Both the position numbers and the translations under genes were made by a program. From NCBI GenBank assembly GCA_012455605.1, contig GCA_012455605.1_3618.1: a stretch of 64,000 nt of DNA; one strand, given 5' to 3'. The number at the start of each line of letters is the position of its first letter. Position 1 is the stretch's first letter. The notes beneath the pieces are model-generated. The model was not told the DNA's origin. It worked only from the letters and a program-made list of their open reading frames with translations, and did no database searches. The stretch comes from a phage. Below are positions 1 to 64,000 of this stretch, piece by piece.

Positions 1-957
1 ATGGCGTATTTAAAAGTTTTGATGGACGAGATTTTTGGTCGTGCAAATCAGTTAAATACCATATCGATGACCACAAATTCCCCTTCGGGATTTAAGGCAA
101 CAGGAGCCACAGTTTTCTCCACAGCAAACTTTTTGCTTGTATATGCAAAAGATCGCACCCAGAAGCCGCTTAACAAAATCTATATACCTAAAGGGTATGA
201 TACCGGATATAACAAATACCTATTAAACCCGGATGACCCTTATAAAAATTGGACGTGGTGCGGTATTGCCGATGCGTTTGCAAAGGCCAATGGCTATAAA
301 GATGCAAAAGAAGCCAAGAAAAAACTGCCTGACACATTCGATGATGAATTAGCACAATTTGCAATTGATAATGCAGAACGTGTATTTCAATCTGTTGCAA
401 TTGGTGGTGGTGCTAAAATAAAGAGAAAAGAAACTATAGAGAAGTCAAAGAAAGATAGGGATAAGGTTTATGTACATCCAAATGAGGATGTTGAAGGATT
501 TTATATCGCAAATGGTAGGCAAATGGTCTTTTACTCCAATAGGCTTTTGGAAATTGACGGTGAGATGCAACCTGCGGAACTAATAACTGATGTTTGGACA
601 GACATTAGTTGGAATGGAATAGCAAATGAAGGCGGCGTTAGTTTCAAAAATGGAAAAAAACCAGAAGCGCTTTTGAAGCGGATTTTCGAAATGTGTACGC
701 GAGAAGGCGATTTGGTATTGGATTCATTCGGTGGTTCGGGAACTACTGCTGCTGTAGCTCACAAGATGAAAAGACGTTGGATCTCCATCGAGATCGGTGA
801 TCATTGCCATACCCATATTATTCCGCGCTTGGAAAAAGTGATCGATGGGGAAGATCAAGGTGGTATTTCTAAGTCTGTAAACTGGCAAGGTGGTGGTGGC
901 TTCCGTTATTACAAACTTGCCCCGACCTTAATTGCGAAAGATAAGTCTGATCAATAA
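1..957 (+). CDS. DNA methyltransferase (N6-adenine/N4-cytosine, beta-class-like); may be 5'-truncated by the window edge
   Basis: C-terminal motif I LVLDSFGGSGTTAAVA typical of the N6_N4 MTase family; no DPPY motif seen in the 318 aa, so the gene may start upstream of the window. Confidence 0.7.
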   Translation: MAYLKVLMDEIFGRANQLNTISMTTNSPSGFKATGATVFSTANFLLVYAKDRTQKPLNKIYIPKGYDTGYNKYLLNPDDPYKNWTWCGIADAFAKANGYKDAKEAKKKLPDTFDDELAQFAIDNAERVFQSVAIGGGAKIKRKETIEKSKKDRDKVYVHPNEDVEGFYIANGRQMVFYSNRLLEIDGEMQPAELITDVWTDISWNGIANEGGVSFKNGKKPEALLKRIFEMCTREGDLVLDSFGGSGTTAAVAHKMKRRWISIEIGDHCHTHIIPRLEKVIDGEDQGGISKSVNWQGGGGFRYYKLAPTLIAKDKSDQ

Positions 958-1276
958 AGAGTACAATCAAATGATGAAACGTTATAAACCATACACTTTT
1001 GAAATCGATTTCGAACTTGACGATATGTTCACTGTAGAAGCTCAGGCAGTTGTCCAGTTGCCAGACCCGGAGTGCCGTGATTCTGATGTTGACTATTACG
1101 GATTTAGACAGATCACTGATGTGCATGTTTACCGCAACGGTGAAGAGGTGGACTTCCACCAACTGCCAAACGATATTCGCCACTCAATTTACAAACGTGC
1201 AGCTCGTGAACTAGAGTCCTATCTGGATGCAGCGACGACAGCAGCTGCATTTGCTGAAGAAGTGGGAGGTTTCTGA
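932..1276 (+). CDS. hypothetical protein
   Basis: 114 aa ORF packed between neighbours; no recognisable motif. Confidence 0.4.
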   Translation: MRKISLINKEYNQMMKRYKPYTFEIDFELDDMFTVEAQAVVQLPDPECRDSDVDYYGFRQITDVHVYRNGEEVDFHQLPNDIRHSIYKRAARELESYLDAATTAAAFAEEVGGF

Positions 1277-1674
1277 TGATTACAGGTGTGAAGATTATTC
1301 AATACCACTTAACCAAATTGGAAGATGCTGAAAAAGAGCTTGCAGAAGTTCTGAATAGTGGATATACTTTGCTATCATGCGCCTGCTCAGACACCTACGC
1401 TGTGTGGACACTTATCCGGAAGGAAGAGCCTGCGGGAATCTTGGTGCCAAACCCTAAGATCATTAGCGAGGTGGATGACTACGCTCAGGATGGCCTGCCA
1501 GAGGGCTGGGAAGTATGGGAGGGTGGTGAAAACCCTGCACCAGGTAAGTGGGTAAAATATAAACTACGTAGTGGTGCACAGTACGCTGACTACTCTGATG
1601 ACCTAGACTGGAGTCATTCTTCACCAGGATCGTCTGCAAGTTCATATGATATCGTTGCTTTTCAGGAAGAATAA
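1276..1674 (+). CDS. hypothetical protein
   Basis: 132 aa ORF; start overlaps the previous stop; no recognisable motif. Confidence 0.45.
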   Translation: MITGVKIIQYHLTKLEDAEKELAEVLNSGYTLLSCACSDTYAVWTLIRKEEPAGILVPNPKIISEVDDYAQDGLPEGWEVWEGGENPAPGKWVKYKLRSGAQYADYSDDLDWSHSSPGSSASSYDIVAFQEE

Positions 1675-1686
1675 GGAGATAGTGTT

Positions 1687-2169
1687 ATGTCAGATTTTAT
1701 GTGGAAAGTAGGTTACGCAGCTCCTGAAATGTGTGAGGCTTGCTTTGTGAAAATAGGCCGCGAGGATATCGACAAAGTGATCCTTAAGTTTCGTGATGTA
1801 GCTGTGATCGGCAACCGAGTGCTTAAGCACTTAAAGAATCTGAAGCTCACCAAAAAGAAGTTCTTCGGACTTTTCGAAGAGAAAGTTGATGCTTGGACCC
1901 ATTGCATTCAGGAAGCTAAATCTCACTACAGTGCTATCGTTACCCCAGAACGGGTAGCCAAGATGGAAGGACTCATCAACAGCACAGAGTTTGAGTGCCT
2001 AAAGGCTGCCCTTGATAGTTATCCGAAATGCCTCAAGCACTTGGACAAGTATGTAGAAAAGGATGGGGAAATGTATCTCACCCTGGATGCATACTATGAG
2101 ATGCAAGAAATTTTAAATTTAGATTTGACATTGGTATCCACTGAGTATACAATAGGTATCCGGGTTTAA
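1687..2169 (+). CDS. hypothetical protein
   Basis: 160 aa ORF with GGAG upstream; followed by an intrinsic terminator. Confidence 0.5.
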   Translation: MSDFMWKVGYAAPEMCEACFVKIGREDIDKVILKFRDVAVIGNRVLKHLKNLKLTKKKFFGLFEEKVDAWTHCIQEAKSHYSAIVTPERVAKMEGLINSTEFECLKAALDSYPKCLKHLDKYVEKDGEMYLTLDAYYEMQEILNLDLTLVSTEYTIGIRV

Positions 2170-2175
2170 CACTAG

Positions 2176-2202
2176 GCCCTGCCCGAAAGGGTGGGGCTTT
2201 TG
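2176..2202 (+). terminator. rho-independent terminator (GCCCTGCCC-GAAA-GGGTGGGGC stem-loop then T-tract)
   Basis: 9 bp stem with two G-U wobbles, GAAA tetraloop, TTTTG; near-identical copy at 13196. Confidence 0.65.
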
Positions 2203-2219
2203 CATTAGGAGACAGCAAA

Positions 2220-2984
2220 TTGAAATTTATCTATAAAGAACACTACCACAAAGGTGTTGTGTGGAGTCTATTTGACGGATCTGGCGGTGCAGTCATTGAC
2301 TGGGCAAAAGCTGGATATCTGTGCCTGTGCTTTAACGCAGAAGGTGCTGACCACGGCAGTTATGCAGAGGTGATCACCGATCATCCAAATATTCACTATG
2401 TAGATTATTGGATTGATCCATGGTTCCCTCAGGAAACTTTCTGCATGTACCCAGCTCCGGACTTTGTTCTTGCATTTCCTCCGTGCACCCACTTAGCGGT
2501 GTCAGGTGCTGCACACTTTAAGAAGAAGCTGGCTAAGGACCCGCTGATCCAGATTAATGCTGTAAAGGATGCTCGGGTTGCAGAAGAGTTGGGAGAGATT
2601 TACGATTGCCCGTGGCATGTAGAGAATCCTGTGGGTGTTATGTCCACACTGTGGCGCAAACCTGATTACCGTTTTCACCCTTCTGACTATGGCGGGTATT
2701 TACCGGAGGATGATGTAAACCCCTGGTTTCCTGAATTTATAGCTCCACGTGATGCCTATCCAAAAATAACTTGCGGCTGGATAGGTAATGGATTTATAAT
2801 CCCGGCCACAAAACCTGTCCCGCAAATAGTTGACGCGGTTAGCGGGTATTCCATGCAACACGCCAAGCTGGGTGGAAAGAGTGCAAGAACAAAGATGATT
2901 CGAAGCCTCACACCACGTGGCTGGGCAAAAGCCGTATTCTTAGCAAACGAGCCTGTAGTAAGGAGCAGAATTAATGGGAAGTAA
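2220..2984 (+). CDS. C5-cytosine methyltransferase-like protein (atypical)
   Basis: Motif I-like SLFDGSGG, motif IV-like FPPCTHLAVSGA (PC-T rather than PC-Q), ENV-like HVENPVG, in the order and spacing of C5-MTases; only 254 aa. Confidence 0.5.
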   Translation: MKFIYKEHYHKGVVWSLFDGSGGAVIDWAKAGYLCLCFNAEGADHGSYAEVITDHPNIHYVDYWIDPWFPQETFCMYPAPDFVLAFPPCTHLAVSGAAHFKKKLAKDPLIQINAVKDARVAEELGEIYDCPWHVENPVGVMSTLWRKPDYRFHPSDYGGYLPEDDVNPWFPEFIAPRDAYPKITCGWIGNGFIIPATKPVPQIVDAVSGYSMQHAKLGGKSARTKMIRSLTPRGWAKAVFLANEPVVRSRINGK

Positions 2985-5052
2985 ATTTATGGCATCTGCA
3001 TACAACCGTTTCGGTGAGCCAAACCCGAAAGCAACTAAGTATAAAAGTGGGGGAAGTGTGAAACGAGACTATCGTGATGAAAAAGAAGTTGAAACTGTAG
3101 AGACTGTTTTAGAAAATACTAAAATTGTCCCTGTCCCACAACAAAATATCGGTCTGATGGCTGCACAATATTTTGGTGTGCGATCAGCATTGTCCCAAGA
3201 AGACGGTGTGACAGTTACTGCAACATATTTCCCATATTACGACCGCTACGGAAATCTGTCAGGTTTCAAAAAGCGTGACTGGACGATTCCTAAAGAGCAA
3301 AGGGGCCATTTCTCCGTTGTTGGCATAGTAAAGGCTAACTCCCAGATGTTTGGGCAAAAGCTGTGTGCATCTTCTAACAACCGTAAGCAGATTAACGTTT
3401 GTGAGGGGGAAGGCGATGTTATTGCAGCATGGCAGGCTGCATATCAGATACAAGTAAAAGGGATTCTCACCAACGCTAAAGCCCCGGCAAAGGTGAAACA
3501 GTGGGCTAAAGAGGTCCAGGACGGGATCGATGCAGTTATCAACGGGGGTGACCTGGCAGGAAAACCCTGCCTGCCTTTTGTTGGAATTAACTGTGGATGT
3601 GCAAACGCAGTAGATACTTTTGCAAACAATGAGAAATTTATCCGTAGCTACGGAACAGTGGTCCTTGCAATGGACAACGATGCGGCTAACGAGGTAGAGA
3701 AGCAAAAACACGTTATCAAAGGTGTTGAAGCCACACATAATATTGCAGCATTTTTGATGGCTGACAACGTTTACCACGTGGAATATCCTGGCGAGGTAAA
3801 CGACCCTGATGGTGTAAAAGATATCCGTGACATGCTGAAGGCTAAAAAGCTGGAAGATATTGTAAACATGTTCCGGCATCCTGTTAAGTATGTGCCTGAT
3901 GCTGTGTCGGATTTAGAAGACTTCTCTATCGAATCTTTGCGGAAAAAGACTTCCAACGGGGTAGATATCAGCGCAGAGTTTCCAAAACTGCAAAAAATGC
4001 TAAAAGGCTTGCACAAAGGGACACTCGTAATGCTTACAGGTCCATCAGGAGGTGGTAAAACAACTGTAGCCAAAAAACTGGAACACTGTATTGCAAGATA
4101 CCTAATGGACCCGACATGTCCAAAGGCCGATGACTACGAAGAGGATGATCGTCTATGCATGATTCATCTTGAGGAGGACCCAGAGGAAGCAATTAACTCC
4201 TTGTATGCAAACCAGTTAGGGTTTGATGTTAAAGAGTTTGTTGAAGATCCTAGCCAGTTTCTAACTGATCAAGAACACGCAGAGATTCACCAATCATGGG
4301 CAAAAGCTGGAAAAATCAAAGTGTTCAAACATTTCGGATCTATTCCGGTGGACGAGTTGATTACCAAGCTTAAGCAAATGGTTTGCCTGTACCATTGCCG
4401 TTATATTGTGCTGGATCACCTGTCTATGGTAATTTCAGGGCTTAATGTTAAGGATGAGCGAAAAGAACTGGACATGGCTATGACCCAACTGGCTGCGTTT
4501 TGTAAGCAGTTTAACGTGTTTATCCTAGTGATCGCTCACCTCAAACGTACAGAGATTGTGCCTCCTAAGGACAAGGATGGTAACCCGTTACCTTTCTGGT
4601 ATCCTGTGCGAAAAGAGAATTTGCGAGGATCGGCTGGGCTTGAACAGTTGAGTTGGGTAGTCATAGGTGTTGAGGCTGAAGAAATGGTAGATCGTTCTCG
4701 TGGGCGTGTCCGTTTAGTAGGTCTTAAAAACCGTCCAGCAAAAACATTGGGTATTGCGGATACTTTGGTTATGGACCCGCATACAGGTAAGTTCCATGAT
4801 GCCAGTAATTGGTACTGGGACAAAGAAATGCAGATGTTTACAGACGGAGAAGGTGGGGAGGTTGTTTGGAGACCTCAGGCCATGTTTGAGGACCAAGAGC
4901 ATGCAGTTGTAGAAACACCTATGGGCAAGGTTGTAGCGGATAAGGTTGTAACTCCTACTATTAAGCCTGTTGACACGCAGGAAGACCTCCAGTACGATGA
5001 TCCATCCTCTGATCCGGTCCCCGGTTTTGAAGATGATGAAACACCTTTTTAA
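2974..5052 (+). CDS. DNA primase-helicase (TOPRIM primase fused to DnaB-like helicase)
   Basis: TOPRIM CEGEGD and LAMDNDAANE; Walker A GPSGGGKTT; Walker B IVLDHLS; acidic C-terminus ending EDDETPF. Confidence 0.85.
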   Translation: MGSKFMASAYNRFGEPNPKATKYKSGGSVKRDYRDEKEVETVETVLENTKIVPVPQQNIGLMAAQYFGVRSALSQEDGVTVTATYFPYYDRYGNLSGFKKRDWTIPKEQRGHFSVVGIVKANSQMFGQKLCASSNNRKQINVCEGEGDVIAAWQAAYQIQVKGILTNAKAPAKVKQWAKEVQDGIDAVINGGDLAGKPCLPFVGINCGCANAVDTFANNEKFIRSYGTVVLAMDNDAANEVEKQKHVIKGVEATHNIAAFLMADNVYHVEYPGEVNDPDGVKDIRDMLKAKKLEDIVNMFRHPVKYVPDAVSDLEDFSIESLRKKTSNGVDISAEFPKLQKMLKGLHKGTLVMLTGPSGGGKTTVAKKLEHCIARYLMDPTCPKADDYEEDDRLCMIHLEEDPEEAINSLYANQLGFDVKEFVEDPSQFLTDQEHAEIHQSWAKAGKIKVFKHFGSIPVDELITKLKQMVCLYHCRYIVLDHLSMVISGLNVKDERKELDMAMTQLAAFCKQFNVFILVIAHLKRTEIVPPKDKDGNPLPFWYPVRKENLRGSAGLEQLSWVVIGVEAEEMVDRSRGRVRLVGLKNRPAKTLGIADTLVMDPHTGKFHDASNWYWDKEMQMFTDGEGGEVVWRPQAMFEDQEHAVVETPMGKVVADKVVTPTIKPVDTQEDLQYDDPSSDPVPGFEDDETPF

Positions 5053-5110
5053 TGTTTAACAAAGAGTGGGAGGGGTAGTACAACCGCCTCCCCTTTAAGG
5101 AGAACTGTAT

Positions 5111-7540
5111 ATGAGCATGTGGTCGTTCGATTTTGAGTCATCCGGTTTGCTGGAAGACCCAGATCTTTATTATCACTGCGGTCTGTTTAAAGAGTTGAAT
5201 AAGAACCGTTTTATGCTGTTCCTTCCTCTAAATGACCGCACACACTACTCCGAGGAGGATATAGAAAAGGCTAAGAACTTCATTCTGGCAAAGAAAACTC
5301 TTTATAAAGATTTTGAAGTTCGCATAGCAGATTTTTCGGAGTTGGAAGGTTGGCTTACAGGAAATTCTGACTGGTCACCAACAGCTTTGAACTGCCATAA
5401 CTGCTACAGTTATGACTTTATGCTGATGGAAAGATTATCCGGTATTCATTTTGATATGTTCCGTGATCCTAAATGTATGGGGACTATCAACGACCACCAG
5501 GTTAACCTGTTCGATACGTTGGCAATGAGCCGAATCTTGTGGCCTGATCGCCCTTTACCGAAAGGTTGTCCGGACTCTGTATTCAACCCGGTTACTAAAA
5601 AAATGCAGCCTGTTGGTCCTCACGGCCTTATGGCATGGGGCTACGCTCTTGGTAACCAGAAAGTTCAAATTGATGACTGGCGCGATCTTCCGTTGTGGAA
5701 GTATGTGGATCGTGTATTCGAGGACGTTATCATCCAGGAGCTGCTCTGGAAAGAGCTGGTAGCGGAATCAAAAGGTGTATTCTACGGCAAATCTGACATG
5801 CAGAACTTTATGTACGATCCTGCCAAAGAGAAGCCGAAAGGATTCAAGAAGATCACCTGGAAGAACGCATTACGTCGAGGCATGCTGCAGCACTTCCTGA
5901 TGGAGCTGCAGGCCCGTCAGGGCGTATACTTCGACATAGATGGAGCTATTGCTTTACGTGACCGTTGCGATGCGTGGATGAAAGAAATCGCTGATCGTGT
6001 TGAACCACAACTGCCTTTAAAAGAACTGTCAATGTCTCAGCGGCCCAAGTTCCCTGAAAAGCCGTTTAACCAAGACGGGACAATCTCTAATAATGGTTGG
6101 AAATGGTTAAAAGATAAGCTTGGCTATCCTGTAGACATGAGCGCTTTAGAGTTCAAAGCCCCGCCTAAGAGAGCATTTACCTCTACAGGAGATGTCAGCA
6201 AGATGGGGATAAAATGGTGTGAAGAGATGGGATGCAAAGACCCCGATAAGATGGCTGATTTCTTGAGAGGCTATATTAAGGGCACTTCCACACCACACCC
6301 TTTGCCTAAAGAGTTGATGGATCAGGCAATAAGTGATCTACAGCAGAAGCGAATGCCGGACTGCAAGATACCTATGAAAATCAGCAACCAGGACGACATT
6401 AAGCGATACCTGATCAGTGCTGGCTGGCTTCCGACAATGTGGAGAACTAAGGATGTAACTAAAGACAGCAAGAAGAAAGCTTTACCTGATGCAGATGTTG
6501 ATGCACGAGTATATGCATATATGGACGAGCTTTTGGAGTCAGAGTATTGTGACCTAATTATCAACTTCTGGAACAAAACTGATGCTAAGTTCCAGACAAC
6601 CGTGCACAAGTTCCGAAGCTTTCCTAACTCCGAAAGGATTAAAAAGGAAGTATTCGGGAAAATACGTAGAAAAGCCAGGGCACTTATTACTTCTCCGCAA
6701 CTGAAAGATACGTTTGGACACCTATGCCCAAATCTTGAAAAATTGAACGGAGAGATGGCTAAAGATATCGTCTTGTGGTTATCATTGCGAAACCGCAGAT
6801 CGGTCCTTGATCCAATCAAGGAGGATAAGGTTGATACTGGTCTTCTTAATCACCCACGTTTGAAGATTGACCATAAGCTTCCTGCTAAAAGCTCTGGATT
6901 AACAAACACTTCCAGACAGAAACACAGTATTTGTGCAAACATGCCTAAACCATCTCCTAAAGTAGTTATGGGTAAAGAGATGCGTAGTCTGTGGGGTGTT
7001 CCTCCAGGATACTTTGAGATCGGTATTGACGGGTCCAACTTAGAGCAGCTTATCGGGGCTTGGGGTGCCTTTGAGTTCGACAACGGCCTGTATTACGATG
7101 TTGTAAGTAACGGAGACGCACACCAAAACAATGCTGAGGCATATACAAAAGTAGCAGGCAGAGAGGTGTCTCGTAACGACGGTAAACCTATCACGTATGG
7201 GGTTATGTATGGGGCACAAAAAGATAAAGTTGCAGATATGCTGGACATCTCTCCAGAGTTGGGACAAAGGGTAATCGATGCACTCTGGGATGCCAACCCT
7301 GGTCTTAAGGGGCGTAAAGAAGATCTGGAGAAATTCTGGGAAGCAACGGGTAAGAAGTTTATCTACTCTTTTGATGGTCATGCTATCTGGACCCGATCTA
7401 AACACTCTTTACTTAATGCATACCAACAAAATGGCGGCGCATCGTTGTGTGACTTAGTTGGGATACTCATGCACCATCAAATGGTGAAGCGTGGGTGGTA
7501 CGATGAAGGTGTTCGTCGTATTATTTATTACCATAAATAA
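5111..7540 (+). CDS. DNA polymerase, family A, with 3'-5' exonuclease domain
   Basis: Exo I FDFESSG, Exo II YSYDF; motif A-like IDGSNLEQL; motif B-like RNDGKPITYGVMYGAQ (T7 Pol-like). Confidence 0.8.
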   Translation: MSMWSFDFESSGLLEDPDLYYHCGLFKELNKNRFMLFLPLNDRTHYSEEDIEKAKNFILAKKTLYKDFEVRIADFSELEGWLTGNSDWSPTALNCHNCYSYDFMLMERLSGIHFDMFRDPKCMGTINDHQVNLFDTLAMSRILWPDRPLPKGCPDSVFNPVTKKMQPVGPHGLMAWGYALGNQKVQIDDWRDLPLWKYVDRVFEDVIIQELLWKELVAESKGVFYGKSDMQNFMYDPAKEKPKGFKKITWKNALRRGMLQHFLMELQARQGVYFDIDGAIALRDRCDAWMKEIADRVEPQLPLKELSMSQRPKFPEKPFNQDGTISNNGWKWLKDKLGYPVDMSALEFKAPPKRAFTSTGDVSKMGIKWCEEMGCKDPDKMADFLRGYIKGTSTPHPLPKELMDQAISDLQQKRMPDCKIPMKISNQDDIKRYLISAGWLPTMWRTKDVTKDSKKKALPDADVDARVYAYMDELLESEYCDLIINFWNKTDAKFQTTVHKFRSFPNSERIKKEVFGKIRRKARALITSPQLKDTFGHLCPNLEKLNGEMAKDIVLWLSLRNRRSVLDPIKEDKVDTGLLNHPRLKIDHKLPAKSSGLTNTSRQKHSICANMPKPSPKVVMGKEMRSLWGVPPGYFEIGIDGSNLEQLIGAWGAFEFDNGLYYDVVSNGDAHQNNAEAYTKVAGREVSRNDGKPITYGVMYGAQKDKVADMLDISPELGQRVIDALWDANPGLKGRKEDLEKFWEATGKKFIYSFDGHAIWTRSKHSLLNAYQQNGGASLCDLVGILMHHQMVKRGWYDEGVRRIIYYHK

Positions 7541-7674
7541 CATTGTGGCTTCGTGCAGTGATGCACGTCGAAAACCTCTTTAATTGACGGGAAGGCTAAG
7601 TTGACTTTTACACCTAAACATGGTAAAAGCTCAATATGCTAATCCGCAGCGAAGACTAAAGGGGTGTAGTTAAA

Positions 7675-8181
7675 ATGGCTAGATCAGTTGATTATCACGG
7701 ATATACCGTGTTTGATGATGGAACAATACCTTTATCGAAACGTGATCATACAACAATGTTTTGTTTTGATAATGGTCGAGGTTACCTTTGCGTAACCATG
7801 TTCATCGAAGGGAAGCAGTGCACAAAAGGTGTCCACCACTTGGTTGCCGAATGCTTTGTATCAAACCCTGATCCTGAAAGGCTCACATGGGTGAACCATA
7901 AGGACGGAAACAAATACAACAATGCATACTGGAACCTTGAATGGACCACCCCTGGTGGAAATATCAAACACGCTTATGATAATGACCTCAGAGTAAGGCC
8001 AGTCGGTGAGTATAATGCCAACGCTGTGCTGACCGAGGATGAGGTAACGGAGATTTGCGAGCTGTTACAGAGTGGTCTACGACAATGCGAGATTAGGGAT
8101 CTTGGGTACCCTTATGAGACGGTCAGAGCCATAAAGCAAAGAAGACAGTGGAAACATATCTCTAAAAACTACACCTGGTAG
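7675..8181 (+). CDS. HNH homing endonuclease (HNH_3/NUMOD-like)
   Basis: VNHKDGNKYNNAYWNLEW HNH motif; N-terminal YHGYTVFDDG; sits directly after the polymerase gene. Confidence 0.75.
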   Translation: MARSVDYHGYTVFDDGTIPLSKRDHTTMFCFDNGRGYLCVTMFIEGKQCTKGVHHLVAECFVSNPDPERLTWVNHKDGNKYNNAYWNLEWTTPGGNIKHAYDNDLRVRPVGEYNANAVLTEDEVTEICELLQSGLRQCEIRDLGYPYETVRAIKQRRQWKHISKNYTW

Positions 8182-8373
8182 TAACGTTCAGAGACTATCG
8201 AAAGCATAGCGCCAACATAAATTGGTGCGAAGAAGCGAGTAGAGTAGGCCAGCAAGTGCGGTCGAAATGGGAGGTGCCTTGGTAACAAGGTAGTGAGATA
8301 GTCCGATCCATACAGGAAACTGTATGGCTGTGCACGTAATGGTGCGGGGTAGCTTAACGACCTACCTGAACTA

Positions 8374-8730
8374 TTGGATGAGTACCAACTTCAGGTCCCT
8401 GACACACCTAAGTATAAGACTGTGTACACCTTCGACACAATCGAAGAACTGGAAGCATTTAAGGCAGAGCAGGAGGCCAAACTTCATGTGTTCGACGGTC
8501 ATAAGTACAAAAAGGCACGCAAGGATGAGGACGGAAACGAAGTGGTTGACAGAGACGGAAACACGGTGTACGATCCTATCCTGAACGATGACGGAAAGCT
8601 TGAACTTATCTGGAGCCCTGTGGGTGAAATGGTGGTGCATTGCTTCTGGCAAGCTTCTAAAATGATGGGCGTCCCGTTCCAGATCACAGGTGAATACCTG
8701 TGTGGTCGTAATTGGGGTGATTGTCACTAA
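8374..8730 (+). CDS. hypothetical protein
   Basis: 118 aa ORF; no recognisable motif. Confidence 0.4.
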   Translation: MDEYQLQVPDTPKYKTVYTFDTIEELEAFKAEQEAKLHVFDGHKYKKARKDEDGNEVVDRDGNTVYDPILNDDGKLELIWSPVGEMVVHCFWQASKMMGVPFQITGEYLCGRNWGDCH

Positions 8731-8779
8731 TGTAAACTATCAACACATGGAAGTGTTGTTGAGCAAAGAGGAGACTTTT

Positions 8780-9097
8780 ATGGTAGTAGAACCAACAAAA
8801 ACATTTACATCCATGACTATCCCTGTTATTATGCAGGTGGAGTGTGTTCAGGTATCTCAAGTGTGGCCAGGCACTAAAATCCCAACAGGGCCTGATTTCT
8901 TTCAGGTTGGGAAAGTGTACAATGTCTGGAAGGCACCAGATTGTCACCCTTTCATTAAAGAGAAGGCACCAAATTGCTACCCTTTCATCAAAGATGACCG
9001 TGGAATGCTGTGGTATCTTGGAAATGATTTGACACTGCACCTTGGGAATGCTATTATTGCAGTATTCAGACTTAACAAGAAGGAGACCGATCAATGA
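8780..9097 (+). CDS. hypothetical protein
   Basis: Start moved to the ATG at 8780 preceded by AGGAG; the track ORF from 8690 overlaps the upstream gene. Confidence 0.4.
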   Translation: MVVEPTKTFTSMTIPVIMQVECVQVSQVWPGTKIPTGPDFFQVGKVYNVWKAPDCHPFIKEKAPNCYPFIKDDRGMLWYLGNDLTLHLGNAIIAVFRLNKKETDQ

Positions 9098-9321
9098 CGA
9101 CTTTGGTTAAAGCTACCTTTGTAGAAGAAAAGATGACAGACCTGTCCTTCTTTAAAGAAGGAAAGACCTACGAGGTTTATTACGATAAAGCTCGTGCAAA
9201 CAAAATGATTAAAGACGAGGAAGGGGTTGCCTGGTATATCTCTCACCTGGCAAACGGTGAGTATCATATCTACGGAACCACTTTGCTTGCCAAGTTTGTA
9301 GTTGTTGAAGAGGACCTATGA
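9094..9321 (+). CDS. small acidic protein ending VVVEEDL
   Basis: 75 aa; C-terminal VEE-type tail as in the minus-strand small-protein family. Confidence 0.45.
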   Translation: MTTLVKATFVEEKMTDLSFFKEGKTYEVYYDKARANKMIKDEEGVAWYISHLANGEYHIYGTTLLAKFVVVEEDL

Positions 9322-9512
9322 AAGTAAAGTATCTTGCTGAAGGTATGAATAGGTATTTTACCCTTGGTGAAGAATATTGGCCCTTTACAAACAACGGCGA
9401 TGTCTACGTGAAAGATAATTTCGGCACGCCGTGGTTTCTGCACTCTAATGGGCTGGGATACTCCATTTACTGCGGTGCAGTGAACAACACAACTCTTGCA
9501 GAGTTCGTTTAG
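9318..9512 (+). CDS. hypothetical protein
   Basis: 64 aa ORF; start overlaps the previous stop. Confidence 0.35.
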   Translation: MKVKYLAEGMNRYFTLGEEYWPFTNNGDVYVKDNFGTPWFLHSNGLGYSIYCGAVNNTTLAEFV

Positions 9513-9522
9513 AGGAGGTAGG

Positions 9523-9894
9523 ATGTTAGTAAAAGGTACCCACACAGTCAAACAACGTATTGAAGTTGAGATTGATGATTGTGAGCTGAAGCATATTTTA
9601 CGGTCATGCTCCAACGTTTTGCTCCTTAGTATTCTTCAGGAGCGAGCGGAGAACGAGTTCTTAAATGCATTGGCAGGCCGTCCCGGTGACTTCTGTGTGC
9701 GTAAGCGTGGTGACAACAAGTCGTGGTTGTGGGAGATCGATGCCGACTGGGATTACCACAAAAATGAGGGTATAGATGAGCCTATTCGTGAACTGACGGA
9801 CAAAGAGATTCAGATGTACAATGAAGTTTGTCATTGGGCAACACGCCAACAAATTTACCTAGACCCTGTGTGGCTGATTGAAAATAGTCGTTGA
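9523..9894 (+). CDS. hypothetical protein
   Basis: Start moved to the ATG at 9523 with AGGAGG 6 nt upstream. Confidence 0.45.
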   Translation: MLVKGTHTVKQRIEVEIDDCELKHILRSCSNVLLLSILQERAENEFLNALAGRPGDFCVRKRGDNKSWLWEIDADWDYHKNEGIDEPIRELTDKEIQMYNEVCHWATRQQIYLDPVWLIENSR

Positions 9895-9919
9895 CAAGAA
9901 GTAAGGCTAGATGTAAGAT
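9891..9919 (+). promoter_or_regulatory. sigma70-like promoter (TTGACA-N17-TAAGAT)
   Basis: Consensus -35, 17 bp spacer, upstream of the gene at 9971. Confidence 0.45.
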
Positions 9920-9970
9920 ACTCCCCACAAACAGAGTATTGATTGTTAAATAATTAAGGAGACCTCTAAG

Positions 9971-10225
9971 ATGAAAATCATGTTGAAACCAGAATGCGTT
10001 GCAAACGACCGAGCTTTTAAAGATTGCACACTTGGCGCTACTTATGAAGCAGAGTTTTGTGAGAACCCTTTGGTAAAAGCCCTTCTGGAAGAAGGGGCCC
10101 CTTTATCACAAGAAGAGATTGATGAGCTGGAAAACTCAGCACAGTGCCTTACCTTTAAAGATGATGAAGGAGACTCTGTCTGGTGCACTGTTAATGAAGT
10201 AGTTTTTGTAAAACCTGAACATTAA
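9971..10225 (+). CDS. hypothetical protein
   Basis: 84 aa, AGGAGA ribosome-binding site. Confidence 0.45.
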   Translation: MKIMLKPECVANDRAFKDCTLGATYEAEFCENPLVKALLEEGAPLSQEEIDELENSAQCLTFKDDEGDSVWCTVNEVVFVKPEH

Positions 10226-10228
10226 TAC

Positions 10229-10257
10229 TTGACAACAGTGATAGGGCCTAATATAAT
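10229..10257 (+). promoter_or_regulatory. sigma70-like promoter (TTGACA-N17-TATAAT)
   Basis: Perfect -35 and -10 hexamers with 17 bp spacer. Confidence 0.6.
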
Positions 10258-10288
10258 GGCCCTATCAAAACGAAAGGGGACCACAGCA

Positions 10289-10561
10289 ATGACCAAACAA
10301 TATCAACGAATTAAGGCCAAGGTTAAGCCAGACTATCTGGAGAAAGACTCTGCTTTTCGGGACTGCACAGCCGACAAAGTTTACACAGGGGCCGTCCTGT
10401 TGAACGATGAACTTGAAGTAGATATTCTGGGTAAAGAGGCCACTATTAAGGACGACCAAGGCGATTATGTTTGCTGCACCACACGTGAGCTAGAAATCTT
10501 AGAATACTTCGGTGAAATCTTCACCTCTCTTGATGATTACTTAGATGATGAGGAAGCGTGA
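10289..10561 (+). CDS. hypothetical protein
   Basis: Start moved to the ATG at 10289, downstream of the consensus promoter (track ORF began inside the promoter). Confidence 0.45.
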   Translation: MTKQYQRIKAKVKPDYLEKDSAFRDCTADKVYTGAVLLNDELEVDILGKEATIKDDQGDYVCCTTRELEILEYFGEIFTSLDDYLDDEEA

Positions 10562-10950
10562 TGAAAAATATTTGGGATATCAATATCTTTGAAGCCTCTA
10601 AGCTTGATGGTGCTGATGGAGTGATTATGGTATCTGATGGCAAGGCAACACTAACTTCCGGAGATATCATCTATGCCTTGGACGAGCTGGCGCTTCTGAA
10701 ATCTACCGGTAACACTCTAGAGGAGCGTCTTCAAGGCTTCGCCTTCAAAGAAGGTACAAATACAGCCATGATGTGCACCACACGGACAGTTCAGATGGGT
10801 AACGGTGTCTATATGATTATTGCTGTGTGTCCTAAATTCAGCAACGTCAACAAAGATGATGCTGACGCGGTAAACGATGTGGTTGTTCTCTTCGTGGGTG
10901 ACGCTATGGCAGATCTGATGAATGCGGGAGAAGCAGCAAATGAAGACTGA
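10558..10950 (+). CDS. hypothetical protein
   Basis: 130 aa; ATGA start/stop overlap with the upstream gene. Confidence 0.45.
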   Translation: MMKNIWDINIFEASKLDGADGVIMVSDGKATLTSGDIIYALDELALLKSTGNTLEERLQGFAFKEGTNTAMMCTTRTVQMGNGVYMIIAVCPKFSNVNKDDADAVNDVVVLFVGDAMADLMNAGEAANED

Positions 10951-11242
10951 AAACATCACCCCAGCAGGGTTCTTAAAAGTATACCGTGAACTGCTGTATA
11001 CTACAGAGGACAGTGTTCTAGAGTATCCAGAATATCTCTTGCTGTATAAGTATCTGCAGGAGGCTGGTGAAAATCTGCCAGTTAGTGCAGAAGGCGGTCC
11101 GAACTGGGTATACAGCGCATGGAGAAAGGTTGACATTCTCCCAGACCCAGGCAAAGATATGGTAGTTTGGCAGCTTATCAACAACATCGGGATTCCAATC
11201 TTTGATGAAGCTGTTAAAATCTATTTTGAACTTGACGATTAA
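10922..11242 (+). CDS. hypothetical protein
   Basis: 106 aa ORF. Confidence 0.4.
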   Translation: MREKQQMKTENITPAGFLKVYRELLYTTEDSVLEYPEYLLLYKYLQEAGENLPVSAEGGPNWVYSAWRKVDILPDPGKDMVVWQLINNIGIPIFDEAVKIYFELDD

Positions 11243-11259
11243 TATCAGGAGACCTTAAG

Positions 11260-11505
11260 ATGACTGAAGTAGTTGCTCGCGCAGGACAGAAAGTACGTTG
11301 TGTTGAAGTAGGTTTTGGTGGCAAAGGGTGTCAAAACTTGACTCAAGGTAAGGAATACGCTGTTATCTCTGGTGGTGGCGACGAAAGTATTGTGTTCGAG
11401 GGCCACATCCTGGATGCTGAAAACTTTGAAATCTTTGACGACGATGGGGATCCGATCACCTGCCTGCTGGACGGGAATTGGGGAACTTTCGAAGTGATTG
11501 GCTAA
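11260..11505 (+). CDS. hypothetical protein
   Basis: 81 aa, AGGAGA ribosome-binding site. Confidence 0.45.
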   Translation: MTEVVARAGQKVRCVEVGFGGKGCQNLTQGKEYAVISGGGDESIVFEGHILDAENFEIFDDDGDPITCLLDGNWGTFEVIG

Positions 11506-11588
11506 CAAATACCTATTGTAATTTACAGAAGGGGATGCTAAAATAGTGTCTCCTTCTATGTTGTTCAAATAAAATCGGAGATTCCATA

Positions 11589-11954
11589 ATGGAACAAATG
11601 AACGATCAAGCGTCGGTTGCGATGAACGAGCAAGAACAACCTCAAGAATTTTTCTTAGGGTTAAGTAAAGATCAAGTGTCTCTTTTGCTAGTGCTTTCTT
11701 CTTTCATGGGAAGACTTCAGGAGCTCACACAACAACCGGAGGCTGAACAATTATTTCAGGCTCTGCGCGAAGAAGAAAAATATCGTCGTTTGGACTATGC
11801 CTTAGGTTGGGTAGCTCAACAACGAGATATGTTGATGGCCCTCTCTGGGACCACAAGTTTTGCAATGGGCCTGTTGGCTCAAGTTCAGGACAAATTAATT
11901 CAAGCAGGGTTTGCACACACGGCAAACACTAACGAAGAACAAGGAGACAAATAA
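11589..11954 (+). CDS. hypothetical protein
   Basis: 121 aa; start/stop overlap with the downstream gene. Confidence 0.45.
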   Translation: MEQMNDQASVAMNEQEQPQEFFLGLSKDQVSLLLVLSSFMGRLQELTQQPEAEQLFQALREEEKYRRLDYALGWVAQQRDMLMALSGTTSFAMGLLAQVQDKLIQAGFAHTANTNEEQGDK

Positions 11955-13180
11955 TGAGCGTTATTCAACAATTCGCTAACCCGATGAATCCGCGTGAAAC
12001 TGTTTTACTGGCTCACGGTATGATCAAGCGTGTTAGCATCAAACCTATTAAAGGGGCTGATCCTGCAACAGGTATTAAAACCACCGTGTGGCAAGGTAAG
12101 AAAATTGAATCCAGCCACACCATCTCTTTACTGATTTCTGAACTGGATTCCTCTGATAACCTGCTTCAAGGTGGCGAAGAAGTCTGGATCAGCATGGGTG
12201 ATAAGCTGCTTAAACCGGGTCATCAAGACTCTGTCTCTGTTAAGATTGATGACAAGTGGGAAACCGTAACACCAGGATGGATCGTAAATATCCCTTTGAA
12301 GGCAAACGAGCATAACGGTAAGACCTATTACAAAGGCTCACTGGCTAAGATGGTCAAGCTGGGTGCAGGAGAGGCTCCAGCAGCGACTCAGCAGCAAAAA
12401 CAGCAACAAGGTGCACAATCACAAGGCCAGAAGCAGAAACCTCAGCAGAATGCCAATCAGGACGTTTTACGCATCTATGGTGATGTGACTCAGATTGTTG
12501 GCAACGTGGTTACTGTTAATGACCACAAGATTGGCGAAGGTGCTATGGTTGTCACTGATGAGCAGCTTAAAGACCTAGTGGTAGGTGGTCGTGTTGCAGC
12601 CATTGTTGACAAAGACACTGGAAACATTATCAGTGGTTTCAAGGCCTACCCTCCTAAGGCAGAGAACGGCACTCAAGGCTCTGGTGGCAAGCGTAAATCC
12701 TCTTACGACCCTATCGGTGTGGAAACGGGGCATAGCATCAATGCGTTGCAGATCATCCTGGATCGCGGGTTTAAGGTAGACGACCCACTGGGCGTGGCTA
12801 AAACACTGCACGTAGTCACCATTGAGCTTAAGAAAGAGTATGCTCAAGCCACCAACCGAACTGAAGATGAAGTAGGTGCCAGTGTCGGTAATGCGGTGTT
12901 GAACGCTTGTCGCCGTATTGACAAGAAAACGAAAGTTGATGATTTTGCAGCGGCAATTACTGCAGAAGCAAAAGATGTCTTGACTAATCTGGCTGAGCCG
13001 TTGTACGATTGGATCAAGAACGGTGCTGGGTCAACTGACCATCAAGAACCTAAGGCTGCCAAACAGGAAGCAGCTCCACAGCAAAACACTGTAGACGCTC
13101 CTCCTGTAAATGATGGGGAAGATGACCCGATGGATCAGAATCCAGCACAGTACTCCTTTGATGATGACATCCCTTTTTAA
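11954..13180 (+). CDS. putative ssDNA-binding protein with SSB-type C-terminal tail
   Basis: Gln-rich linker and acidic C-terminus ending SFDDDIPF, identical to the E. coli SSB tip; N-terminal fold not recognised. Confidence 0.5.
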   Translation: MSVIQQFANPMNPRETVLLAHGMIKRVSIKPIKGADPATGIKTTVWQGKKIESSHTISLLISELDSSDNLLQGGEEVWISMGDKLLKPGHQDSVSVKIDDKWETVTPGWIVNIPLKANEHNGKTYYKGSLAKMVKLGAGEAPAATQQQKQQQGAQSQGQKQKPQQNANQDVLRIYGDVTQIVGNVVTVNDHKIGEGAMVVTDEQLKDLVVGGRVAAIVDKDTGNIISGFKAYPPKAENGTQGSGGKRKSSYDPIGVETGHSINALQIILDRGFKVDDPLGVAKTLHVVTIELKKEYAQATNRTEDEVGASVGNAVLNACRRIDKKTKVDDFAAAITAEAKDVLTNLAEPLYDWIKNGAGSTDHQEPKAAKQEAAPQQNTVDAPPVNDGEDDPMDQNPAQYSFDDDIPF

Positions 13181-13195
13181 CAATTAGTTAACATA

Positions 13196-13224
13196 GCCCT
13201 GCCCGAAAGGGTGGGGCATTTTTG
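13196..13224 (+). terminator. rho-independent terminator (second copy of the GCCCTGCCC-GAAA-GGGTGGGGC hairpin)
   Basis: Same stem-loop as at 2176, followed by ATTTTTG. Confidence 0.65.
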
Positions 13225-13242
13225 TATAAGGAGATCTGAAAA

Positions 13243-13659
13243 ATGACATTAGAAGATATCATTGTTAAACCTGAGAACTATGACCAATACAACCTGTCAA
13301 CTCAATCTGTAGACCTTGGATGCGCCACGGTCAGTGCGTGGCTGGTTAACGGAAAAGAGCTAGATAAATGCTTAGAAGCTCACATGTCTATTAACAAGTT
13401 TCTGGATGAAAATACGCACTGGCTTGAGGGTGCAGGAGTATATGCTTCATGGTTGGAGAGTATGGGATTCGACTACCAATCTGAAGAAGGGTGGTGGAGC
13501 TATTTAGCTATCTGCCCAGAGACGCTGAAATGCTTCATGAAATATTCTGAAGATTTGGAGTACCGGGCGGTGGTTGATAGTGCTATTGCCCGTTATAGCC
13601 GTAAACCTTTTTCCCACGACATTAAAACTGTGGAAGAATTTGTTGAAGTTTTCTGTTGA
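13243..13659 (+). CDS. hypothetical protein
   Basis: 138 aa, AGGAGA ribosome-binding site. Confidence 0.5.
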   Translation: MTLEDIIVKPENYDQYNLSTQSVDLGCATVSAWLVNGKELDKCLEAHMSINKFLDENTHWLEGAGVYASWLESMGFDYQSEEGWWSYLAICPETLKCFMKYSEDLEYRAVVDSAIARYSRKPFSHDIKTVEEFVEVFC

Positions 13660-13755
13660 CACAGGTTGAAAGGTGTGCAATTATAACTTCATATAACGGG
13701 AGGACGCGATGAACGAAGAAAACTGGGATGTATAACTAACAGGAGGCCACTGCCC

Positions 13756-13953
13756 ATGATTTATCGAATCCGTGTAAGAGAAGATGCACCAGGCTGTTAC
13801 TTTGACTGGCGTGGGTGGTGGTTTCTCCACCCAATGGATGGACTCACAGATAGAATGCTGGATGCTGCCCTTTATACAGATACCGATATAGAATATAATC
13901 TCTATCTGAAGGACGGTATAGATAACGGCCTGTTTGAAGCAATTCCTGTGTAA
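13756..13953 (+). CDS. hypothetical protein
   Basis: 65 aa, AGGAGG ribosome-binding site. Confidence 0.4.
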   Translation: MIYRIRVREDAPGCYFDWRGWWFLHPMDGLTDRMLDAALYTDTDIEYNLYLKDGIDNGLFEAIPV

Positions 13954-14021
13954 GAGACTGTGATAGCTATGTTTTATGATCTTCCTGTAGCACCACCACC
14001 TGTTGAACCCGGAGAACTAAG

Positions 14022-14447
14022 ATGACCTATGAAATGCCAAAACTGATTCGCGACGATGCCCAAAACGCTCACACCATTATTATGGGCAAACGCATGGATA
14101 TTATTTGTCATAAAGATTTCTGGGAAGGAAGTTACTTCACAGAGTATTTTGGTAAACTGGACAATGGTCTGCTGATCCAGTTCTACACCGATGCGGAAAA
14201 CAACATTCAGTGGGAGTTCGAAACTGAAGATATCCATAAACTTTTCACCTTCCTCGGTATTAAGGTTGAGGCCAAGTTTGAAGAAGGTGAGTGCGACGAT
14301 TGTGGATTCTACGAGGTAACAGATTTCTATCTTCCAAGTGGTGAGAACCTTTACTATGAAAGCCACTTCGGTAACTCCAATATGCCACAGTGCTGGGATG
14401 AGTTTTTTGAAATTGCGGAAGAGGAGCTGGCATACCGTGATTATTGA
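14022..14447 (+). CDS. hypothetical protein
   Basis: 141 aa acidic protein. Confidence 0.45.
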   Translation: MTYEMPKLIRDDAQNAHTIIMGKRMDIICHKDFWEGSYFTEYFGKLDNGLLIQFYTDAENNIQWEFETEDIHKLFTFLGIKVEAKFEEGECDDCGFYEVTDFYLPSGENLYYESHFGNSNMPQCWDEFFEIAEEELAYRDY

Positions 14448-14895
14448 TACTGTAGAGGGAGATCTAATCTCCATTTTCAAGAAAGGGTCAGGCCACATGA
14501 TCCACGGTTGTAACTGCTTTCACACAATGGGTGCAGGTATAGCGAAAGATATTGCCCGTGAGTTTCCTCAAGCACTGGCAGCCGACAAAGAGACTGCTTA
14601 TGGCAATCTAGACAAGCTGGGTATGTTTTCTTGTTGGGAGCATTTTGCCAAGAACAGGGTCGTATATGGAATCAACCTGTATACCCAGTTCTACCCAGGG
14701 CCCAATGCTGAATACTTCTCAATCATGAAAGGTTTTGAGCGAGTCAACGAGGTATTCAAAGGTGTGTCATTGCCGTTCTACATTCCTAAAATCGGATGCG
14801 GTATTGGCGGTCTAAAGTGGGAACATGTAGAAGATGTAATTAATCTTGCAACCACAGATATTGATGTGATCGTGGTGGAGTACAAAAAGTGTTGA
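14437..14895 (+). CDS. macro-domain protein (TARG1/OARD1-like ADP-ribose hydrolase candidate)
   Basis: GDLISIFKKGSGHMIHGCNCFHTMGAGIAKDIAREF resembles the TARG1 GDLF...HCIS..C.MGAGIA core; GTG start at 14437 overlaps the upstream stop. Confidence 0.6.
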   Translation: MIIDTVEGDLISIFKKGSGHMIHGCNCFHTMGAGIAKDIAREFPQALAADKETAYGNLDKLGMFSCWEHFAKNRVVYGINLYTQFYPGPNAEYFSIMKGFERVNEVFKGVSLPFYIPKIGCGIGGLKWEHVEDVINLATTDIDVIVVEYKKC

Positions 14896-14920
14896 CAGCT
14901 GACTCTTGAGGTGGTATAGT
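14892..14920 (+). promoter_or_regulatory. sigma70-like promoter (TTGACA-N17-TATAGT)
   Basis: Consensus hexamers and spacing. Confidence 0.5.
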
Positions 14921-15146
14921 CACCACAACAATTGAGAGAGGGAGCACTATGGAGACTAAAATCTTAATTCTAGCTGTGATAGATACAACCGAAGGGGCTG
15001 TGTTCGAATCTGCAGGAGGGTATTTCTACCTACCCTACGGAAAAAGAACTGCCGAACCGGGTAAAGATTCAATCATCAAAGTGTTCCCGTGTGCTTTCTG
15101 GCTGGAGATTCTGGTATAAGATTGCAGAAGATTTGGGAGAGAATTA

Positions 15147-15340
15147 TGAGAAACAAGAAAGAACTTTACTCTGGTGAGTGGATCAACGATCAACAGGTGG
15201 GAGAGGTAACCTGCTTCCGATGTTTTACCAGGTACAATCTTAAAACTGCACCAAAAAGTGTTCCAAAGACTGACGGTTATTACATAAAAGAACCTCATTG
15301 CCCAAAATGTAAATGCCGATTGTACTGGAGCAATCTGTAA
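15147..15340 (+). CDS. small Cys-rich protein (CxxC...CxxC)
   Basis: Start moved to MRNKKE; CFRC and CPKCKC pairs suggest a zinc ribbon. Confidence 0.4.
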
Positions 15341-15344
15341 AAGA

Positions 15345-15372
15345 TTGACATCTGAAAACTGCAGTGTATAAT
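15345..15372 (+). promoter_or_regulatory. sigma70-like promoter (TTGACA-N16-TATAAT)
   Basis: Consensus hexamers. Confidence 0.55.
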
Positions 15373-15403
15373 ATACGCATAAACTAACAGAGAGCGATGT
15401 ATT

Positions 15404-15595
15404 ATGGTAATTTTTAACCGGGATGGTATCATAGTTAGACAGCACCCGTTCCTTGAATACTATCAAATTGAGCAATGGTGCTACGGGGATTGCAGTCACT
15501 CTTATGGGCAAAGTTGGGGATATCGCACAGTTTTTGAATCAACAGACCTTGACAAAGTAAGACAGAAAGTTTTAGAACTTATTAACAACAAGTGA
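15404..15595 (+). CDS. hypothetical protein
   Basis: 63 aa ORF downstream of a promoter. Confidence 0.4.
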   Translation: MVIFNRDGIIVRQHPFLEYYQIEQWCYGDCSHSYGQSWGYRTVFESTDLDKVRQKVLELINNK

Positions 15596-15605
15596 GTATC
15601 GTGCC

Positions 15606-15938
15606 ATGGTAACATTGGAAAGACGTAAAGCTATCGCCGCCACACTGGCAGACATCTTTTGGGATTGCAACTTAAAAGATACTCGAAATTGTGGCGCATC
15701 TGTAGATGTATTATTCCCACGGCCCACCATTGTTGCAATGGGAAACCTGTTAAACGTAGTGTACGGAGCATGGGACAAAGAAGGTGGATTCTATATCTGG
15801 CAACCTGACTACGGAGCCTGGAAAGAGGTAAGGGGTGCGGATGACTTTGGGCCTACAGTTGCTAAGATGGATGGCTGGGAAATTTATGTTGGAAACGACA
15901 TGAAGCTGAAAGGCGAGATTGTTTACTGGTTACCTTAA
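15606..15938 (+). CDS. hypothetical protein
   Basis: 110 aa ORF. Confidence 0.45.
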   Translation: MVTLERRKAIAATLADIFWDCNLKDTRNCGASVDVLFPRPTIVAMGNLLNVVYGAWDKEGGFYIWQPDYGAWKEVRGADDFGPTVAKMDGWEIYVGNDMKLKGEIVYWLP

Positions 15939-15958
15939 GAAAGCGCAGGAGATAAAGT

Positions 15959-16204
15959 ATGAGCAAAGGGTGGACATTTGTAGACGGCGTTAAAAACATG
16001 CCTCTTGGAAAGTATATCGTAGCCATGGCAGATGAGAATGGCAATGTGGATTTCGGAGCTTGCGAGGTTGTTCTTGCAGGATCTGGTAACTATGTGGACA
16101 AAACCGGGATAATTAACGGTCAGTTCTACTTTGATCACAACCCTGTTGTAGCGTATATGGCTATGCCAGAGTTCAAGTTCCCAAAGGAGGGTGCAGATGT
16201 TTAA
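15959..16204 (+). CDS. hypothetical protein
   Basis: 81 aa, AGGAGA ribosome-binding site. Confidence 0.45.
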   Translation: MSKGWTFVDGVKNMPLGKYIVAMADENGNVDFGACEVVLAGSGNYVDKTGIINGQFYFDHNPVVAYMAMPEFKFPKEGADV

Positions 16205-16394
16205 GCTTAAATCTGCATGGAACATCGCTGTGGGGGACGAGATCCGTATCCCAGGTGGAAAGACCATTATGAAGATATCTCGTATCGAGTACGAAGGTGA
16301 TCGTGTATTTCATATCTTTGCAGAGGATGGTCGAGAAATTTATATACAGGCAGGCTCTCACATCTATATTCGTAAGAAAGGGGACGACAAATGA
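16191..16394 (+). CDS. hypothetical protein
   Basis: 67 aa, AGGAGG ribosome-binding site. Confidence 0.4.
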   Translation: MQMFKLKSAWNIAVGDEIRIPGGKTIMKISRIEYEGDRVFHIFAEDGREIYIQAGSHIYIRKKGDDK

Positions 16395-16720
16395 CAGAGA
16401 TCATCATTTCAACTGCAGGGTATGTGTTCCTGACAATCATTGCACTGACCATTCTGGTGGTGGTATATGGAATTGTTATTCTCCCTATTCTTGAGACAAT
16501 TAGTTTGTGTCGGTGTTGGAGAAAGGCTTACGGTCCACAGCCGTGGAAGGACTGGCCCCACCTGGTGCACATAGCGTTCTCTTATGCTTATGATCACGCC
16601 AGCAGTGCATGCATAACCGGGTATCACGCCCACAACTGGAGCTGGGAAGGGTTGAGGAAATGGAATGTTACAAAGACCATACCTCTGCGCATGTACAAAC
16701 CTAAAAACAAAGACAGCTAA
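16391..16720 (+). CDS. putative membrane protein
   Basis: Hydrophobic N-terminal segment VFLTIIALTILVVVYGIVILPIL. Confidence 0.45.
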   Translation: MTEIIISTAGYVFLTIIALTILVVVYGIVILPILETISLCRCWRKAYGPQPWKDWPHLVHIAFSYAYDHASSACITGYHAHNWSWEGLRKWNVTKTIPLRMYKPKNKDS

Positions 16721-16739
16721 TACTTGAAAATTCCTGGCA

Positions 16740-17300
16740 TATCAAGTATAAGGGGGATTTCTAAAATGGATTTCCTCCTTTTGATATTTCACCGGGCCGG
16801 ATATTTTAAAATTCTTAGAAAATCAGAAAATGGATCGAAAACTAAAATGGATTTTTCAGAGTAGGCGCGACAAGCTGAATAACTCATCCTATCGTTTGCA
16901 CCATATTCCAGGCCACCATTATAGATTTCCCACACATGCTAACCTCTCTCTACTAGAACTTCCTCCACTTACCCTTGACCTTCTATGGTAACAATCTAAC
17001 CGCTATCTTGAAGTTGCGGTGCAGCTTTCCAGGTACTCGATCTACTTTTCATTTCAGGGCTTGGATTTTCTGAAAATTTTTCTCGATAAATTTCTCAGTA
17101 CTCGATCTGTTTTTCGTTTTCTGAATCGGATTTTCTGGAAATCGTTCCGGCTCTCAACCTGAAATTTTGGGGACGAAATCGATTTTTCGTTTTCAGAAAT
17201 GGATTTTTAAAATTTCTATATGGGAATATTTTAGTGGATACTATTTTATAGTAAATTGTTACGGAGGGTAATTAGCGTGCTAATTAAATTTATTAAATGC
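16740..17300. repeat. non-coding direct-repeat region (AAATGGATTT and TACTCGATCT-T-rich units)
   Basis: At least 4 copies of AAATGGAT(T/C), 2-3 of (G)TACTCGATCT(A/G)TTTT, 2 of GGATTTTCTG(G)AAA; no credible ORF. Confidence 0.6.
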
Positions 17301-17355
17301 GAGGAGTTCTCATTTAGAATTTTGAATGATAATCATTCTCGTTTGCAGAATAATG

Positions 17356-17377
17356 GGCAGGCCCGGTGATTGTCTCC
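17356..17377. other. conserved element GGCAGGCCCGGTGATTGTCTCC (copy 1; variant at 17498-17512)
   Basis: 22 nt recurs exactly in inverted orientation at 26837-26858. Confidence 0.5.
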
Positions 17378-17735
17378 CGGCCCCTGCTGCCCCGGCTTGT
17401 TATTATAGTATCACACAGGACAAAGAAAGCAAGGATTTTTTGCATAAACTTTTAAATGATAATGATAACCGTTCTCATTTTATGCAGCGCCCATCCCCGG
17501 TGGTTGTCTCCCCCGTCACCGGTGCCTGTCGTCCTTTCGATAGGTATATTGTGCCACCTGGCGGGGCCGCTGTCAACACTTTTCAAAAAATTTTTCTAAC
17601 CTGATGCGCTAACCGCTGCAACCTGGCGGGGCCAGCCTGGCAGGACCTAACTGACCAGGTAGGAGAGAATGAAGGCTTGTAAACCTGGTGGGCCTATGCT
17701 ATAGGAGAAGTAACAATTGAAGAGGAGGTACAAAA

Positions 17736-17912
17736 ATGGAAGGTAATATGATCCCCCTGGAAAATGTAGCTATTAATGACGCTGAGGCTATCGCCCTGGT
17801 TGAAAAGGCTATGGCGGGAGCGTTGGAATATAAAGAAGAGTACGAAAAAATGATGGTTAACCTGGCAGGGGTGGCGGCTGGAGAATTCCGCCCAAAAAAT
17901 AATTTTAACTAA
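17736..17912 (+). CDS. small hypothetical protein (58 aa)
   Basis: ORF below the track cutoff; GAGGAGG 7 nt upstream of the ATG. Confidence 0.4.
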   Translation: MEGNMIPLENVAINDAEAIALVEKAMAGALEYKEEYEKMMVNLAGVAAGEFRPKNNFN

Positions 17913-17915
17913 TGG

Positions 17916-17944
17916 TTGACAGCTCGGACAGTTCTTGTTATTCT
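17916..17944 (+). promoter_or_regulatory. sigma70-like promoter (TTGACA-N17-TATTCT)
   Basis: Consensus -35, acceptable -10. Confidence 0.4.
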
Positions 17945-17997
17945 TATCCTCACAAGGTGAACAACACCACACTAATTAACAGAGAGGATAAAAAATC

Positions 17998-18195
17998 ATG
18001 AACGCCTACGGAATCAAAGTACGTCGCAGCACTCGCCAGGTGGTCACCGATCAAATGGTTTGCCAGGTGGATGTAACCATCAACAACGGGCAAGGCCTTT
18101 ATAAATTTCGTCGCGGTCATAGCTATACCCTGCAACAGCTTAATCGTTGCGCCCTGACAAAAGGCCAGATCAACCACTGGTTTAATAAAAAATAA
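17998..18195 (+). CDS. hypothetical protein
   Basis: 65 aa basic protein. Confidence 0.45.
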   Translation: MNAYGIKVRRSTRQVVTDQMVCQVDVTINNGQGLYKFRRGHSYTLQQLNRCALTKGQINHWFNKK

Positions 18196-18198
18196 ATA

Positions 18199-18227
18199 TT
18201 GACATATAGTCTGACACAAAATATACT
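18199..18227 (+). promoter_or_regulatory. sigma70-like promoter (TTGACA-N17-TATACT)
   Basis: Consensus hexamers. Confidence 0.55.
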
Positions 18228-18259
18228 GAAATCACAAAAGACACTAAGAGGATAAAATC

Positions 18260-18658
18260 ATGAAAACCACAACCTTTAATTTTGATAATGCCGACTTCTC
18301 TTTTTCTGATGTCAAGAACTGCCGCCGTGATCGTGGATTTTACAAGGCTTATAATCTGGTTGGCCTGGACGATGATAATAATTTGCACGAAGTAGCGGAG
18401 ATCCGGTACTATGCCGCCGCCAGCGGTAACACTAACTATTGCGTTTTTTGGATACACGACAACAAGAACAATAAGTACGGTTATACTGGCGGCAAGGCGA
18501 GCGGTCACGGTTATGATAAAGCTAACGCAGCACTTGAGAGCGCATTAAATGCTATGGGGATCACTGCCAACGGCTGGATCTATGAAGAAGAGTTTTTGTC
18601 GGCACTTGCTGACCATCTAGGCTATAAAAAGCACATTGTAACATGCGCCCACGAATAA
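18260..18658 (+). CDS. hypothetical protein
   Basis: 132 aa. Confidence 0.5.
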   Translation: MKTTTFNFDNADFSFSDVKNCRRDRGFYKAYNLVGLDDDNNLHEVAEIRYYAAASGNTNYCVFWIHDNKNNKYGYTGGKASGHGYDKANAALESALNAMGITANGWIYEEEFLSALADHLGYKKHIVTCAHE

Positions 18659-18665
18659 AAAATCA

Positions 18666-18693
18666 TTGACACGCTGCAAAATTTAAGTAAACT
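18666..18693 (+). promoter_or_regulatory. sigma70-like promoter (TTGACA-N16-TAAACT)
   Basis: Consensus -35; TAAACT -10 as in the 45 bp repeat family. Confidence 0.45.
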
Positions 18694-18741
18694 AGGCACA
18701 AAAGGCGGGAATGTTTCCCGCCAACACGAAGGAAAAAGATC

Positions 18742-19146
18742 ATGAATAAGAACGTACGCCGCATCATGAACGAACTGGCAAACGATGAAAAAATTATTGA
18801 CATGCATTTAGTCAACATTTGCCGCCGTTGTGTAACATATAACAACCGCGCCGCAAAAGCGCGTGAGATGAACGCAAAAGGCACCTTAAAGCCATTCCAG
18901 GTGGTGGTAAAGGCCATTAAAGATGTAACTAATACGGCAAACCAGGTACAGGGGAACACCAACGAGAGTACCAATATTGATCCGGCTTACATCATGAAAC
19001 GGATCCGGACCTGCAAGAACAAAGAGCAAGTGTATAATGTCATAGACTGGTTGGATTCTATGGGCGATGTGGTTTACAATAGGTTTTCTGCAGCTATCGA
19101 GATCCAGCTTGACAGGTTGGACGGTAAAGTACTGAAAACTTACTAA
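18742..19146 (+). CDS. hypothetical protein
   Basis: 134 aa. Confidence 0.5.
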   Translation: MNKNVRRIMNELANDEKIIDMHLVNICRRCVTYNNRAAKAREMNAKGTLKPFQVVVKAIKDVTNTANQVQGNTNESTNIDPAYIMKRIRTCKNKEQVYNVIDWLDSMGDVVYNRFSAAIEIQLDRLDGKVLKTY

Positions 19147-19147
19147 G

Positions 19148-19193
19148 TTTATTTTTAGATGGCCTTGACTCCAGGGCCATCAATAAAGTAAAC
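19148..19193 (+). repeat. 45 bp intergenic repeat, copy 1 (T-tract, GATGGCC hairpin around TTGACT, TAAACT)
   Basis: Near-identical copies at 19769 and 23509, structural variant at 20104. Confidence 0.6.
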
Positions 19194-19426
19194 TAATCTC
19201 AACTAAGCGAAAAAGGGGGGCTTTAAGATGAGCACTACACGCCAATACACAAAGGTAACTATTATCGTTTGCGTTGTCGGTTACATCCTGGCGCAAATGT
19301 TAATGAGTAGCGCTAACAGTTTTGCAAAATTTTTCTTAAATTTTTAATTGACAAACTAACTTAGATCGATATACTTAAACACGTAAACGGGAAAACTTCC
19401 CAGAGCACACAAAAGGAGAAAACACC

Positions 19427-19768
19427 ATGACTACTATGACCGCCGCAGAAAAAGCTATGCAGATCGCCGCGCTGAAAAAACAGATCGCAGACCTTGAGAA
19501 TAAGATCGATAACTTTGAAATCGACGAGGACAAGTACGACGAAAACTATGATGAATGGTTAGACGAGATCTACGGCGAAATCATGATCGGAAACATTTCT
19601 TTTCTTCCGTCGCGTATCCTCAAGGAGCTAGATCCTATCGCTTACCGCTGCGGATTTAGCGACTACATCGACAGCCTGGATATTGAGGACGATGAAGAAT
19701 ACCAGGAATTACAGACAGAGCTCGAAGAAGTGAAAGAAGAGCTTGCAGAACTGGAAGAAAACGAGTAA
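19427..19768 (+). CDS. highly acidic small protein
   Basis: 113 aa, very rich in D/E (DIEDDEEYQELQTELEEVKEELAELEENE). Confidence 0.5.
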   Translation: MTTMTAAEKAMQIAALKKQIADLENKIDNFEIDEDKYDENYDEWLDEIYGEIMIGNISFLPSRILKELDPIAYRCGFSDYIDSLDIEDDEEYQELQTELEEVKEELAELEENE

Positions 19769-19815
19769 ATTTATTTTTAGATGGCCTTGACTTCAGGGCC
19801 ATCAATAAAGTAAAC
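19769..19815 (+). repeat. 45 bp intergenic repeat, copy 2
   Basis: ATTTATTTTTAGATGGCCTTGACTTCAGGGCCATCAATAAAGTAAAC. Confidence 0.6.
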
Positions 19816-19857
19816 TTTAGACTGTTAACACTTAACCAATACAGAGGAGTTAAAACC

Positions 19858-20103
19858 ATGGCCGCACTAATTACCAAATATTATGCCCCTACCAACACCA
19901 AAAGCGCCCGTATCATGGTAAAAGGCTTCGGACGTAAAAAGGTTTACACCTGGGATTATGCCTTAGACACGGAAGACAACTACACCAACGCGATGACCGA
20001 TTTTATTAATGATCTGAACACGCGGATCTTAACAAATTATAAAATTACCGACATTGCTTATATAGGTGAAGGCGGGATCTGTTTTGTAGGCATTGTGAAA
20101 TAG
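19858..20103 (+). CDS. hypothetical protein
   Basis: 81 aa. Confidence 0.45.
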   Translation: MAALITKYYAPTNTKSARIMVKGFGRKKVYTWDYALDTEDNYTNAMTDFINDLNTRILTNYKITDIAYIGEGGICFVGIVK

Positions 20104-20150
20104 TTATTTTTTCGGTGGTCCTGGCTGCAGGGCCATCTATAAAGATAATT
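20104..20150 (+). repeat. 45 bp intergenic repeat, divergent copy 3 (compensated hairpin GGTCCTG/CAGGGCC)
   Basis: Same T-tract/hairpin/ATAAAG layout with a different but still pairing stem. Confidence 0.5.
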
Positions 20151-20177
20151 TATTAACACAATGAAAGGAGAAAGTAC

Positions 20178-20531
20178 ATGATCAGCGGGGCAAGTTTTAT
20201 TATTGGCGCTATTGCTACGGCTTTAATTGTAAACAAGATCCAATCTAAAAACGAAAAAGAGAGCAACGCGCTCACAGAATACCCATTTTGGGTATTCAAC
20301 GACAATGAAGACTACATTATCAAGTACAAGAATGAGAAGGGCGACCAGGTAACACCGCGACCGATCCCAGCTTACAAGATGCAAGAAACACTATACCGCC
20401 TAAAGGCTGGAGGCGCAAAAATCGTAGACTTTTGGGGATATGATTGCAAGGATCAGGAGGTTATAAAACGGCGTATCCGGGCGATTCAGGCAAATATTGA
20501 AGTTAGCAAGGGGGGAATATATGAAGATTAA
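20178..20531 (+). CDS. hypothetical protein with N-terminal hydrophobic segment
   Basis: 117 aa; N-terminus ISGASFIIGAIATALIV. Confidence 0.45.
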   Translation: MISGASFIIGAIATALIVNKIQSKNEKESNALTEYPFWVFNDNEDYIIKYKNEKGDQVTPRPIPAYKMQETLYRLKAGGAKIVDFWGYDCKDQEVIKRRIRAIQANIEVSKGGIYED

Positions 20532-20718
20532 TTTTGAGAAGATTGTAAAGCGATCTCATGATTCCGAAGAGTTGCCGGAACGCCGCCAGCGCAACAATAA
20601 ATTGAATAAGCCAAAAAGATTTGGGAAGATCTGGCGGAATCATTATGATCGTAAATTGCCGGGCCTACTTTTGGAACGTGAACGACAGGCGGAACGATAC
20701 CGCCACAAAGGCAAATAA
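20521..20718 (+). CDS. small basic protein
   Basis: Start moved to the ATG at 20521 with AAGGGGGG upstream; Arg/Lys-rich. Confidence 0.4.
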   Translation: MKINFEKIVKRSHDSEELPERRQRNNKLNKPKRFGKIWRNHYDRKLPGLLLERERQAERYRHKGK

Positions 20719-20726
20719 CAACCAAC

Positions 20727-20755
20727 GCCCCGCCATTGTGCGGGGCTTTTTATTT
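20727..20755 (+). terminator. rho-independent terminator (GCCCCGC-CATTGT-GCGGGGC then TTTTTATTT)
   Basis: Perfect 7 bp GC stem followed by a T-tract. Confidence 0.7.
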
Positions 20756-20899
20756 CTATCCTACGAATAGCGCCCCTGGTTGGCCCTGTAAGCGCCAAAA
20801 AGGCCCCACCTATGCAATCGCCCCCCTTTAACCTGAAAACATCGCTTAGGGCCGTTTTATGGCGTTAAAAATATCATTGACAGTGATTTTATTTAAAGC

Positions 20900-20927
20900 T
20901 TGACATCTTAAACAGGTTAGCTATACT
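20900..20927 (+). promoter_or_regulatory. sigma70-like promoter (TTGACA-N16-TATACT)
   Basis: Consensus hexamers; a second TTGACA lies 25 bp upstream. Confidence 0.5.
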
Positions 20928-20959
20928 AACCACATCAAAGAGAGAAAGGAGTAAACGCC

Positions 20960-21220
20960 ATGCGTAAATTAAAAAATTTTGATAAAGTTGATGTTGTCCT
21001 GAATAATTTTTACTACTGCAACAACAAGGCCATTTGGTGGCGTGATAGTTCCACCGATAAAGTCAAGGCGCGCTTTCTCCAGGGGCACTGGCAAGGCCGC
21101 CCAGTGATTAAAATCATGGGGCAATTGGTAGCGTTTAAAAATTGCCGCCGTGTTGATGACGTTGAGGAGATTTTAAACATTTTGCGCCACAATAATTTAA
21201 AAAATAGTGTTGACAAGTAA
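20960..21220 (+). CDS. hypothetical protein
   Basis: 86 aa. Confidence 0.45.
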   Translation: MRKLKNFDKVDVVLNNFYYCNNKAIWWRDSSTDKVKARFLQGHWQGRPVIKIMGQLVAFKNCRRVDDVEEILNILRHNNLKNSVDK

Positions 21221-21237
21221 ATCTCAATAAGTATAAT
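21210..21237 (+). promoter_or_regulatory. sigma70-like promoter (TTGACA-N16-TATAAT)
   Basis: Perfect hexamers overlapping the upstream stop codon. Confidence 0.55.
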
Positions 21238-21294
21238 TAAACACACAGGCGGGAAAACTTACCGCCACTAACAAAGAAAACAGGAGAAAATATC

Positions 21295-21918
21295 ATGACC
21301 ACCGTTAACATTACCACAGGTTACAATTTATCTTTCGACGTGCTGACCGACGAACAAAAAGAAAAAGCCATTGAAATGGTACGCGAAAGAGAAGAACACA
21401 GCGGGGATGACTTTTTTGCAGAAAGTGTAATTGAACACTACAAAGAATATATCTTTCCAGAGTACGGCCTTGAAGATACCGAAGTACATTGGTCCGGTTT
21501 TTGGTGCCAGGGTGACGGCGCGTCAATCAGTGCTGAAAACGTGGATTTAGAAAAATTTTTGCGTAAAGTAAAGGCCCTGACCAAGTTCCGATCAATTCGT
21601 CACTTGTTCGGCACAATGCACGATGGCGAGTTATCAGCCAGTGTTGAACGCGACAAGTACAGCCATTACAGCCATGAAAACACTGTAAGCGGGTACATTG
21701 ATACCACTTGGCTAGATCTGACCGCCAAACAAGAAAACAAAGTGGAAGACCTGGAAGAACTGATCACCGAGACGGTACGGGAGCTATCCCGCAAGGTTTA
21801 CGTAGACCTGGAGGAGGCCTATCTAGAACAGTTCACCGCAGAAAACCTGATCGGCCTTATCGAGGCCAATGATTGGCGGTTTGATGTCGATGAATATGGT
21901 GAGATGACTTTTTCATAA
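21295..21918 (+). CDS. hypothetical protein
   Basis: 207 aa acidic protein. Confidence 0.5.
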   Translation: MTTVNITTGYNLSFDVLTDEQKEKAIEMVREREEHSGDDFFAESVIEHYKEYIFPEYGLEDTEVHWSGFWCQGDGASISAENVDLEKFLRKVKALTKFRSIRHLFGTMHDGELSASVERDKYSHYSHENTVSGYIDTTWLDLTAKQENKVEDLEELITETVRELSRKVYVDLEEAYLEQFTAENLIGLIEANDWRFDVDEYGEMTFS

Positions 21919-21926
21919 ATAAAGTG

Positions 21927-21954
21927 TTGCAATAACCTAAAAACCTGCTATATT
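21927..21954 (+). promoter_or_regulatory. sigma70-like promoter (TTGCAA-N16-TATATT)
   Basis: Near-consensus hexamers. Confidence 0.4.
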
Positions 21955-22008
21955 AAAACTCAAGGGGGCAAGACGTTTGCCCCCACACAAAACAAAGAGG
22001 AAAACATC

Positions 22009-22389
22009 ATGAAAAACACTACTAAAGCTATTGACACCGTTATGTTTAACCTGGTTACATTCCGTGAAGATATGAAAGATCTTCCACGTGAAACAGTGTG
22101 CGACCATATCGAAAACTATCGCAAACTAATCAAAGAGTTGCCTTTAAAACGTGACCAGTATGCGGCTAACGCTATGCTTAACGCCATGATCAAAAAGATG
22201 ATTCAGTGTGATTTAACTCTGGCCTATGATTATGCAGGTGGTCGTTTTGCAGTATACAATCAGCCCGTGCCTGGTATGAGCACCACCGAAGAATTGCACG
22301 CGTTAAATCTGAAACAAGATGTATGGGATAACATGCCCCGCGTGGTGGTGTGGGCAGAAAGCGGAAAGATTTACGGCGATAATTTTTAA
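22009..22389 (+). CDS. hypothetical protein
   Basis: 126 aa. Confidence 0.5.
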   Translation: MKNTTKAIDTVMFNLVTFREDMKDLPRETVCDHIENYRKLIKELPLKRDQYAANAMLNAMIKKMIQCDLTLAYDYAGGRFAVYNQPVPGMSTTEELHALNLKQDVWDNMPRVVVWAESGKIYGDNF

Positions 22390-22398
22390 TCAGGCAAC

Positions 22399-22426
22399 AG
22401 GCGGCATATTTGCCGCCTTATTGTTA
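22399..22426 (+). terminator. rho-independent terminator (AGGCGGCA-TATT-TGCCGCCT then TATTGTT)
   Basis: 8 bp stem; its position argues that the downstream gene starts at 22454. Confidence 0.5.
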
Positions 22427-22453
22427 AACAGAACTGCAAAAGAGGTACATAGA

Positions 22454-22825
22454 ATGGAATTTATTATTTTGGCTGTAGTAGTTGCCTTGTTCAACGCCTG
22501 GATCGCTGGCAAGATAGGTAGATCCGCTTTTCTATGGTTTGTTATATCTATTTTCCTGGGAGTGGTTGCAACTATTGTATTGGTTATCCTTGCAATTGTT
22601 GACAAGGGGAATAATAGAAAGGGTAAAGTGTTTTCCGACCTGTATGACGCACAAACGTTTGTCAACGCCTATTATAGTGATCTTCCAGTCTCCCTACGCT
22701 GCAGCCTGGCACAACAGGTTTTTGATGAGGCTAAAACCAGAGACCAAGCCCATGAGATATGTTTAACTGAGGCGGATCGCCTATTTGAGAGGAATAGAAA
22801 ATATGTGGACCAGCCGTTTAAATAA
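22454..22825 (+). CDS. putative membrane protein
   Basis: Start moved to MEFIIL; two hydrophobic segments. Confidence 0.45.
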   Translation: MEFIILAVVVALFNAWIAGKIGRSAFLWFVISIFLGVVATIVLVILAIVDKGNNRKGKVFSDLYDAQTFVNAYYSDLPVSLRCSLAQQVFDEAKTRDQAHEICLTEADRLFERNRKYVDQPFK

Positions 22826-22935
22826 CGCCACGTTAATTAATCCCTTTAGTGAAGATTTGAAGCCAGCCGCCTGGCGTGACGGATTCAATAACGAACGCTT
22901 TATTTTCAGGCCTGATCTTGAGGAATTTTATAACA

Positions 22936-23061
22936 ATGGATCGAACAACAGCGGAGATAATTTTTCTTGTGGTGTGCGTGGTGATAGGACTCCTGGGGGC
23001 CATTGTAAACCACGTAACTGCTAACAGGAGGGAAGGGGGAGACGATGACAACCAAGGATAA
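22936..23061 (+). CDS. small putative membrane protein
   Basis: MDRTTAEIIFLVVCVVIGLLGAIV; start choice uncertain and it conflicts with the overlapping ORF 22785-23024. Confidence 0.3.
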   Translation: MDRTTAEIIFLVVCVVIGLLGAIVNHVTANRREGGDDDNQG

Positions 23062-23168
23062 GCCCCGCACCGATAAGGCGCGCCGTGCTATGGTATGGCT
23101 TGAGATCATCGCCCTTGAAATATTGTTAGGCGTAGGGATGTATTTTATCGCTGTAAGTAACTGATAAC

Positions 23169-23212
23169 GGCCCCCGATCATGGGGCCTATCTTTAAAAAA
23201 AAAAAAATTTTT
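23169..23212 (+). terminator. GC hairpin (GGCCCC-GATCAT-GGGGCC) followed by an A13 run then T5
   Basis: Stem-loop plus a 13 nt homopolymeric A tract. Confidence 0.4.
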
Positions 23213-23223
23213 CTTCCGGGGTG

Positions 23224-23251
23224 TTGCAATCCGGTCCGGAATGTGGATAAT
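23224..23251 (+). promoter_or_regulatory. sigma70-like promoter (TTGCAA-N16/17-GATAAT)
   Basis: Near-consensus hexamers. Confidence 0.4.
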
Positions 23252-23306
23252 AACAATCAACGGGGAAACATCCCCACCAACACAAAAACCAGAAAGGAGA
23301 AACAAA

Positions 23307-23507
23307 ATGAGCAACAATATCCGCGTTATTAACTTCAAAAAAGAAGAAAAAATTGCCGTGCTGATTGACGGTCAAGAAATCTTCAAGGGCGACTATGAAG
23401 ATCATCAAACGGCGATTAGTATCACTCGCGTGATTGGTTATCATAATTTCTACCCCCAAGGCGCTGAAGCAGCAGTTAAACGAATCAAAGAGATTGTAGG
23501 CCTGTAA
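23307..23507 (+). CDS. hypothetical protein
   Basis: Start moved to MSNNIRV with AAGGAGA upstream. Confidence 0.45.
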   Translation: MSNNIRVINFKKEEKIAVLIDGQEIFKGDYEDHQTAISITRVIGYHNFYPQGAEAAVKRIKEIVGL

Positions 23508-23508
23508 A

Positions 23509-23553
23509 ATTTATTTTTAGATGGCCTTGACTTCAGGGCCATCGATAAAGTAA
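23509..23553 (+). repeat. 45 bp intergenic repeat, copy 4
   Basis: ATTTATTTTTAGATGGCCTTGACTTCAGGGCCATCGATAAAGTAAAT. Confidence 0.6.
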
Positions 23554-23600
23554 ATTTAAACCCTGTTAAAATACCACGCAGTTAACAAGGAGTGATAGAC

Positions 23601-23900
23601 ATGTTTATCCAGGCTAATAATCTTTATTTCTTTGATGGTCAGATCGTAGATGGTGTGGAAGTGGAGATCACCGGGTGCCCTGGCGGTCAGGCTATGACTT
23701 TTCGGAATAATGCCTTTGATGATTCTCATATAGTTATGAGAATGGAAGTTACGAAGCTGGACGACAAGAAAACACTCATTGACTATTCCGTGAAAGATCA
23801 TCCAGACTACCACATGATCTATGGTGATTTGTGCATTGTTGACCGTGACAAGGTGAACGGCATTGTGATCGCTATTGTGAACGATGTTTTCTCAAACTAA
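23601..23900 (+). CDS. hypothetical protein
   Basis: Start moved to MFIQANN with AAGGAG upstream. Confidence 0.45.
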   Translation: MFIQANNLYFFDGQIVDGVEVEITGCPGGQAMTFRNNAFDDSHIVMRMEVTKLDDKKTLIDYSVKDHPDYHMIYGDLCIVDRDKVNGIVIAIVNDVFSN

Positions 23901-23917
23901 TTTCAACAGGTCATTTT

Positions 23918-24268
23918 ATGAAAGTCAAACTATATTACCTTAATGAGCTTAACCCCCTTGCCCAGGTCCGCGCCCTGGCTAATACCTTGATTTGTGAGAA
24001 ATCTGTATATTGTGTTGAGCTTAACGCCATGCGTGAACGTCTCAAAGGTGGTTACTTTGACATCCATGCTGCAATCAACGGCCTGAATATGGAATTTATC
24101 CGCTTACGTAACAGCAGCCGGAATCTGGCAAGAATGGAACAAGATCCGGCCCACCTTCGTAAGCTGGTTATTGAAAATCATCTGATGTTCAATGCCGAGG
24201 GTGATTATTACCATTTTCAACGAAAACGTTGGTACCGTGGCGGCAATACAGGCAAGAATGCAAAATAA
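23918..24268 (+). CDS. hypothetical protein
   Basis: 116 aa. Confidence 0.45.
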   Translation: MKVKLYYLNELNPLAQVRALANTLICEKSVYCVELNAMRERLKGGYFDIHAAINGLNMEFIRLRNSSRNLARMEQDPAHLRKLVIENHLMFNAEGDYYHFQRKRWYRGGNTGKNAK

Positions 24269-24304
24269 GGCCCCTAGCAGGTCCTGCAGCGATATAATCA
24301 CATA

Positions 24305-24337
24305 AAGGCTATGCGGTTGCATGGCCTTTATTATTTT
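24305..24337 (+). terminator. rho-independent terminator (AAGGCTATGC-GGTT-GCATGGCCTT then TATTATTTT)
   Basis: Stem-loop followed by a T-rich tract. Confidence 0.5.
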
Positions 24338-24384
24338 AGCGTTACAGCGGCCCCAAGGCGCTTAAAAATTTTTTAAAGAAGTAC

Positions 24385-24413
24385 TTGCATCAAGCCCTAC
24401 AATATGGATAATA
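24385..24413 (+). promoter_or_regulatory. sigma70-like promoter (TTGCAT-N17-GATAAT)
   Basis: Near-consensus hexamers. Confidence 0.4.
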
Positions 24414-24469
24414 GGACGTGTCAGGGGGGGAGGCCCCAATCATTAACCGGATAGATAGGAGTTAAAACC

Positions 24470-24754
24470 ATGGCTATTGTTACCGCTGGCGATGTAGTAG
24501 AAATGGAAGCAAAATACTTAAAAGCGGGTATGCATATCCTACGCAACGATCTTGAACTAGTCCTGACAATGGTTGACTATAACCCAGGGCAAGATTATCC
24601 AAGCATCGACTACTTTTTTGAGTATGTTGATGAAGAGTTGAAAGAGGATGAGGCCTATTGCGGTGAGTTCTGCAACTTCTTTTGCCCTGATGAGGTTGTA
24701 AAAGTTATCTATCAACCTGGCGTACCTTTCCCGCTGCACGCTATCAATAAATAA
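24470..24754 (+). CDS. hypothetical protein
   Basis: 94 aa acidic protein. Confidence 0.45.
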   Translation: MAIVTAGDVVEMEAKYLKAGMHILRNDLELVLTMVDYNPGQDYPSIDYFFEYVDEELKEDEAYCGEFCNFFCPDEVVKVIYQPGVPFPLHAINK

Positions 24755-24809
24755 ACCTGGCGGGGCCGAAAAGGCCCCCAATTATGAAAATAAAGAGAGG
24801 CAAATCATC

Positions 24810-25043
24810 ATGATGGAACAAATTAAACGCGCCGAGGCTATTAATGGCAACGTGATCTATTTTGTCAGCAAAAACGAAAAAGGCGTACCATATGCGGCAG
24901 TAATAGTACAACCTGACGGCGATTATTGGTTTACTGTGTACGGCGCTTATTCTTTTGGGCGTCCAGTGCATGATAAAATTTTGAAAGTAGCGAACCCTAC
25001 CGGGAAGAATATCACAGCAGAAAAATTTTTTGAAAATAGTTGA
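24810..25043 (+). CDS. hypothetical protein
   Basis: 77 aa. Confidence 0.45.
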   Translation: MMEQIKRAEAINGNVIYFVSKNEKGVPYAAVIVQPDGDYWFTVYGAYSFGRPVHDKILKVANPTGKNITAEKFFENS

Positions 25044-25067
25044 CATGACCATATAAGACTGTAATAT
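25040..25067 (+). promoter_or_regulatory. sigma70-like promoter (TTGACA-N16-TAATAT)
   Basis: Consensus -35. Confidence 0.45.
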
Positions 25068-25118
25068 ATAAATCAAAGGGGGCAACGAACCCCACCAACT
25101 ACAAAGAGGATAAAAATC

Positions 25119-25298
25119 ATGGCTATTATTGCAAAGACTGAGATCGTAGGCTTAGATTCTATTCTCCTCGCATATGAGGAAGCTATAGAAATGTATGTGG
25201 TTTCCTATGGTGAGTATATCCGTGAATATAAATCTATTGATCTGGCTTTTGAATGTTATATCCGCCAGGTTAATAAAGCGTACGATGATTATCGTTAA
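25119..25298 (+). CDS. small hypothetical protein (59 aa)
   Basis: ORF below the track cutoff; AAGAGGA upstream; fills the gap between two promoters. Confidence 0.4.
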   Translation: MAIIAKTEIVGLDSILLAYEEAIEMYVVSYGEYIREYKSIDLAFECYIRQVNKAYDDYR

Positions 25299-25304
25299 AA
25301 TAGT

Positions 25305-25333
25305 TTGACAACAGCCATCTTACAAAGCATAAT
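25305..25333 (+). promoter_or_regulatory. sigma70-like promoter (TTGACA-N17-CATAAT)
   Basis: Consensus -35. Confidence 0.45.
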
Positions 25334-25385
25334 ACATAAGGCGGTGGAATGGTCCGCCACCTGGAACAAAGAAGAGGTAAACACC

Positions 25386-25631
25386 ATGAAAAGCAATAAA
25401 GGTTATAACGGTTACAAAAACAAAACTCATTGGAATGTAAGCCTTTGGATTAATAACGACGAGTCATTGTACCGGTTGGCCCAAGACTTTATTAACGCCA
25501 ATGCTAATCGTAATGATGCGGCGCGGGATATGATGCTTTTTCTGGAGCTAACCGGACAAGATAAGACCCCGGACGGCTTCAAGTACAGCACTACGGCGAT
25601 CCGTGCCGCGATGGTTGGAATGAAACACTAA
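25386..25631 (+). CDS. hypothetical protein
   Basis: Start moved to MKSNKGY with AGAGG upstream. Confidence 0.45.
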   Translation: MKSNKGYNGYKNKTHWNVSLWINNDESLYRLAQDFINANANRNDAARDMMLFLELTGQDKTPDGFKYSTTAIRAAMVGMKH

Positions 25632-26129
25632 AAGCACATAGCCGCCTTACCCTGGGGCCGTGGTAGCGGCCCCATGAATAAGGTTACTAACAGAAGAGAA
25701 TAAACACTATGAAACAGAAATTAATCGATGCAGTGATCTTGGTTATTGCCCTGGGTATTGGCCTGATTGCAACCATGGCTAATGTGATCTTGTCTTCCAA
25801 CGGTATCGGGTGAGGTTGGCAAATGATCACTAACAAAACAGGCAAAACAGAATTTTTACGCAACTTACAGATCGGCAAGCCTGAGATCTGGCATTGCACT
25901 AAAACACCACGTGACGAAATGAAAGACTTCACCGCCACGCTACAACGGGTAAAGATATCTATCACGCAGAAAAAGGCCTTACTAGTGGTGGAAGGGGAGA
26001 TCCCCCAAACCGTTGTTATAGTTGAGCGTACAGCATAGTTTAATTTATACCGATACCCGAAAATTAACCAACAAAGCATAAACAGGCGGTTACCGCCGCA
26101 TTAAACGTAGCAGAAAGAGGCTAGACACA

Positions 26130-26414
26130 ATGAAAAAGATTATCGCAGTGGTTGCCCTGGTTGTTGGACTTAATGCGCCTGCAATGGCTAAAGAGCTGGC
26201 AAAAGAGGTTGATCTAACGGATATCCATGCCGTCAATCAAATCGGGGTTACTTATCGCTTATGCCTTGCCGCTAAAACTTTTAATGACGGCACAACAGAG
26301 TACTACGGATTCGAGGGTATCCGGTGCGGTGAGCTTGCTCGCGACCTTAAGGAAGATCCAGACCTGGAGGATCTGCCCATAACCGTGAACGGGAAAACTT
26401 ACGTGAACCGTTAA
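26130..26414 (+). CDS. putative secreted/periplasmic protein
   Basis: Signal-peptide-like N-terminus MKKIIAVVALVVGLNAPAMA. Confidence 0.5.
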   Translation: MKKIIAVVALVVGLNAPAMAKELAKEVDLTDIHAVNQIGVTYRLCLAAKTFNDGTTEYYGFEGIRCGELARDLKEDPDLEDLPITVNGKTYVNR

Positions 26415-26563
26415 CCATGAGAAAGATAATTATCACCTTGGGGATCGTGGCGGGATCGCTGGCGCTCTTTCCCCTTATGGTTAGATATGTGCTGATCGGT
26501 ATTGTCCTGGCAGTCAGTGATCTATTGGAAACGGTTGGCACCTTGTTTTAAAGAGCGGTAAAA

Positions 26564-26755
26564 ATGAATATCGAACAAGTTAGAAAGGTATTGGCGGTAC
26601 TGCGTTATCATAATCATAGAAAGGTTATAGACGATCCTGATTATGTTGATTCAAGTCTGGAAGAGGATACGCTACAAGCCATAAGTAACATGCAAGAATT
26701 GCTAAAGCGCATGACAGAGAAAAACCGACCGGACTACATAGGCGAAAAAATATAA
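26564..26755 (+). CDS. hypothetical protein
   Basis: 63 aa. Confidence 0.4.
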   Translation: MNIEQVRKVLAVLRYHNHRKVIDDPDYVDSSLEEDTLQAISNMQELLKRMTEKNRPDYIGEKI

Positions 26756-26770
26756 TATTTATAAACTACA

Positions 26771-26800
26771 AAACAGGGCTTGCTATGGTCCTGTTTTTTG
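26771..26800 (+). terminator. rho-independent terminator (AAAACAGGGC...GGTCCTGTTTT then TTTG)
   Basis: Stem-loop followed by a T-tract. Confidence 0.55.
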
Positions 26801-26815
26801 TTATACTTATTACAC

Positions 26816-26858
26816 GGCAGGCACCTGGCGACGGGTGGAGACAATCACCGGGCCTGCC
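26816..26858. other. conserved element, inverted copy (reverse complement of GGCAGGCCCGGTGATTGTCTCC) inside a GGCAGGC/GCCTGCC hairpin
   Basis: Exact 22 nt match to 17356-17377 on the opposite strand. Confidence 0.5.
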
Positions 26859-26965
26859 TGTCATATAAGAACTATAAAAACCGTTGACATCTGCCAGGTG
26901 GTGGGGTAACATTATCTTGAAGGGGCAAAAGTGCCCACACAACAACCAGAAGAGAGGAAAACATC

Positions 26966-27238
26966 ATGTCAAGCTGGATTAATCAAGAAGTCGAATCACG
27001 TTTTAATGCTATTTGGGATCTCATCGAAAAAGAGGACGGAACATCAAGCCCTTACCTCAATAATCTTGAATTCCATTTTGTGGAAGCGATGAACGCAGAA
27101 CATGATCACGAAGGTGGCGCGGATGATTTCGCTAAAGGTTATGGCTTTAACAATGCCAACGAAATGATCGAGGCGGTCGTACTCCAGGCTGAGGAAGATT
27201 ATCAATTAAAAACGCTTGAATTCTGCCGCCATAAGTAA
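26966..27238 (+). CDS. hypothetical protein
   Basis: 90 aa acidic protein, AGAGAGGA upstream. Confidence 0.45.
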   Translation: MSSWINQEVESRFNAIWDLIEKEDGTSSPYLNNLEFHFVEAMNAEHDHEGGADDFAKGYGFNNANEMIEAVVLQAEEDYQLKTLEFCRHK

Positions 27239-27298
27239 TAAGATAATGACACGGGCCAAAAGGCCCGCTAATCAGAACCGCATAAAGAGGTAAACATC

Positions 27299-27562
27299 AT
27301 GAAACGTCTTGATCAGCTCAAACTAGTTCAGTACATGGCCTACAAAGTTCTTGAAGTCCAAAAAGGTAGCAAAAAAGAGGTTTGCGAGAAAGCATATAAG
27401 ATCTTTACCCGTAAAAAAGATGATTGGATGTTACGCCAGACCAAAAAAGCCGATATCCTGGGGTACCTGGAAGAAGAGATCCGACTTGAAGAGCAAGAAG
27501 AGATCCGCCGCAGTGAAGCAGATTATCAGGCAGCTTGGGAAAACTGGATGAGTAACAAATAA
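27299..27562 (+). CDS. hypothetical protein
   Basis: 87 aa charged protein. Confidence 0.45.
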   Translation: MKRLDQLKLVQYMAYKVLEVQKGSKKEVCEKAYKIFTRKKDDWMLRQTKKADILGYLEEEIRLEEQEEIRRSEADYQAAWENWMSNK

Positions 27563-27628
27563 TACAACAAGTTGCACGATCAGGGGGCAATAAAGCCCCT
27601 TGATCACATAAAAATTATGCTATCCTTA

Positions 27629-27657
27629 TTGACAAGGATCGGCAGTTTTGCTATATT
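27629..27657 (+). promoter_or_regulatory. sigma70-like promoter (TTGACA-N17-TATATT)
   Basis: Consensus hexamers. Confidence 0.5.
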
Positions 27658-27706
27658 CTTTTTTGAAGGGAAGTTGTAAAAAAATTAACTAAGAGGTAAA
27701 AACACC

Positions 27707-28126
27707 ATGAACATTAAATCTAATAATCCGGCATATAGCTTTGATAACGCTTTTTGTCACGGCCCGGCGGCGAAAGGATTCGAAATCGATGGTAAACTAA
27801 TTATTGTCAATGTTGACGGGGAAGAGGTTGCAGTATATCCGGTGGCAGACGTAAAAAGCCGTTTACAATGCCGCATTGATGTTACCGCCTATCAGCTTGA
27901 TCCGGTCCGCATAGTTGCCCTGGTCCTGGAAGAAGAAATTAAAGCCATGCACCATAGCAACAGGTTTATTGGTGACGCCCAGGATAATATGAAGGTATGC
28001 CGCCATAAAGTTAATGAAGTGCTTAAAGAATATGGCTTTAAAGATCTGATGATCAAACGTGAGGAAAAATTCCGCTACCGTAACGACCTGGCAAATCGAA
28101 TCTATGAAATATACGAATCATTATAA
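27707..28126 (+). CDS. hypothetical protein
   Basis: 139 aa; last plus-strand gene before the convergent region. Confidence 0.5.
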   Translation: MNIKSNNPAYSFDNAFCHGPAAKGFEIDGKLIIVNVDGEEVAVYPVADVKSRLQCRIDVTAYQLDPVRIVALVLEEEIKAMHHSNRFIGDAQDNMKVCRHKVNEVLKEYGFKDLMIKREEKFRYRNDLANRIYEIYESL

Positions 28127-28144
28127 TTTCTTAACTAAACTATC

Positions 28145-28172
28145 AGGGGCTTTAAAAGGCCCCTTTCTTTTT
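28145..28172 (+). terminator. rho-independent terminator (AGGGGC-TTTAAAAG-GCCCCT then TTCTTTTTG)
   Basis: Stem-loop and T-tract closing the plus-strand block. Confidence 0.6.
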
Positions 28173-28559
28173 GTCTGTATTTCTCCTACCACAAACGGCC
28201 CAGCCTGGCAAGTGGAATAATTGACTAGCCATCAATCCCACACACTGTACAAACATACATGTAAAATAACTATTGCATAATTTTTCATTGTGTGGTAGCA
28301 GGGCCATTTTTACCCGTTTTCTCTCTCAAAATTGCACGTAATGCCGCTATTGCACAAAATTTAACCTGATGCACATCTTCAATATCTTGTCAACAACTAA
28401 AAATCTTTATAAGTCATACACTTACACACTCACAAAAGCGTGTTCTACGTGAAAAATCGAGTATAACTATAGCCGCCAGATCTCAGAATTTACGTACGCT
28501 CACCATTCTATAGTCTGCTAAGTATTTATTCCAACCATAGAATAACGGAATAGTCAATA

Positions 28560-29440
28560 CCTGCATAAAATAATTATTCGTGTAAACTGCATAACATAAA
28601 TCAGCTTATGTGTCAACATTCTTGGTAAACAGTCCGAAATTGTAATGGTAAGTTATAATAAACAGAGAAATCTTTAGTCGTCTAATGTTTACTGTACATA
28701 ACTATACTGACTGGAATCATTAGATGACTAAGAGAAAGATAAGAAATCATTAACAATGCAATTGTTTTATTCGTAACAATAAGGCAACTATGCAAACGAA
28801 TGGCATGGCGCGACGGAGTCGCGACATAATATAAAAGCAGTAACCATCACCCCCGTGATAGTTTGTCTGCAAACTATTAATCAGATCATAGTTGCCTTGT
28901 ATTTAGTTAATCATGACATAACAAGCAAGGCAACTATAGATCTTCTAATAGTTGCCCTGCTTTTATATTATGTCATCTATTGTAAACAAGTTAATTATTG
29001 TCATGCAAACGAATGTCATGGCTTATCATTTTTGAGTAAACAATCTATGCGTGAACAGTTAGCTATGTAAACTATTAGACATGTAAACTATTGAGAATGT
29101 AAACAGTAAAGGGAGTGAATAGTGATAGCGTAAACAGTCAGGCATGTCAATTATGTTCAGTGTCACCATTATGTCATATTGTGTCACAGTATGCCCAGTA
29201 TGTCAGACAAGTTTTTCTCCTCTTTGTCAAGTGCTGCATGAAAAATTTACAATCTGGTATGGTAGCATTTTTGCGGCCCTGTTTACATTCAGTTGTGTAT
29301 GTATAAGCCTTGTTGTGTGGGCGTTTAGACGTCTAGACGGTTGGAAGTCTACAGGTCAATATCTAATCTATTGGTTGCTAACTATATCCCACACAAATAG
29401 TAAGAAATATAATTGTTATGTGTGTAAACTGTAACTCATG
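28560..29440. repeat. AT-rich iteron-like region (TGTAAAC units, AAGGCAACTAT inverted repeats)
   Basis: At least 10 (A)TGTAAAC(A/T) units including three tandem at 29063-29108; AAGGCAACTAT forward at 28781 and 28927, reverse at 28888 and 28948; GCAAACGAATG(G/T)CATGG twice. Confidence 0.6.
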
Positions 29441-29699
29441 TTATCAATCCCTGTATGGATCGCCAGTGGTGCGCATAATGGGTATTATGTTAAATTGCCC
29501 GTAATGATAACAGTTCTCACAATGATAGGTATTCTCATTCAATCCCACAAGATAGGTTGCAAATGTTGTGCCACTGTGTGAACGGCCTCACCTATTAATT
29601 TGCCACACTGCCCCGATATTTGAGAATTGTTATAAGAATGAGAATGATTCCCATTTCGTCCGCCTGGCAGCACTCCAGTCGCTACCGCTCATAACAGGG

Positions 29700-30260
29700 C
29701 AGAACTAGACCCTCTTCAGATATTTCTGGCTGACTCTTCAGGTCTGTGTGGGAAAAGCCAACCTCTCCGGCGGGAAGGGGGGGTCAATTAAAAAATTTAC
29801 GGGGTATATGAAGCGCTCTTCAGGTAAGGCATGTATTATGGGATGAAACCCTCTTCAGGCAATGATATTTGTGGGTGTGATATTTGCTGGAAAGCCAGAT
29901 ATGACGGGACTCCCGGCGGGGCAGGGGTAGTACAGGAAGGGAAAATATGGGGATGTAGTTGGGGAAATTGATCAGACAGGTGGAGTATAGTATATGTTAC
30001 AAGTATGTTAAATATGGATGGTGAATATCTATAGGATTTGTGTGTAAAATCAAAGACTTAAGTGGTGTTGTGGTATTTTCTATAAATAATTCAAGTTTAA
30101 TAGGGAATATTTGTCAGAAAGGTAGGTTCAGGTTATTTAAAGTTGTATTTCAGATGCATGTTTACAGAAGCAGGTAACCCCCCTCCCCCTTCGGCTACCA
30201 TTCACCTTTTCCTCTAACTGGTACTTAAACACTTATTCAGACTCTTCAGGTTATCACCCA
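29700..30260. repeat. CTCTTCAG(G) repeat cluster with G-rich inverted repeats
   Basis: Copies at 29712, 29735, 29816, 29851, 30242 (a sixth at 30890); CGGCGGGAAGGGGGGG near 29770 versus CCCCCCTCCCCCTTCGGC near 30178. Confidence 0.55.
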
Positions 30261-30601
30261 TATATCATATGGCAGTGACTGGTGTCCTCAGGCCCCTCTT
30301 TCGTCACCCGTCCGCTTCGCCATGCTAATGCCATAGCCAGTGGTTCGGTTGTTCACCCTGTTCACTCAGGTGTATCTCCATACCCCTTCAAACCGAAGAG
30401 AACAGAAAACCCGAATTACTCGGTAAAAGAAAAGAGAAGAACTTAATTTTATCAGGATAGGCAAGAATGTCAAGGCATGACTGCTCACTAAACAAGCAAA
30501 CAGTCATGTGTGGGAGGTAAGTGATTGTGGTGGTAGGAAATTTAGTTGAAAGATGTGTTATAGGTGCTCCCAGCACTTTTAGCCGGGCAGCTAGTTGTGT
30601 G

Positions 30602-30817
30602 TCAGTCCAGCGGTTCATCCCCTACTTCACTGAAATCGATGTTCATGGTCTCCTCCCAACCATCGATCTCAGCACAAGAGTGGAGATCTTTAGGACTTAC
30701 TCCCAAAGCCTCAGCAACAGCGTCTATATTTAACACCTCTGGCAGGTATGATTCATCGAATTCAAGGTAAATCAGGCCACGAGTGTTGTCAGCTCCACCA
30801 AATATTTCTATCTTCAT
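30602..30817 (-). CDS. hypothetical acidic protein
   Basis: 71 aa; last gene of the minus-strand block. Confidence 0.4.
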   Translation of the reverse strand: MKIEIFGGADNTRGLIYLEFDESYLPEVLNIDAVAEALGVSPKDLHSCAEIDGWEETMNIDFSEVGDEPLD

Positions 30818-30938
30818 AAAATCTCCTCTGGAAATGAGAGTGTGAACTGGGTTTTATACGTTCCAATACGTTGGAATTATGCACGTTTGCCTCTTCAGGC
30901 CATGCTTTAGCATGAGGAACCTGTGTGGGCTCGGTGCT

Positions 30939-31352
30939 TCATAGTCTACCACCTCTGAACTCTTCGTGCTCCGGCATGATAGAGAACCAGATATCTACGA
31001 TGTCTTCCCACGTTAGGTCATCAGCCTCAGGATCTACCTGGAGCGAAGATGGAGAATATTCAGAATCGAAGTTTTCCTCTTTCACTGGCTCAGCCAAGGG
31101 ACATATAGTCACTCCTTTGGATGTCTCTTCAGATGCATGTGTGTTTATCATGTTCCACCCGTGAGTATTCCGGCAACAGCCGCTATGGACGTAATGATCA
31201 TCAGGATCACCACTAAAACTTCGGACAATGTTCTCATTGTGTATCCTATATTCTCTAAACGATGTGTGGATAATATCACGAGGGCGGTAATGTGTCAACA
31301 GAAACGCCGCGAGGGTTTGGTTAAAATCCGAGCGTATGGTGATTTGGGTCAA
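30939..31352 (-). CDS. hypothetical protein
   Basis: 137 aa. Confidence 0.45.
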   Translation of the reverse strand: MTQITIRSDFNQTLAAFLLTHYRPRDIIHTSFREYRIHNENIVRSFSGDPDDHYVHSGCCRNTHGWNMINTHASEETSKGVTICPLAEPVKEENFDSEYSPSSLQVDPEADDLTWEDIVDIWFSIMPEHEEFRGGRL

Positions 31353-31511
31353 AACGGACGTGCGTTCTCGCTACGCTCGAAAGAGAGACTTGTTTGTAGA
31401 AAGCTCTTAAACGCTCTGTAACGAGATTAACTACCAGAGGTATGCAATCGTGCACCAGATAAAGAAAAGGACGCCATAGAGCGTCCTAGGTGTCTTAAAT
31501 TTGATATTTTG

Positions 31512-31823
31512 CTATACCCACGAGGGCTTATCAAGGTTGGAGTAGCTGAAAGGTGTCAAAAGGTGACTGTCAAAATCTCTCAAACTATCCAGATCTTTTT
31601 CCTCGTCCTGACACCATCTGTGCCTACATTTATTGTTGTAGTGCATAGAATGCATAGCGTTCTGCAACTTAACAGGCACAAGTGATTCGGGAGTAGATAG
31701 TATTGTTGGGTATGCCAGAACCACTTCAAACAGTGGAAACACATCGAAACTAAAGTCTACCTCTGCAGAGGTTGATGGCATGTAGGAGTATTTAGCCGCC
31801 TTTGTAGACATAATCCACCTCAC
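31512..31823 (-). CDS. hypothetical protein
   Basis: 103 aa. Confidence 0.4.
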   Translation of the reverse strand: MRWIMSTKAAKYSYMPSTSAEVDFSFDVFPLFEVVLAYPTILSTPESLVPVKLQNAMHSMHYNNKCRHRWCQDEEKDLDSLRDFDSHLLTPFSYSNLDKPSWV

Positions 31824-32146
31824 ACAGGTTTGATAATACCTTTACCGAATAACTCTTCGTATCTAATCTTATCCGGATCCCACTCCTGGATAATTTCGAA
31901 GACAATATCCAACCCTGGGATAATCACTTCTCCAGTGTCAAGTTTGGCAAGAACAAAACCAGAAGGTTGAATGGTTTCCCAGTTGCGACGATTGGAATAG
32001 AAGACCTCGAAAATATCACCGACCTTGATCTGTTGATCAAGATGTTCAAGGTTCTCTTTCATGTAGACGCAGCGTATTTTTCGTGCAGGCCATAGACCAC
32101 CTGCATCACGTTCATTCAATTCTTTTACAGTGATCGGTATACCCAT
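31820..32146 (-). CDS. hypothetical protein
   Basis: 108 aa; start/stop overlap with the downstream gene. Confidence 0.45.
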   Translation of the reverse strand: MGIPITVKELNERDAGGLWPARKIRCVYMKENLEHLDQQIKVGDIFEVFYSNRRNWETIQPSGFVLAKLDTGEVIIPGLDIVFEIIQEWDPDKIRYEELFGKGIIKPV

Positions 32147-32201
32147 CTCAAATCTCCTTCATAGATAGTAAAAAGAGGGGCCCAAGCCCCTCTCTTTGTC
32201 A

Positions 32202-32507
32202 TTATTCTACAGAGCGTTTGAACAGAATGTCTGCCTCGGACATGTGCTCAACCTCTTCTTCGATTTTAGCTCGACGTTTTTCAGCCTCATATCGAATATC
32301 GAACTCGGTAGCCACCAGAGATTTGATGAATTTAGGAGAATACAGATGATCCTGCTTCTCAACAAGAATGATATCCTTGATGGCATCTTTCAGATCTTTA
32401 ATCTGAAGTTGGAGTTCCACCAGTTCTTCGATTGTTTTGCGAAGGCGATCACGCTCTGCAGTGTCAGAAGGAAGAGAGGTGAACAGTTCAACTTTAGATT
32501 TAGCCAT
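32202..32507 (-). CDS. hypothetical charged, probably coiled-coil protein
   Basis: 101 aa, E/K/R-rich. Confidence 0.45.
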   Translation of the reverse strand: MAKSKVELFTSLPSDTAERDRLRKTIEELVELQLQIKDLKDAIKDIILVEKQDHLYSPKFIKSLVATEFDIRYEAEKRRAKIEEEVEHMSEADILFKRSVE

Positions 32508-32535
32508 AGTAAGAGTCTCCTTATGTTGTTTTAAA

Positions 32536-32853
32536 TTAACGTTCTACAAAAATACCGTTCAGTTCAATAACCAGGAATTTCTGGTCTTCACTATCGTCTC
32601 GTGCCAGCACCTCACAGACGTATCGGTCATCCCCATCATCATCGCAGTCAAATACAAGACTGAGGACTTTATCATGGTAAACCTTCGCCACTACCGCCTC
32701 GTAAGTATTGCCGATTGTGAATCCAAGATAATCTCCGATGCATTTGACAACAACATGGTCTCCAGCATTTAAGTCAATCTTCGTCATTACTGCGCTCCTT
32801 GGGTAATAATACTGTATGTAAAACTTTAACCAGAGATGTGAATAACGCCCCAA
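32536..32853 (-). CDS. hypothetical protein
   Basis: 105 aa. Confidence 0.45.
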   Translation of the reverse strand: MGRYSHLWLKFYIQYYYPRSAVMTKIDLNAGDHVVVKCIGDYLGFTIGNTYEAVVAKVYHDKVLSLVFDCDDDGDDRYVCEVLARDDSEDQKFLVIELNGIFVER

Positions 32854-32942
32854 AACACACCGATAGCGCTAAAACAGACAAGGCCATCATTAAAGCTTCA
32901 GTAAAATCAGTCATTCCTCACCTCTTGTTAGTCACTATACTA

Positions 32943-33206
32943 TCATTTATCCTCGCCGTCAAGAACTTTTTTAAATCTTTCAGGTATATCACCCGTTCTT
33001 AGATAGTTCATGACCTCACAAGGTTCCCACTTGAATTTCTTACAGAGCAGGGCGGCTGAGATTGTTTCATTGCGAAAAGAAAGGATATTAATATCCCACT
33101 CTGAGAACCCCAACTTCCGAAGGGTAGCTACAGAAATCCTCACCGCAACCCAGCAGCAAAAACATGCAACAAACGCCACTGCTACAACCCACATCGGGAT
33201 GTTCAT
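32943..33206 (-). CDS. putative membrane protein
   Basis: N-terminal hydrophobic segment MWVVAVAFVACFCCWVAV. Confidence 0.4.
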   Translation of the reverse strand: MNIPMWVVAVAFVACFCCWVAVRISVATLRKLGFSEWDINILSFRNETISAALLCKKFKWEPCEVMNYLRTGDIPERFKKVLDGEDK

Positions 33207-33295
33207 ATAAGCACCTTACTGAAATACAAGACATAGGGTTAAGGTTACTGACCAGCAAATAATTAACAGTGCCGTTGCAACCTTGGCAAGATTTA

Positions 33296-33583
33296 TCATA
33301 GTGCCTCTAAGATTTCATACCCTTCGGGTCGGAATACAAGCCACTCCGTGGCTCCGTTTGGTCGATATGCTTTATACAAAACAACCTGATCTCGGCACAT
33401 GCACATAGCTACATAGTTTTCATCCACACCTGCAGCCTGCATTGCATCTTCTTCTCCGGCAACTGCTTTGCTTACAACCTCCTTGGTAGGCAGGTGTGCG
33501 ATCAGCTCGTCACCATCATTAATTCCAAAATGGCTGAGTTCTCCATTGGTATCTTTAATCTTAATCTTAACCAGATCTTTCAT
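33296..33583 (-). CDS. small acidic protein (C-terminal YEILEAL)
   Basis: Member of the small acidic-tail family. Confidence 0.45.
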   Translation of the reverse strand: MKDLVKIKIKDTNGELSHFGINDGDELIAHLPTKEVVSKAVAGEEDAMQAAGVDENYVAMCMCRDQVVLYKAYRPNGATEWLVFRPEGYEILEAL

Positions 33584-33912
33584 TAGTCTTCCTCCAGGTT
33601 CAAAGGTCCTAAGATTTCATATGCCAGATTAGAAGTTACCAGAGGGTCTTCTGCGTCTTTAGTATTATACCACCCGTGAATAACCAGAGTCCCACTTTGT
33701 TTCATGTCCAACTGGAACTCTTCTGCCGTTTCCTCATCCAGCTCCAAGATTTCCATAAGGTATTTGATGTTAGGGAGGTATGCAGCTGTTACAGTCCCCT
33801 CTACCAGACCTTCAGGCCAACCTACATCTGGATGACAAGTAGGAACCAGGTTGGTCAGCTTAATGGTGTACGCTTTTTCTGCACGAGCCTTCAGTAACGG
33901 GTCAATCTTCAT
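33583..33912 (-). CDS. small acidic protein (C-terminal YEIL...LEED)
   Basis: Start/stop overlap with neighbours; acidic-tail family. Confidence 0.45.
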   Translation of the reverse strand: MKIDPLLKARAEKAYTIKLTNLVPTCHPDVGWPEGLVEGTVTAAYLPNIKYLMEILELDEETAEEFQLDMKQSGTLVIHGWYNTKDAEDPLVTSNLAYEILGPLNLEED

Positions 33913-34262
33913 TATTCGTCCTCCTCTTCGGTACCTGCTTCCAGTAATAAGTTAAGAATATCTTCTGCACAAGGTTCATAGAACTCTTGGCCTTCATTAT
34001 CGATGATTTTGTAGTCATCTCCACGAATAATCAGGGGATCACTCTCAAAATTATCGAGACCTTTAACAACGACAACACGATCGATTGCCATCATTGTAAG
34101 AACTTTATCGACATCTTCCTCTGCTACACCATACTGCAGCAGAATGTCTTTGGTAGGAGGAACAGCATCCACCACAACGCCGTTACCAAAACCTTCTGGA
34201 AGTTTAGCTAAAATATCTTCCGGAACCACATTCACATCAAAACCGGTAATTTCTACTTTCAT
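33912..34262 (-). CDS. small acidic protein
   Basis: 116 aa with acidic C-terminus; weak similarity to 34263 and 35688. Confidence 0.45.
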   Translation of the reverse strand: MKVEITGFDVNVVPEDILAKLPEGFGNGVVVDAVPPTKDILLQYGVAEEDVDKVLTMMAIDRVVVVKGLDNFESDPLIIRGDDYKIIDNEGQEFYEPCAEDILNLLLEAGTEEEDE

Positions 34263-34523
34263 TTACAGCACCTCTTCGTCAACTACTTCATAAAAATGGC
34301 CTGGGATTGCAATAGCGTTCTCACCTTCACCTACAAACACAGTTCCGTCAAGAATCAACATCATAAGAATTTCTGTAATATCCTCTTCCGGAACGTTGCC
34401 AAAACCTTTAATCAGCTCGTAGGTTGGAATATTTACCTCTAAGATGTCACCATCTTTAGAACGGAAATCAACACCGTCCTGAATCTCTGCCGTTTCAAGG
34501 TTTTTCAATTTAATCTTCATCAA
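34263..34523 (-). CDS. small acidic protein (C-terminal YEVVDEEVL)
   Basis: Acidic-tail family. Confidence 0.45.
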   Translation of the reverse strand: MMKIKLKNLETAEIQDGVDFRSKDGDILEVNIPTYELIKGFGNVPEEDITEILMMLILDGTVFVGEGENAIAIPGHFYEVVDEEVL

Positions 34524-34600
34524 TCGGTCCCCCTGTCTTATTAAGATGAAGGTATTATTTCACACAGGGTTGGCGTTGTCAACACCTGTGTGCAAGAAAA

Positions 34601-34996
34601 TTACTGAAACAGTGCGGATAAATTACCTTCTGGTGGGAACTTATCTGCCAAAAACGGTGTTAGCACAGTAGCCTTCTGAAGATCTGGGGTCCACTCGTTG
34701 TTCAGAACATCCCAGTAGTACGCAATGTTGCTGTGTGGGTGCCGCATTACGAACTTTTTCCCTTCGTAGTCATCTGAAACCTCTACAGAAGAAATAACAA
34801 CAGAATCTTCAAGGGTTTCTTCATAGAAAGATCCACCTTCAAATTTCCAACGAGATGCAAGAGCCCCTGCCTTGAACGCTGCAGATAACGGACTGTCGGC
34901 AAGAACATACATTTCTTGCACTCTGTCGCTGCGATCTTTGCTTCTTACGTTGTATACAGTATCTGAGCTATACTCAACACGGTATAGGCTTACCAT
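34601..34996 (-). CDS. hypothetical protein, paralog of 36808-37206
   Basis: Shared HP.S...YW......WTP core between the two 131-132 aa proteins. Confidence 0.5.
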   Translation of the reverse strand: MVSLYRVEYSSDTVYNVRSKDRSDRVQEMYVLADSPLSAAFKAGALASRWKFEGGSFYEETLEDSVVISSVEVSDDYEGKKFVMRHPHSNIAYYWDVLNNEWTPDLQKATVLTPFLADKFPPEGNLSALFQ

Positions 34997-35355
34997 TACC
35001 GCACCTCCTCAATAACTTCCACATCTGAACCTACCACAAATGCAAAAGGACAGGTTTCATGAAAGATATCCGGATCGCCGCCAAGCTTGCTAACAATTTC
35101 TCCACCACTAATAAACACAAGCTCACCGATATTCATCAGATTGCTGAAATAGTACCCATAATGATTAAAGAATGCAGCAGGGTCAGGTAGACTAGTAGCC
35201 TCAAGCACTACATCGGTTGAGGTTACTTTCTTATCATAACCTCTCGCCTTTTGAGATGCAAGATCTGCAGAATCCTCAGGCGACCGGAGATGCACAGGAA
35301 TTGTTTCACCAATAAAGCGTACTTTCATATTATCACCCAACAACCATAGCTTCAA
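34996..35355 (-). CDS. small acidic protein (C-terminal DVEVIEEVR)
   Basis: Acidic-tail family. Confidence 0.45.
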   Translation of the reverse strand: MKLWLLGDNMKVRFIGETIPVHLRSPEDSADLASQKARGYDKKVTSTDVVLEATSLPDPAAFFNHYGYYFSNLMNIGELVFISGGEIVSKLGGDPDIFHETCPFAFVVGSDVEVIEEVR

Positions 35356-35596
35356 AAGGAGTCATGAACGAATAAACGGCATCATCATCTGCTTCAGGGA
35401 ATGCTCCCAAAGACTTCATATCCGAGCCCTTGACAAATACAAGGTTTTGATCAAAGGCTTCTTGGGGGTCAATCCGATACATATTTCGTAAAATATCGCT
35501 TACCTCCTCATCAAGAGGTGAGTATGCTGTGCACGTTTTTCCGATCAAGCTTTGAGAATCAGGGTATCCACCTGAAGTTTTAAAATAAACAATCAT
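35333..35596 (-). CDS. hypothetical protein
   Basis: 87 aa. Confidence 0.4.
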   Translation of the reverse strand: MIVYFKTSGGYPDSQSLIGKTCTAYSPLDEEVSDILRNMYRIDPQEAFDQNLVFVKGSDMKSLGAFPEADDDAVYSFMTPFEAMVVG

Positions 35597-35687
35597 ATAG
35601 TATCACCTCTGGTAAGAGATTGGGACTCCTTTCCCACAAATAATTACAAATCTTCCTTAGCGAGGAAGTATGCTAATCCAAGCAGGA

Positions 35688-35957
35688 TTATTCCTCTACA
35701 ATCTCATACACATCGGGAGTTACAATCAACTCTTCTCCGTTACCCGGTGCAACAAACACCACCAAACCTTCAGGTGTGTGCTTTTTAGCCATCTCGATAA
35801 CATCTTCTCGCAGAGCTGGCTCCATCAGATCAAAACCTTCACCTAGGGCATCACGAACCACCTTCATATAGTCCACTGGTTGTGCTTCAACAATCATGCC
35901 TTCAACCAGTCCACAATTTTTGTCTGCCAGCTCAGTTTGGAATAATTTAATTTTCAT
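35688..35957 (-). CDS. small acidic protein (C-terminal VYEIVEE)
   Basis: Acidic-tail family. Confidence 0.45.
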   Translation of the reverse strand: MKIKLFQTELADKNCGLVEGMIVEAQPVDYMKVVRDALGEGFDLMEPALREDVIEMAKKHTPEGLVVFVAPGNGEELIVTPDVYEIVEE

Positions 35958-36094
35958 TTAGAGGTCTCCTCAATTATTTGATATTAATAGCCGTAACCTA
36001 ACACATTAACTACAACTGCGATTGCAAACATAATTTCAAAGCATGCAATCTCTACATTTGGGACTAATTTCTTAATCACACCCATTGTAGCACC

Positions 36095-36415
36095 TCATTC
36101 TCCAAAGTCAATCTTTACTTTGCCTTTCCCCTTACCTTTCTTTCCACCGCATTTAGCCAGCTGACGTGCTGCAACATCTACCATACGGTCAGTTGCCTCG
36201 TAAGCATCACTGCCTTTAGCCTTGGCAATAACTTCTTTTCCAGAATTGTCAAAAATGAACGCCATAACTTCCTGGTGATCATTTTCAACTTTTACACTCA
36301 CACGTGCATAGTTAACAGAGGGATGTAAACGCTCCAGCTTGGACATTTTGCGGGAAATAAAAGATACCATACCTTCTGTGATTTCTACATTGTTGCCAGT
36401 GATTTCAATTTGCAT
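36095..36415 (-). CDS. hpf: ribosome hibernation promoting factor (HPF/RaiA) homolog
   Basis: MQIEITGNNVEITEGM...KLERL...VSVKVEN...KGSDAYEATDRMVDVAARQLAK follows the bacterial HPF/YfiA pattern along its length. Confidence 0.75.
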   Translation of the reverse strand: MQIEITGNNVEITEGMVSFISRKMSKLERLHPSVNYARVSVKVENDHQEVMAFIFDNSGKEVIAKAKGSDAYEATDRMVDVAARQLAKCGGKKGKGKGKVKIDFGE

Positions 36416-36499
36416 AACGTGTTCCTTTTAAGGAAGAGGGAATAACTATCTCTCTTTGAAAACAATGATACTAAATCTGAAGCGTTGTGTCAACAGTTT

Positions 36500-36790
36500 T
36501 TACAGCTTGTTGTCGATAGTTTTTAAAATATCCACAGCAAGATCTGCCATTTTTCGAACATACTCTGCAAACTCAACAGGATCCTTGATCAAAGAATTCA
36601 CAGGGTCGTACCCTAGAGCGTTTAAAATGGCTGCAGCATCTACAACCTTCTCATCATTTGCGAAGATCTCTCCGTCAAACTTGTAGGTCCATTTTGAGTC
36701 AACCTTAGCAGAGCAGGGTTTGTCCATGCTTGTTACACCATCGTCTTTAAACTCTCCTGCGTTATCAATATTTAGAATTAAATCCATCAT
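36500..36790 (-). CDS. hypothetical acidic protein
   Basis: 96 aa. Confidence 0.45.
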   Translation of the reverse strand: MMDLILNIDNAGEFKDDGVTSMDKPCSAKVDSKWTYKFDGEIFANDEKVVDAAAILNALGYDPVNSLIKDPVEFAEYVRKMADLAVDILKTIDNKL

Positions 36791-36807
36791 GGTGACACCT
36801 CACTGTT

Positions 36808-37206
36808 TCAGTTTAGCTTTTCTTCAACAACCCCATAACTTGGGGCAGAGTCAAGAGCTTTCTGGTTTAAAAGTGGCGTAGCAGAATCTGCAAACGGTGT
36901 CCAAGTTTTTGTTCTGGCATTCCAGTAATGCTTCACTCTGGAGTCTGGATGCACTATAACAAAAACTTTTTCACTTGTCAACACATTAATTTCTTCTACA
37001 CCCTTGCTGATAATTTCTCCGTCATAGCCCCCAGTCTGGTATCCTTCGTACCAGGTTCTTGCATAGGCATAGCCAGCCTGCCAGCATGCAGCCTCCTCCG
37101 AGGTGGAGACTACGTAGAAGTCTTTCTCAAATTCTGGAATACGCCCTTGCTTTACGCTCCAAGCCCCGCGAATTTTCATTGTAACTTTAAACAGTTTATT
37201 TTTCAC
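36808..37206 (-). CDS. hypothetical protein, paralog of 34601-34996
   Basis: Shared VIVHPDSRVKHYWNARTKTWTP-type core. Confidence 0.5.
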   Translation of the reverse strand: MKNKLFKVTMKIRGAWSVKQGRIPEFEKDFYVVSTSEEAACWQAGYAYARTWYEGYQTGGYDGEIISKGVEEINVLTSEKVFVIVHPDSRVKHYWNARTKTWTPFADSATPLLNQKALDSAPSYGVVEEKLN

Positions 37207-37218
37207 AACGGTTACCCA

Positions 37219-37473
37219 TCACAGCTCTACAATATCTGCATCTGACCCTACCCCAAAGGCATAGTAGGACTCTTCCCCGAAATAATATTCAGGTGCACCA
37301 GCGGTGATCAGGTCTGATCCCAAGATAAACACCACGTTGTGGCCTACATAACTGTGATGTTGCCGCACAGGATCATCCCACGGCAACCCTTCAAAGTATA
37401 CCGCAGGAACGACCTTTCCATTCAGGAAGGATTGTCCCAAGTAGACGTTAGAATCAAGAATTTTAACCTTCAT
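37219..37473 (-). CDS. small protein of the MKVK-LD family (C-terminal DADIVEL)
   Basis: Paralogous to 37463 and 41016 (MKVK.LDS..Y.GQ...GKV, LI.AGA). Confidence 0.5.
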   Translation of the reverse strand: MKVKILDSNVYLGQSFLNGKVVPAVYFEGLPWDDPVRQHHSYVGHNVVFILGSDLITAGAPEYYFGEESYYAFGVGSDADIVEL

Positions 37474-37690
37474 GATCGTCCTCCACTACCTCTACATCCT
37501 CACCTAGGGCAAAGTTATAGGTCCACTGACTGTCAAAGCATTCCTGAGATGCACCAGCGGCAATAAGATCTGCTCCTTTTATTTTTAAAAGGTCAGGGTA
37601 ATCTTCGTTAGGGACAGCAGTAAACACTTTTCCTACTAAAGGCTCCTGACCAATATAGAAGCTTGAATCTAAAACTTTAACTTTCATCAA
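37463..37690 (-). CDS. small protein of the MKVK-LD family (C-terminal DVEVVEDD)
   Basis: Tandem paralog of 37219. Confidence 0.5.
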   Translation of the reverse strand: MMKVKVLDSSFYIGQEPLVGKVFTAVPNEDYPDLLKIKGADLIAAGASQECFDSQWTYNFALGEDVEVVEDDHEG

Positions 37691-37974
37691 CGGTCTCCAT
37701 CAGGTGGTTGTGGGACGTAAACACTGTTACGAATATCGTCAGCAGTGTAGTAATAAGTGGTTCCAACCCTGTCTCGGGCTGCAATGTACTCTGCTATACC
37801 AATAAGTGCCATTGATTTGGTGGCGTATCTTCCCAACTCGTTAGCTCCCCAGTAGAATTTAGACCAGTAGGGAATAAGACCGAACAAATATACCTTTTGA
37901 CGAACTTCCCAGTAAGTGCCTTTTCCGACAAGTTTAAACTCTACTTCACTACTGTTAATCTTTTTCATTATCAA
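37687..37974 (-). CDS. hypothetical protein
   Basis: 95 aa. Confidence 0.45.
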   Translation of the reverse strand: MIMKKINSSEVEFKLVGKGTYWEVRQKVYLFGLIPYWSKFYWGANELGRYATKSMALIGIAEYIAARDRVGTTYYYTADDIRNSVYVPQPPDGDR

Positions 37975-38267
37975 TCTCCCTCTACCGTGGTCGGATTGTC
38001 AGTAAGAAATTGAGCATTGGCTGGAGGCACGCCTGACATTTTCCACACAACCATAAGTTTGTAACCAGGCACTCTATTAAGTGCAGATCGAGTAGAGTTT
38101 GTGCACGTATACTTTCGCTTTCCAAACCCGTTCTCCATCATAATCCAGTACCCAGTATCTTTGTCACCAGGTATCGGTAGACCACCTTCATCAACCCACT
38201 GAATGGACCACGGCACGATGGCTACAGCTTTATATTTAAACTTTTTAAACCACTCAAAAAGTTTCAT
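37971..38267 (-). CDS. hypothetical protein
   Basis: 98 aa. Confidence 0.45.
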   Translation of the reverse strand: MKLFEWFKKFKYKAVAIVPWSIQWVDEGGLPIPGDKDTGYWIMMENGFGKRKYTCTNSTRSALNRVPGYKLMVVWKMSGVPPANAQFLTDNPTTVEGD

Positions 38268-38452
38268 AATTCAGCCTCGCTTGGCAACTCTTCTACCTTA
38301 ACATGCCGAAAAGTGTTACCGTAATGGTTGATCCATGACATCAGCTCGCTTTCTTGCTCTTCCTCTGGGATGAACTCTCGAATGCTGACAAGTTTTAAGA
38401 AAACCCAATCACAATCTGCACCCATTCTACCAGACAGGCAATAGTGCTTCAT
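38264..38452 (-). CDS. hypothetical protein
   Basis: 62 aa. Confidence 0.35.
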   Translation of the reverse strand: MKHYCLSGRMGADCDWVFLKLVSIREFIPEEEQESELMSWINHYGNTFRHVKVEELPSEAEL

Positions 38453-38470
38453 AAAACCCTCCTGCCTGGT

Positions 38471-38665
38471 TTAGAATATTGCTTCTTCCATTGCGCCTGA
38501 GAGCAACAAAGAGGTGATCTGGCTAACATTCATCTCAGACTCTACTTCCTCCCCTTTGAAAGGTTCGCGGCAGAATAGGACTGTTTCAGGACTTTTACTT
38601 CGAACAATATAATACAAATCATTCAATGTGTTGTAGTAATAAGTGTTAAAACGTAAGTTTTTCAT
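38471..38665 (-). CDS. hypothetical protein
   Basis: 64 aa. Confidence 0.35.
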   Translation of the reverse strand: MKNLRFNTYYYNTLNDLYYIVRSKSPETVLFCREPFKGEEVESEMNVSQITSLLLSGAMEEAIF

Positions 38666-38949
38666 TTTCTAGTCCTCTTCTTAGATTTTTGGGGAGAAAC
38701 GCTTTCTGCAATACGAGACAGACGTTCTTCTGAAGCCTTACCTACTCCAGGTTTTTTAAGTGGATTATCTTTATGACCACAATCCAACTGGATATTGGAT
38801 ACCTCTCCAACTTTGTAAGTCAATTCTAGTAAAAGGTTGTCGTCCTTGTCAAATGTTTTTACGATAAATTTTTTATCGTTCTCCTGAACTTCATATCTGG
38901 TACCTGCAGTATACAGCATGGTGCCATCAGCATAGGATATCCAGATCAT
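38662..38949 (-). CDS. hypothetical protein
   Basis: 95 aa. Confidence 0.45.
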   Translation of the reverse strand: MIWISYADGTMLYTAGTRYEVQENDKKFIVKTFDKDDNLLLELTYKVGEVSNIQLDCGHKDNPLKKPGVGKASEERLSRIAESVSPQKSKKRTRK

Positions 38950-39293
38950 TGAGCCTCCTTTTGCTGCAACAGCATTAACTCTTTGTTAGAGATCTTTACT
39001 GCTGTTTTTATTGTTCCATCTTCACGAAACCACGACCAGAACTCTACAGTGTCACCACTATCAAGTAAAGCATGCCCATGGTAAAAATCTTTGTCCTTAG
39101 ACAGTTTCTCATCTATATCTGCATCAACACATTCGTGATCCATAGCATTTTGCCTGAACGCATCGGTTATGCCAATGCACGCCTTGCTCTCAAGACTGGT
39201 ATATCCGATATCTTTTAATTCAGTTTCCCAAGTCCAGTACCCTATAAAAGCTAAAACAGCTACCCACAGTAATAACGTTTTAATCTTTGGCAT
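38946..39293 (-). CDS. putative secreted or membrane-anchored protein
   Basis: N-terminal MPKIKTLLLWVAVLAFIGYWTW. Confidence 0.45.
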   Translation of the reverse strand: MPKIKTLLLWVAVLAFIGYWTWETELKDIGYTSLESKACIGITDAFRQNAMDHECVDADIDEKLSKDKDFYHGHALLDSGDTVEFWSWFREDGTIKTAVKISNKELMLLQQKEAQ

Positions 39294-39355
39294 TCTCTCT
39301 ACCTCTCTCTTAGTTTATTTCACTATGGCACATCCTTTGTGCCATATCTCAACTA

Positions 39356-39826
39356 CTACTTAAATAGTAGTTCAAAATAGTGCAAAATTAACAGAAGTTG
39401 AACTACACCTAGTGCAACGGCGAGTATGTTAATCTTAGAATCGAAAAACTTCTTAACTTTTACTCTAAAAGGTTCCTTAATGTCCTTTACGATCCTATCT
39501 ATAGATGACCTCATATCTCTGATTACCATCCTGAACATTAAAGACGGATGCTCCCCCATCTCTGTAACGGAATCGAAAACATACTCTCTTCGGTCATAAG
39601 GGCCGCCAGCTCTGCGTATTAACCTCTCCACAGAGACCTCGAACGTCACACCTGTAACGTAATCATCTATAACAAGTCGTGACGGGTCTTTACCTTTACT
39701 ATCAAGAGGTATCAAAGTTATCTTTCCAGATTTTGTTAAAATTTCCCCTTTTTCAAGCAAGGTGTACCAATGCTCTCTGCCAAGACTGTTGAGGCACGTT
39801 TTTACATATTTAACAAACATCGTCAC
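39356..39826 (-). CDS. hypothetical protein with C-terminal hydrophobic segment
   Basis: 156 aa; ends ILAVALGVVQLLLILHYF. Confidence 0.45.
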   Translation of the reverse strand: MTMFVKYVKTCLNSLGREHWYTLLEKGEILTKSGKITLIPLDSKGKDPSRLVIDDYVTGVTFEVSVERLIRRAGGPYDRREYVFDSVTEMGEHPSLMFRMVIRDMRSSIDRIVKDIKEPFRVKVKKFFDSKINILAVALGVVQLLLILHYFELLFK

Positions 39827-40026
39827 CCCTCATCGCACGTCTGATATAACCACTCTATAAAATCTTGATACCATTCGCCCTCTGAGCGCTCCGTAGGCCA
39901 ATAATCTTCACCCTCTCGTGCATTAAAATCTGAGTATTCAACTTTCCACTCCTTTACCAGCTCGTGGAGAAGGTTTTCAGCCTGCTCTAAAGATTTATTT
40001 TTTACCATTGCTGTCTCCTTTTTCAA
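39823..40026 (-). CDS. hypothetical protein
   Basis: 67 aa. Confidence 0.4.
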   Translation of the reverse strand: MKKETAMVKNKSLEQAENLLHELVKEWKVEYSDFNAREGEDYWPTERSEGEWYQDFIEWLYQTCDEG

Positions 40027-40227
40027 GATAGTTATACATCAGAACTGCACCACCTAAGATGGCTACCAGTAACAATATCCCAGATAGCATCTCAATAAAC
40101 ATGGCTTGAAACACTGGAAGGTCTCCCTAAATTAACGCACCATTTTAAATACATGCTCTTTTCCCATAAAGGTGCCTGGCTAAGATCTGCGTAGAACGCA
40201 ATCTCTTTAAGAACAGTATAGATAGTT

Positions 40228-40455
40228 TTAGGTGCGGTCTCCATCCCTACTCTCCTTCCTGATATTCTTGTAGTAATCAACTAGGCACATTATTACGATG
40301 AAGATAACAACAGGCCAAAAAGGTGCAGCAGTGATGATGGTGATAAAATCATCAAACTTCACCCTTCGTCTGGACACGATGCATACACCTGTCAAGAATA
40401 CCGCTGTTATAACGGATATTACCAGGTAACCTATTAACACAACATTTATACTCAT
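40228..40455 (-). CDS. putative membrane protein
   Basis: Two hydrophobic segments. Confidence 0.4.
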   Translation of the reverse strand: MSINVVLIGYLVISVITAVFLTGVCIVSRRRVKFDDFITIITAAPFWPVVIFIVIMCLVDYYKNIRKESRDGDRT

Positions 40456-40485
40456 TAGCCTTCCCTTTATAGGTTAAATTGTATA

Positions 40486-41019
40486 CTACAGATGGTTGCT
40501 TATGGTGTCAAGAAAAGTATCCCGTTCTTTCTTGGAGTTTTCACAGGTGTAGCTGAAAAACATATCTAGAATAACCTTATTGATATATTCCAGCTCCTCC
40601 GTGTTCAGGTACTTAGCAGGATCTACAATGACATCCCAAGTCTCATACAGACCGCACTCATGATACCCCCAACGCTGCTCAATTGTCAAGCTGAGCGGCA
40701 AATCTTTACCGTCACAAACAACCTTCCATCTACAAATGCTGGTATCTGGGCGCAACTGTGTACGGTATACCTGTACAAAATCCAATCTGAATTTGAGGTA
40801 CTCGTCATACAATTTAAGCACAAAGCTCTCAATTTGTGGAGACACTTTTGCAGCAAACTGTGCGTATTTATACTTGCACTGGATGATCTTTCTGCGTTTC
40901 GCAGTTAAATTTTTTGCAGCCAGTTGTTCTTCAGTATATCTCCATCTACGATCAACAAACGCAACAGGGTCTTTGTCCCCATAGAGGTCTTCCCAGTTAA
41001 TAAGAAGCATACCTGTCAC
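40486..41019 (-). CDS. hypothetical protein
   Basis: 177 aa. Confidence 0.5.
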   Translation of the reverse strand: MTGMLLINWEDLYGDKDPVAFVDRRWRYTEEQLAAKNLTAKRRKIIQCKYKYAQFAAKVSPQIESFVLKLYDEYLKFRLDFVQVYRTQLRPDTSICRWKVVCDGKDLPLSLTIEQRWGYHECGLYETWDVIVDPAKYLNTEELEYINKVILDMFFSYTCENSKKERDTFLDTISNHL

Positions 41020-41249
41020 TCCTCCACAACTTCAAGGCCTTTGCCGCCTCGTTCTGGTAGATTACTTAAAGATAGGTAATATGTATAGTCAGGAGAGATC
41101 CTGCCAGACTCTGCACCTGCAGCTAATAAATCTTTTCCCTTAACCATGACAACATTATCGTTTGCAGATAGCCGTTTTGCTTCCACAATTTTACCAATGC
41201 AGTCAACCAAAGAAGGGTACCCTAAATCTGTAAGAAATTTAACTTTCAT
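41016..41249 (-). CDS. small protein of the MKVK-LD family (C-terminal LEVVEE)
   Basis: Paralog of 37219 and 37463. Confidence 0.5.
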   Translation of the reverse strand: MKVKFLTDLGYPSLVDCIGKIVEAKRLSANDNVVMVKGKDLLAAGAESGRISPDYTYYLSLSNLPERGGKGLEVVEE

Positions 41250-41288
41250 GCTACCTCCTACTTCTACCGTCCCTGGTAAGATAAATTA

Positions 41289-41687
41289 TTACTGAACAGA
41301 GCGCGGAGCCGGGAAGGATAACTCTTCTAAAGAGAAGATTTCATTTCCCACAATCCATGTTGCCGGATCATCCGGGTTGACTGGATAGATAATCATCACC
41401 TCGTCCGTGCTACATACCCGCTTTTTACCTGTAGAGTTATCAGCAACTAGCATACGAGGCTCTTCAGAGATACACAGGTATCCGCCACGTCCAACTGTCC
41501 CTTCTACAGGGTCCTGGCCTTTTATTACGATGATTATCTTCTCTCCTGAGACGATATTACCTTGCACACTAACAGTTTGACCAACTTTAGATGTGCCGAA
41601 CTTGGTGGTTTCAAACATTAAATCTCGAATTACTGTTGCATAGTCTCCAGACACTTTCTTACCTTCTTTAGTGATCTCAATCTTCAT
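41289..41687 (-). CDS. hypothetical protein
   Basis: 132 aa. Confidence 0.45.
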   Translation of the reverse strand: MKIEITKEGKKVSGDYATVIRDLMFETTKFGTSKVGQTVSVQGNIVSGEKIIIVIKGQDPVEGTVGRGGYLCISEEPRMLVADNSTGKKRVCSTDEVMIIYPVNPDDPATWIVGNEIFSLEELSFPAPRSVQ

Positions 41688-41959
41688 ACACTGGGCTCCT
41701 TAAATGAATCTATATAGTCAATTAAATCCCAAGCATCCCTATGGCCTGTCATAGGGTATACTTCTCCGAGAGGGATCATAGCAATAAGTCTATCAAAAAC
41801 CCAGTCTGGACGCAACATTTTATGGTGATATTCCCACTCACCTTCCACAGATTTTTTCTGAGTGATCAGGATCTCTGTGTAGTGTTTCGCCTGTCTTGAG
41901 TAGATTGAAAATGACTTGTACATAAATGACCCCCTCTTGTTGAAAACAACAATACACAA
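41684..41959 (-). CDS. hypothetical protein
   Basis: 91 aa. Confidence 0.4.
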   Translation of the reverse strand: MCIVVFNKRGSFMYKSFSIYSRQAKHYTEILITQKKSVEGEWEYHHKMLRPDWVFDRLIAMIPLGEVYPMTGHRDAWDLIDYIDSFKEPSV

Positions 41960-42313
41960 CTACCAGGTTACTGTCAAGTAGGCAACCGTATTATTTTTCT
42001 CTGGGGAGATGCCAACAACATCTACCTGCAGACCTCCTGCCCTTAAATCTCCAACAATGTGCGGGAAGTAATCTGAGAGATGCGAGGGTAGATTTATCGA
42101 AAATCCGCACCCCAGAAAGCCTGCTAACGCTTTATTTTGTATCTCCCCCACAATCGCATCATAAATGGAGTTAAGCTCGTCAGGAAGCGTTACAGGACGT
42201 TTTAGCGCTAACTGGTGTAATTTGTCCTTAGCACTCATTTTCATTTCAGGTCTACCTCTGGAGGTGCCAACCACATAAATGGCGGCAGGTCTAAACGGTT
42301 CTTCTTGTCCCAC
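41960..42313 (-). CDS. hypothetical protein
   Basis: 117 aa. Confidence 0.4.
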   Translation of the reverse strand: MGQEEPFRPAAIYVVGTSRGRPEMKMSAKDKLHQLALKRPVTLPDELNSIYDAIVGEIQNKALAGFLGCGFSINLPSHLSDYFPHIVGDLRAGGLQVDVVGISPEKNNTVAYLTVTW

Positions 42314-42774
42314 ACAAAATATGCATATGCTTGCCCGTCAGTTCTGCCATTCGATTGGAATGATGGACGCTTAGATATTGTGATCACAGTGGTAGGTGCA
42401 TTATCAAGCCACCATTCAAATCTGGCTTTGCTTTCCAAAAAATTAAGACGCAAAAGCATAATAACTACGTCAGCATCTTTCAACGCCTTGTCTACAAACT
42501 CACGAGCCAGGCTGTACGGTGGGTTGGTGATAATACAGTCAACATGGTTGTATTCTGTATTCAGATAGTCAACACCTTCTTGGATTTCTCCCCATGCAGA
42601 TCCTAACGGCATACGGGAGTAGAACACACCTGAGGCGCTATTCCTGCAAGGCTCTAGGTAGGTCCAGTCTTCTGGGAACGGAATAAGGTCATACAGCCCT
42701 TCTGCACACCACTCCGGTGTCACATACTCATCGTAGGCGTTACGTTGTTCATCAGGTTTTCTAGCACAAGTCAT
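42241..42774 (-). CDS. small N6-adenine methyltransferase-like protein
   Basis: YVTPEW...YLEPCRNSASGVFY then DCIITNPPYS (motif IV NPPY); 177 aa. Confidence 0.55.
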   Translation of the reverse strand: MTCARKPDEQRNAYDEYVTPEWCAEGLYDLIPFPEDWTYLEPCRNSASGVFYSRMPLGSAWGEIQEGVDYLNTEYNHVDCIITNPPYSLAREFVDKALKDADVVIMLLRLNFLESKARFEWWLDNAPTTVITISKRPSFQSNGRTDGQAYAYFVWDKKNRLDLPPFMWLAPPEVDLK

Positions 42775-42785
42775 GCAAATCTCCA

Positions 42786-42814
42786 GATCATAAAAGCCCT
42801 CCGAAGAGGGCTTT
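42786..42814 (-). terminator. rho-independent terminator on the minus strand (AGCCCTC-TTCG-GAGGGCT then UUUUAUG)
   Basis: Stem-loop between the ClpP-like gene and the downstream methyltransferase. Confidence 0.5.
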
Positions 42815-42825
42815 AGAATTAATGT

Positions 42826-43875
42826 TTAAGCTTCTTCGACAATTCCTGCACCCAGGATTTTTTCATTGAGCTCTTTTGCTGTTTTAATAATATTGTCCAC
42901 CAGACGCTTGCGGGTCTTATCTTTAACCTGAACTTCTTCACCTCCGTTCAGGGTGGTTTTCAATTGGGACAAAATGTCCTGAAGCTCTACCACAGAGAAC
43001 CGCTGCAGATCTTCCGAGGTAATCTCACCCAGTGCAATCTTAATGGTCTCACCGCTCTCCATCTGCAGATTCAGGAACACAGTGTGAACATCACCTTTCA
43101 TACCATTTGCTTTTGCAGACTCAACAGCATGAACCAGCTCGTCCAGAGATGTGCATTGGTGAATCTCTGGCAGGCCTGCTTCACCTAGCACGCCTTCTTC
43201 ATCACTTTTTGCCAAAAGCTTTTTCGGTTTCTGTCCATTCTGAATGCGCTGAATGTTTTCATCGTCCAGAATAATAGCACCAGTTCGAGATGCCAGCTCT
43301 TCCCCATCTAACCACACTTCGCCGCCAGCTGTGATGGATGCGATCTCATCTTCTGTTAGCACTCCACCGTAGTATTTTTCGATCAGGCGTTCAAAACGTT
43401 TCTTCCAGTAGTTGACCTGGGTATTCATGTTCACACCGTTACCATAGGTGCCACCTTGATAGTAGTGGAACATAAATTCTGTGTCCGGAGCCACAGTTCG
43501 TTCTTTGCAACCCAGCCATAAGATTGTTCCTGCCGAGCAGCACATCCCTTCAGCGTGTACAACAACGCTTGCCTGAGACTCGCGGAATGCCTGCAAATAC
43601 GCCATAGCGATGTGAACGCAACCACCAGGACTGTTAATAATCACCCGAATGCTTTCTTCCGGCTGAGCCATACGGATCGTCTGCAGACGAGACATATGAT
43701 CTTGTAAGTCTTCCAAATCGTCGATATAAAGAACGTGGTCAACAACAGGTGTTGGGTAGCTGTATGTTTCCATAATACCACCCGGCATACCGAACATTTT
43801 ATTACTCATAGGTTCGAAACCGTTCTGTTTTTCTTTCGTGCCGTGTACCATGGTGCTGCGATGTGTTAAATTCAT
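42826..43875 (-). CDS. ClpP-family serine protease-like protein
   Basis: INSPGGCVHIAMAY and GMCCSAGTIL resemble the ClpP INSPGG and catalytic-Ser motifs. Confidence 0.6.
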   Translation of the reverse strand: MNLTHRSTMVHGTKEKQNGFEPMSNKMFGMPGGIMETYSYPTPVVDHVLYIDDLEDLQDHMSRLQTIRMAQPEESIRVIINSPGGCVHIAMAYLQAFRESQASVVVHAEGMCCSAGTILWLGCKERTVAPDTEFMFHYYQGGTYGNGVNMNTQVNYWKKRFERLIEKYYGGVLTEDEIASITAGGEVWLDGEELASRTGAIILDDENIQRIQNGQKPKKLLAKSDEEGVLGEAGLPEIHQCTSLDELVHAVESAKANGMKGDVHTVFLNLQMESGETIKIALGEITSEDLQRFSVVELQDILSQLKTTLNGGEEVQVKDKTRKRLVDNIIKTAKELNEKILGAGIVEEA

Positions 43876-43935
43876 GAGAAATCCTTAATATTGGAAGTTG
43901 AAAGCTGTTTATTTAAACCTGATTCACATTTACCT

Positions 43936-44247
43936 TTATTTAGCAATCACTATGGAATACTTACGATTGTCAGAAGCATCACAGCTCAGTGATTGCCAGT
44001 CTACCACATACCACGTATCATTGTCAACAATTACTTTATCGCCTGTTCTGTAGCAGGTGCTGCTTTCAATAATCCGAGACTCGATAAAGAATCTGTGTCG
44101 GCGCTCACGTAGCAACGCTAAGTTGATTATATTACCACCACTGTCCTTGATCCATACATTCTTGGATCCTTTATATGCCAGAATTGTCTCGCCGTTATAG
44201 ACAAACAGGCAGTATATTTTATTCAGTTTCTCTTGTACTGTAGCCAT
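43936..44247 (-). CDS. hypothetical protein
   Basis: 103 aa. Confidence 0.45.
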   Translation of the reverse strand: MATVQEKLNKIYCLFVYNGETILAYKGSKNVWIKDSGGNIINLALLRERRHRFFIESRIIESSTCYRTGDKVIVDNDTWYVVDWQSLSCDASDNRKYSIVIAK

Positions 44248-44345
44248 ACTATCTCCTTCTCCTTGTCCGATAATAATATCTAAAGCTTACCTGTTTGTCA
44301 ACAAATGTTTTAGATATCTAAGGGTGGAATAACCACCCTTCTGTG

Positions 44346-45134
44346 TTACTCGGAAACAGGGGTCCAAATATGATTTGCACGATCCTCAATAAGATTGAGT
44401 GCAATCTGACGACCCAATCCGGAACGAACGACATCGTCTGGACTATCAAAGCTGATCATTCCAACCTCAGGATCTGGATGACGAGTAAAGAAATCCGTCA
44501 CCCATGCAAGTCCAGATTTACCAGGGATGTCACGTTGGCTATTATCGCCCATGATTACAAGGGTGGCCTGATCAGAGATCCTTGTGATAATTGACAACAT
44601 TTCTTCAGGGTTAGTTTGCTGTGCCTCGTCAATCAGGACAAAGCATCGCTCATCGAAACTACGACCACGAATGCTTTCAACCTCACAAATCTCGATACGG
44701 CTGTTCTGACCATCTCCCAGCATTGCGGCAAAAGCACCTTTGCCAACACGACGACAAATAGTGTCCATCATGCTTCGAAGATAAGGCCACAGTTTCTGCA
44801 TTGCATTACCGGGTTTAAATCCTGAAGTCTTTCCTGTCTGAACGTAAGGACGTGCAACAATGATCTTATCAATCTCGTTCTTACGCAGAAGATCACCTGC
44901 ATATGCAGATGCCATGAATGTCTTACCGGATCCAAACACACCGTTTACAATAATAATCTTACGTGACCCTAGATAATCAAGATACTTTTGCTGCTTCTTA
45001 TTCATTGGTCGGAGAGCTGGAGCGGTGTGCTCTCGTTCGTCAGCAAATTTCTCAGCAGCCTTACGCAGGCGATCAGATTTGCGAGCCTCTCTAGCTTCAT
45101 CACGCATGCGTTTTGTTTCTTTAGCTCGACCCAT
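44346..45134 (-). CDS. phoH: PhoH-like ATPase
   Basis: Walker A GVFGSGKTFMA; Walker B-like VLIDEAQQ; size and layout typical of phage PhoH. Confidence 0.8.
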   Translation of the reverse strand: MGRAKETKRMRDEAREARKSDRLRKAAEKFADEREHTAPALRPMNKKQQKYLDYLGSRKIIIVNGVFGSGKTFMASAYAGDLLRKNEIDKIIVARPYVQTGKTSGFKPGNAMQKLWPYLRSMMDTICRRVGKGAFAAMLGDGQNSRIEICEVESIRGRSFDERCFVLIDEAQQTNPEEMLSIITRISDQATLVIMGDNSQRDIPGKSGLAWVTDFFTRHPDPEVGMISFDSPDDVVRSGLGRQIALNLIEDRANHIWTPVSE

Positions 45135-45172
45135 GTTGGGACTCCTTTCAGATTGAGATGTGCCAAGTACTT

Positions 45173-45523
45173 TTACTGCAACAGTTTTTCAATAGCCGCT
45201 TCCATGCTGCTTGCAACAGCCTGAACTCGGATATTCATCTCTTCTTGGTGGATCAGCTCCTTAAGCTCTTTAATGGTAAATTCTTTAGAGAAACCTTCCA
45301 CCATAATCTTGTGTAAGGCTTCTTGCGTGCCTACTTGCAAGAACTTTTCCAGTTTGTTGGCAGAGGCTTCTAAATCAGCCCGAATACGAGGGTCATCTGT
45401 GCGATTCAGCATTAGGCGTAAGCCATCAAGATTAGTAGAAATAGCGTCTGCATGTTGAGTAACTAACCGTGGCAAAATGAGATCTACAAACTTATTAGCC
45501 AAATCGATACGTTCTTGTGTCAC
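45173..45523 (-). CDS. hypothetical protein
   Basis: 116 aa; GTG start overlapping the upstream stop (GTGA). Confidence 0.45.
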   Translation of the reverse strand: MTQERIDLANKFVDLILPRLVTQHADAISTNLDGLRLMLNRTDDPRIRADLEASANKLEKFLQVGTQEALHKIMVEGFSKEFTIKELKELIHQEEMNIRVQAVASSMEAAIEKLLQ

Positions 45524-45633
45524 TGTTGCACCCCCTCTTCATCCTCATGATATTTCTTTTCACGCTTGTGTTTTTTCTTAAGCTCAAGCGCAATTTCTTT
45601 TTTGTACGCCTTCTTCAAGGCTTTTTTAGCCAT
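45520..45633 (-). CDS. small lysine-rich protein (37 aa)
   Basis: ORF below the track cutoff; GGAGGAGG upstream; sits between a consensus promoter and the next gene. Confidence 0.4.
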   Translation of the reverse strand: MAKKALKKAYKKEIALELKKKHKREKKYHEDEEGVQQ

Positions 45634-45664
45634 TTGGCACCTCCTCCGCTTTCATTTTACGATA

Positions 45665-45694
45665 ATTATACCTATCTAAACAAAACTTTGTCAA
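45665..45694 (-). promoter_or_regulatory. sigma70-like promoter on the minus strand (TTGACA-N18-TATAAT)
   Basis: Perfect hexamers read on the reverse strand just downstream of the nrdG stop. Confidence 0.5.
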
Positions 45695-45697
45695 CAA

Positions 45698-46171
45698 CTA
45701 GTCTACCTGAACCCAACCGCCTGGTACTTTTTTAAACATTCTTTGGTTATCACTGCCTCGGAACGGTTTCTTGGTTGGTAAATCTTTTACATACTTACCG
45801 TCAATGATGATATCAGCCAGTTTAAGAACATCACTAGAGATATGGTCAAATGTGAACCCAGTATATACAAGAATAGTTTTCTTGTCACCAAATTTTTCCT
45901 TAATTTTCTCCATCAAGCTAATAATATCTGGCTCATTATAGTATGCTAAGGGTTCTCCCCCCAGCAGAGAGATACCGCACACAGATGGGTTATCTAAATC
46001 TGACAAGATTTTTTGTAAATCTTCTTCAGTGAACTCTCTCCCCTTATCTTTTGACCAAAATGCCTGATTAAAGCAACCAGGGCAAGCGTGTGGGCACCCA
46101 GATACCCACAAGGCAGTTCTAATACCTGGCCCTTCGGTGTAAGATATTTCTGCGTATCCGACAATATTCAT
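45698..46171 (-). CDS. nrdG: anaerobic ribonucleotide reductase activating protein NrdG (radical SAM)
   Basis: CPHACPGCFN radical-SAM cysteine motif; start set at MNIVGY, whose ATG overlaps the upstream small ORF's TGA. Confidence 0.85.
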   Translation of the reverse strand: MNIVGYAEISYTEGPGIRTALWVSGCPHACPGCFNQAFWSKDKGREFTEEDLQKILSDLDNPSVCGISLLGGEPLAYYNEPDIISLMEKIKEKFGDKKTILVYTGFTFDHISSDVLKLADIIIDGKYVKDLPTKKPFRGSDNQRMFKKVPGGWVQVD

Positions 46172-46284
46172 AGATACTCCGCATCGCATTCAGGGCAATG
46201 CCAAATAAAATCGTCCAGTGCCTTGCACCAACGAAGATTGCAACGACAACCGCACTTGCAAATTTTATAAATACCTGTAGACAT
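46168..46284 (-). CDS. small Cys-rich protein (38 aa), translationally coupled to nrdG
   Basis: MSTGIYKICKCGCRCNLRWCKALDDFIWHCPECDAEYL; AGGAGG 6 nt upstream; ATGA overlap with nrdG. Confidence 0.4.
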   Translation of the reverse strand: MSTGIYKICKCGCRCNLRWCKALDDFIWHCPECDAEYL

Positions 46285-46345
46285 ACTGTACCTCCTAGCT
46301 CGCTGTGCCAACAATATGCCACATCCTTGTGGATTTTGTCAAGTA

Positions 46346-48469
46346 TCAGCAACCACAACTTCCGTAGTGCTTAACCCGTTCTATAACTTCCGCTTGCTTA
46401 CCTTTATTGTAAGGACGGGAGTTTGGACTAGACAGGTACCCGGATACACGTCTGATCACACTGATCGTTCCCTCTTCATGGTTTCCACACTCTGGGCATA
46501 CAAAGCCTTTAGCTGTTGCACTAAACTCACCAGAGAAACCACACTTGAGACATTTATCCACAGGTTGGTTAATACCAAAATACATAATGTGTTTATACCC
46601 GAAGTCAACAAGAGCCTCTAAAGCATCTAAATTGTTTTTCAGATTTGGTGTCTCTACGTATCCGATGTTGCCGCCAGAGGAGATCATAGCAAAACCCTCC
46701 TCATACTCCCACTTATCAAAAGGAGAGCTATTGATCCACACTGGCTGATGGAAACTGTTGGTGAGATATTCATGCTCGTGCTTCAACACTTCAGGATATT
46801 CACGATCCAGACAGGTTGCAGCTTTATAGCATAGACTCTCAGAAGGGGTGCCGTACAAGCTAAACGCTAGTCTACTTTCCTTCTTGTATCGCTCACAAGC
46901 ATCTCTCATGTGCTGAAGTATTCCAAGAGCTAAAGCCTTGTCACCCTCCCTGCCCAAAATCTGACAGGTTTCATACACACCAATATACCCAATACTGATG
47001 GAAGCGTACCCGTCATAGAAGAGTTTATCAATACTCTCTTCAGGATCCAGGCGAGCAAGAGCGCCTTCACACCACATGATAGGGTTCTGCCCTGCTTTGG
47101 TGCCTTTCAGACGGTTAACCCTTACAAGGTGAGCTTCATATGCCAAATCCAGATACTCGTCAAGAACGGCAAAGAAATCAACACCTTCCGTCTTAGCTTT
47201 TGCCGCAATCATTGGCAGGTTAAGACTAACAACACCCAAGTTGAATCTGCCGAGGTATTTCTCCTCACCTGTTTCCAAGTCATTGTATTTGCTAAGAAAA
47301 CTCCGGCAACCCATGCTCGTTACTTTGCCATCTGTCGAGCCTGTCACTTTACGATTTAGTGGAACAGAAACAAAGTCAGGATAAATCCGCTCTGCAGAGC
47401 ATTCCAGAGCTAATCGTTTCAAATCATAGTTGGGATCTCCAGGGCTCATGTTGACACCCTCTTCTAGGAAGAACAGCACTTTAGGGAACACAGGTGTGAT
47501 ACGTTCTTCACCAAGACCCATTTTGTGGACTTTCAAATAGTTTTTGGTAATCATTCTACCAAAGACCGAGGTATCCAGTCCTAAACTTAATGTGATGAAT
47601 GGAGTTTGCCCGTTGACAGAGGTTAACGTATTGATTTGATAGAGCAAAGTCTGCATGCTGTCAAATACGTCTTTATCTGTCATTTGCATTGCAACAGTCT
47701 CAGCATCTGGCAACCAATGTTCCTGGCAAAATTTAAGGTTCTTCTCATAGGTTGCTTCAGCATACTGTGCCAGATAATGATCAATATGGCTCATAGTCTG
47801 ACCACCATATTGAGCACTAGCTACCGCACTAGAGATTTGGCTAAGGATTGTTGTTGCAACCCCTATTGACTTCGGCTTACTGACATGGGCGTTACCAATG
47901 TTGAATCCGTTTTCCAACATATCTGGATAATTTACTAAACAACAGTTTGTTAACGGACTGATCAAATAGTCAAGGTCATGCACATGGATGAAGCCTTTAT
48001 TGTGCTCTTCGGAGACACGGTCTGGCAGGATCTGTGTCGATGCAAGGTGTTTGCTAAGGATGCCTGCAAGCAGGTCACGATGAGTGTGTACATGATTGGT
48101 AGGCTTATTTGCGTTTTCTTTTGTAAATTCATCACAAGTGCGATCCAGGAAGCCACTAATATCTGCAAGCAGTTTTCCACCTGCCTCTCTGTTATTATCT
48201 CTTGTCTGCCTATACTGGATGTATTCTCTGGCTGCACATTTTAAACCCATATCCATAAGAGCGTCTTCAACAAGGATATGGATATTTTTTACAGAGATCG
48301 TGCACTGGTCGGTTGGTAGATTGTTAGCAACAACTTCATTAACCGCGCAGGCGATCCGGTAAGCTTCTTCTTCAGTATGTCCAGACTCAAGTAAGGCGGA
48401 CTCTGCCGCCTTGATCACCTTAATTCCGTTATAGAACTCTTCTCTACCGTCCCGTTTTACAACTTTCAC
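46346..48469 (-). CDS. nrdD: anaerobic ribonucleotide reductase NrdD (class III)
   Basis: N-terminal ATP-cone; C-terminal Zn ribbon CLKCG...CPECG and glycyl-radical motif RRVSGYL. Confidence 0.9.
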   Translation of the reverse strand: MKVVKRDGREEFYNGIKVIKAAESALLESGHTEEEAYRIACAVNEVVANNLPTDQCTISVKNIHILVEDALMDMGLKCAAREYIQYRQTRDNNREAGGKLLADISGFLDRTCDEFTKENANKPTNHVHTHRDLLAGILSKHLASTQILPDRVSEEHNKGFIHVHDLDYLISPLTNCCLVNYPDMLENGFNIGNAHVSKPKSIGVATTILSQISSAVASAQYGGQTMSHIDHYLAQYAEATYEKNLKFCQEHWLPDAETVAMQMTDKDVFDSMQTLLYQINTLTSVNGQTPFITLSLGLDTSVFGRMITKNYLKVHKMGLGEERITPVFPKVLFFLEEGVNMSPGDPNYDLKRLALECSAERIYPDFVSVPLNRKVTGSTDGKVTSMGCRSFLSKYNDLETGEEKYLGRFNLGVVSLNLPMIAAKAKTEGVDFFAVLDEYLDLAYEAHLVRVNRLKGTKAGQNPIMWCEGALARLDPEESIDKLFYDGYASISIGYIGVYETCQILGREGDKALALGILQHMRDACERYKKESRLAFSLYGTPSESLCYKAATCLDREYPEVLKHEHEYLTNSFHQPVWINSSPFDKWEYEEGFAMISSGGNIGYVETPNLKNNLDALEALVDFGYKHIMYFGINQPVDKCLKCGFSGEFSATAKGFVCPECGNHEEGTISVIRRVSGYLSSPNSRPYNKGKQAEVIERVKHYGSCGC

Positions 48470-48744
48470 TTTTTCTCTCCAAAACCATTCTTAACAAAAG
48501 AGATGAAATCGTCGGCACCGCCTATATGGACACTGTCAAGATCGCTTTCTAAGAAGATCTGCGGCAACGTTCTGGGGACAATTGGACTGCACTTCTCAAT
48601 AAGCTCTTCTTTTGTGTAGCCCTCGCCAAGTGTCTTATATACAAAAGGCAGACCTTTGCTGATTGCAAATTCTTTTGCTCTGACACAATGTGGGCAGTTA
48701 TCCTTACCGTAAATGATGATGAAAAAAGATTTTTCGCAGCTCAT
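48466..48744 (-). CDS. glutaredoxin/NrdH-like redoxin
   Basis: CPHC active-site motif near the N-terminus, 92 aa. Confidence 0.75.
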   Translation of the reverse strand: MSCEKSFFIIIYGKDNCPHCVRAKEFAISKGLPFVYKTLGEGYTKEELIEKCSPIVPRTLPQIFLESDLDSVHIGGADDFISFVKNGFGEKK

Positions 48745-48747
48745 ATA

Positions 48748-49836
48748 TTAAAACTCCCAAATTTCTTCTTCAGCGTCGTTAACAGTTGTGTTGACGCGGT
48801 AGTCAGTGTTCGACATTTCTTGGTTCGCCGTCTGTTGTAATGAAGGTTTCATCCACACCTGCATAAACGGTAGCGGGTCCTTTGTTGGCGGCACAAAGTC
48901 TTTGTCGATGTCGTAGTAATCATAAATCGGTGAGCAGTTATAGTCAACCCACTCTTTAAGCAACGGTGAGTTAAGACCTATAATCGCTCTTCCTTCGCTG
49001 AAAATATAGTCACTCCAACCGTACTCTTTGGTTCGTACTTCATCAAGAATCTCTTTTAACTCCCCCTTTATCTCAAGGAAGCTTTTCTCCCATGCGGGAT
49101 CATTAAGCAAGATATCAATGATGGCAAAATCACCTTTCGAATGTAGCATTTCGTCAAGCATGATTTTTTGAACAAGCTGCGCCACCTGAACAAAGATACC
49201 CTGTTCAGCTACTGCGAAAGTGCATGCAAAACTTGCAATAAACTCAATACTTTCCAGAGCTAAAAGCGCAAAAAGCGCTCTAAGAATGCATTTCCGCACA
49301 ATATCTTCTTCAACACTAGAAGGATCCAGGCGGTATTTTGCACCAATAACCTCAAGCTCTTGCATGTATTTGACAATAACGCCGGATCTGCTCAGAACGT
49401 TTTGGTTTTCCTGAATCTCTTCTATAATCTCACGGGCATTGGGGAGGCATTGTCTAACAATCTCTGAGTAAGTTAGTGCGTGAAGAACTTCAATCTCTGA
49501 CTGTTTCATCAATAGAGTGAAAAGCTCACTATTAGTGATGAATGGTGAAAAGAGGCAGATGATCGATCTTGCCGCAACGCTATCAGCCTCCCATTGCCAC
49601 ATCAAGGTCTGCACCATCACGTCATAAGTTGACTTTGAGCATGTTACAAAATCTGAAATAGATTGCGACAAATCCACTTCATCCTCTGCCCAATCTTGCT
49701 CTTTTTGTTTTTTGTATAGTTCAAACAGTTGTGGATATTTTTTGTTGATAGAGTCGTACATACCCATTTGCTGTCCCAGAAACAGCGGATAGTCACCAGT
49801 TTTATGAGCGGTGTTCTCAGCATTAAATACAGCCAT
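48748..49836 (-). CDS. nrdB: ribonucleotide reductase beta subunit NrdB (class I)
   Basis: Di-iron ligand pattern and typical C-terminal tail; start moved to MAVFNAEN to avoid overlapping nrdA. Confidence 0.85.
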   Translation of the reverse strand: MAVFNAENTAHKTGDYPLFLGQQMGMYDSINKKYPQLFELYKKQKEQDWAEDEVDLSQSISDFVTCSKSTYDVMVQTLMWQWEADSVAARSIICLFSPFITNSELFTLLMKQSEIEVLHALTYSEIVRQCLPNAREIIEEIQENQNVLSRSGVIVKYMQELEVIGAKYRLDPSSVEEDIVRKCILRALFALLALESIEFIASFACTFAVAEQGIFVQVAQLVQKIMLDEMLHSKGDFAIIDILLNDPAWEKSFLEIKGELKEILDEVRTKEYGWSDYIFSEGRAIIGLNSPLLKEWVDYNCSPIYDYYDIDKDFVPPTKDPLPFMQVWMKPSLQQTANQEMSNTDYRVNTTVNDAEEEIWEF

Positions 49837-49874
49837 TATTCTACCTCTAAAATGGGGCCGAAGCCCCTTTAAAA

Positions 49875-52190
49875 TTATAGTGCACAGCTTTCGCAATACG
49901 GATCTTCAACTGAACTATCTGCAATCAAAGGATAGTTCTTTCTGGTTTCATCTTCAGCCTGTTTCTTGGCATGAAGTTCCTCTGCCAAGGAGTCACCAGC
50001 ACCAACCCTAGAGTTTAAATAATACCATGTCTTCATCCCGAATTTAGTGGCACGGATAAGGTACCCTAACTGCTCCTTCATTGAAATTTTACCATCTTTC
50101 AACTTGGTGTAGTCTATGTATAAATCCGCGCTGATTGCCTGACCTGTGAATTTTTGAATCACGGCATACATATCGATCATGTCGTTAGTATCAACGTCCC
50201 AAGCCGAGGTGTAATACTCTTTCAACTCATCATAGTCAGGAACGATAAACAGCACCTGCCCTTGTGGCGACTTTTTAAAGATAATGTGCTCACGGACAGG
50301 ATAAACCCCGTTAGTGGTGTTTGTTGCCAGCGAAGAGCTTTCATTAGGCATATATGCTTCAAGAACGCTATTACGTAGCCCACCATTCTCAATGATTTCT
50401 TTACGTAACCCTTCCCAATCCTGTTTAAGAGAAGGATCTTTCACCACGCTATCGACCTCTTTGTTATAGGTGTCGATTGGTAACCAACCTTCTGGATATT
50501 TTGTTTTATGCATCCACTCGCAGACACCACGCTCTTTTGCCAACCGTAAACTTGCCTTATGCAAGCTGTAGCTGTGAAGTTCTGCAAGATCGTGAACGAG
50601 CTGTTTACTTTCAGGAGACCCGTAAGTAACCTTGTGGCTGGCAATAAAATGTGCAACATTGGTAAGGCCAACCCCGATGGATCTGCGTTTTTTAACTGTG
50701 CTTTCCATATTTTCATACGGATATGTCATGATTTCCATAACATTGTCAATCATAAGCACCGTATAGTATGCAACATCCTCATACTCCTCTGGAGTAACCC
50801 TCCCAGCTACAAGAGATGACAGGAAGCACAATGCAACCTCTCCATCATCAGCATCGTACTTGAAGATATTACGCATATCTGAATAGCCTTTTGTCGGGAG
50901 GGCTATTTCTGCACACAGGTTGCTTGAATAGATCACATCTTTAAAAGGTGTATGTCTATTCATCTCATCTGTCCAGTATACGTACAGCCTTCCCACCTCA
51001 GTGCGCTGCGTGATCAGTTCAACAGCAAGATCTCTAGCTCGGATCCATGTTTTAGGAATACTGTCATCTTTAGCAATACGATCAACCTCTGCATCAAACT
51101 CCTCCATAGACATGGTGAAGATACCCTCATGCAGTTGAGGCGCGTGCTTATAAGAAACAAGCATCCAATCTAAATTCTTAGCCACACGGTTGATAAACGA
51201 CCTATTAATACCGATGGAGTAGTCCATGGTGTTGATTCTTTTTGAAGCAACAGTCATAGGGTTTCTCAAACGGATTAGCTCATCAATCTGCGGGTCCAGT
51301 GCAAGGAATGATACTGTTGCAGAACCACCACGTGATTGTTGTCTGTTCTCCTTAACCCCAGCATCAATACCTCGATAATATGGAATCTTACCCATATGTT
51401 TAATAGTGTTACCACGAACACCATCGCCTGCAGATCTTGAGGATAAGTAGTAGCCGATACCTGCTTGGTTAACCGTCATTGTGTACGCAACTTCACGTGC
51501 CACACCAATAGATTTTGCTGTATCGTCAGCTTTTATTACACAACAAGATGCATACCCTGTCTTACCTGTGCGCAGCCCGTTTAAGTACGGTGTTGGGGCA
51601 TTGATCTTTAAGTCGGACAGATAAGTGTATAATTTTACAACATCGTTGATACGACGTTCTTTCGGCATATTCTTCATGACAGCCATTGCTATCCCCATAA
51701 ACATCATCTGGGGAGATTCAAACAAGGTGTCTTTAAGAGTATCCTTGATCCCGTATTTGTCGCGAAACTGTTTAAGGACTGCATAGCCATAACCGAGATC
51801 TTTACTGTGGTCAATAACAGCGCCTAAAGTGTTTAGCTCGGTAAAGCTATAACCCATATCCTCCCAATAACCTTTCTCAACCATGTCATTGTAAAATGAT
51901 GGTAAGGAAGGGATCTTTGTAAACCCTCCAAAAGCCTCTTTATAGATCTGACCAATAAGAACACGACCAGCCATACGGGAATGTGCTTCGTCTTTACGGC
52001 TAACACAAGAGTCTATAATAGCTTGGTTAACTTCTTTGGTTGTACATCCATCATACAACCGCTTGTAGGCATCCAGTGCAATATGTGACCAATTGCCGTT
52101 ACCATCGTCACCGAAAATAGCTGCCTTATTTAAACGTTCTGGATCGAATGCCACTTCACATCCGTTGCTTTTAATTACCTTGGTGATCAA
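49875..52190 (-). CDS. nrdA: ribonucleotide reductase alpha subunit NrdA (class I)
   Basis: N-terminal ATP-cone; NLCAEIALP active-site motif; C-terminal CESC pair. Confidence 0.9.
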   Translation of the reverse strand: MITKVIKSNGCEVAFDPERLNKAAIFGDDGNGNWSHIALDAYKRLYDGCTTKEVNQAIIDSCVSRKDEAHSRMAGRVLIGQIYKEAFGGFTKIPSLPSFYNDMVEKGYWEDMGYSFTELNTLGAVIDHSKDLGYGYAVLKQFRDKYGIKDTLKDTLFESPQMMFMGIAMAVMKNMPKERRINDVVKLYTYLSDLKINAPTPYLNGLRTGKTGYASCCVIKADDTAKSIGVAREVAYTMTVNQAGIGYYLSSRSAGDGVRGNTIKHMGKIPYYRGIDAGVKENRQQSRGGSATVSFLALDPQIDELIRLRNPMTVASKRINTMDYSIGINRSFINRVAKNLDWMLVSYKHAPQLHEGIFTMSMEEFDAEVDRIAKDDSIPKTWIRARDLAVELITQRTEVGRLYVYWTDEMNRHTPFKDVIYSSNLCAEIALPTKGYSDMRNIFKYDADDGEVALCFLSSLVAGRVTPEEYEDVAYYTVLMIDNVMEIMTYPYENMESTVKKRRSIGVGLTNVAHFIASHKVTYGSPESKQLVHDLAELHSYSLHKASLRLAKERGVCEWMHKTKYPEGWLPIDTYNKEVDSVVKDPSLKQDWEGLRKEIIENGGLRNSVLEAYMPNESSSLATNTTNGVYPVREHIIFKKSPQGQVLFIVPDYDELKEYYTSAWDVDTNDMIDMYAVIQKFTGQAISADLYIDYTKLKDGKISMKEQLGYLIRATKFGMKTWYYLNSRVGAGDSLAEELHAKKQAEDETRKNYPLIADSSVEDPYCESCAL

Positions 52191-52495
52191 TTTGCTTCCT
52201 CCACTTCACTAACGTATTTATCAAGGCAGGTATCAGTATCTTGCTGGATAAAAGTATCCTCTTCTACAGAGATATTTATAATTTTACCTGTATACTCGTC
52301 ATAATAGACATCATCATACATTTTAATATCGTTTGTCAGGCCATTGAACCAAAGCCAACCAACATACTCTGCCCGACTTGCAAAACCAAGATCCTTCCAC
52401 TTGGAGTTATGACTCATCTTCACCACCTTAGCTTTCAATACCGAATAATTTTTCCAGGCGATGCAGATCTTCAAAATTGAAAGGTTCATCAACAA
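52187..52495 (-). CDS. hypothetical protein
   Basis: 102 aa; true start may be internal. Confidence 0.4.
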   Translation of the reverse strand: MLMNLSILKICIAWKNYSVLKAKVVKMSHNSKWKDLGFASRAEYVGWLWFNGLTNDIKMYDDVYYDEYTGKIINISVEEDTFIQQDTDTCLDKYVSEVEEAN

Positions 52496-52889
52496 TATGA
52501 ATATCTTCAGCCTTTTCAGATTGTTTTGTATACTTTCTTACATTAACACGATCTTCTACAGGGATATCATACGGGAGATCTTGAACAAGCATTGCCTCAC
52601 CAGGTGCTTTATCTACATCTAAAATATCTACACCGTTATACATTTGTGGGTATCTAAAGTCTGCACGCATGACACCAGCAAATACATCTGCCTTTCGATA
52701 ATGTGTTGGCTTATTTTTGCATCGAACGTTTTTTCCACGAAGAACATCAATACTTTTTAAATCAAACCCTACGGCAAAGAGTGCAGCTCGGAGACCGTTT
52801 CGTGTGCGAACGTTAAACCCGGGGACGGTAGATAGAAAATCTAAAGTAACTGAAATAAATGTCTTTTTAGGAATCATAACATTACTCAT
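52428..52889 (-). CDS. hypothetical protein
   Basis: Start moved to MSNVMIPKK with GGAGA upstream, compatible with the promoter at 52930; no confident motif. Confidence 0.4.
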   Translation of the reverse strand: MSNVMIPKKTFISVTLDFLSTVPGFNVRTRNGLRAALFAVGFDLKSIDVLRGKNVRCKNKPTHYRKADVFAGVMRADFRYPQMYNGVDILDVDKAPGEAMLVQDLPYDIPVEDRVNVRKYTKQSEKAEDIHIVDEPFNFEDLHRLEKLFGIES

Positions 52890-52929
52890 ATCTGTCTCCA
52901 TTTCTGGCTCACCAACAAAGTGAGCCATT

Positions 52930-52958
52930 ATTATAGATTATCTAATACTATTAGTCAA
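52930..52958 (-). promoter_or_regulatory. sigma70-like promoter on the minus strand (TTGACT-N17-TATAAT)
   Basis: Near-perfect hexamers read on the reverse strand. Confidence 0.5.
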
Positions 52959-52987
52959 CACAAAAGTTACCTATCGCTGTGATAGGA

Positions 52988-53971
52988 TTAACCTTTCACG
53001 AAGTGGTTATTAAGCAGTTGTCTGTGCTGAACCCACCCACAAAAGTTGGCAGACCAGAATTTACCATCACGGTCTTGATGGGTTACACCTTCCTGCCAAG
53101 TACTGATGTCTTGTGTGATTTCACATGAAGACAGGTAGTAGTTTAAACGTTCCATTGCGTTATCGTGATCCATAGGTGTTGCCTGGTGCTCGTAAGGGCT
53201 TGCATGAATACGATCCCCACCAATCAATTTTTTAGCCACACTATCTGCCTTTTCAAACGTGCTGTCAATATTTCGATAAGATACTTGTGCACAGCAACTA
53301 GCACTGATAGACAGAGCTTCTTTAGTATCGAGAATGCAGAGCTTTCCTTCTGTGTCACGTACAGCGTAGTTAAACTCTCCGTCCAAATAAACGTGCTCTA
53401 CATATGGGGTGTGCCATTGACCCGGTTTAAGGATTTCAGGAGTGCTATTCTCAAGAGCCTCCCACATACAATTAGCTAACATCTGAATCGTAGGATCCGC
53501 ATCGTGCCAGCAACGGAGGTGGAAAAAATTATTCCACTCGGTGCTTGTTACAACTGTTTTCATGCGCTGGAACGGCTCCACTAAGCGGTTACATACTTGC
53601 TTATGGTAACCAGCAAGGGCGAACTTCTCTGCATGCCAAGCGGCGTTTTTTGCAGCTTCTTTCCAAAACTCTTCAGGAGTTAGCTCCATGTCAGTGTACT
53701 CTACACGGATCTTTTGATCGTGTTCCCCACCATCTTCCATTCCTCGCTTATTTACACCGAAGCGAACTGGCATTGCCGGATTCTCCACAATCTGTTGCAG
53801 CATCTTGCCGACAGGTACTGCACGGGAAGACATGGCGTTTCGGCTGAACACTCGGTGCGTCATAAGCTCTGAGTGAATAATTCGAGGATACTCTAGTTCA
53901 AAAGTGGTGATACGCTTACCTTTCTCGGAAATGCTGTCAGCAATAATCTTTGCAGTGCACAGTTTTAGCAT
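52988..53971 (-). CDS. thyX: ThyX-like FAD-dependent thymidylate synthase
   Basis: MTHRVFSRNAMSSRA resembles the ThyX RHR-x7-S signature (first Arg replaced by Thr); neighbours are nucleotide-metabolism genes. Confidence 0.55.
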   Translation of the reverse strand: MLKLCTAKIIADSISEKGKRITTFELEYPRIIHSELMTHRVFSRNAMSSRAVPVGKMLQQIVENPAMPVRFGVNKRGMEDGGEHDQKIRVEYTDMELTPEEFWKEAAKNAAWHAEKFALAGYHKQVCNRLVEPFQRMKTVVTSTEWNNFFHLRCWHDADPTIQMLANCMWEALENSTPEILKPGQWHTPYVEHVYLDGEFNYAVRDTEGKLCILDTKEALSISASCCAQVSYRNIDSTFEKADSVAKKLIGGDRIHASPYEHQATPMDHDNAMERLNYYLSSCEITQDISTWQEGVTHQDRDGKFWSANFCGWVQHRQLLNNHFVKG

Positions 53972-54171
53972 TATTTAGCTCTCCTTGTTTTAATTTTGGA
54001 AATTTCGTCTGGGTTTATGTTGGCCTTAAATGCAAGGTATCTGTTGAACATGTCAGAGCACATATCTTGGGTGATCCTAGAGGCATACACTAGCTTACCT
54101 CCTAGATCATACACCTCTAGCCAGTCACCGTATCTGACTACAGGATCGCCACCTTTAGAACATCTGCCCAT
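53971..54171 (-). CDS. hypothetical protein
   Basis: 66 aa. Confidence 0.4.
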   Translation of the reverse strand: MGRCSKGGDPVVRYGDWLEVYDLGGKLVYASRITQDMCSDMFNRYLAFKANINPDEISKIKTRRAK

Positions 54172-54172
54172 T

Positions 54173-54766
54173 TCAAATACCTTCTAAAAATTTTCCTATT
54201 TTATACCAGCTATTAGCGGTATAGTCAACACTGACCTTTAACTCCTCGAATTGCTCATAAGGCGTATCTTTTAGGATTTTAATAACTTCAGGTCGTGAAG
54301 CGAATTGGTTCAGGTATTCATGCCTGTCGTCAATTATAACATCTACAGCCACATTCCCTTTGAAATGTGTGGCGTAGAAGCCGTGGCCCTGGGTGTGATC
54401 GTCCAGATCCATAAAATCACTGGTCCAACGCTTTAAGAACCTTGATTTAGATGCAAGGTGACCTTTCTTGCATACCGAGATAAATGCAAGCTTGTGACCA
54501 CGAGCCACCAAATCTTTCATAACCTCAATAGCCCCCTCTTCAGGCTTAAGGAAGTCGTAGAGGAACGGATCACTCCAGAAATCAAAAGGTCCTATGATGT
54601 TTTCTTTGGGACGATCAGGCCAATACTTTGACAGATCGTAATACATTAGCCCATTAGAAGGTTTAGCTACTGTCTTACTGGCTGGACCATACAAACGCTC
54701 CAACCACTCCCACCATGCTGTTCCTGAATCTACCAGTGTCAGATCTACATCAATTCCGATTAACAT
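54173..54766 (-). CDS. HAD-family phosphatase, putative 5'-deoxyribonucleotidase
   Basis: N-terminal IGIDVDLTLVD matches the HAD DxDx(T/V) motif; sits next to the dNMP kinase. Confidence 0.55.
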   Translation of the reverse strand: MLIGIDVDLTLVDSGTAWWEWLERLYGPASKTVAKPSNGLMYYDLSKYWPDRPKENIIGPFDFWSDPFLYDFLKPEEGAIEVMKDLVARGHKLAFISVCKKGHLASKSRFLKRWTSDFMDLDDHTQGHGFYATHFKGNVAVDVIIDDRHEYLNQFASRPEVIKILKDTPYEQFEELKVSVDYTANSWYKIGKFLEGI

Positions 54767-55374
54767 TCTTCTTGGGCCTCTTTAGCATCAATATACTTGC
54801 ACACAATCTCCGATGCACACTCCCAAGGTGCACCTTCAGGGTTTACAACATCAAACTCAACCCCTTTTATTCCGTTCTTTTCCAGACTTAGATAGGTTCT
54901 GGAATCATTTCCCCAGTCATATCCTGCACGGTGAATACGGAACAACAACAGATCTCCACCTGTGCTGTATGCGTACTCGCTAAGGCATGCCAGCTCCTCT
55001 TTGAATCCCCCATCGGAGTAAACAATAACCCCTTTACCTTCAGGGAAATCTTTCTTCAAAGATGCGACTGCGGCTTTACCGAAAGCATCTTCACCAAAGA
55101 TAGGTTTAATCAGATTTTCACTACAATGGATCATCCATTCTCGCGGAGAAACATGCTTGCCGTCTATCATTAAGAAAGGGCAAGGCTCTTCTTTGTAGTG
55201 GCGGTCATAAAGTGCATTCCAGAGTTGAGGAGTTACACCAGCTGCCTTAATTGCCACACTGAAGAGCATTTCCTTAACCTCACGGTGGTGTGAGTTAGGA
55301 ATAGCTTCCAACAAGAGATCTGCAATGTGATCCTTACCACTGCTGGGTGGGGCGTTAAGAACAATAATATCCAT
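54760..55374 (-). CDS. deoxynucleoside monophosphate kinase-like
   Basis: P-loop-like N-terminus IVLNAPPSSGKDHIADLL, similar to phage dNMP kinases. Confidence 0.6.
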   Translation of the reverse strand: MDIIVLNAPPSSGKDHIADLLLEAIPNSHHREVKEMLFSVAIKAAGVTPQLWNALYDRHYKEEPCPFLMIDGKHVSPREWMIHCSENLIKPIFGEDAFGKAAVASLKKDFPEGKGVIVYSDGGFKEELACLSEYAYSTGGDLLLFRIHRAGYDWGNDSRTYLSLEKNGIKGVEFDVVNPEGAPWECASEIVCKYIDAKEAQEEC

Positions 55375-55577
55375 TAAAAACCTCCGTGGTATTCTTCAAC
55401 TGCATCAATAATACTTTTACACTTATCTACCAGCTCGTTAGCCACTACAGCATCGTCTTCCCAAACAGCCTCCTCAATCTGATCAAGCAATGATCGCATC
55501 TTACTCATCATTTCTGGGATAAAGTTTTCTGAAAAGCTGTCTGGAATTGTTAACTCTAGTGTCATTTCGGTCTCCAA
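55374..55577 (-). CDS. hypothetical acidic protein
   Basis: 67 aa. Confidence 0.4.
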   Translation of the reverse strand: METEMTLELTIPDSFSENFIPEMMSKMRSLLDQIEEAVWEDDAVVANELVDKCKSIIDAVEEYHGGF

Positions 55578-55592
55578 TCATACTATGCGTTA

Positions 55593-56051
55593 TTAGAAGT
55601 TTGTTTTTACACGTCCCTTCTCATCAACCTCGTTGTTAGCTAAAAGCGTTACAAAGTCTGTGAAACGAACATGAAGAACCCTTTTCTTATCAAGGTATCC
55701 TAAAGCCACCCCTGAGAAATTTAGCATCAAAGGGGCTAAAGAAGCTCTGGCACTGAAATGCTGTTGTTCTACCCTTCCAACACCCTTAGTGTAGGATGGG
55801 TTAAGATTGTAAGTTCTGAATCCCAGTTTTGTTGGAGCTTTAGAATTAAAAACGACTTTATAGCGTTTCTTACTCAACTTATGCTCCAGGATAAGCATTC
55901 CCTTATCACCTTTGATAAGTTGAAAATCTGTAAAGTGCTCTTTTAAGACGAAAGGTAGTGCCAGTCCCATCGCCTGTCCTCTTTGTACCGCTGTCTCACC
56001 AAAAGCTTTTGCATCAGTAAGTTCTTTGGTCAAGTCTATGCTTTTGATCAT
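55593..56051 (-). CDS. hypothetical protein
   Basis: 152 aa. Confidence 0.45.
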   Translation of the reverse strand: MIKSIDLTKELTDAKAFGETAVQRGQAMGLALPFVLKEHFTDFQLIKGDKGMLILEHKLSKKRYKVVFNSKAPTKLGFRTYNLNPSYTKGVGRVEQQHFSARASLAPLMLNFSGVALGYLDKKRVLHVRFTDFVTLLANNEVDEKGRVKTNF

Positions 56052-56862
56052 ACCTGGTCTCCAAAATGTATTGTAGTTCTTTCTTACCTATACTCTTCAT
56101 TCCAGCAGTCTTACCTGCTTCTTCTTGAAAAGAAGAATAGCATTCAGCAAACACTCTGTCAACACCGTTAACTAAAGATTTTATGAAATATGTTGATTCT
56201 TCAGATTTTGGGTCATCATCCCCCAATACTTTTCCAGCATTATACCCAACACGTCTTACACAGAAGTCGTAGTCATCTGGTGTGCTAAAAGAAAATAACT
56301 TATTCTCTCCAATCTCTACAGGATCCCTATTGCACGCCTTTTTCTCCCAAATTTGGAAAACACATGGCACGTCATAAGGTTTGCCATTAAGTAAAAACGA
56401 ATTCTTAGGGCACCTTTCGCTGTAGACAAGGTGCATCGACATGTCCAGTTTGTTTGCAAAAAATATTTTTTCAAATGTCCGTGGCAAGATGAAGGCTATA
56501 GCCCCTCCAAGCTCTAGCAATGATGCACAATGGTTAAAGAATTTGCAAGCTAAGGATGAATTCTTGCCAAATGGTGGGTTACCTATGAAGACATCTGCCT
56601 TGGGATGCACCTCCAAGAAGTTTGCCTGAATGCACGGTGTTGGTCCTTCAAATTCAGGATCTGGTACTAAATCGTACGACAGTATCTCTGAAAATAGTTT
56701 TGAAAAAGAACCCCTTCCAGCAGAAGGCTCAACGTATGCACAATTCCCATACTTATCTTTTACTTTACCAACAAGATATTCTGCATACTCAGGGTTTGTG
56801 TAGTATTTGTCGTTGGACTCTTTCTTGCTCAAAGTGCCTCCAAAAGGAAAAGGGAGGCGCAA
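56014..56862 (-). CDS. N6-adenine DNA methyltransferase (gamma-class, M.TaqI-like motif order)
   Basis: YYTNPEYAEYLV (TP motif), YVEPSAGRGSF (motif I), DVFIGNPPFG (motif IV). Confidence 0.7.
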   Translation of the reverse strand: MRLPFPFGGTLSKKESNDKYYTNPEYAEYLVGKVKDKYGNCAYVEPSAGRGSFSKLFSEILSYDLVPDPEFEGPTPCIQANFLEVHPKADVFIGNPPFGKNSSLACKFFNHCASLLELGGAIAFILPRTFEKIFFANKLDMSMHLVYSERCPKNSFLLNGKPYDVPCVFQIWEKKACNRDPVEIGENKLFSFSTPDDYDFCVRRVGYNAGKVLGDDDPKSEESTYFIKSLVNGVDRVFAECYSSFQEEAGKTAGMKSIGKKELQYILETRYDQKHRLDQRTY

Positions 56863-56877
56863 GCCTCCCTATAATTG

Positions 56878-57861
56878 TTAGATTATCTGAATCAGGGTAT
56901 TTTTCATTTCTTCTCTGGTGCGGATGTTGTTACGGTCACGAACAACAGATCCACAACCTTCGCAGCGGTATGTTTTAAATGCACTCAGTTGAGTATATGC
57001 CAAAGCTTCTTCCTCGTGAAGGTGTTCTCCACCACATCGTGGGCAACGAACCTTTGGCTCCTCGTCCTGGTAGTACAATGACATGTTTGGGTGCTGCTTA
57101 GCAAACGGGCGAGCCAGCAAATACAGTCCTTCCAGAGACAGGATATCACCAACATTATACTCCCGCATCTGTTTAAATGCCTCAAGATCGCCATGGACAC
57201 ACTTGATCCACATTTCAAATGTGTGATCAATCAGTTTCTGTCGGGCCAGTTGGAAGTATTTGCATGCATACTCCAAAGTGTTTGCATTCAAACGGAATGC
57301 CTTCTTGATCATTTTAAGGGTGTCAACCTCTTTGTAGGGGCTTGTTGGAGGCAACCCGTGAAATGCAAATCGTTGGTTGGCCCACCCGCAGTCAAAACCT
57401 GAATTGTGGGCTACTGCGACATCGCATTTATCCAGATAATACCACAAATCCTGAATCAATTCGAGATCATTGTGAATATCCTCATCCCACATTTTGTAAT
57501 CGGGAAGAGCGCAGTCAACCACACTAGGGCTGTCTAACCACTTACCTGCGAAAGTTAGCATATAAGGCATAACTTCAATACCACAGGTTTGAATGTTGGT
57601 CTTATAGTGCCCAAAGAACCAGCCGTTTGTTGGGGATGTCTCTGTATCATACACCCAAACTTTAGCGCCTTTGTGCTCTTCAAGGAAGCGCTCCGTTGCT
57701 TCTCCTACAATCTCTGACATATTCTCTTGTGCACGTTTAAGCTGTAGTCGGATCCAGCTCTCACGTGACTCACGACCTAAAAATTCACGAGCAATTTGTC
57801 TATTAGTGTATCCCTGTTGCTTTAGTGTTAAAATTTGCTCAAGAGTTAACTTTGTCATCAT
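56878..57861 (-). CDS. DEDD-family 3'-5' exonuclease with N-terminal HTH and C-terminal zinc ribbon
   Basis: Exo I VYDTETS, Exo II AHNSGFDCGW; N-terminal GYTNRQIAREF HTH-like; C-terminal CPRCGG...CEGCGS. Confidence 0.65.
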   Translation of the reverse strand: MMTKLTLEQILTLKQQGYTNRQIAREFLGRESRESWIRLQLKRAQENMSEIVGEATERFLEEHKGAKVWVYDTETSPTNGWFFGHYKTNIQTCGIEVMPYMLTFAGKWLDSPSVVDCALPDYKMWDEDIHNDLELIQDLWYYLDKCDVAVAHNSGFDCGWANQRFAFHGLPPTSPYKEVDTLKMIKKAFRLNANTLEYACKYFQLARQKLIDHTFEMWIKCVHGDLEAFKQMREYNVGDILSLEGLYLLARPFAKQHPNMSLYYQDEEPKVRCPRCGGEHLHEEEALAYTQLSAFKTYRCEGCGSVVRDRNNIRTREEMKNTLIQII

Positions 57862-57873
57862 CGTTAAGATTCC

Positions 57874-58095
57874 TTAGTAAAACTGAAGAATGTCTTTTAA
57901 AGCGAAGTCACGATATTCGCCCTTGTCTACATCGAAGGCACGCATCAACCACTGCTCTTCTTTATGATACTCTGTAGAACCAAACCATAAATTAGGCTCA
58001 GTAACGCAGCGATCTGCAACAACACCTTTCCAGTTACGGTATTTCATCCTGATCAGGACCGAGTCGCAAGGATTGAATACCTTTTTCATCCCCAT
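57874..58095 (-). CDS. hypothetical protein
   Basis: 73 aa. Confidence 0.4.
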   Translation of the reverse strand: MGMKKVFNPCDSVLIRMKYRNWKGVVADRCVTEPNLWFGSTEYHKEEQWLMRAFDVDKGEYRDFALKDILQFY

Positions 58096-58639
58096 AGAAA
58101 TCTCTCTCCTCAGTTTTCTTTATAAACTCCTGCATGTAGAACTCAATAGCCTCATGCTTGGTGCACTCCGGATCAATGACAAGATTGAGATCTGATTCTG
58201 CTCGTGCAATAATCGTAGCTTTAGAGCATCGCCTCAAGAACTTTGTCATATCATCTCTGTAGTTTTTGTGGAGCGGGAAGTCGCTGTAGTCTTTCTCCAA
58301 ATAGTCAGCAATCCGGCGCAACGCCTCTGATAAACTGCAATCTGTATACTCGTTACAGTATTTCATCCAGTATTTAAGCACATACCCCTCAAAGGTATTA
58401 GTGCATTGAGACAAAACACCCCTGCAACGACCAGTCAGATGATCATGATCTAAACAAGGCTTACGAAGTGGCTCGCACAAGATCGGATCAAGACCATCCT
58501 GCTCCTCTGACAATTCTTTTCGAAAGTTGGCTATGTCCTTAGAATCTTTTAACCACCCGTTATGAACTGGGGCTTTGACAGCTTTCTTTCTTATTTTACG
58601 CTTTGCGATAATCCCTCCAGATGAGCCCTGCCTATCCAA
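58034..58639 (-). CDS. recombination endonuclease VII-like
   Basis: CLDHDHLTGRCRGVLSQCTN matches the Endo VII zinc/HxDH core. Confidence 0.7.
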   Translation of the reverse strand: MDRQGSSGGIIAKRKIRKKAVKAPVHNGWLKDSKDIANFRKELSEEQDGLDPILCEPLRKPCLDHDHLTGRCRGVLSQCTNTFEGYVLKYWMKYCNEYTDCSLSEALRRIADYLEKDYSDFPLHKNYRDDMTKFLRRCSKATIIARAESDLNLVIDPECTKHEAIEFYMQEFIKKTEERDFYGDEKGIQSLRLGPDQDEIP

Positions 58640-59220
58640 TAAGCATCTGCGAGATCGGCCTTACCTTGTACCAAATTGATCCCGTCTAGGAACCCAGGTT
58701 CAGATACTTCGCAGGCCTTAACCATCAACTTTTTATCCATTGTAACAGGTTTCTTCACAGTATGCTCTTTACCTGTCTTTTTGTCAAGCTTTTTCTTCTC
58801 CTCAAAAGCAAGTTCTTCAGGAAGATGACTACGAGCAAACTTTTTGGCAGTTGTTGGTGTCACTGTGTGGACCTTAAACAGGCCGTCATTTTCACAATCA
58901 GCTAAGGCATCCCAAAGCATAATTTCAAGACCGTAAAACAACCCAGCCAGTTCACGTGTGGCATCCCCGCGTGATCCAAAGGAAAGCCCTTCCATAACCA
59001 CGGTGTCAACGTGATGCGTGTGGATATAATATCTGACCTGTTTGCAGATCCAGTCAATACGCTCAGCAGCTGTTGCAAAAGAAACCGTCCCTGGTTTCTT
59101 CTCTTTTGCAGATGAGCTTTGAGTTCGTAACACAACCTTATGAACAGGCTTTCCATCGTCCCATACAACGCAAGCTGTGTGTGTCAACGACTGGTCTATG
59201 GATAATAGACGCTCTCTCAT
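58591..59220 (-). CDS. RuvC-like Holliday junction resolvase
   Basis: LSIDQSLTHTACVVWD (first Asp), VVMEG (Glu), DAYWIGRAHLE (C-terminal Asp) in RuvC-like order. Confidence 0.55.
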   Translation of the reverse strand: MRERLLSIDQSLTHTACVVWDDGKPVHKVVLRTQSSSAKEKKPGTVSFATAAERIDWICKQVRYYIHTHHVDTVVMEGLSFGSRGDATRELAGLFYGLEIMLWDALADCENDGLFKVHTVTPTTAKKFARSHLPEELAFEEKKKLDKKTGKEHTVKKPVTMDKKLMVKACEVSEPGFLDGINLVQGKADLADAYWIGRAHLEGLSQSVK

Positions 59221-59552
59221 GCTTCCTCATCCTCCTCTCCTTCATCAGGAGCATAAGCCTTATCTTTGAACAAGACGAGAGAGCAAAGCTTAACATCTGT
59301 TTCCACACTGGTGAACATGCATAACCGCTCGCCCTCAATCAACTCACAATCCTCTTTTAAAACAGCAGACCATACACGGTCATCTGCGTAATCATCTGTG
59401 TACAGGATGTATGAAATAGTGTCATCTTCATACAACCGCCACATACCTGTGGCAACAATAAATGTATTTTTTGTTTTAATGGTCCCTGTTGTATGATCAT
59501 CCTCAAAAACAGCTTCCATAATTGCACTATCTACAGAATTTTTAGTCATCAA
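59217..59552 (-). CDS. hypothetical protein
   Basis: 111 aa. Confidence 0.45.
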   Translation of the reverse strand: MMTKNSVDSAIMEAVFEDDHTTGTIKTKNTFIVATGMWRLYEDDTISYILYTDDYADDRVWSAVLKEDCELIEGERLCMFTSVETDVKLCSLVLFKDKAYAPDEGEEDEEA

Positions 59553-60688
59553 ATTGCTCCAACATTTCTAAGAACGTTAACAAGTTTTGTTTGATCATTG
59601 AATGTTCGCTTCATATACAAACAGTCAAAAATTATACTCATCCATTGACCTACGGAAATTCTACGATCAACACCATTGAAGTCAGTATACTTAACAACAC
59701 CTTTCGGGAACCACTTCTTGTACTGATCAATAATAGCCACCCACATCTCCTTTGGAGTGCTGCACTGAGACAGTAGGTAGAATGCTGAGGCATCCCCGAA
59801 CTTACCCTTACCGATAAGTCCTTGATACGGCTTGATGTTGTCAGCAGAGTCACCACACAGCATTTGGTATCCGAAGAACAGCATTCCGTAACCACCAACC
59901 TCTCCATTAGGCTTCATGAAGATGTTACCCATACCGTTATCGATCAGCATAGGGGTTTCCCTTACAAAATCTCCCTTATCGTTTCGCATGGGATCGAACA
60001 CAAGCCCCGGTAGTGTTCTTTGGTCCTTATCAATAGAGATAATAAACTTGTTGAACTTACCTGTTTTTTGGTAGTGGTTCCAACCTTCAAATTGCTGGAT
60101 AGCTAACCAGTCATCAGCCTCTATACCGTTGATCACTTGAGCATTATACTGCTTTTGGAGATACTGTCTTGCATCTCCAAGCAGCAGTGGTCGAAGAGTA
60201 TTGTTACGGTTGGCTTTATATCTTTCCGGCATGGGAAGATCTAGTCTGAAATTACCTGTGCCCCCAAGTACCCCCACGCACCGATCTTCCGGAATACCGA
60301 GATAATTAAGGACTGCATTAGCTTTACACTTAATTGTGTGCAAGCAGTTCTCTACAGGATCAGGGGTTTGGATATCCAAGACATCGAAATCTTCCCGTGT
60401 CCACGGAATAAACTCCTTGCCAGCCTTTTTACATGCAGCTTCACGGTTGGTATTCTCAGCTTTTAACCAACCACCAACGGTGTTCTTCTGCCGCCCCCAG
60501 AACTCTGTTCGTGTTTTAAACATCTTCTTACGTCCGGAGGCTTTGTGTGTTACCTCAATTGTCCTTTTTTCACAACTTGCTGCAGCTTGATATGCAACCT
60601 GATCGAAGTCATAATAAACTATAGCGTCAGGTTCAAGAAGATCAGCCAGACAATCTATGGACTCAATAAGTGGATATTCTCTACTCAA
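59549..60688 (-). CDS. 5'-3' exonuclease / flap endonuclease (FEN family)
   Basis: YKANR, GIEADD and H3TH GDSADNIKPYQGLIGKG motifs. Confidence 0.85.
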   Translation of the reverse strand: MSREYPLIESIDCLADLLEPDAIVYYDFDQVAYQAAASCEKRTIEVTHKASGRKKMFKTRTEFWGRQKNTVGGWLKAENTNREAACKKAGKEFIPWTREDFDVLDIQTPDPVENCLHTIKCKANAVLNYLGIPEDRCVGVLGGTGNFRLDLPMPERYKANRNNTLRPLLLGDARQYLQKQYNAQVINGIEADDWLAIQQFEGWNHYQKTGKFNKFIISIDKDQRTLPGLVFDPMRNDKGDFVRETPMLIDNGMGNIFMKPNGEVGGYGMLFFGYQMLCGDSADNIKPYQGLIGKGKFGDASAFYLLSQCSTPKEMWVAIIDQYKKWFPKGVVKYTDFNGVDRRISVGQWMSIIFDCLYMKRTFNDQTKLVNVLRNVGAI

Positions 60689-60989
60689 AGACCCTCCTGT
60701 TAGTTATTCTGCAAGATGGTTGGATGCTGTAATGGAATGCATCATCACTTTCTGCAATAAGTGACTCAACATCCCAATACTTTTCAAAAAGGAACGGATT
60801 AGAACCCCAGTGATGAGTTATTTTCATCAAGGAGTCTGGTATCAGATAACCAGAGATCTTAACTACATCGCCAGGTTGAATTGTGTTTTCATGAAGGTTG
60901 CTTGCCTTCTTCAGGATCATACCTTTATGATTCTCGTTTGCATACAACTGGACAATATCTTTATCTTCAACAATAAAAATTTTAAGCAT
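60681..60989 (-). CDS. hypothetical protein
   Basis: 102 aa. Confidence 0.45.
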   Translation of the reverse strand: MLKIFIVEDKDIVQLYANENHKGMILKKASNLHENTIQPGDVVKISGYLIPDSLMKITHHWGSNPFLFEKYWDVESLIAESDDAFHYSIQPSCRITNRRVFE

Positions 60990-61048
60990 ATCTAGTTCTC
61001 CTGGTTTATAAATATCTGAACGATAATATCAGATTAATAACACTTTTG

Positions 61049-61342
61049 TCAAGACTTTTTAGTCTTTCTTGGAGAGCTTTTTGTTGATCTTTTCCTTTTG
61101 TGGTAGATTCCAAGTGCAGCGTTTTCTTGGGCGCACGTTTTAACAGTTCTCAGACAAGAACTTTCAGCTTTAGGCAGGTTTAACTCCCACCAACCAAGCC
61201 AGTAAAGTTCTGATTCAGACAACTGCTCAGATTCAGCCTTCCGATACAAGGCTTGCATACCTCTGATGATATCGTCCAGAGGTGTATCGAATACAAAAGC
61301 TGTCTTATCGAATTTCTCTTTTACAGGTCTCTTAGCCATCAA
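61049..61342 (-). CDS. hypothetical basic protein
   Basis: 97 aa with Lys/Arg-rich C-terminus. Confidence 0.45.
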   Translation of the reverse strand: MMAKRPVKEKFDKTAFVFDTPLDDIIRGMQALYRKAESEQLSESELYWLGWWELNLPKAESSCLRTVKTCAQENAALGIYHKRKRSTKSSPRKTKKS

Positions 61343-61847
61343 GGTAACCCTCTATCCACGAAAAGTCAGTCTTCCATTCTGGAACTTTACTAAGCTCACG
61401 CCACTCTGCAAAGCAGTCTCGGTAATACGCCTCTGCCATACCTTTAGTGATCTTATTCACCTTAGCCAACTGATTAACTGCCTGAGCATACTTTCCACGG
61501 ATATTTGCTAACCCAGGATGCACCGATGTGTGACAATCTGGGCATAATGCTATCAGTCCGACAAGCCGGATCACTCCCTCTTCGAAAGTGTAAAGTTCAT
61601 GACACTCCACTGGGTGTTTGCTGCCTTTACCGCCGCACACCTCACAGGTGTAGTTGGCTTCTCTATAGCACTTCTTGCGGATCTTATCCCACTCACTCTT
61701 CTTCACAGCGTTTCGGAGGTTATTATACCAAGCTGTTTCTGGGATCAGTTGCACAATAAGCCTTCGTTCAGACTTCATTAAACGTCCGTCTTCCACGTGT
61801 TCTCCCTCATTCAAAGAAATGGGTGCGAGGGCAGGAACCTGCCTCAC
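61332..61847 (-). CDS. HNH endonuclease (McrA-like zinc-binding HNH)
   Basis: CEVCGG...ECHELY...LCPDCHTSVH pattern. Confidence 0.6.
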   Translation of the reverse strand: MRQVPALAPISLNEGEHVEDGRLMKSERRLIVQLIPETAWYNNLRNAVKKSEWDKIRKKCYREANYTCEVCGGKGSKHPVECHELYTFEEGVIRLVGLIALCPDCHTSVHPGLANIRGKYAQAVNQLAKVNKITKGMAEAYYRDCFAEWRELSKVPEWKTDFSWIEGYLDG

Positions 61848-62076
61848 CTTGTTTCACAAGCTCGTAGAGCTCACCTTGGCTTGTCTCATAAAGGCAAATA
61901 CGTTTACCATTGTCACGATATACATCGACAATATACGCTGTTTCACCTGCAAACACGACACCACAGGCCAGACATGCCGCCATGAACAAAATTGCCAACA
62001 GAAAATCTTTCATGGTTAAACCCCCTCAAACATTTTATGAGGTAACAATACCACGTCCGTGTGGTTATGTCAATGA

Positions 62077-62838
62077 TCAATCCTCAACACAAGGTCTTGG
62101 ATAGCCTCTGGATAACTTCCACTCAGTTAGTGACATCCCTCCGTAGAGACAGTTTACTTCCCAAGACTTTCTTGCACAAACTGCCTCCCACCACGGATTT
62201 AGCCACTTCCTGTCGTTGAAGCATCTTAAGTTTCTTCCTTTGTTATCTCGTGCCCTCCAACAGGTATCTTTCTTAGACCAATCAATACCTGGCAGGATAT
62301 TATTCTTGTGCGGGTTTGGAACTATCTTTAAAGCCTCTTCCGGGTTGGCTATTGACCATTCAACCCTAGACTTAGCCTCTTCGAAAGTGTCAAAATCTCC
62401 CAACCTAACATTTACCCTATTTATCCTTCTACTTGCCCTCCACTTACCCTCTCTTTTCAGCCATACCACACCAGTCACTGTAGAGGTGTTATTGCTTTGC
62501 ACATTTTCCAAGGCTCTCTTACAGTAGTTATCCCAAGGCTTCAACATTTGAAGGTTTTCTATCTTGTCTACAGGCACTCCGTTAGTAGAATTTTTCTTAG
62601 AGACGATATGATCGATATGCCAAGTATCTGTGACACATCCGTAAAACATGTCAAAAATTTCCCTATGTCTGCCACGTTTAACATTTGTCAGCTTATTGTA
62701 CACTTGGAAATATCCAGTCTTTTTGTTGTAGTGTCCAGCCCTATTTCCATTCCTACTGTAGCCAGGTTTCCAAAAGATTAGATCACCATCCTTGTACCAA
62801 TAAGGATAGTAATCATTAAAAAAGAAATGTATCTTCAT
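62077..62838 (-). CDS. HNH homing endonuclease with AP2-like domain
   Basis: WHIDHIVSKKNSTNG...NLQML HNH_3 motif; GVVWLKREGKWRA AP2-like segment. Confidence 0.7.
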   Translation of the reverse strand: MKIHFFFNDYYPYWYKDGDLIFWKPGYSRNGNRAGHYNKKTGYFQVYNKLTNVKRGRHREIFDMFYGCVTDTWHIDHIVSKKNSTNGVPVDKIENLQMLKPWDNYCKRALENVQSNNTSTVTGVVWLKREGKWRASRRINRVNVRLGDFDTFEEAKSRVEWSIANPEEALKIVPNPHKNNILPGIDWSKKDTCWRARDNKGRNLRCFNDRKWLNPWWEAVCARKSWEVNCLYGGMSLTEWKLSRGYPRPCVED

Positions 62839-62892
62839 ATCTCAACACACCTCTGGTGTAGAAAGGTAGGCGAGTGGCCTACCTTTTGATCA

Positions 62893-63390
62893 TTAATCCA
62901 GAACAACACCTCCAAACTCTACAAATTTCTTAAGCAACTTGTCAATGGTTTTTGGATTTTGGTCGTACTGGTTGTATGGGAACGAAGCCCAAATATTTGA
63001 GGTCTTACGTATAGCAGATTTAATATGACCGTTATCTATGTCTTCAAGTGCTTTACGTTCCCTGATCAACTGGATTGCCCACTTATCCTGGCTATCTGGT
63101 CCAAAATCCGGCAACTTAAGCTGTTTTTTGTAGTGTTCCCAGTATTTGACAAGAAATTGATATTTACCGCAGGCTGTAGTTCTTTGCCCTTTTGAGTTAA
63201 ACACTTTACCAGGGCGACCGTTTGCAAAAGGGTGCGTAGAAAAATCTGTAAAGATTTCAGGTTTTCCGTCCATCCCGTATGCTACAACATCGTATCCTCC
63301 ACATTTGGTGGCAGGGTGGGTTGTTGTTCCCTCTGCCCAGCCAATAAGATCCAAGAAAGCTTTTCGTTGAATATTTTTATCAAGTTTCAT
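62893..63390 (-). CDS. endolysin, lambda R-type lytic transglycosylase
   Basis: QRKAFLD..GWAEGT, GGYDV, CGKYQFL..YW..YKKQL, NIWASFP align with lambda R along the whole length. Confidence 0.85.
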   Translation of the reverse strand: MKLDKNIQRKAFLDLIGWAEGTTTHPATKCGGYDVVAYGMDGKPEIFTDFSTHPFANGRPGKVFNSKGQRTTACGKYQFLVKYWEHYKKQLKLPDFGPDSQDKWAIQLIRERKALEDIDNGHIKSAIRKTSNIWASFPYNQYDQNPKTIDKLLKKFVEFGGVVLD

Positions 63391-63458
63391 TTTTCATACT
63401 CTCCAGTTTACTCATAACTAACCCGATCAACAACACTGCATAGTGTGGTTATGTAGGT

Positions 63459-63488
63459 GCCAATTGAAAAAACCTTCATTCAATTGGC
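63459..63488. other. perfect 10 bp inverted repeat (GCCAATTGAA-N10-TTCAATTGGC)
   Basis: Between the ligase stop and the lysozyme start; no U-tract, so more likely an operator or processing site than a terminator. Confidence 0.35.
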
Positions 63489-63515
63489 TACCGTTACCTA
63501 CTAAACCTTCCTACA

Positions 63516-64000
63516 TCATTCCAGAACCTCCCAAGTATCTGGGTTAACATTTCGGACGCAGATACCGACAGGGAATTGGTAGTTGTTGTCTTCTGTCCTT
63601 GCTTGATATTTGAAGGTGACAAACTTGCCGATCATTTCCTGCATCCTGTCATAGCTACGCTCCTCGTGCGTGCCTTTCATCTTCATTTTAACAACAACAC
63701 CTTCCTTGTCAACACAGATAAGAACACCTTCATCATTCTTATCTTTCTCAACGTCAATAACTTTCACCTCTGCGTCGTTGAACTTTTTCCATTTCAATGC
63801 TTCAGATGTTCGCTGACCATACTCATATTTACCACAGAAGTTACGCATAATGGTACCTTCATATCCTTCAGACATAAATATACCAACAGACTCTTCGCAC
63901 CGATCAACCGTATATGCAAGCTCTGCGTCAACAACCTTGATATGGTCAAGCATCAGAGTGGTAACGGTATCCTCTGCATCCATAAGATCCTTGCAGCGTC
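63516..64000 (-). CDS. ATP-dependent DNA ligase, C-terminal part (continues beyond the window)
   Basis: SEGYEGTIMR (motif IV EGxxxK/R-like) and ALKWKKF (motif V-like) then an OB-like tail; the adenylation KxDG motif would lie past position 64000. Confidence 0.55.
   Translation of the reverse strand, partial: RCKDLMDAEDTVTTLMLDHIKVVDAELAYTVDRCEESVGIFMSEGYEGTIMRNFCGKYEYGQRTSEALKWKKFNDAEVKVIDVEKDKNDEGVLICVDKEGVVVKMKMKGTHEERSYDRMQEMIGKFVTFKYQARTEDNNYQFPVGICVRNVNPDTWEVLE

What the first reader, a model, noticed from the sequence alone, without database searches (positions are those of the whole stretch)
33296..41249. Array of paralogous small acidic proteins sharing a C-terminal (V/I)E(V/I)(V/L)EE-like tail
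At least nine small minus-strand ORFs end in very similar acidic tails: LEVVEE, DVEVVEDD, DADIVEL, DVEVIEEVR, YEIVEE, YEVVDEEVL, YEILEAL (33296, 33583, 34263, 34996, 35688, 37219, 37463, 41016), and the plus-strand ORF 9094-9321 ends VVVEEDL. Three of them share an MKVK-LD N-terminus, and a separate 131 aa pair (34601, 36808) is clearly paralogous. A recurrent C-terminal tag on diversified small proteins suggests a common interaction partner or targeting signal.
Basis: seen in the sequence. Interest (0 to 1): 0.65.

Follow-up and report, generated by a model that had tools for sequence, protein, structure and literature searches.

The report
Shared tail is a barrel strand
Ten small genes in the accessory region of an rV5-like coliphage form two amplified families of tiny barrel-shaped proteins, and their look-alike acidic ends are the last structural strand of that barrel, overlapped by the ribosome-binding site of the next gene, rather than a free targeting tag.

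Summary
The window is a Vequintavirus (rV5-like) genome. Between 33296 and 41249 on the minus strand lie two five-member paralog families. Family A is 41016, 37463, 37219, 35333 and 34996. Family B is 35688, 34263, 33912, 33583 and 33296. A separate paralog pair is 34601/36808. The motif E[IV][IVL][ED] falls in the last 12 residues of 7 of 112 genes, against 0.39 expected.

The tail is not a free tag.
- Family A corresponds to phrog_5009, which has no Pfam family and no known function. It spans 68 clusters in many phages, often in tandem. The acid-hydrophobic-hydrophobic-acid-acid strand is kept there, even when the domain is internal.
- In 6 of the 10 genes the acidic codons (GAG, GGA, GAA) also encode the Shine-Dalgarno sequence, or overlap the start codon, of the next gene. 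This dual coding also accounts for the tail of the unrelated ORF 9094.

All genes tested are under purifying selection (pooled pN/pS 0.10). Their function is unknown; I infer host-directed protein-binding accessory factors. Interest is modest.

The parts
41016..41249 (-). Family A member (77 aa, ends LEVVEE); sequence used for the family A AlphaFold2 model
   Evidence: phrog_5009 E 6e-36; deep HMM E 1.6e-23. AF2 pLDDT 94.8, with residues 72-76 (LEVVE) a beta-strand.
37463..37687 (-). Family A member (74 aa, ends VEVVEDDHEG)
   Evidence: phrog_5009 E 2e-38; deep HMM E 5e-29. BLASTP to 37219 gives E 5e-14.
37219..37473 (-). Family A member (84 aa, ends DADIVEL), with an insertion between strands 2 and 3
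   Evidence: phrog_5009 E 4e-32; deep HMM E 1e-22.
35333..35596 (-). Divergent family A member (87 aa) with a non-acidic tail, EAMVVG
   Evidence: Deep HMM E 1.9e-17 (its ortholog was in the training set). phrog_5009 E 1.2e-4. The top BFVD structural hit is an 87-aa protein of Shigella phage CM1.
34996..35328 (-). Divergent family A member (110 aa, ends DVEVIEEVR) with a long insertion
   Evidence: Deep HMM E 3.6e-7, with no ortholog in the training set. BLASTP to 37219 gives E 3e-4. Start corrected from P0013 and the Murica annotation.
35688..35957 (-). Family B member (89 aa, ends YEIVEE); sequence used for the family B AlphaFold2 model; no closely following gene
   Evidence: Leave-one-out HMM E 1.9e-4. 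AF2 pLDDT 91.5, with residues 84-88 a beta-strand and a helical insertion at 30-60. The next start is 91 nt away.
34263..34520 (-). Family B member (85 aa, ends YEVVDEEVL)
   Evidence: Leave-one-out HMM E 1.4e-3. BLASTP to 33912 gives E 1e-5.
33912..34262 (-). Family B member (116 aa); motif YKIID is internal and followed by a 30-residue acidic extension
   Evidence: Leave-one-out HMM E 3.4e-9; alignment.
33583..33912 (-). Family B member (109 aa, ends YEILGPLNLEED)
   Evidence: Leave-one-out HMM E 3.2e-4.
33296..33583 (-). Family B member (95 aa, ends YEILEAL); no closely following gene
   Evidence: Leave-one-out HMM E 5.4e-6. The next start is 89 nt away.
34601..34996 (-). Separate paralog pair, first member (131 aa)
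   Evidence: BLASTP to 36808 gives E 3e-10; phrog_7379 E 2e-66.
36808..37206 (-). Separate paralog pair, second member (132 aa, ends GVVEEKLN)
   Evidence: phrog_7379 E 4e-74.
41019..41025 (-). GGAGGAG: codons of the terminal V-E-E of the 41016 gene, doubling as the Shine-Dalgarno sequence 8 nt before the ATG at 41010
   Evidence: Read directly from the sequence. The Murica record annotates an RBS at the matching position.
37471..37484 (-). GGAGGACGATCATG: the tail codons V-E-D-D-H of the 37463 gene. They hold the SD sequence and the ATG of the 37219 gene. The 'DDHEG' extension is that gene's ATG AAG GTT AA read in another frame.
   Evidence: Read directly from the sequence.
35004..35010 (-). 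GAGGAGG: codons E-E-V of the 34996 tail, doubling as the SD of the overlapping 34601 gene
34271..34275 (-). AGAGG: codons E-E-V of the 34263 tail, doubling as the SD of the 33912 gene
33919..33926 (-). GAGGAGGA: codons E-E-E-D of the 33912 tail, doubling as the SD of the 33583 gene
33590..33595 (-). GGAGGA: codons L-E-E of the 33583 tail, doubling as the SD of the 33296 gene
34554..34582 (-). Sigma-70-like promoter (TTGACA, 17 nt spacer, AATAAT, extended -10) in the gap upstream of the 34263-33296 block
   Evidence: Consensus scan, 11 of 12 positions matched. Consensus match only.
36084..36111 (-). Sigma-70-like promoter upstream of the 35688 gene
   Evidence: Consensus scan, 10 of 12 positions matched. 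Consensus match only.

Best explanation
The shared '(V/I)E(V/I)(V/L)EE' ending has two superimposed causes.

(1) Structure. This part rests on structure prediction and alignment. The core [Y/V/L]-E-[I/V]-[I/V/L]-[E/D] is the last beta-strand of a small, roughly 70-residue SH3-like beta-barrel. The first strand of that barrel is the equally recurrent N-terminal MK[V/I]K[L/F]. Ten genes of the array carry this domain, in two tandemly amplified families. Family A is the compact form and belongs to the widespread phage family phrog_5009. Family B has the same strand order with a helical insertion of about 30 residues after strand 2, and was found only in Vequintavirus. The two hydrophobic residues would pack into the barrel, and the flanking glutamates would be solvent-exposed.

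(2) Dual coding. This is read directly from the DNA. The genes are translationally coupled. The Glu, Gly and Val codons of the tail (GAG-GAG, GGA, GAG-GTN, GAA-TGA) are also the Shine-Dalgarno sequence, and sometimes the overlapping ATG, of the next gene. That reinforces and extends the acidity. It also gives unrelated ORFs, such as 9094, similar endings.

(3) Function. This is inferred, not shown. The proteins are single-domain, non-enzymatic protein-binding modules. They are probably expressed from host-type sigma-70 promoters in the accessory region, and probably act on host proteins (takeover or counter-defence). Paralogs would differ in target through their variable loops and insertion.
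For: Identity of the window:
- It is 99% identical to Vequintavirus genomes, and all the genes in question are annotated as hypothetical.

Family definition:
- BLASTP links among the ORFs.
- phrog_5009 hits.
- A deep family A HMM finds five window genes.
- Leave-one-out HMMs recover each of the five family B genes as the top non-training hit.

Structure:
- AF2 pLDDT is 94.8 (A) and 91.5 (B). Residues 2-5 and the tail (A 72-76, B 84-88) are beta-strands.

Link between A and B:
- hhalign gives an end-to-end colinear alignment with score 24.2 and P 6e-4. Thirty column-shuffled controls scored about 8.3 on average, maximum 11.9.

Conservation of the tail in family A:
- In 50 terminal domain copies from 50%-identity cluster representatives, the five tail columns are 77% acidic, 88% hydrophobic, 92% hydrophobic, 79% acidic and 96% acidic.
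- In 10-12 internal copies they are 67%, 82%, 82%, 55% and 60%.

Dual coding:
- Six of the 10 tails contain the SD of the next gene, and 37463 also contains its start codon.
- Across the window, an SD-like 4-mer lies in the last 15 nt of the CDS at 23 of 42 tight junctions, against 11 of 68 loose ones (Fisher p 3.8e-5).
- Glu makes up 19.5% of the last five residues at tight junctions, 11.2% at loose ones and 7.2% in protein bodies.
- All 20 family A genes found in other phages have the next start within -17 to +4 nt, typically ...GAG GTT ATT GAA GAA TGA.

The core does not depend on coupling:
- 35688 and 33296 keep YEIVEE and YEILEAL although the next gene is about 90 nt away.

The genes are real:
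- dN/dS is 0.01-0.23 per gene for the 12 genes of equal length compared with phage ECP32, covering nine of the ten family genes (41016 lies outside the fetched stretch); pooled pN/pS is 0.10.

Accessory character:
- Family A forms tandem arrays in unrelated phages: three copies each on L015 and L016 and two adjacent copies on L019. L005 carries two copies about 4 kb apart.
- A homolog lies between the Q antiterminator and the holin gene of mEp021-like prophages.
- The syntenic 33 kb of a Seunavirus has no member.
- Sigma-70-like promoters lie in the intergenic gaps.
Against: - I could not inspect coordinates. The pairing of strand 1 with the last strand, and the inward or outward orientation of individual residues, are therefore inferred from SH3 topology rather than seen.
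- Homology between A and B is not established by sequence: hhalign probability is 11-29%, and 1.7% with shallow profiles.
- The column-shuffle control also destroys the trivially shared Met-Lys start.
- Acidic residues stay in the majority even in internal domain copies, where no downstream ribosome-binding site is needed. Dual coding therefore cannot be the whole reason for the acidity, and a functional acidic surface remains possible.
- Nothing here bears directly on function. There is no annotated homolog, no Pfam, NCBIfam or PDB sequence match, and no expression data.
Confidence: 0.7

Rival explanations
1. The tail is a free C-terminal recognition peptide, such as a degron, an adaptor handle or a targeting signal. 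It would be read by one common partner, for example the phage's own ClpP-like protease encoded just upstream or a host hub.
For: - The acidic residues are conserved beyond what a buried strand needs.
- Most family A proteins end within 0-2 residues of the motif.
- The 349-aa ClpP-like protein at 42826-43875 itself ends GAGIVEEA.
Against: - The tail is a high-confidence beta-strand inside the fold, with no disordered linker before it.
- The motif keeps its pattern when internal, in tandem or fused proteins and in 33912.
- 35333 lacks the acids.
- From general knowledge, known ClpXP and Tsp C-terminal degrons are non-polar (the LAA type), and acidic C-termini tend to stabilise proteins.
- Much of the acidity is accounted for by SD and start-codon overlap.
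Confidence: 0.08
2. Families A and B are not homologous. Their similar ends would arise independently, because small beta-barrels begin and end with amphipathic strands and because SD overlap imposes Glu and Gly codons on C-termini.
For: - HMMs of one family do not detect the other (E above 0.9).
- hhalign probability is only 2-29%.
- SD shadowing of C-termini is general across the window, for example in 9094 and 59217.
- Other small MK[IV][RK]...E[IL][IV][EL] ORFs that the family A HMM does not detect occur on L005.
Against: - The alignment is colinear over the whole length and includes the internal G-x-[IV]-V-x-A strand and the [VL]VF[IV]KG strand.
- The family B insertion sits where family A members 37219, 35333 and 34996 also carry insertions.
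- The two families are interleaved within one 8-kb array.
Confidence: 0.3
3. The proteins are acidic decoys or DNA mimics, in the manner of Ocr, Arn or T7 gp5.9. The acidic tail would be part of a phosphate-like charge array that blocks host DNA-binding defence proteins.
For: - Nine of the ten proteins have pI 4.05-4.7 and net charge -7 to -21.
- They lie in an accessory region carrying sigma-70-like promoters.
Against: - 40% of all small proteins in the window have pI below 5, so acidity is not distinctive.
- 41016 has a net charge of only -1.
- The best-conserved residues are Gly and aromatic (Y11, G43, Y55, F57 in the deep-alignment match columns), not acidic.
Confidence: 0.1
4. The similarity is chance or compositional bias.
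For: The region is generally acidic and its C-termini are Glu-rich.
Against: - Seven observed against 0.39 expected.
- The motif columns are aligned and conserved across cluster representatives that are only about 24-46% identical to 37463.
- The paralog families are recovered by leave-one-out HMMs.
Confidence: 0.02

Closest known systems
PHROG family phrog_5009 (unknown function)
   Same: 37219, 37463 and 41016 match it end to end (E 1e-32 to 1e-38). All 57 distant relatives scanned match it as well. Size, N-terminal MKVKLL, the G-x-E-L-I-x-x-G-A core and the E-[IV]-[IV]-E-E end are shared.
   Different: The PHROG entry carries no function, no fold and no note of paralogy. 34996, and all of family B, sit in separate PHROGs restricted to rV5-like phages. 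The fivefold plus fivefold amplification in Vequintavirus is not recorded in the rV5 genome paper (PMC3606486).
SH3-like small beta-barrel fold (SH3, KOW, PsaE, PhnA C-terminal domain, retroviral integrase C-terminal domain)
Translationally coupled phage gene junctions (ATGA overlaps with the Shine-Dalgarno sequence inside the upstream gene)
   Same: The tail codons of 6 of the 10 genes contain GGAG/GAGG 6-9 nt before the next start. Gaps range from -11 to +5 nt. The same holds at 20 of 20 family A junctions in other phages.
   Different: Here the coupling signal coincides with a conserved structural strand whose preferred residues (Glu-Val, Glu-Glu) happen to be spelled by SD-like codons. The two constraints therefore reinforce each other.
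C-terminal degradation or targeting tags (ssrA-type and other ClpXP C-motifs)
   Same: A short recurrent sequence at or near the C-terminus of several otherwise different proteins, with a Clp-type protease gene nearby.
   Different: The sequence is predicted to be structured, is acidic rather than non-polar, is retained when internal, and is absent from one family member. No feature of a degron was met.

Membership tests
phrog_5009 (phage protein family of unknown function) | Significant full-length match to the family HMM | tested here: met
   37463 E 1.8e-38, 41016 E 6.3e-36, 37219 E 3.7e-32, 35333 E 1.2e-4. 34996 does not hit the PHROG HMM but hits my deeper HMM of the same family at E 3.6e-7. 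Family B genes do not match.
SH3-like small beta-barrel (fold level) | Five-stranded barrel with the SH3 strand order, and structural neighbours that are SH3 or KOW domains | tested here: met
Canonical SH3 or KOW domain families (sequence level) | Match to the Pfam SH3 or KOW models, and the conserved peptide-binding residues | tested here: not met
C-terminal degron or targeting tag | Unstructured peptide whose function requires the extreme C-terminus | tested here: not met
   The tail is a beta-strand at pLDDT around 90 or higher. The motif is retained in the 10-12 aligned internal domain copies and lies internally in 33912.
C-terminal degron or targeting tag | Binding to a common receptor or protease | not testable with these tools
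   No multimer prediction or interaction data were available.
Acidic DNA-mimic proteins (Ocr, ArdA, Arn, gp5.9) | Strong net negative charge arranged like DNA phosphates, with resemblance to a known mimic | tested here: inconclusive
HPF/RaiA (some GenBank records label the 35688 ortholog 'sigma 54 modulation factor') | Match to Pfam Ribosomal_S30AE | tested here: not met
   35688 has no Pfam hit. The true HPF homolog is the neighbouring gene 36095-36415, which scores E 4e-15. The second label in records such as ECP32 therefore looks like an annotation error.

The most novel reading that the evidence does not exclude
The conserved acid-hydrophobic-hydrophobic-acid-acid terminal strand is more than structural. 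It would be a shared docking edge, acting by beta-augmentation or as an acidic stripe. Through it a diversified family of SH3-like phage effectors would plug into one common hub, for example as substrate adaptors for the phage's own ClpP-like protease or for a host machine. Each paralog's variable loops or insertion would recruit a different host target. The family's tandem amplification in several unrelated phage lineages would then reflect an arms race.
Probability: 0.07. Interest if true: 0.65.

Novelty: new member of a known kind. Interest (0 to 1): 0.3.

Why it matters
It removes a tempting false lead. A recurrent acidic C-terminal "tag" here turns out to be a structural strand plus the footprint of the next gene's ribosome-binding site.

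It also gives a fold and a family structure to ten "hypothetical" genes carried by more than a hundred sequenced rV5-like phages. phrog_5009 is shown to be a widespread small SH3-like module with no Pfam family that repeatedly amplifies in tandem. That makes it a reasonable candidate for screens of host-takeover or counter-defence factors.

The dual-coding effect is a general caution for motif hunting in tightly packed phage genomes. C-termini of translationally coupled genes are enriched in Glu, Gly and Asp for DNA-level reasons.

Tried and rejected
- Pfam, NCBIfam and PDB sequence searches on the ten proteins, and on the family profiles, found nothing.
- PHROGs gave only families of unknown function.
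- Foldseek against BFVD returned only uncharacterised phage proteins.
- The afdb50 fold library was unavailable.
- Literature searches for phrog_5009, rV5 paralogs, mEp021 and SH3-like phage early proteins found no description of the family.
- hhalign with shallow profiles gave no A-B link, and an insertion-bearing family A subset did no better.
- The first search for related loci attempt, with the 57-sequence alignment, failed for lack of a conserved stretch.
- I looked for the families in the syntenic region of a Seunavirus and found none.
- I rejected ORFs 9094 and 9318 as family members: there is no HMM signal, and the 9094 tail is explained by SD overlap.
- 63516-63983, which ends TWEVLE, gives only marginal HMM scores (E 0.004-0.2). 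I left it unassigned.
- tRNA and Rfam scans of the window found nothing.

Full report
**What the window is**

The 7.95-kb stretch is 97-99% identical to more than a hundred Vequintavirus (rV5-like) coliphage genomes. In the RefSeq record of phage Murica, every gene of the stretch is a "hypothetical protein". The two exceptions are a RaiA/HPF homolog and one "virion structural protein". Coding switches from the plus to the minus strand near 30.3 kb. The finding lies in a densely packed minus-strand block downstream of the nucleotide-metabolism genes, a ClpP-like protease and a DNA methyltransferase.

**Checking the observation**

Three starts should be moved to the ATG used by orthologs and by the Murica annotation: 34996-35328, 34263-34520 and 37463-37687.

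I took 112 strand-consistent ORFs as likely genes. Among them, E[IV][IVL][ED] occurs 13 times, and 7 of those are in the last 12 residues. The body rate predicts 0.39. Related patterns give 7 against 0.2-0.26. The motif was defined after seeing the data and paralogs are not independent. The excess is still large, and the tails align column by column.

"Acidic" holds for nine of the ten proteins (pI 4.05-4.7). 41016 has pI 5.4, and 40% of all small proteins in the window have pI below 5.

**Paralogy**

All-against-all BLASTP gives clear links:

| Pair | E-value |
|---|---|
| 37219 - 37463 | 5e-14 |
| 37463 - 41016 | 6e-8 |
| 34996 - 37219 | 3e-4 |
| 33912 - 34263 | 1e-5 |
| 34601 - 36808 | 3e-10 |

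Weaker links connect 33296, 35688 and 35333.

A deep HMM of family A, built from window genes plus distant relatives, finds exactly five window genes and nothing else of note:

| Gene | E-value |
|---|---|
| 37463 | 5e-29 |
| 41016 | 2e-23 |
| 37219 | 1e-22 |
| 35333 | 2e-17 |
| 34996 | 4e-7 |

For family B, I built HMMs from four ortholog groups at a time. Each time the omitted fifth gene was the top non-training hit, at E 3e-9 to 1.4e-3. Family B is therefore 33296, 33583, 33912, 34263 and 35688.

The 131/132-aa pair 34601/36808 is a third, separate family (phrog_7379). The plus-strand ORF 9094-9321 shows no relationship to either family.

**How far the families reach**

Word-indexed searches of 5.8 billion proteins found both families almost only on rV5-like contigs of about 135 kb. 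An exhaustive HMM search with the family A profile found 68 clusters at 50% identity.

Most of these are 63-88-aa proteins matched end to end. Their signature is MKVKLLNDGGY-G-...-GK-V-x-A-...-I-x-G-x-[DE]-L-I-x-x-G-A-...-F-...-Y-x-F-...-E-x-E-[IV]-[IV]-E-E. All 57 members scanned hit phrog_5009, which has no assigned function. None has a Pfam family for this domain.

Genomic contexts of members outside Vequintavirus:
- One lies between the Q antiterminator and the holin gene of mEp021-like temperate phages and E. coli prophages.
- One lies among the replication genes of a 42.5-kb phage.
- Others lie in IMG/VR contigs of 6-66 kb (most about 45-52 kb), often as adjacent copies: three each on L015 and L016 and two on L019. 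L005 carries two copies about 4 kb apart.

The syntenic 33 kb of a Seunavirus, from the same subfamily, has no member of either family. At the DNA level the array is confined to Vequintavirus.

**What the tail is, part 1: structure**

AlphaFold2 gave confident models for both families.

| Model | Protein | pLDDT | First strand | Tail strand |
|---|---|---|---|---|
| Family A | 41016 | 94.8 | residues 2-5 (MKVK...) | 72-76 (LEVVE) |
| Family B | 35688 | 91.5 | residues 2-5 | 84-88 (YEIVE) |

There is no low-confidence linker before either tail strand.

Family B differs from family A by a helical insertion at residues 30-60, after the second strand. This is the same position at which family A members 37219, 35333 and 34996 carry insertions.

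Profile-profile comparison of B with the deep A profile gives an end-to-end colinear alignment. The aligned elements are:
- MKIKL with MKVKLL.
- G-x-IV-x-A with GK-VV-x-A.
- VVF with V-I-x-G.
- YEIVEE with E-EIVEE.

The score is 24.2 with P 6e-4. Thirty column-shuffled controls averaged about 8.3, with a maximum of 11.9. The hhalign probability is only 11-29%. I regard common ancestry of A and B as likely but unproven.

The tail stays conserved across distant family A members. I scored the five tail positions of the family A profile separately for domain copies that end a protein and for copies that lie inside a longer protein.

| Tail position | Residue class | 50 terminal copies | 10-12 internal copies |
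|---|---|---|---|
| 1 | acidic | 77% | 67% |
| 2 | hydrophobic | 88% | 82% |
| 3 | hydrophobic | 92% | 82% |
| 4 | acidic | 79% | 55% |
| 5 | acidic | 96% | 60% |

The internal copies come from tandem-domain proteins or proteins with C-terminal extensions. In the window itself, 33912 has the strand (YKIID) 30 residues before its end, and 35333 has it without acids (EAMVVG).

A motif that is structured, keeps its pattern when internal and can lose its charges is a domain element. It is not a tag that depends on the C-terminus.

**What the tail is, part 2: the next gene's start site**

Reading the DNA shows that the acidic codons do double duty.

| Gene | Tail DNA | Second role |
|---|---|---|
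| 41016 | GTT GTG GAG GAG TGA | GGAGGAG lies 8 nt before the next ATG |
| 37463 | GTA GTG GAG GAC GAT CAT GAA GGT TAA | GGAGGA is the SD of gene 37219, and C-ATG-AAG-GTT-AA is that gene's MKVK start; the odd "DDHEG" extension is MKVK read in another frame |
| 34996 | "IEEVR" | GAGGAGG, SD of the next gene |
| 34263 | "DEEVL" | AGAGG, SD of the next gene |
| 33912 | "EEEDE" | GAGGAGGA, SD of the next gene |
| 33583 | "LEED" | GGAGGA, SD of the next gene |

This is a general property of the window:
- An SD-like 4-mer lies in the last 15 nt of the CDS at 23 of 42 junctions with a gap of 12 nt or less, against 11 of 68 looser junctions (Fisher p 3.8e-5).
- Glu is 19.5% of the last five residues at tight junctions, 11.2% at loose ones and 7.2% in protein bodies.
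- The tail of ORF 9094 (GTT GAA GAG GAC CTA, "VEEDL") is the SD of the overlapping gene 9318. That accounts for its resemblance without homology.

In other phages, all 20 family A genes that I could examine are followed by a start at -17 to +4 nt. The typical junction is ...TGC GAG GTT ATT GAA GAA TGA. There GAGGT serves as the SD, and GAA-TGA overlaps the ATG.

Dual coding is not the whole story. 35688 and 33296 keep YEIVEE and YEILEAL although the next gene is about 90 nt away. Internal domain copies also remain mostly acidic.

**Are the genes real and constrained?**

I compared the window with phage ECP32, which is 92.5% identical over 33296-37690. For the 12 genes of equal length, per-gene dN/dS is 0.01-0.23 and pooled pN/pS is 0.10. 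Changes in the tails are conservative, V to I or V to L. This is purifying selection, with no sign of diversifying selection within the genus.

**Function**

Nothing identifies a function. There is no enzymatic motif, no annotated homolog and no solved relative. The only structural neighbours among viral proteins are uncharacterised proteins of phages annotated as T4-, T1-, T5- and rV5-like.

Several facts fit single-domain protein-binding accessory factors aimed at host proteins, as in takeover or counter-defence:
- Perfect TTGACA -35 boxes with good -10 boxes lie in the intergenic gaps at 36493, 36111 and 34582. The rV5 genome paper predicts 33 sigma-70-like promoters across the genome (PMC3606486). 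The scan overall did not exceed shuffled controls (34 sites against 28.8 ± 5.7), so these are consensus matches only.
- The proteins are small, mostly acidic and SH3-like.
- The genes lie in accessory regions of very different phages.
- They amplify repeatedly in tandem.
- Variation is concentrated in loops and in the insertion.

This is inference. I put it at roughly one in three, with DNA mimicry and adaptor roles as alternatives.

**Comparison with known things, and novelty**

The sequences are catalogued (phrog_5009 and several PHROGs restricted to rV5-like phages) but undescribed. The rV5 genome paper mentions no paralogs or gene families, and my literature searches found nothing on the family.

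The new points are the fold assignment, the two-family structure of the array, the recurrence of tandem arrays elsewhere, and the dual-coding explanation of the acidic ends. These are useful clarifications of an ordinary kind of phage feature, not a new kind of system.

Noticed in passing
window 36095-36415 (-): Phage-encoded ribosome hibernation factor (HPF/RaiA) homolog: Pfam Ribosomal_S30AE E 4e-15, with a Lys/Gly-rich C-terminus. It sits in the middle of the array behind its own sigma-70-like promoter at 36493-36465. It is already annotated in related genomes.
   Followed up: partly
window 35688-35957 (-); L022 2393-2662: Several GenBank records (ECP32, navn, nom and others) list 'sigma 54 modulation factor' twice; in ECP32, the one record I inspected, the second label sits on the ortholog of family B gene 35688. 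This gene has no S30AE Pfam match, so the label looks like an annotation error that has propagated.
   Followed up: partly
P0014 (70 aa; contigs of about 133 kb), corresponding to window 37219-37687: A natural chimera. Its N-terminal half is identical to the 37463 protein and its C-terminal half to the 37219 protein. This implies a deletion by recombination between the two adjacent paralogs in some rV5-like genomes.
   Followed up: no
window 42826-43875 (-): ClpP-like protease of 349 aa. The similarity to ClpP-type proteases of other phages covers only about residues 38-230, leaving a C-terminal region of about 120 residues unassigned. The protein ends GAGIVEEA, resembling the family tails.
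   Followed up: no
window 9971-10225 and 10229-10561 (+): Another adjacent paralog pair of small acidic proteins on the plus strand: BLASTP E 1e-8, with cross-hits between phrog_12544 and phrog_11936.
   Followed up: partly
hits H2, H3, H14-H16 and others: Eighteen GenBank records named 'Campylobacter phage' (MG0656xx, host given as C. jejuni) are 98-99% identical to E. coli rV5-like phages over this region. This suggests mislabelled hosts or contaminating coliphages in that dataset.
   Followed up: no
window about 16800-18250 and 28100-30300: Two stretches contain only short or strand-inconsistent ORFs. The second coincides with a GC dip to 0.384 and with the plus-to-minus strand switch. No tRNA and no Rfam family was found anywhere in the window. 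The rV5 paper mentions a 'non-coding' box.
   Followed up: partly
window 63516-63983 (-): A 155-aa ORF ending TWEVLE gives marginal scores to both family HMMs (E 0.004 and 0.07-0.24). It might carry a C-terminal barrel of the same type.
   Followed up: no
L005 10738-10905 (+) and 2971-3156 (-): In an unrelated 42.5-kb phage that already carries two family A genes, two more small ORFs start with MRVKF or MKIRL and end with ELEILDER or WEIVEL, yet are not detected by the family A HMM. This hints at a broader class of small barrel proteins with the same terminal strands.
   Followed up: no
P0118 (150 aa): One distant family A domain is fused to a DUF3310 domain, which PHROGs label 'nucleotide kinase'. 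Other members carry Cys-rich or second barrel-like C-terminal extensions (P0101, P0140, P0126, P0148).
   Followed up: no

What the first reader, a model, noticed from the sequence alone, without database searches (positions are those of the whole stretch)
36095..36415. Phage-encoded ribosome hibernation factor (HPF/RaiA) homolog inside the small-gene array
The 106 aa product follows the bacterial HPF/YfiA pattern from MQIEITG through RQLAK, then ends in a Gly/Lys-rich tail. A phage HPF could dimerise or inactivate host ribosomes, or protect ribosomes during infection, which is a host-translation manipulation strategy.
Basis: partly seen in the sequence, partly recalled or inferred. Interest (0 to 1): 0.65.

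Follow-up and report, generated by a model that had tools for sequence, protein, structure and literature searches.

The report
Known phage ribosome-hibernation-factor gene (rV5-type)
This is a real, well-conserved phage copy of the bacterial ribosome hibernation factor HPF, but it was published for rV5-like coliphages in 2019, and only its exact role and its odd Gly/Lys tail remain unexplained.

Summary
Window 36095-36415 (minus strand) encodes a 106-aa protein that matches the HPF/YfiA (Ribosomal_S30AE) family over residues 1-90. Pfam gives E=4e-15. It is 43% identical to E. coli HPF and 25% to RaiA. The AF2 model superposes on ribosome-bound E. coli HPF at 1.1 A.

The window is a Vequintavirus (rV5-like coliphage). 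The gene is annotated in about 119 phage records. Mizuno et al. 2019 published it and expressed the rV5 protein. They found it in lysate but not in salt-washed ribosomes, and saw no change in 100S.

New here:
- The core is under strong purifying selection (pN/pS 0.05-0.08 at pS about 0.45).
- Codon composition matches the phage, and a divergent syntenic phage lineage carries the gene at the same position.
- A conserved sigma70-type promoter lies directly upstream.
- No phage carries an RMF homolog.
- Several published ribosome-contact positions are replaced (R17V, Y30L, T53F, H55F, K80V, K89G), while K23, K26, R29, R84, K88 and K92 are kept.
- The disordered Gly/Lys tail has no counterpart in 139 family representatives.

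Most likely it is a reversible, RaiA-like 70S-parking or protecting factor made by host RNA polymerase. That is inferred, not shown. Verdict: already known, function open, modest interest.

The parts
36095..36415 (-). Complete CDS of the phage HPF homolog (106 aa plus TGA stop)
   Evidence: ORF list and sequence. Pfam, NCBIfam, PHROG and PDB matches. 100% identical protein in phages MaxBurger, slur16, A51.2, naswa and SophiaRose.
36146..36415 (-). [quoted passage not shown]
   Evidence: AF2 model with block pLDDT 85-95 across residues 1-90; strands 2-8, 34-43, 48-56 and 61-68, helices 14-30 and 71-90. Foldseek TM 0.82/0.94 and rmsd 1.0 A to V. cholerae HPF 4hei, rmsd 1.1 A to E. coli HPF in 6h4n. 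pN/pS 0.05-0.08.
36095..36145 (-). Lineage-specific Gly/Lys-rich C-terminal tail (residues 91-106, GKKGKGKGKVKIDFGE) plus stop
   Evidence: pLDDT below 50 for residues 94-104. 71% G+K, and no (GK)n repeat in any of 139 family representatives. Length polymorphism and synonymous variation among alleles.
36465..36493 (-). Sigma70-type promoter TTGACA-17 nt-TATCAT directly upstream (rV5 'P144')
   Evidence: 11 of 12 consensus match. Annotated as a sigma70-type promoter, P144, in the rV5 record. The -35 block AAACTGTTGACAC is invariant in 5 vequintaviruses and in the divergent P0004 phage. The extended -35 TGTTGACA occurs 19 times in the window against 3.4 expected.
36422..36427 (-). Shine-Dalgarno-like AAGGAA, 6 nt before the ATG
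   Evidence: Read directly from the sequence. Conserved in the allele alignment.
35984..36085 (-). 33-aa hydrophobic ORF, possibly translationally coupled (GAGGTG overlaps the HPF stop codon)
   Evidence: Annotated in rV5 as ORF145 and as a 'putative membrane protein' in A51.2. Absent or start-less in S127 and in the P0004 phage, so it is not an obligatory partner.
35688..35957 (-). 89-aa acidic ORF, probably the last gene of the same transcription unit
   Evidence: No Pfam match. 60% identical ortholog at the same position in the P0004 phage. Mislabelled 'sigma 54 modulation factor' in some records.
35652..35668 (-). Weak terminator-like hairpin that may close the HPF transcription unit
   Evidence: Consensus scan. 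The number of such sites in the region is not above chance, so this is tentative.
36084..36111 (-). Promoter-like TTGACT-16 nt-(TG)TACAAT embedded in the last HPF codons (I-D-F = ATT GAC TTT)
   Evidence: Scan, 10 of 12 with an extended -10. ATTGACTTT is invariant at the DNA level in all 13 alleles while neighbouring codons vary synonymously. In the P0004 phage a similar AAACTGTTTACA element lies just after the stop codon.

Best explanation
This is a functional, phage-adapted copy of the gammaproteobacterial short HPF. Host sigma70 RNA polymerase probably transcribes it from its own strong promoter, as the first gene of a small transcription unit within the array of small genes.

The product most likely docks in the 30S decoding channel (A and P sites) of vacant host ribosomes, as cellular HPF and RaiA do. 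It would use the retained basic residues of helices 1 and 2 (K23, K26, R29, R84, K88, K92) and D76.

Its last helical turn is replaced by a flexible polycationic Gly/Lys tail. That tail leaves the domain at the point where RaiA's tail heads toward the RMF and anti-Shine-Dalgarno site. The phage brings no RMF, and several tight-binding contacts are replaced.

The likeliest outcome is therefore weak, reversible, RaiA-like parking or protection of 70S ribosomes. This could compete with host HPF/RMF-driven 100S formation or with ribonuclease attack on 16S rRNA. Promotion of 100S dimers is less likely.

Shown: family membership, fold, selection, conservation and promoter motif. Inferred: ribosome binding during infection, the role of the tail and the physiological benefit.
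For: - Family and fold: Pfam E=4e-15, TIGR00741 above its cutoff, PDB HPF E=4e-15, AF2 model at rmsd 1.0-1.1 A to HPF structures.
- HPF type rather than RaiA.
- Strong purifying selection on the core: pN/pS 0.05-0.08 at pS 0.42-0.49.
- The tail keeps its G/K pattern through synonymous variation at 11 of its codons.
- The gene is present in about 119 vequintavirus records and at the syntenic position in a 64%-identical divergent lineage.
- GC3 is 0.36, like the phage array (0.40), and unlike E. coli hpf (0.49).
- The upstream sigma70-type promoter is conserved and is annotated in rV5.
- Retained contact residues: K26/R29 and R84 correspond to S. aureus K27/R30 and R87, which are needed for binding (PMC4889938). 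R84, K88 and K92 correspond to E. coli R83, K87 and K91, described as strictly conserved rRNA contacts (bioRxiv 10.1101/2025.10.07.680626).
- RaiA's longer tail runs toward the RMF site.
- No RMF homolog in 50,697 phage records or in the window.
- Hibernation factors block YbeY and RNase R access to 16S rRNA (PMC7913689).
Against: - Mizuno et al. 2019 expressed the rV5 allele in E. coli. They detected it in crude extract but not in purified 70S or 100S, and saw no change in 100S. The authors themselves list inadequate growth phase, stringent salt washes or genuine loss of binding as possible reasons (PMC6375957).
- The phage lineage has replaced positions that are basic or aromatic in most family members and that contact rRNA or uS9 in published structures. 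These are V17 (84% basic in the family), L30 (79% aromatic; stacks on A790), F53 (T53 contacts m2G966), F55, V81 (75% basic; E. coli K80, S. aureus K84) and G90 (89% basic; E. coli K89).
- There are no expression data for this gene during infection.
- The tail's path on the ribosome is not modelled.
Confidence: 0.55

Rival explanations
1. It is a classical short HPF. It cooperates with host RMF to convert 70S ribosomes into inactive 100S dimers. This would shut down translation or impose hibernation on starving infected cells until conditions improve.
For: It is closer to HPF than to RaiA: 43% against 25% identity, and NCBIfam HPF model 65 bits against RaiA model 23 bits. Its fold is identical to HPF in the 100S structure 6h4n. 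Host RMF would be available in stationary-phase hosts (established E. coli biology).
Against: [quoted passage not shown] It scores below the HPF equivalog cutoff, 65 against 125 bits. It has lost K80 and K89, two of the five strictly conserved helix-2 basic contacts; the S. aureus equivalent of K80 (K84) is critical for dimerisation. Its extended tail resembles the RaiA arrangement that heads toward the RMF site. No phage carries an RMF.
Confidence: 0.15
2. It is an exapted HPF fold that no longer works through stable ribosome binding. The remodelled surface and polycationic tail would serve another target, for example a host RNA or protein, or a decoy or inhibitor role toward a defence or stress factor.
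For: The protein was absent from ribosome fractions although expressed. At least six family-conserved contact positions are replaced, and the replacements are shared with the 64%-identical lineage, so they are old and maintained. pN/pS of 0.05-0.08 shows that the derived sequence itself is constrained. The tail is unique within the family. Neighbouring genes are unknown small acidic proteins typical of host-takeover or anti-defence arrays.
Against: Most of the basic patch on both helices is retained, as are D70, Y72, D76 and Q85. Salt-washed ribosomes from growing cells are a poor test, as the authors of that study acknowledged. No alternative partner is indicated by any data here.
Confidence: 0.22
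3. It is a passenger gene: a captured host hpf with no role in the phage life cycle.
For: Phages occasionally carry host-derived genes. The only functional test was negative.
Against: The core is under strong purifying selection. The gene is retained in about 119 genomes and in a divergent lineage at the same locus. Its codon composition is fully ameliorated. It has a dedicated conserved promoter and RBS. It is only 43% identical to host HPF, so it is not a recent capture.
Confidence: 0.03

Closest known systems
rV5 ORF144 / Vequintavirus 'sigma 54 modulation factor', also annotated HPF or RaiA (ABI79209; Mizuno et al. 2019, PMC6375957)
   Same: It is the same gene. It is 97% identical to the rV5 protein and 100% identical to the proteins of MaxBurger, slur16, A51.2, naswa and SophiaRose. 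Locus, promoter and neighbours are the same.
   Different: The window's allele is the minority 106-aa form with GNNVEIT, the canonical loop length of cellular HPFs. rV5 and most alleles have a one-residue deletion here (GNVEIT, 105 aa) plus R22H and V34A. The allele tested experimentally was the 105-aa form.
E. coli short HPF (YhbH; PDB 2rql, 6h4n, 6y69)
   Same: 43% identity over residues 1-92. [quoted passage not shown] The N-terminal MQxxITGNNVEITE motif and K23, K26, D70, Y72, D76, R84, Q85, K88 and K92 are retained.
   Different: R17V, Y30L, D51M, T53F, H55F, K80V (phage V81) and K89G (phage G90), plus a one-residue insertion (D56) in the beta3-beta4 hairpin. The terminal KDKLKQH is replaced by a 17-residue Gly/Lys tail. 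pI is 9.0 against 6.5. It scores below the NCBIfam HPF equivalog cutoff. It is expressed from a sigma70-type phage promoter rather than from the rpoN operon.
E. coli RaiA (YfiA, protein Y)
   Same: Same fold and same family. Both have a C-terminal extension beyond the HPF length, and in RaiA that extension runs toward the RMF site and goes with 70S rather than 100S hibernation.
   Different: Only 25% identity, and the RaiA model scores 23 bits against a cutoff of 158. RaiA's tail is acidic (net -3...FVEEVEEE) whereas the phage tail is basic (net +4) and Gly-rich. RefSeq's 'RaiA' label on the phage gene is a generic family name, not an ortholog call.
Other phage HPF homologs (Cronobacter phage GAP32, Escherichia phage PBECO4, Xanthomonas phage XaC1)
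   Same: S30AE-fold proteins encoded by large myoviruses or jumbo phages.
   Different: They are only 22-26% identical to the window protein in structure-based alignment. They lie in unrelated genomes, and Mizuno et al. place GAP32 elsewhere in the HPF tree, so these are independent acquisitions.

Membership tests
HPF/YfiA (Ribosomal_S30AE, PF02482 / TIGR00741) superfamily | Significant full-length match to the family profile, above the curated cutoff | tested here: met
   PF02482 scores 56.7 bits (cutoff 23.7), matching profile positions 1-83 of 88. TIGR00741 scores 56.8 bits (cutoff 40.9).
HPF/YfiA (Ribosomal_S30AE, PF02482 / TIGR00741) superfamily | [quoted passage not shown] | tested here: met
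   AF2 model with mean pLDDT 85 and elements in the order E-H-E-E-E-H. The top 35 PDB Foldseek hits are all HPF, RaiA or pY, with TM up to 0.94.
HPF/YfiA (Ribosomal_S30AE, PF02482 / TIGR00741) superfamily | Conserved basic patches on helices 1 and 2 that contact 16S rRNA | tested here: inconclusive
   K23, K26, R29, R84, K88 and K92 are kept. Positions 17, 81 and 90, which are basic in 75-89% of family members, are lost, as is the aromatic residue at position 30.
HPF/YfiA (Ribosomal_S30AE, PF02482 / TIGR00741) superfamily | Binds the 30S decoding channel of ribosomes | not testable with these tools
   The only experiment, on the rV5 allele with salt-washed ribosomes from growing cells, was negative, and its authors considered it inconclusive (PMC6375957).
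Gammaproteobacterial short HPF (NCBIfam NF007780 equivalog) | Score above the equivalog cutoff | tested here: not met
   65.2 bits against a cutoff of 125. It is still the best-scoring specific model.
Gammaproteobacterial short HPF (NCBIfam NF007780 equivalog) | Promotes 100S formation together with RMF | not testable with these tools
   Published expression of the rV5 protein showed no discernible effect on 100S. No RMF gene exists in any phage record or in the window.
RaiA (NCBIfam NF007654 equivalog) | Score above the equivalog cutoff | tested here: not met
   22.8 bits against a cutoff of 158, and 25% identity to E. coli RaiA.
RaiA (NCBIfam NF007654 equivalog) | C-terminal extension beyond the short-HPF length that reaches toward the RMF site | tested here: inconclusive
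   An extension of comparable length exists (17 against 25 residues after the core). It has opposite charge, no sequence similarity and a predicted disordered state, and its path on the ribosome was not modelled.
Long HPF (C-terminal dimerisation domain) | Linker plus a C-terminal domain of about 60 aa that dimerises | tested here: not met
   The protein ends 17 residues after the core and has no second domain.

The most novel reading that the evidence does not exclude
The vequintavirus protein is a neofunctionalised hibernation factor. Its remodelled rRNA-facing surface and unique polycationic Gly/Lys tail let it occupy vacant host ribosomes transiently. In doing so it would block host-imposed shutdown: RMF/HPF 100S formation, dormancy-type defences that induce RMF, or nucleases and toxins that cut 16S rRNA near the decoding centre. 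That would make it an anti-hibernation or anti-defence ribosome guard rather than a hibernation promoter.
Probability: 0.2. Interest if true: 0.65.

Novelty: already known. Interest (0 to 1): 0.3.

Why it matters
A virulent phage that makes its own hibernation-factor homolog, probably from an early-type host-polymerase promoter, is direct evidence that phages manipulate the state of the host ribosome pool. That point was already made for rV5 in 2019.

What remains worth knowing is the direction of the effect: promote hibernation, prevent it, or protect ribosomes. The sequence features documented here give concrete handles for that experiment:
- strong constraint on the protein;
- specific loss of tight-binding contacts;
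- a unique basic tail;
- no phage RMF;
- two natural alleles that differ in the beta1-alpha1 loop.

Vequintaviruses are abundant, broad-host-range coliphages used in phage-therapy collections, so knowing how they behave on slow-growing hosts has practical value.

Tried and rejected
- The word-indexed homolog search returned only 5 close relatives. The exhaustive representative search was needed to reach cellular HPFs.
- The IMG/VR scan gave only 2 loci, so alleles for the selection analysis were fetched one at a time from GenBank phage records.
- P0007, a 1160-aa protein with 8 apparent HPF-like stretches, looked like a poly-HPF protein. It is a PPC-domain repeat protein, so the hit is a repeat-driven false positive.
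- A 5'UTR hairpin (AGAGGG-N7-CCCTCT) is present in rV5-type alleles. It is not better than shuffles in the window's allele (z=-0.85) and only modest elsewhere. I do not claim it as a feature.
- The shared terminal K-[IW]-D-[FY] motif of the two phage lineages might be a functional peptide. In vequintaviruses, however, the ATTGACTTT that encodes it is invariant even at synonymous sites and coincides with a promoter-like -35 element. Protein-level conservation therefore cannot be separated from DNA-level constraint with only two lineages.
- No Rfam family or tRNA was found in the window.
- No RMF-like ORF was found in the window or in any phage record.
It was re-run on A3.
- Literature searches for newer functional work on phage HPFs, and for vequintavirus transcriptomics, found nothing beyond Mizuno 2019 and Mathieu 2020.
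- The terminator-like site that would close the transcription unit is weak, and such sites are not enriched over shuffles.

Full report
**1. Observation**

Window 36095-36415 holds an ATG-to-TGA ORF of 106 codons on the minus strand. Its product is MQIEITGNNVEITEGMVSFISRKMSKLERLHPSVNYARVSVKVENDHQEVMAFIFDNSGKEVIAKAKGSDAYEATDRMVDVAARQLAKCGGKKGKGKGKVKIDFGE. The gene lies in a run of about 27 small minus-strand ORFs (31.5-40.1 kb), most of them acidic. None of its ten nearest neighbours has a Pfam match.

**2. Family membership**

- Pfam Ribosomal_S30AE (PF02482) matches at E=4.2e-15, 56.7 bits against a cutoff of 23.7. The match covers protein residues 3-89 and profile positions 1-83 of 88.
- NCBIfam's general HPF/YfiA model TIGR00741 is passed, 56.8 against 40.9 bits. 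The E. coli-type HPF equivalog scores best among specific models but falls below its cutoff (65 against 125 bits). The RaiA equivalog scores 23 against 158 bits.
- phmmer against PDB puts E. coli HPF first (2rql, 4v8h, 6h4n; E about 4e-15, aligned 1-90).
- BLASTP gives 43% identity to E. coli K-12 HPF and 25% to RaiA.
[quoted passage not shown] Helix 2 ends at residue 90, and residues 94-104 have pLDDT below 50.
- The model superposes on V. cholerae HPF (TM 0.82/0.94, rmsd 1.0 A) and on E. coli HPF inside the 100S ribosome (rmsd 1.1 A). The top 35 PDB hits are all HPF, RaiA or pY.

**3. Which genome, and what is already known**

The window is a Vequintavirus, an rV5-like coliphage. It is 99.9% identical over 3 kb to phages navn and SophiaRose, among others. 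The protein occurs in 119 phage records at 93% identity or more. Those records label it 'sigma 54 modulation factor', 'ribosome hibernation (promoting) factor' or 'RaiA'. rV5's own record names it ORF144 and annotates a sigma70-type promoter, P144, in front of it.

Mizuno et al. 2019 (PMC6375957) listed the rV5-group proteins as virus-encoded HPFs and proposed that they might compete with cellular homologs to prevent ribosome dimerisation. They expressed the rV5 protein in E. coli and detected its peptides in crude extract. They found none in 70S or 100S purified under high-stringency salt, and saw no discernible effect on 100S. They offered growth phase, salt washes or genuine loss of binding as explanations. 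Mathieu et al. 2020 (PMC6969025) again noted hpf in rV5-like phages. Searches for later functional work found nothing. The finding is therefore already known, and its mechanism is open.

**4. Evidence that the gene is functional and old**

- Thirteen alleles were compared. The core (codons 1-88) shows pS of 0.42-0.49 but pN of only 0.024-0.034, so pN/pS is 0.05-0.08.
- GC3 of the gene (0.36) matches the surrounding phage genes (0.40 +/- 0.05) rather than E. coli hpf (0.49).
- In an exhaustive search of 1.84 billion representatives, the nearest sequence outside the rV5 group is P0004 at 64-66% identity. The next is only 44% identical.
- P0004 lies at the syntenic position of a divergent phage of about 126-137 kb. 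Its neighbouring genes are 29-89% identical to the window's.

The gene was therefore present before these lineages split. It is not a recent host capture, although its affinity is with gammaproteobacterial short HPFs.

**5. Expression signals**

A TTGACA-17 nt-TATCAT promoter (11 of 12 consensus positions) lies at 36493-36465. A 5'UTR of about 45 nt follows, with an AAGGAA Shine-Dalgarno sequence 6 nt before the ATG. The -35 block AAACTGTTGACAC is invariant across five vequintaviruses and the P0004 phage. The extended motif TGTTGACA occurs 19 times in the window against 3.4 expected, and 0 of 100 shuffles reached 19. Most copies face the adjacent genes and have plausible -10 hexamers. This supports transcription by host RNA polymerase and is consistent with early expression, although timing was not measured.

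Two further ORFs (33 aa, hydrophobic; 89 aa, acidic) and a weak terminator-like hairpin (35668-35652) may complete the transcription unit.

**6. How the protein differs from cellular HPFs**

I aligned the protein with 139 family representatives.

Retained:
- G7, T13, K23, K26, L27, R29, E44, G59, D70, Y72, D76, R84, Q85, K88 and K92.

Replaced:
- V17, where 84% of the family is basic.
- L30, where 79% is aromatic.
- M51, where 73% is Glu.
- F53, where Thr is commonest.
- A71, T75 and C89.
- V81, where 75% is basic.
- G90, where 89% is basic.
- There is also a one-residue insertion, D56.

Published cryo-EM work on Gram-negative HPFs describes several of these positions as contacts. K80, R83, K87, K89 and K91 (E. 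coli numbering) are strictly conserved rRNA contacts. Y30 stacks on A790. T53 and position 62 contact m2G966. H55 and E60 contact the uS9 C-terminus (bioRxiv 10.1101/2025.10.07.680626). In S. aureus HPF, K27/R30 and K84/R87 are needed for binding and dimerisation (PMC4889938).

The phage protein thus keeps three of the five helix-2 basic contacts and both helix-1 residues. It has lost K80, K89, Y30, T53 and H55. P0004 shares V17, L30, F55 and non-basic residues at positions 81 and 90, so these changes are ancestral and maintained.

**7. The tail**

After C89 the helix is broken by G90-G91, and the sequence KKGKGKGKVKIDFGE follows.

- It is 71% G+K with net charge +4. E. coli HPF's terminal seven residues carry +2, and RaiA's 25-residue tail carries -3.
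- No (GK)n repeat occurs in any of the 139 representatives, whose maximum G+K content is 44%.
- Among alleles, the number of GK units varies, giving proteins of 103-106 aa. Two records carry one-base indels in the purine run that truncate the tail, and these may be sequencing errors.
- Eleven tail codons vary synonymously, while only K93R, V100G/I and G105R change the protein.
- P0004 has a different but also basic tail.
- The terminal I-D-F codons (ATTGACTTT) are invariant even at synonymous sites. They coincide with a promoter-like TTGACT-16 nt-TGcTACAAT element, so DNA-level constraint may contribute there.

**8. Mechanism**

Shown here: the protein is an S30AE-fold HPF-family member under strong constraint, with a host-type promoter.

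Inferred: it binds the decoding channel of vacant host ribosomes.

Three observations favour a RaiA-like, 70S-level, reversible action over 100S promotion:
- No phage in 50,697 records carries an RMF homolog, nor does the window.
- The tail emerges where RaiA's tail heads toward the RMF site.
- Expression of the rV5 protein did not change 100S.

Hibernation factors are known to shield 16S rRNA from YbeY and RNase R (PMC7913689). That gives a plausible benefit, namely preserving or keeping available the ribosome pool. The loss of tight-binding contacts together with a fuzzy polycationic tail would fit weak, salt-sensitive binding, and so would reconcile the published negative result. The same facts equally allow an exapted, non-ribosomal role, which I rate at about 0.2. 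A classical RMF-dependent 100S role is rated at about 0.15, and a passenger gene at about 0.03.

**9. Allele note**

The window carries the minority 106-aa allele with GNNVEIT, the canonical loop length of cellular HPFs. rV5, which was the allele tested experimentally, and most other phages have GNVEIT plus R22H and V34A. P0004 also has the short loop, so the extra Asn is probably a secondary gain.

**10. Verdict**

The feature is already known and widely annotated. What remains of interest is the unresolved mechanism and the lineage-specific remodelling documented here. Interest is scored at 0.3.

Noticed in passing
window 35688-35957 (minus strand): Several GenBank records (APCEc02, nom, navn, SophiaRose, S127 BCL3) label this 89-aa acidic ORF downstream of HPF as 'sigma 54 modulation factor'. 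It has no Pfam match and no HPF similarity, so the label is probably an annotation shift that has been propagated. Other records call the true HPF gene 'ATP-dependent protease La type I'.
   Followed up: partly
phage records MG065635, MG065653, MG065655 and others (hits H1, H2, H13 and more): Eighteen unannotated records named 'Campylobacter phage' with host C. jejuni are 98-99.9% identical to E. coli vequintaviruses over this region. The organism or host label looks doubtful; contaminating coliphages are one possibility.
   Followed up: no
window 34601-34996 and 36808-37206; 37219-37473 and 37463-37690; 34996-35355 (all minus strand): The small-gene array contains paralogs. The 131-aa and 132-aa ORFs match at E=5e-10 (28% identity). 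The adjacent 84-aa and 75-aa ORFs match at E=1e-14 (40% identity), with a weak link to the 119-aa ORF. Many of these small proteins are acidic (pI 4.1-4.7) and start with MK[VI]K. Part of the array therefore grew by duplication.
   Followed up: partly
window-wide, e.g. 13654, 14890, 21208 (+); 31300, 34584, 36495, 36983, 44303, 45696, 63714 (-): The extended -35 motif TGTTGACA occurs 19 times against 3.4 expected, mostly with a good -10 hexamer 16-18 nt downstream. Plus-strand copies lie mainly between 5 and 23 kb and minus-strand copies between 28 and 64 kb. This suggests a family of host-polymerase promoters driving two divergent gene blocks.
   Followed up: partly
window 36084-36111 (minus strand): A promoter-like site, TTGACT-16 nt-(TG)TACAAT, is embedded in the last codons of HPF and overlaps the start of the 33-aa ORF. 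The codons ATT GAC TTT are invariant at the DNA level in all 13 alleles examined. The divergent P0004 phage has a similar element just after its HPF stop codon.
   Followed up: partly
L016 (Logan ERR6997038 contig, 125.8 kb), L017, L018: These contigs represent a phage lineage absent from the INPHARED collection. It is syntenic with vequintaviruses in this region but matches them at only 77-83% nucleotide identity over about 28% of a 5-kb segment. It carries a 64%-identical HPF with a different basic tail and lacks the 33-aa ORF.
   Followed up: partly
window 35984-36085 (minus strand): This 33-aa hydrophobic ORF (MGVIKKLVPNVEIACFEIMFAIAVVVNVLGYGY) starts 9 nt after the HPF stop codon, and a GAGGTG Shine-Dalgarno sequence overlaps that stop. 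It is present in most vequintaviruses, but its start codon is lost in S127 BCL3 and it is absent from the P0004 phage.
   Followed up: partly
L006:362-382 (rV5), L005, L010; window about 36433-36455 (minus strand): The 5'UTR of the HPF mRNA contains an AGAGGG-N-CCCTCT hairpin just upstream of the Shine-Dalgarno sequence in rV5-type alleles (z down to -2.9). The stem is weakened in the window's allele (z=-0.85).
   Followed up: partly

What the first reader, a model, noticed from the sequence alone, without database searches (positions are those of the whole stretch)
46168..46284. Unannotated 38 aa Cys-rich ORF translationally coupled to nrdG
A strong AGGAGG ribosome-binding site precedes an ORF encoding MSTGIYKICKCGCRCNLRWCKALDDFIWHCPECDAEYL, whose TGA overlaps the nrdG ATG (ATGA). 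The eight cysteines and one histidine suggest a metal-binding mini-protein associated with the anaerobic RNR system.
Basis: seen in the sequence. Interest (0 to 1): 0.45.

Follow-up and report, generated by a model that had tools for sequence, protein, structure and literature searches.

The report
Small zinc-ribbon gene beside phage nrdG
A real 38-residue, cysteine-rich zinc-ribbon mini-protein gene sits between the anaerobic ribonucleotide reductase genes of this rV5-like E. coli phage, but it is already listed in databases as a hypothetical protein and behaves like a swappable accessory gene, not a dedicated reductase part.

Summary
The ORF is real. It lies on the minus strand at 46284..46168, has AGGAGG 6 nt upstream, and its TGA overlaps the nrdG ATG (ATGA). 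It has 7 cysteines, not 8, and the histidine is not conserved.

The window is an rV5-like Vequintavirus. About 120 phage records carry the ORF. Many already annotate it as a hypothetical protein, and it is PHROG 20137.

It is under strong purifying selection: pN/pS is 0.05-0.15, variable sites by codon position are 8/2/18, and all 7 Cys are invariant. An AlphaFold model of a CxxC variant (pLDDT 76) superposes on classic zinc ribbons such as Rpb9.

The link to the reductase is positional only:
- Sister lineages couple nrdD directly to nrdG without this ORF.
- 33 rV5-type phages have two other ORFs between it and a divergent nrdG, yet keep it intact.
- The podovirus ACG-C91 has no nrd genes. It carries the ORF in a variable slot, ATGA-coupled to DNA ligase, where relatives hold unrelated mini-ORFs.

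Best reading: an exchangeable zinc-ribbon accessory micro-protein of unknown target. Here it also relays translation to nrdG. This is an ordinary kind of phage gene, so interest is low to moderate.

The parts
46168..46284 (-). Small CDS: 38 aa plus TGA. Cys7 zinc-ribbon-type micro-protein, member of phrog_20137.
   Evidence: Sequence and translation. PHROG match at E 2.3e-31. Purifying selection. Zinc-ribbon model and fold matches.
46291..46296 (-). Shine-Dalgarno AGGAGG of the small ORF, 6 nt before its ATG.
   Evidence: Read directly from the sequence. SD-like motifs sit at the same place in SophiaRose, the Logan contig and ACG-C91.
46168..46171 (-). ATGA overlap: the stop codon of the small ORF overlaps the start codon of nrdG.
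   Evidence: The same ...TATGAATAT junction occurs before DNA ligase in ACG-C91.
46177..46180 (-). GGAG Shine-Dalgarno of nrdG. It lies inside codons Ala35-Glu36 of the small ORF, 5 nt before the nrdG ATG.
   Evidence: Read from the sequence. The Murica record annotates the RBS of its nrdG at the equivalent position.
45698..46171 (-). nrdG, the class III RNR activase (157 aa, radical SAM/Fer4_12).
   Evidence: Pfam Fer4_12 at 9.5e-43 and Radical_SAM at 7.7e-10. Start confirmed by alignment with divergent NrdGs.
46346..48469 (-). nrdD, the class III RNR catalytic subunit (707 aa). It ends 61 nt upstream of the small ORF.
   Evidence: Pfam NRDD at 7.8e-161, plus Gly_radical and ATP-cone.
46313..46342 (-). 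Promoter-like site (TTGACA, 18 nt, TG-CATATT) in the nrdD/small-ORF spacer. It overlaps a small hairpin at 46319..46332.
   Evidence: Consensus scan only. It is not conserved where homing endonuclease genes are inserted. Function is not shown.

Best explanation
The ORF is a real, expressed-looking micro-gene of rV5-like (Vequintavirus) phages. It encodes a 38-residue Cys7 protein that most likely folds as a zinc ribbon. The first knuckle would be C9/C11, which is CxxC in some variants. The second would be C30-P-E-C33. The extra invariant C13, C15 and C20 could form a second, partial or shared, metal site.

It is best understood as an exchangeable accessory cassette. It was inserted into the formerly direct nrdD-nrdG stop/start junction and is co-expressed with the nucleotide-metabolism genes.

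In this window it also acts as a relay for translation of nrdG. Its last codons carry nrdG's GGAG, and its TGA overlaps nrdG's ATG. Ribosomes finishing the mini-protein can therefore start nrdG, replacing the ancestral nrdD-to-nrdG coupling.

The protein itself probably works by binding a partner, a host or phage protein or a nucleic acid, as other phage zinc-ribbon mini-proteins do. That partner is not shown to be NrdD or NrdG.

Shown: the gene, its conservation, the coupling signals, its mobility between contexts, and the zinc-ribbon-type model. Inferred: metal binding, actual translation and coupling, and the mode of action.
For: - Purifying selection in this frame: pN/pS is 0.05-0.15 at pS up to 0.8-0.9, and variable sites by codon position are 8/2/18.
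- Conservation: 24 of 38 columns are invariant in the six-sequence family alignment, and all 7 Cys are invariant in 15 distinct sequences.
- SD and ATGA signals are present.
- Fold: the AF2 model of the CxxC variant has pLDDT 76, with a core of 82-84 and three strands. Top Foldseek PDB hits are Rpb9/C11 zinc ribbons, a NUDIX N-terminal zinc ribbon and ZifS, with probability 0.96-0.99, TM(query) 0.63-0.73 and rmsd 1.0-1.7 A over 31-34 residues. BFVD hits are phage zinc-ribbon mini-proteins. The PDB profile hit is the eL43 knuckle IWHCPKCG.
- Cassette behaviour, sister lineages: CB7 and ukendt have nrdD overlapping nrdG by ATGA with no ORF. IMG/VR contigs L026 and L028 have only 47 nt between nrdD and nrdG.
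- Cassette behaviour, rV5 type: 33 records carry about 390 nt with two other ORFs between the intact small ORF (own TAA stop) and a divergent nrdG allele.
- Cassette behaviour, ACG-C91: it has no nrdD or nrdG. It carries the ORF ATGA-coupled to a DNA ligase gene. DNA similarity to the window is confined to the stretch from ATG to TGA.
- Variable slot: the same slot in K1E holds an unrelated 38-aa CxxC..CxxC ORF, and in vB_EcoP_B a Cys-free 57-aa ORF. All end in ATGAATAT.
- The small protein is 37/38 identical across NrdG alleles that are 84/157 identical.
Against: - No expression data exist for any family member, and nothing was found in the literature.
- The fold matches are not statistically significant by E-value (at least 0.25), because the domain is tiny.
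- The model of the window's own CxC variant is poor (pLDDT 60).
- No Pfam or NCBIfam zinc-ribbon family is matched.
- In roughly three quarters of the phage records the ORF does sit directly in front of nrdG.
- Every context found is a nucleotide-metabolism or replication module, so a role tied to dNTP supply is not excluded.
- ACG-C91 infects E. coli, which has its own NrdDG, so its copy could still act on a class III RNR.
Confidence: 0.55

Rival explanations
1. Dedicated accessory of the anaerobic (class III) ribonucleotide reductase. A metal-binding mini-protein would assist NrdG/NrdD. It could be a rubredoxin-like electron donor for reductive SAM cleavage, a Zn/Fe chaperone, or a structural partner of the NrdD C-terminal zinc ribbon.
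For: - It is placed between nrdD and nrdG, on the same strand, in about 120 phage records, and is directly coupled to nrdG in most.
- Its CxxCG...CPEC pattern resembles the NrdD C-terminal ribbon (CLKCG...CPECG), although hhalign gives only 22% probability.
- Unrelated phages L067, L097 and L104 also have zinc-ribbon ORFs ATGA-coupled upstream of nrdG. A crude enrichment test gives 3/26 versus 7/226, Fisher p = 0.07.
Against: - It is absent from closely related phages with functional-looking nrdDG.
- It is uncoupled from nrdG in 33 rV5-type records.
- It does not co-vary with NrdG alleles.
- It is present in ACG-C91, which has no nrd genes, next to DNA ligase.
- Cys-rich NrdD tails do not co-occur with the ORF.
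- It matches no RNR, rubredoxin or Fe-S family.
- The enrichment signal is weak, and the genomes concerned are rich in CxxC mini-ORFs anyway.
Confidence: 0.2
2. Homing-endonuclease-related element. It could be a domesticated or remnant zinc-finger DNA-binding module of a free-standing homing endonuclease. Or it could be a sequence kept because it marks or protects a homing site at the nrdD/nrdG junction.
For: - Endonuclease genes are inserted immediately upstream of the ORF in SophiaRose, JEP1, PMBT16 and L009. They are of the T5orf172/GIY-YIG-like type with DUF4379/DUF723 zinc fingers, or HNH_3.
- In T4, mobC occupies the nrdG/nrdD spacer, and nrdD/nrdG are known homing targets (PMC2988022).
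- The endonuclease zinc-finger modules have a similar CxxCG...GCPECG shape.
Against: - hhalign probabilities to those modules are only 5-11%.
- The ORF has no nuclease motif.
- It has its own strong SD and amino-acid-level purifying selection.
- It is present in most genomes without any neighbouring endonuclease gene.
Confidence: 0.1
3. The peptide is irrelevant. Either the ORF exists only as a leader that delivers ribosomes to nrdG, or the region is a non-coding regulatory element. The Murica record annotates a terminator inside it.
For: - The ATGA overlap and embedded GGAG are present.
- The Murica record annotates a terminator at the equivalent of 46215..46231 and calls no CDS.
- A weak hairpin followed by a T-run is found there.
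Against: - Substitutions follow the codon pattern of this frame, and almost every residue is conserved.
- The ORF stays intact with its own TAA stop where it is no longer next to nrdG.
- The RNA fold is no more stable than shuffled sequence (z = -1.28).
- The hairpin has three G-U pairs and shows no compensatory changes.
Confidence: 0.04

Closest known systems
PHROG phrog_20137 and GenBank 'hypothetical protein' entries of rV5-like phages (e.g. AXU22564.1 Pr121lw_45, QXV82697.1 bas54_0177, YP_008530353.1; UniProt A0A9E7SGM6)
   Same: This is the same family and often the same sequence. The HMM match is full length at E 2.3e-31, and the Pr121LW copy is 100% identical. The gene position is the same.
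   Different: Nothing differs in the sequence. However, the label 'ribonucleotide reductase' carried by the PHROG and some RefSeq records has no support. The protein matches no RNR family, and the name looks borrowed from its neighbours.
Classic zinc ribbons (Rpb9/C11/TFIIS-type, eL43, the N-terminal ribbon of a NUDIX hydrolase) and small zinc-finger proteins (ZifS, HVO_2753)
   Same: It has two Cys knuckles (CxxC/CxC and W-x-CPxC) about 18 residues apart. It has a predicted three-stranded sheet. Superposition gives rmsd 1.0-1.7 A with TM(query) 0.63-0.73. It shares the IWHCPxC knuckle with eL43.
   Different: It has three additional invariant cysteines (C13, C15, C20). No significant sequence or E-value match exists to any family. 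In most members the first knuckle is CxC, not CxxC.
C-terminal Zn(Cys)4 ribbon of NrdD
   Same: The neighbouring gene carries CLKCG-x14-CPECG, and the small protein carries C(x1-2)CG-x17-CPEC. Both are zinc-ribbon-type knuckles.
   Different: The hhalign probability is only 22%. The spacing differs, and the small protein has extra Cys. There is no glycyl-radical motif. The small protein also occurs without any NrdD.
Variable mini-ORF slots and 'moron'-like accessory cassettes of phages (the slot between nucleotide kinase and DNA ligase in Vectrevirus), and free-standing homing endonuclease insertions at nrdD/nrdG (T4 mobC)
   Same: It is a short, self-contained ORF that replaces or interrupts a stop/start junction between conserved genes. 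It is exchanged between unrelated phages with breakpoints at its own start and stop codons (PMC2988022).
   Different: It has no mobility enzyme of its own. How it moves is unknown; recombination at the short ATGAAT junction is only inferred.
Rubredoxin, and bacterial metallothionein SmtA
   Same: Only the pattern is shared. Rubredoxin has CxxCG/CPxC knuckles. SmtA has CxCxxCxCN...YYCxxxC, compared with CxCxCxCN...IWHCxxC here.
   Different: There is no Pfam hit. hhalign to SmtA gives 5%. The knuckle spacing differs from rubredoxin, which I state from my own knowledge of rubredoxin sequences.

Membership tests
phrog_20137 (phage protein family) | Full-length match to the family HMM | tested here: met
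   E 2.3e-31, 108.6 bits, residues 1-38 on profile positions 1-38 of 38.
Zinc ribbon fold | Two Cys-Cys knuckles flanking a beta hairpin | tested here: met
   C9-x-C11 (CxxC in P0004, P0005 and P0008) and C30-P-E-C33 are invariant in all copies.
Zinc ribbon fold | Three-stranded antiparallel sheet that superposes on solved zinc ribbons | tested here: inconclusive
   The model of the 41-aa variant has pLDDT 76. Rpb9, C11, NUDIX and ZifS ribbons match at rmsd 1.0-1.7 A with probability up to 0.99, but E is at least 0.25. The model of the window's own sequence has pLDDT 60.
Zinc ribbon fold | Significant match to a curated zinc-ribbon sequence family | tested here: not met
   No Pfam family at E <= 1. 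NCBIfam shows only L37ae at E 5.3. The PDB profile search gives eL43 at E 0.47.
Zinc ribbon fold | Binds one Zn(II) through four Cys | not testable with these tools
   This needs metal analysis of purified protein.
Class III ribonucleotide reductase components (NrdD, NrdG) | Homology to the NRDD/Gly_radical or radical-SAM activase families | tested here: not met
   No Pfam match for the 38-aa protein, while its neighbours match strongly. hhalign to the NrdD C-terminus gives 22%.
Class III ribonucleotide reductase components (NrdD, NrdG) | Obligatory co-occurrence and adjacency with nrdD/nrdG | tested here: not met
   It is absent where nrdD and nrdG are directly coupled. It is separated from nrdG in 33 records. 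It is present in ACG-C91 without nrd genes.
Rubredoxin / prokaryotic metallothionein | Match to the family profile | tested here: not met
   No Pfam hit. SmtA (identity checked against 1JJD) aligns with 5% probability.
Homing endonuclease or its DNA-binding module | A nuclease motif (GIY-YIG, HNH), or significant similarity to the DUF4379/DUF723 zinc fingers of the neighbouring endonucleases | tested here: not met
   No Pfam hit. hhalign gives 5-11% against JEP1_174 and SophiaRose_117.
Known anti-defence or defence proteins (PADLOC) | Match to a PADLOC model | tested here: not met
   No family at E <= 10.

The most novel reading that the evidence does not exclude
The Cys7 mini-protein is a phage-encoded metal cofactor protein for the anaerobic reductase. 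It might be a minimal rubredoxin-like electron donor that lets NrdG cleave SAM without host flavodoxin, or a partner that completes a metal site with NrdD. Analogous zinc-ribbon ORFs coupled to nrdG in unrelated phages (L067, L097, L104) would then be convergent versions of the same accessory. That would be the first accessory subunit described for class III RNR.
Probability: 0.1. Interest if true: 0.7.

Novelty: new member of a known kind. Interest (0 to 1): 0.25.

Why it matters
As it stands, the result matters little. It adds one more narrowly distributed phage zinc-ribbon micro-protein of unknown target, already present in databases as a hypothetical protein.

Two points have practical value. 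First, the database label 'ribonucleotide reductase' for this family (phrog_20137 and some RefSeq records) is unsupported and should not be propagated. Second, the locus is a clean natural example of a micro-ORF cassette. It has been exchanged between a myovirus and a podovirus with breakpoints exactly at its start and stop codons, each time inheriting or creating translational coupling to the downstream enzyme gene.

If the low-probability RNR-accessory reading were true, it would change the textbook two-protein picture of class III RNR activation.

Tried and rejected
- Pfam, NCBIfam and PADLOC scans of the 38-aa and 53-aa forms found nothing usable.
- A profile search of 1.84 billion representative proteins found only family members, plus two spurious low-complexity repeat proteins, P0009 and P0010.
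- The bacterial and archaeal genome scan found no copy. Metagenome and IMG/VR scans found only vequintavirus-like contigs and ACG-C91.
- Derivation from the NrdD C-terminal ribbon is not supported (hhalign 22%).
- Derivation from the zinc fingers of the adjacent homing endonucleases is not supported (5-11%).
- Resemblance to the bacterial metallothionein SmtA is pattern only (5%).
- Co-occurrence of the ORF with Cys-rich NrdD C-terminal tails (YGSCGC) was rejected. L006 has the ORF but no such tail. L077 and L026 have Cys-containing tails but no ORF.
- An RNA element or terminator inside the ORF is not supported (z = -1.28, no covariation).
- Enrichment of two-knuckle ORFs directly upstream of phage nrdG is not significant (3/26 vs 7/226, p = 0.07). 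The test is also confounded by genomes rich in CxxC mini-ORFs.
- Cys richness alone is not significant as evidence.
- Literature searches for the family, the peptide motif and Vequintavirus expression data found nothing relevant.
- The longer TTG-started 48-aa form was rejected. The extension is not conserved and is closed by a stop codon in relatives.

Full report
**What is there**

The finding's coordinates hold an ORF on the minus strand, 46284..46168 (114 coding nt plus TGA). It encodes MSTGIYKICKCGCRCNLRWCKALDDFIWHCPECDAEYL. AGGAGG lies at 46296..46291, six nucleotides before the ATG. The TGA overlaps the ATG of the next gene as ATGA (46171..46168). The peptide has seven cysteines (positions 9, 11, 13, 15, 20, 30, 33) and one histidine, not eight cysteines.

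The flanking genes are nrdD (46346..48469, minus; Pfam NRDD 7.8e-161, Gly_radical, ATP-cone) and nrdG (45698..46171, minus; Fer4_12 9.5e-43, Radical_SAM). nrdG's own GGAG (46180..46177) lies inside codons 35-36 of the small ORF. A promoter-like TTGACA-18-TGCATATT sits in the 61-nt spacer after nrdD, but this is only a consensus match.

**Where the window comes from, and whether the ORF is unannotated**

The region is 94-97% identical to rV5-like E. coli myoviruses, genus Vequintavirus. The best match is Pr121LW. In many of these records the ORF is already a called CDS. Examples are Pr121lw_45, bas54_0177, JEP1_173 and YP6_00217 ('hypothetical protein'), and the RefSeq entry P766_gp108 ('ribonucleotide reductase'). 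It also defines PHROG phrog_20137, which is 38 profile positions long (E 2.3e-31). A few records leave it uncalled. Murica instead annotates a terminator inside it. So 'unannotated' is not correct for public data.

**Is it a gene?**

Cysteine content alone is weak evidence. About 0.13 such ORFs are expected by chance among 511 small ORFs, and an obviously spurious ORF in the window is equally Cys-rich. Conservation settles the question:
- tblastn finds the ORF in 122 phage records.
- Across 13 distinct core sequences taken from 16 fetched copies, pN/pS is 0.05-0.15, while pS reaches 0.77-0.9 between lineages.
- With the later loci added (24 copies, 15 distinct cores), variable sites fall 8/2/18 on codon positions 1/2/3 (chi-square p = 9e-4), and all seven Cys are invariant.
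- Other invariant residues are N16, L17, R18, W19, L23, D24, D25, I27, W28, P31, E36 and Y37.
- His29 is Tyr in four of the 15 sequences, so it is not a conserved ligand.
- The RNA of the region folds no better than shuffled sequence (z = -1.28).
- The weak hairpin that Murica calls a terminator has G-U pairs and no compensatory changes.
- The upstream ATG that would extend nrdG into the ORF (46189) has no counterpart in several relatives. M1-N2 of NrdG is invariant across six divergent NrdGs.
- The TTG-started 48-aa extension of the small ORF is likewise not conserved.

**What kind of protein**

No Pfam, NCBIfam or PADLOC family matches. A profile search of 1.84 billion representative proteins returns only family members. 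These are 38-54 aa variants, some with CxxC in place of CxC at the first knuckle and a Lys/Glu-rich N-terminal extension. Two spurious repeat proteins also appear. No bacterial or archaeal genome carries the ORF.

A PDB profile search finds only the zinc-ribbon knuckle IWHCPKCG of ribosomal protein eL43 (E 0.47). AlphaFold gives a poor model for the window's own sequence (pLDDT 60). It gives a usable one for the 41-aa CxxC variant P0005, with mean pLDDT 76, a core of 82-84, and a knuckle followed by three strands.

Foldseek then places that model on classic zinc ribbons. These include Rpb9 and C11 of RNA polymerases, the N-terminal ribbon of a NUDIX hydrolase, and the small zinc-finger protein ZifS. 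Probabilities are 0.96-0.99, TM(query) is 0.63-0.73, and rmsd is 1.0-1.7 A over 31-34 residues. E-values are at least 0.25 because the domain is tiny. Against viral models, the top hit is a family member annotated 'Uncharacterized protein'. The rest are assorted phage zinc-ribbon mini-proteins, including Lar-type restriction-alleviation proteins.

I conclude it is a zinc-ribbon-type metal-binding micro-protein. Three extra invariant Cys may form a second or shared site. Metal binding itself is inferred, not shown.

**Is it part of the anaerobic reductase system?**

The position is conserved in most vequintaviruses, but several observations argue against a dedicated role.

1. Related lineages do not have it. 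In Certrevirus CB7 (same subfamily) and Phapecoctavirus ukendt, the nrdD stop overlaps the nrdG start directly (..TCATGAATTT..). IMG/VR contigs L026 and L028 have NrdG 64-66% identical to the window's, with only 47 nt between nrdD and nrdG. The ORF is therefore an insertion into an ancestral stop/start junction, and it took over the ATGA coupling.

2. In 33 records (rV5 itself, Alma, PMBT16 and others), about 390 nt carrying two other small ORFs lie between the small ORF and nrdG. The small ORF there ends with its own TAA. nrdG is a different allele, 84/157 identical to the window's. The small protein stays 37/38 identical. A protein that docks specifically on NrdG would be expected to co-vary with it.

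3. The podovirus vB_EcoP_ACG-C91 (Vectrevirus, SP6-like) has no nrdD or nrdG. It nevertheless carries a 36-aa homologue that its record does not annotate. This copy is 77% identical over the 35 aligned residues, with pS about 0.55 against the window, so the transfer is not recent. It sits between a DUF3310 'nucleotide kinase' gene and an ATP-dependent DNA ligase gene, and its stop overlaps the ligase ATG in the same ..TATGAATAT.. junction. DNA similarity to the window starts at the ATG and ends at that junction.

4. That position is a variable slot. K1E has there an unrelated 38-aa CxxC...CxxC ORF. vB_EcoP_B has a Cys-free 57-aa ORF (phrog_15259). Both are coupled to ligase in the same way.

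5. Cys-rich C-terminal tails of NrdD do not track the presence of the ORF.

Some points favour a link. The pattern resembles the NrdD C-terminal ribbon, but hhalign gives only 22%. Three unrelated phage lineages have other zinc-ribbon ORFs ATGA-coupled upstream of nrdG. However, a crude enrichment test gives 3/26 versus 7/226 (p = 0.07), and those genomes are full of CxxC mini-ORFs.

**Neighbourhood dynamics**

The nrdD/small-ORF spacer is a landing site for homing endonuclease genes. T5orf172/GIY-YIG-like genes with DUF4379/DUF723 zinc fingers are found there in SophiaRose, JEP1 and PMBT16, and an HNH_3 gene in L009. This matches what is known for T4, where mobC sits between nrdG and nrdD (PMC2988022). 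The small protein shows no significant similarity to the zinc fingers of these endonucleases (5-11%), so a remnant origin is not supported.

**Most likely mechanism**

The ORF is an exchangeable accessory micro-gene, co-expressed with the nucleotide-metabolism cluster. The steps and their status are:
- Its product folds around zinc as a ribbon. This is inferred from the invariant Cys and the model.
- It acts by binding some partner protein or nucleic acid. This is inferred by analogy with other phage zinc-ribbon mini-proteins. The partner is unknown.
- In this window its translation is physically linked to that of nrdG through the embedded GGAG and the ATGA overlap. The signals are shown in the sequence. 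Actual coupling is inferred.

I put about 0.55 on this reading, 0.2 on a true RNR accessory, 0.1 on a homing-endonuclease-related role, and a few percent on a peptide-irrelevant leader or non-coding element.

**Comparison with what is known, novelty and score**

It is a member of phrog_20137 and works like the many small zinc-ribbon proteins of phages. It is not a member of any RNR, rubredoxin, metallothionein or nuclease family by the tests run. The 'ribonucleotide reductase' name attached to the family in PHROGs and RefSeq appears to be borrowed from neighbouring genes. A similar case is phrog_13972, labelled 'DNA ligase', which is the best though weak match (E 2.8e-4) of the K1E slot ORF.

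Novelty is 'new member of a known kind', and interest is 0.25. The most novel reading not excluded is a convergent class of zinc-ribbon accessories for NrdG. I give it about 0.1 probability. It would be interesting if true (0.7).

Noticed in passing
window 15089..15340 (+): Another small two-knuckle ORF on the locally coding strand. It probably starts at an internal ATG and gives about 64 aa: MRNKKELYSGEWINDQQVGEVTCFRCF...HCPKCKCRLYWSNL. This CxxC...CPxC pattern suggests a second zinc-ribbon mini-protein candidate in the window.
   Followed up: no
window 45520..45633 (-), with promoter-like site at 45665..45694 (-): A 37-aa Lys/Glu-rich ORF (MAKKALKKAYKKEIALELKKKHKREKKYHEDEEGVQQ; phrog_7670, function unknown) lies just after nrdG. 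A perfect sigma-70 consensus TTGACA-18-TATAAT precedes it. The rV5 record annotates a promoter (P118) at the equivalent place.
   Followed up: partly
L013 1333..1705 (rV5) and 32 other phage records; absent from the window: rV5-type phages carry an extra segment of about 390 nt between the small ORF and nrdG. It holds a 34-aa Lys-rich ORF and a 78-aa ORF (phrog_3249, labelled 'putative minor capsid protein' in some records). The 78-aa ORF is ATGA-coupled to a divergent nrdG allele that is only 54% identical to the window's. Two nrdG alleles therefore circulate within one genus.
   Followed up: partly
window 46346..46500 (nrdD 3' end) versus L005, L010, L014: The NrdD zinc-ribbon/glycyl-radical end is mosaic among close relatives (GFVCPECGNHEEGT versus GFCCPACGCHDEQY). 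This is consistent with gene-conversion tracts near homing-endonuclease insertion sites. Vequintavirus NrdD also ends in an unusual YGSCGC tail.
   Followed up: partly
L002 (MaxBurger), L006 (Logan DRR596585), L005, L010, L016, L009: nrdD and its downstream spacer are repeatedly invaded in relatives. MaxBurger has an intron-like split nrdD with a homing endonuclease. L006 has a split nrdD with an HNH-NUMOD1 ORF. T5orf172/GIY-YIG-like or HNH_3 genes lie directly upstream of the small ORF in the others.
   Followed up: partly
L105 699..815 (phage K1E); L106 699..872 (vB_EcoP_B): The slot between the DUF3310 'nucleotide kinase' gene and DNA ligase in Vectrevirus holds interchangeable mini-ORFs. 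K1E has an unrelated 38-aa zinc ribbon (MTCPNCGSEETEHVVMSDTYHFYFCHSCDTTIEEEEAV). vB_EcoP_B has a Cys-free 57-aa ORF. Each carries the SD for ligase and ends in ATGAATAT.
   Followed up: partly
L067 2160..2504, L097 2305..2463, L104 2226..2504: Unrelated phage contigs have other zinc-ribbon-containing ORFs (114, 52 and 92 aa) whose stop codons overlap the nrdG start. A crude enrichment test against other small ORFs gives p = 0.07, which is not significant.
   Followed up: partly
GenBank MG0656xx records (hits H2, H3, H8-H10 and others): Eighteen records named 'Campylobacter phage' are 92-97% identical to E. coli rV5-like phages over this region. The host labels look doubtful.
   Followed up: no
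L012 1201..1386 (phage Alma); P0007 (ENA contig, 1.5 kb): There are occasional disrupted copies of the small ORF. Alma has a frameshift after Ala35 that gives a 61-aa product. P0007 diverges after Cys20. These could be sequencing errors or real decay.
   Followed up: no
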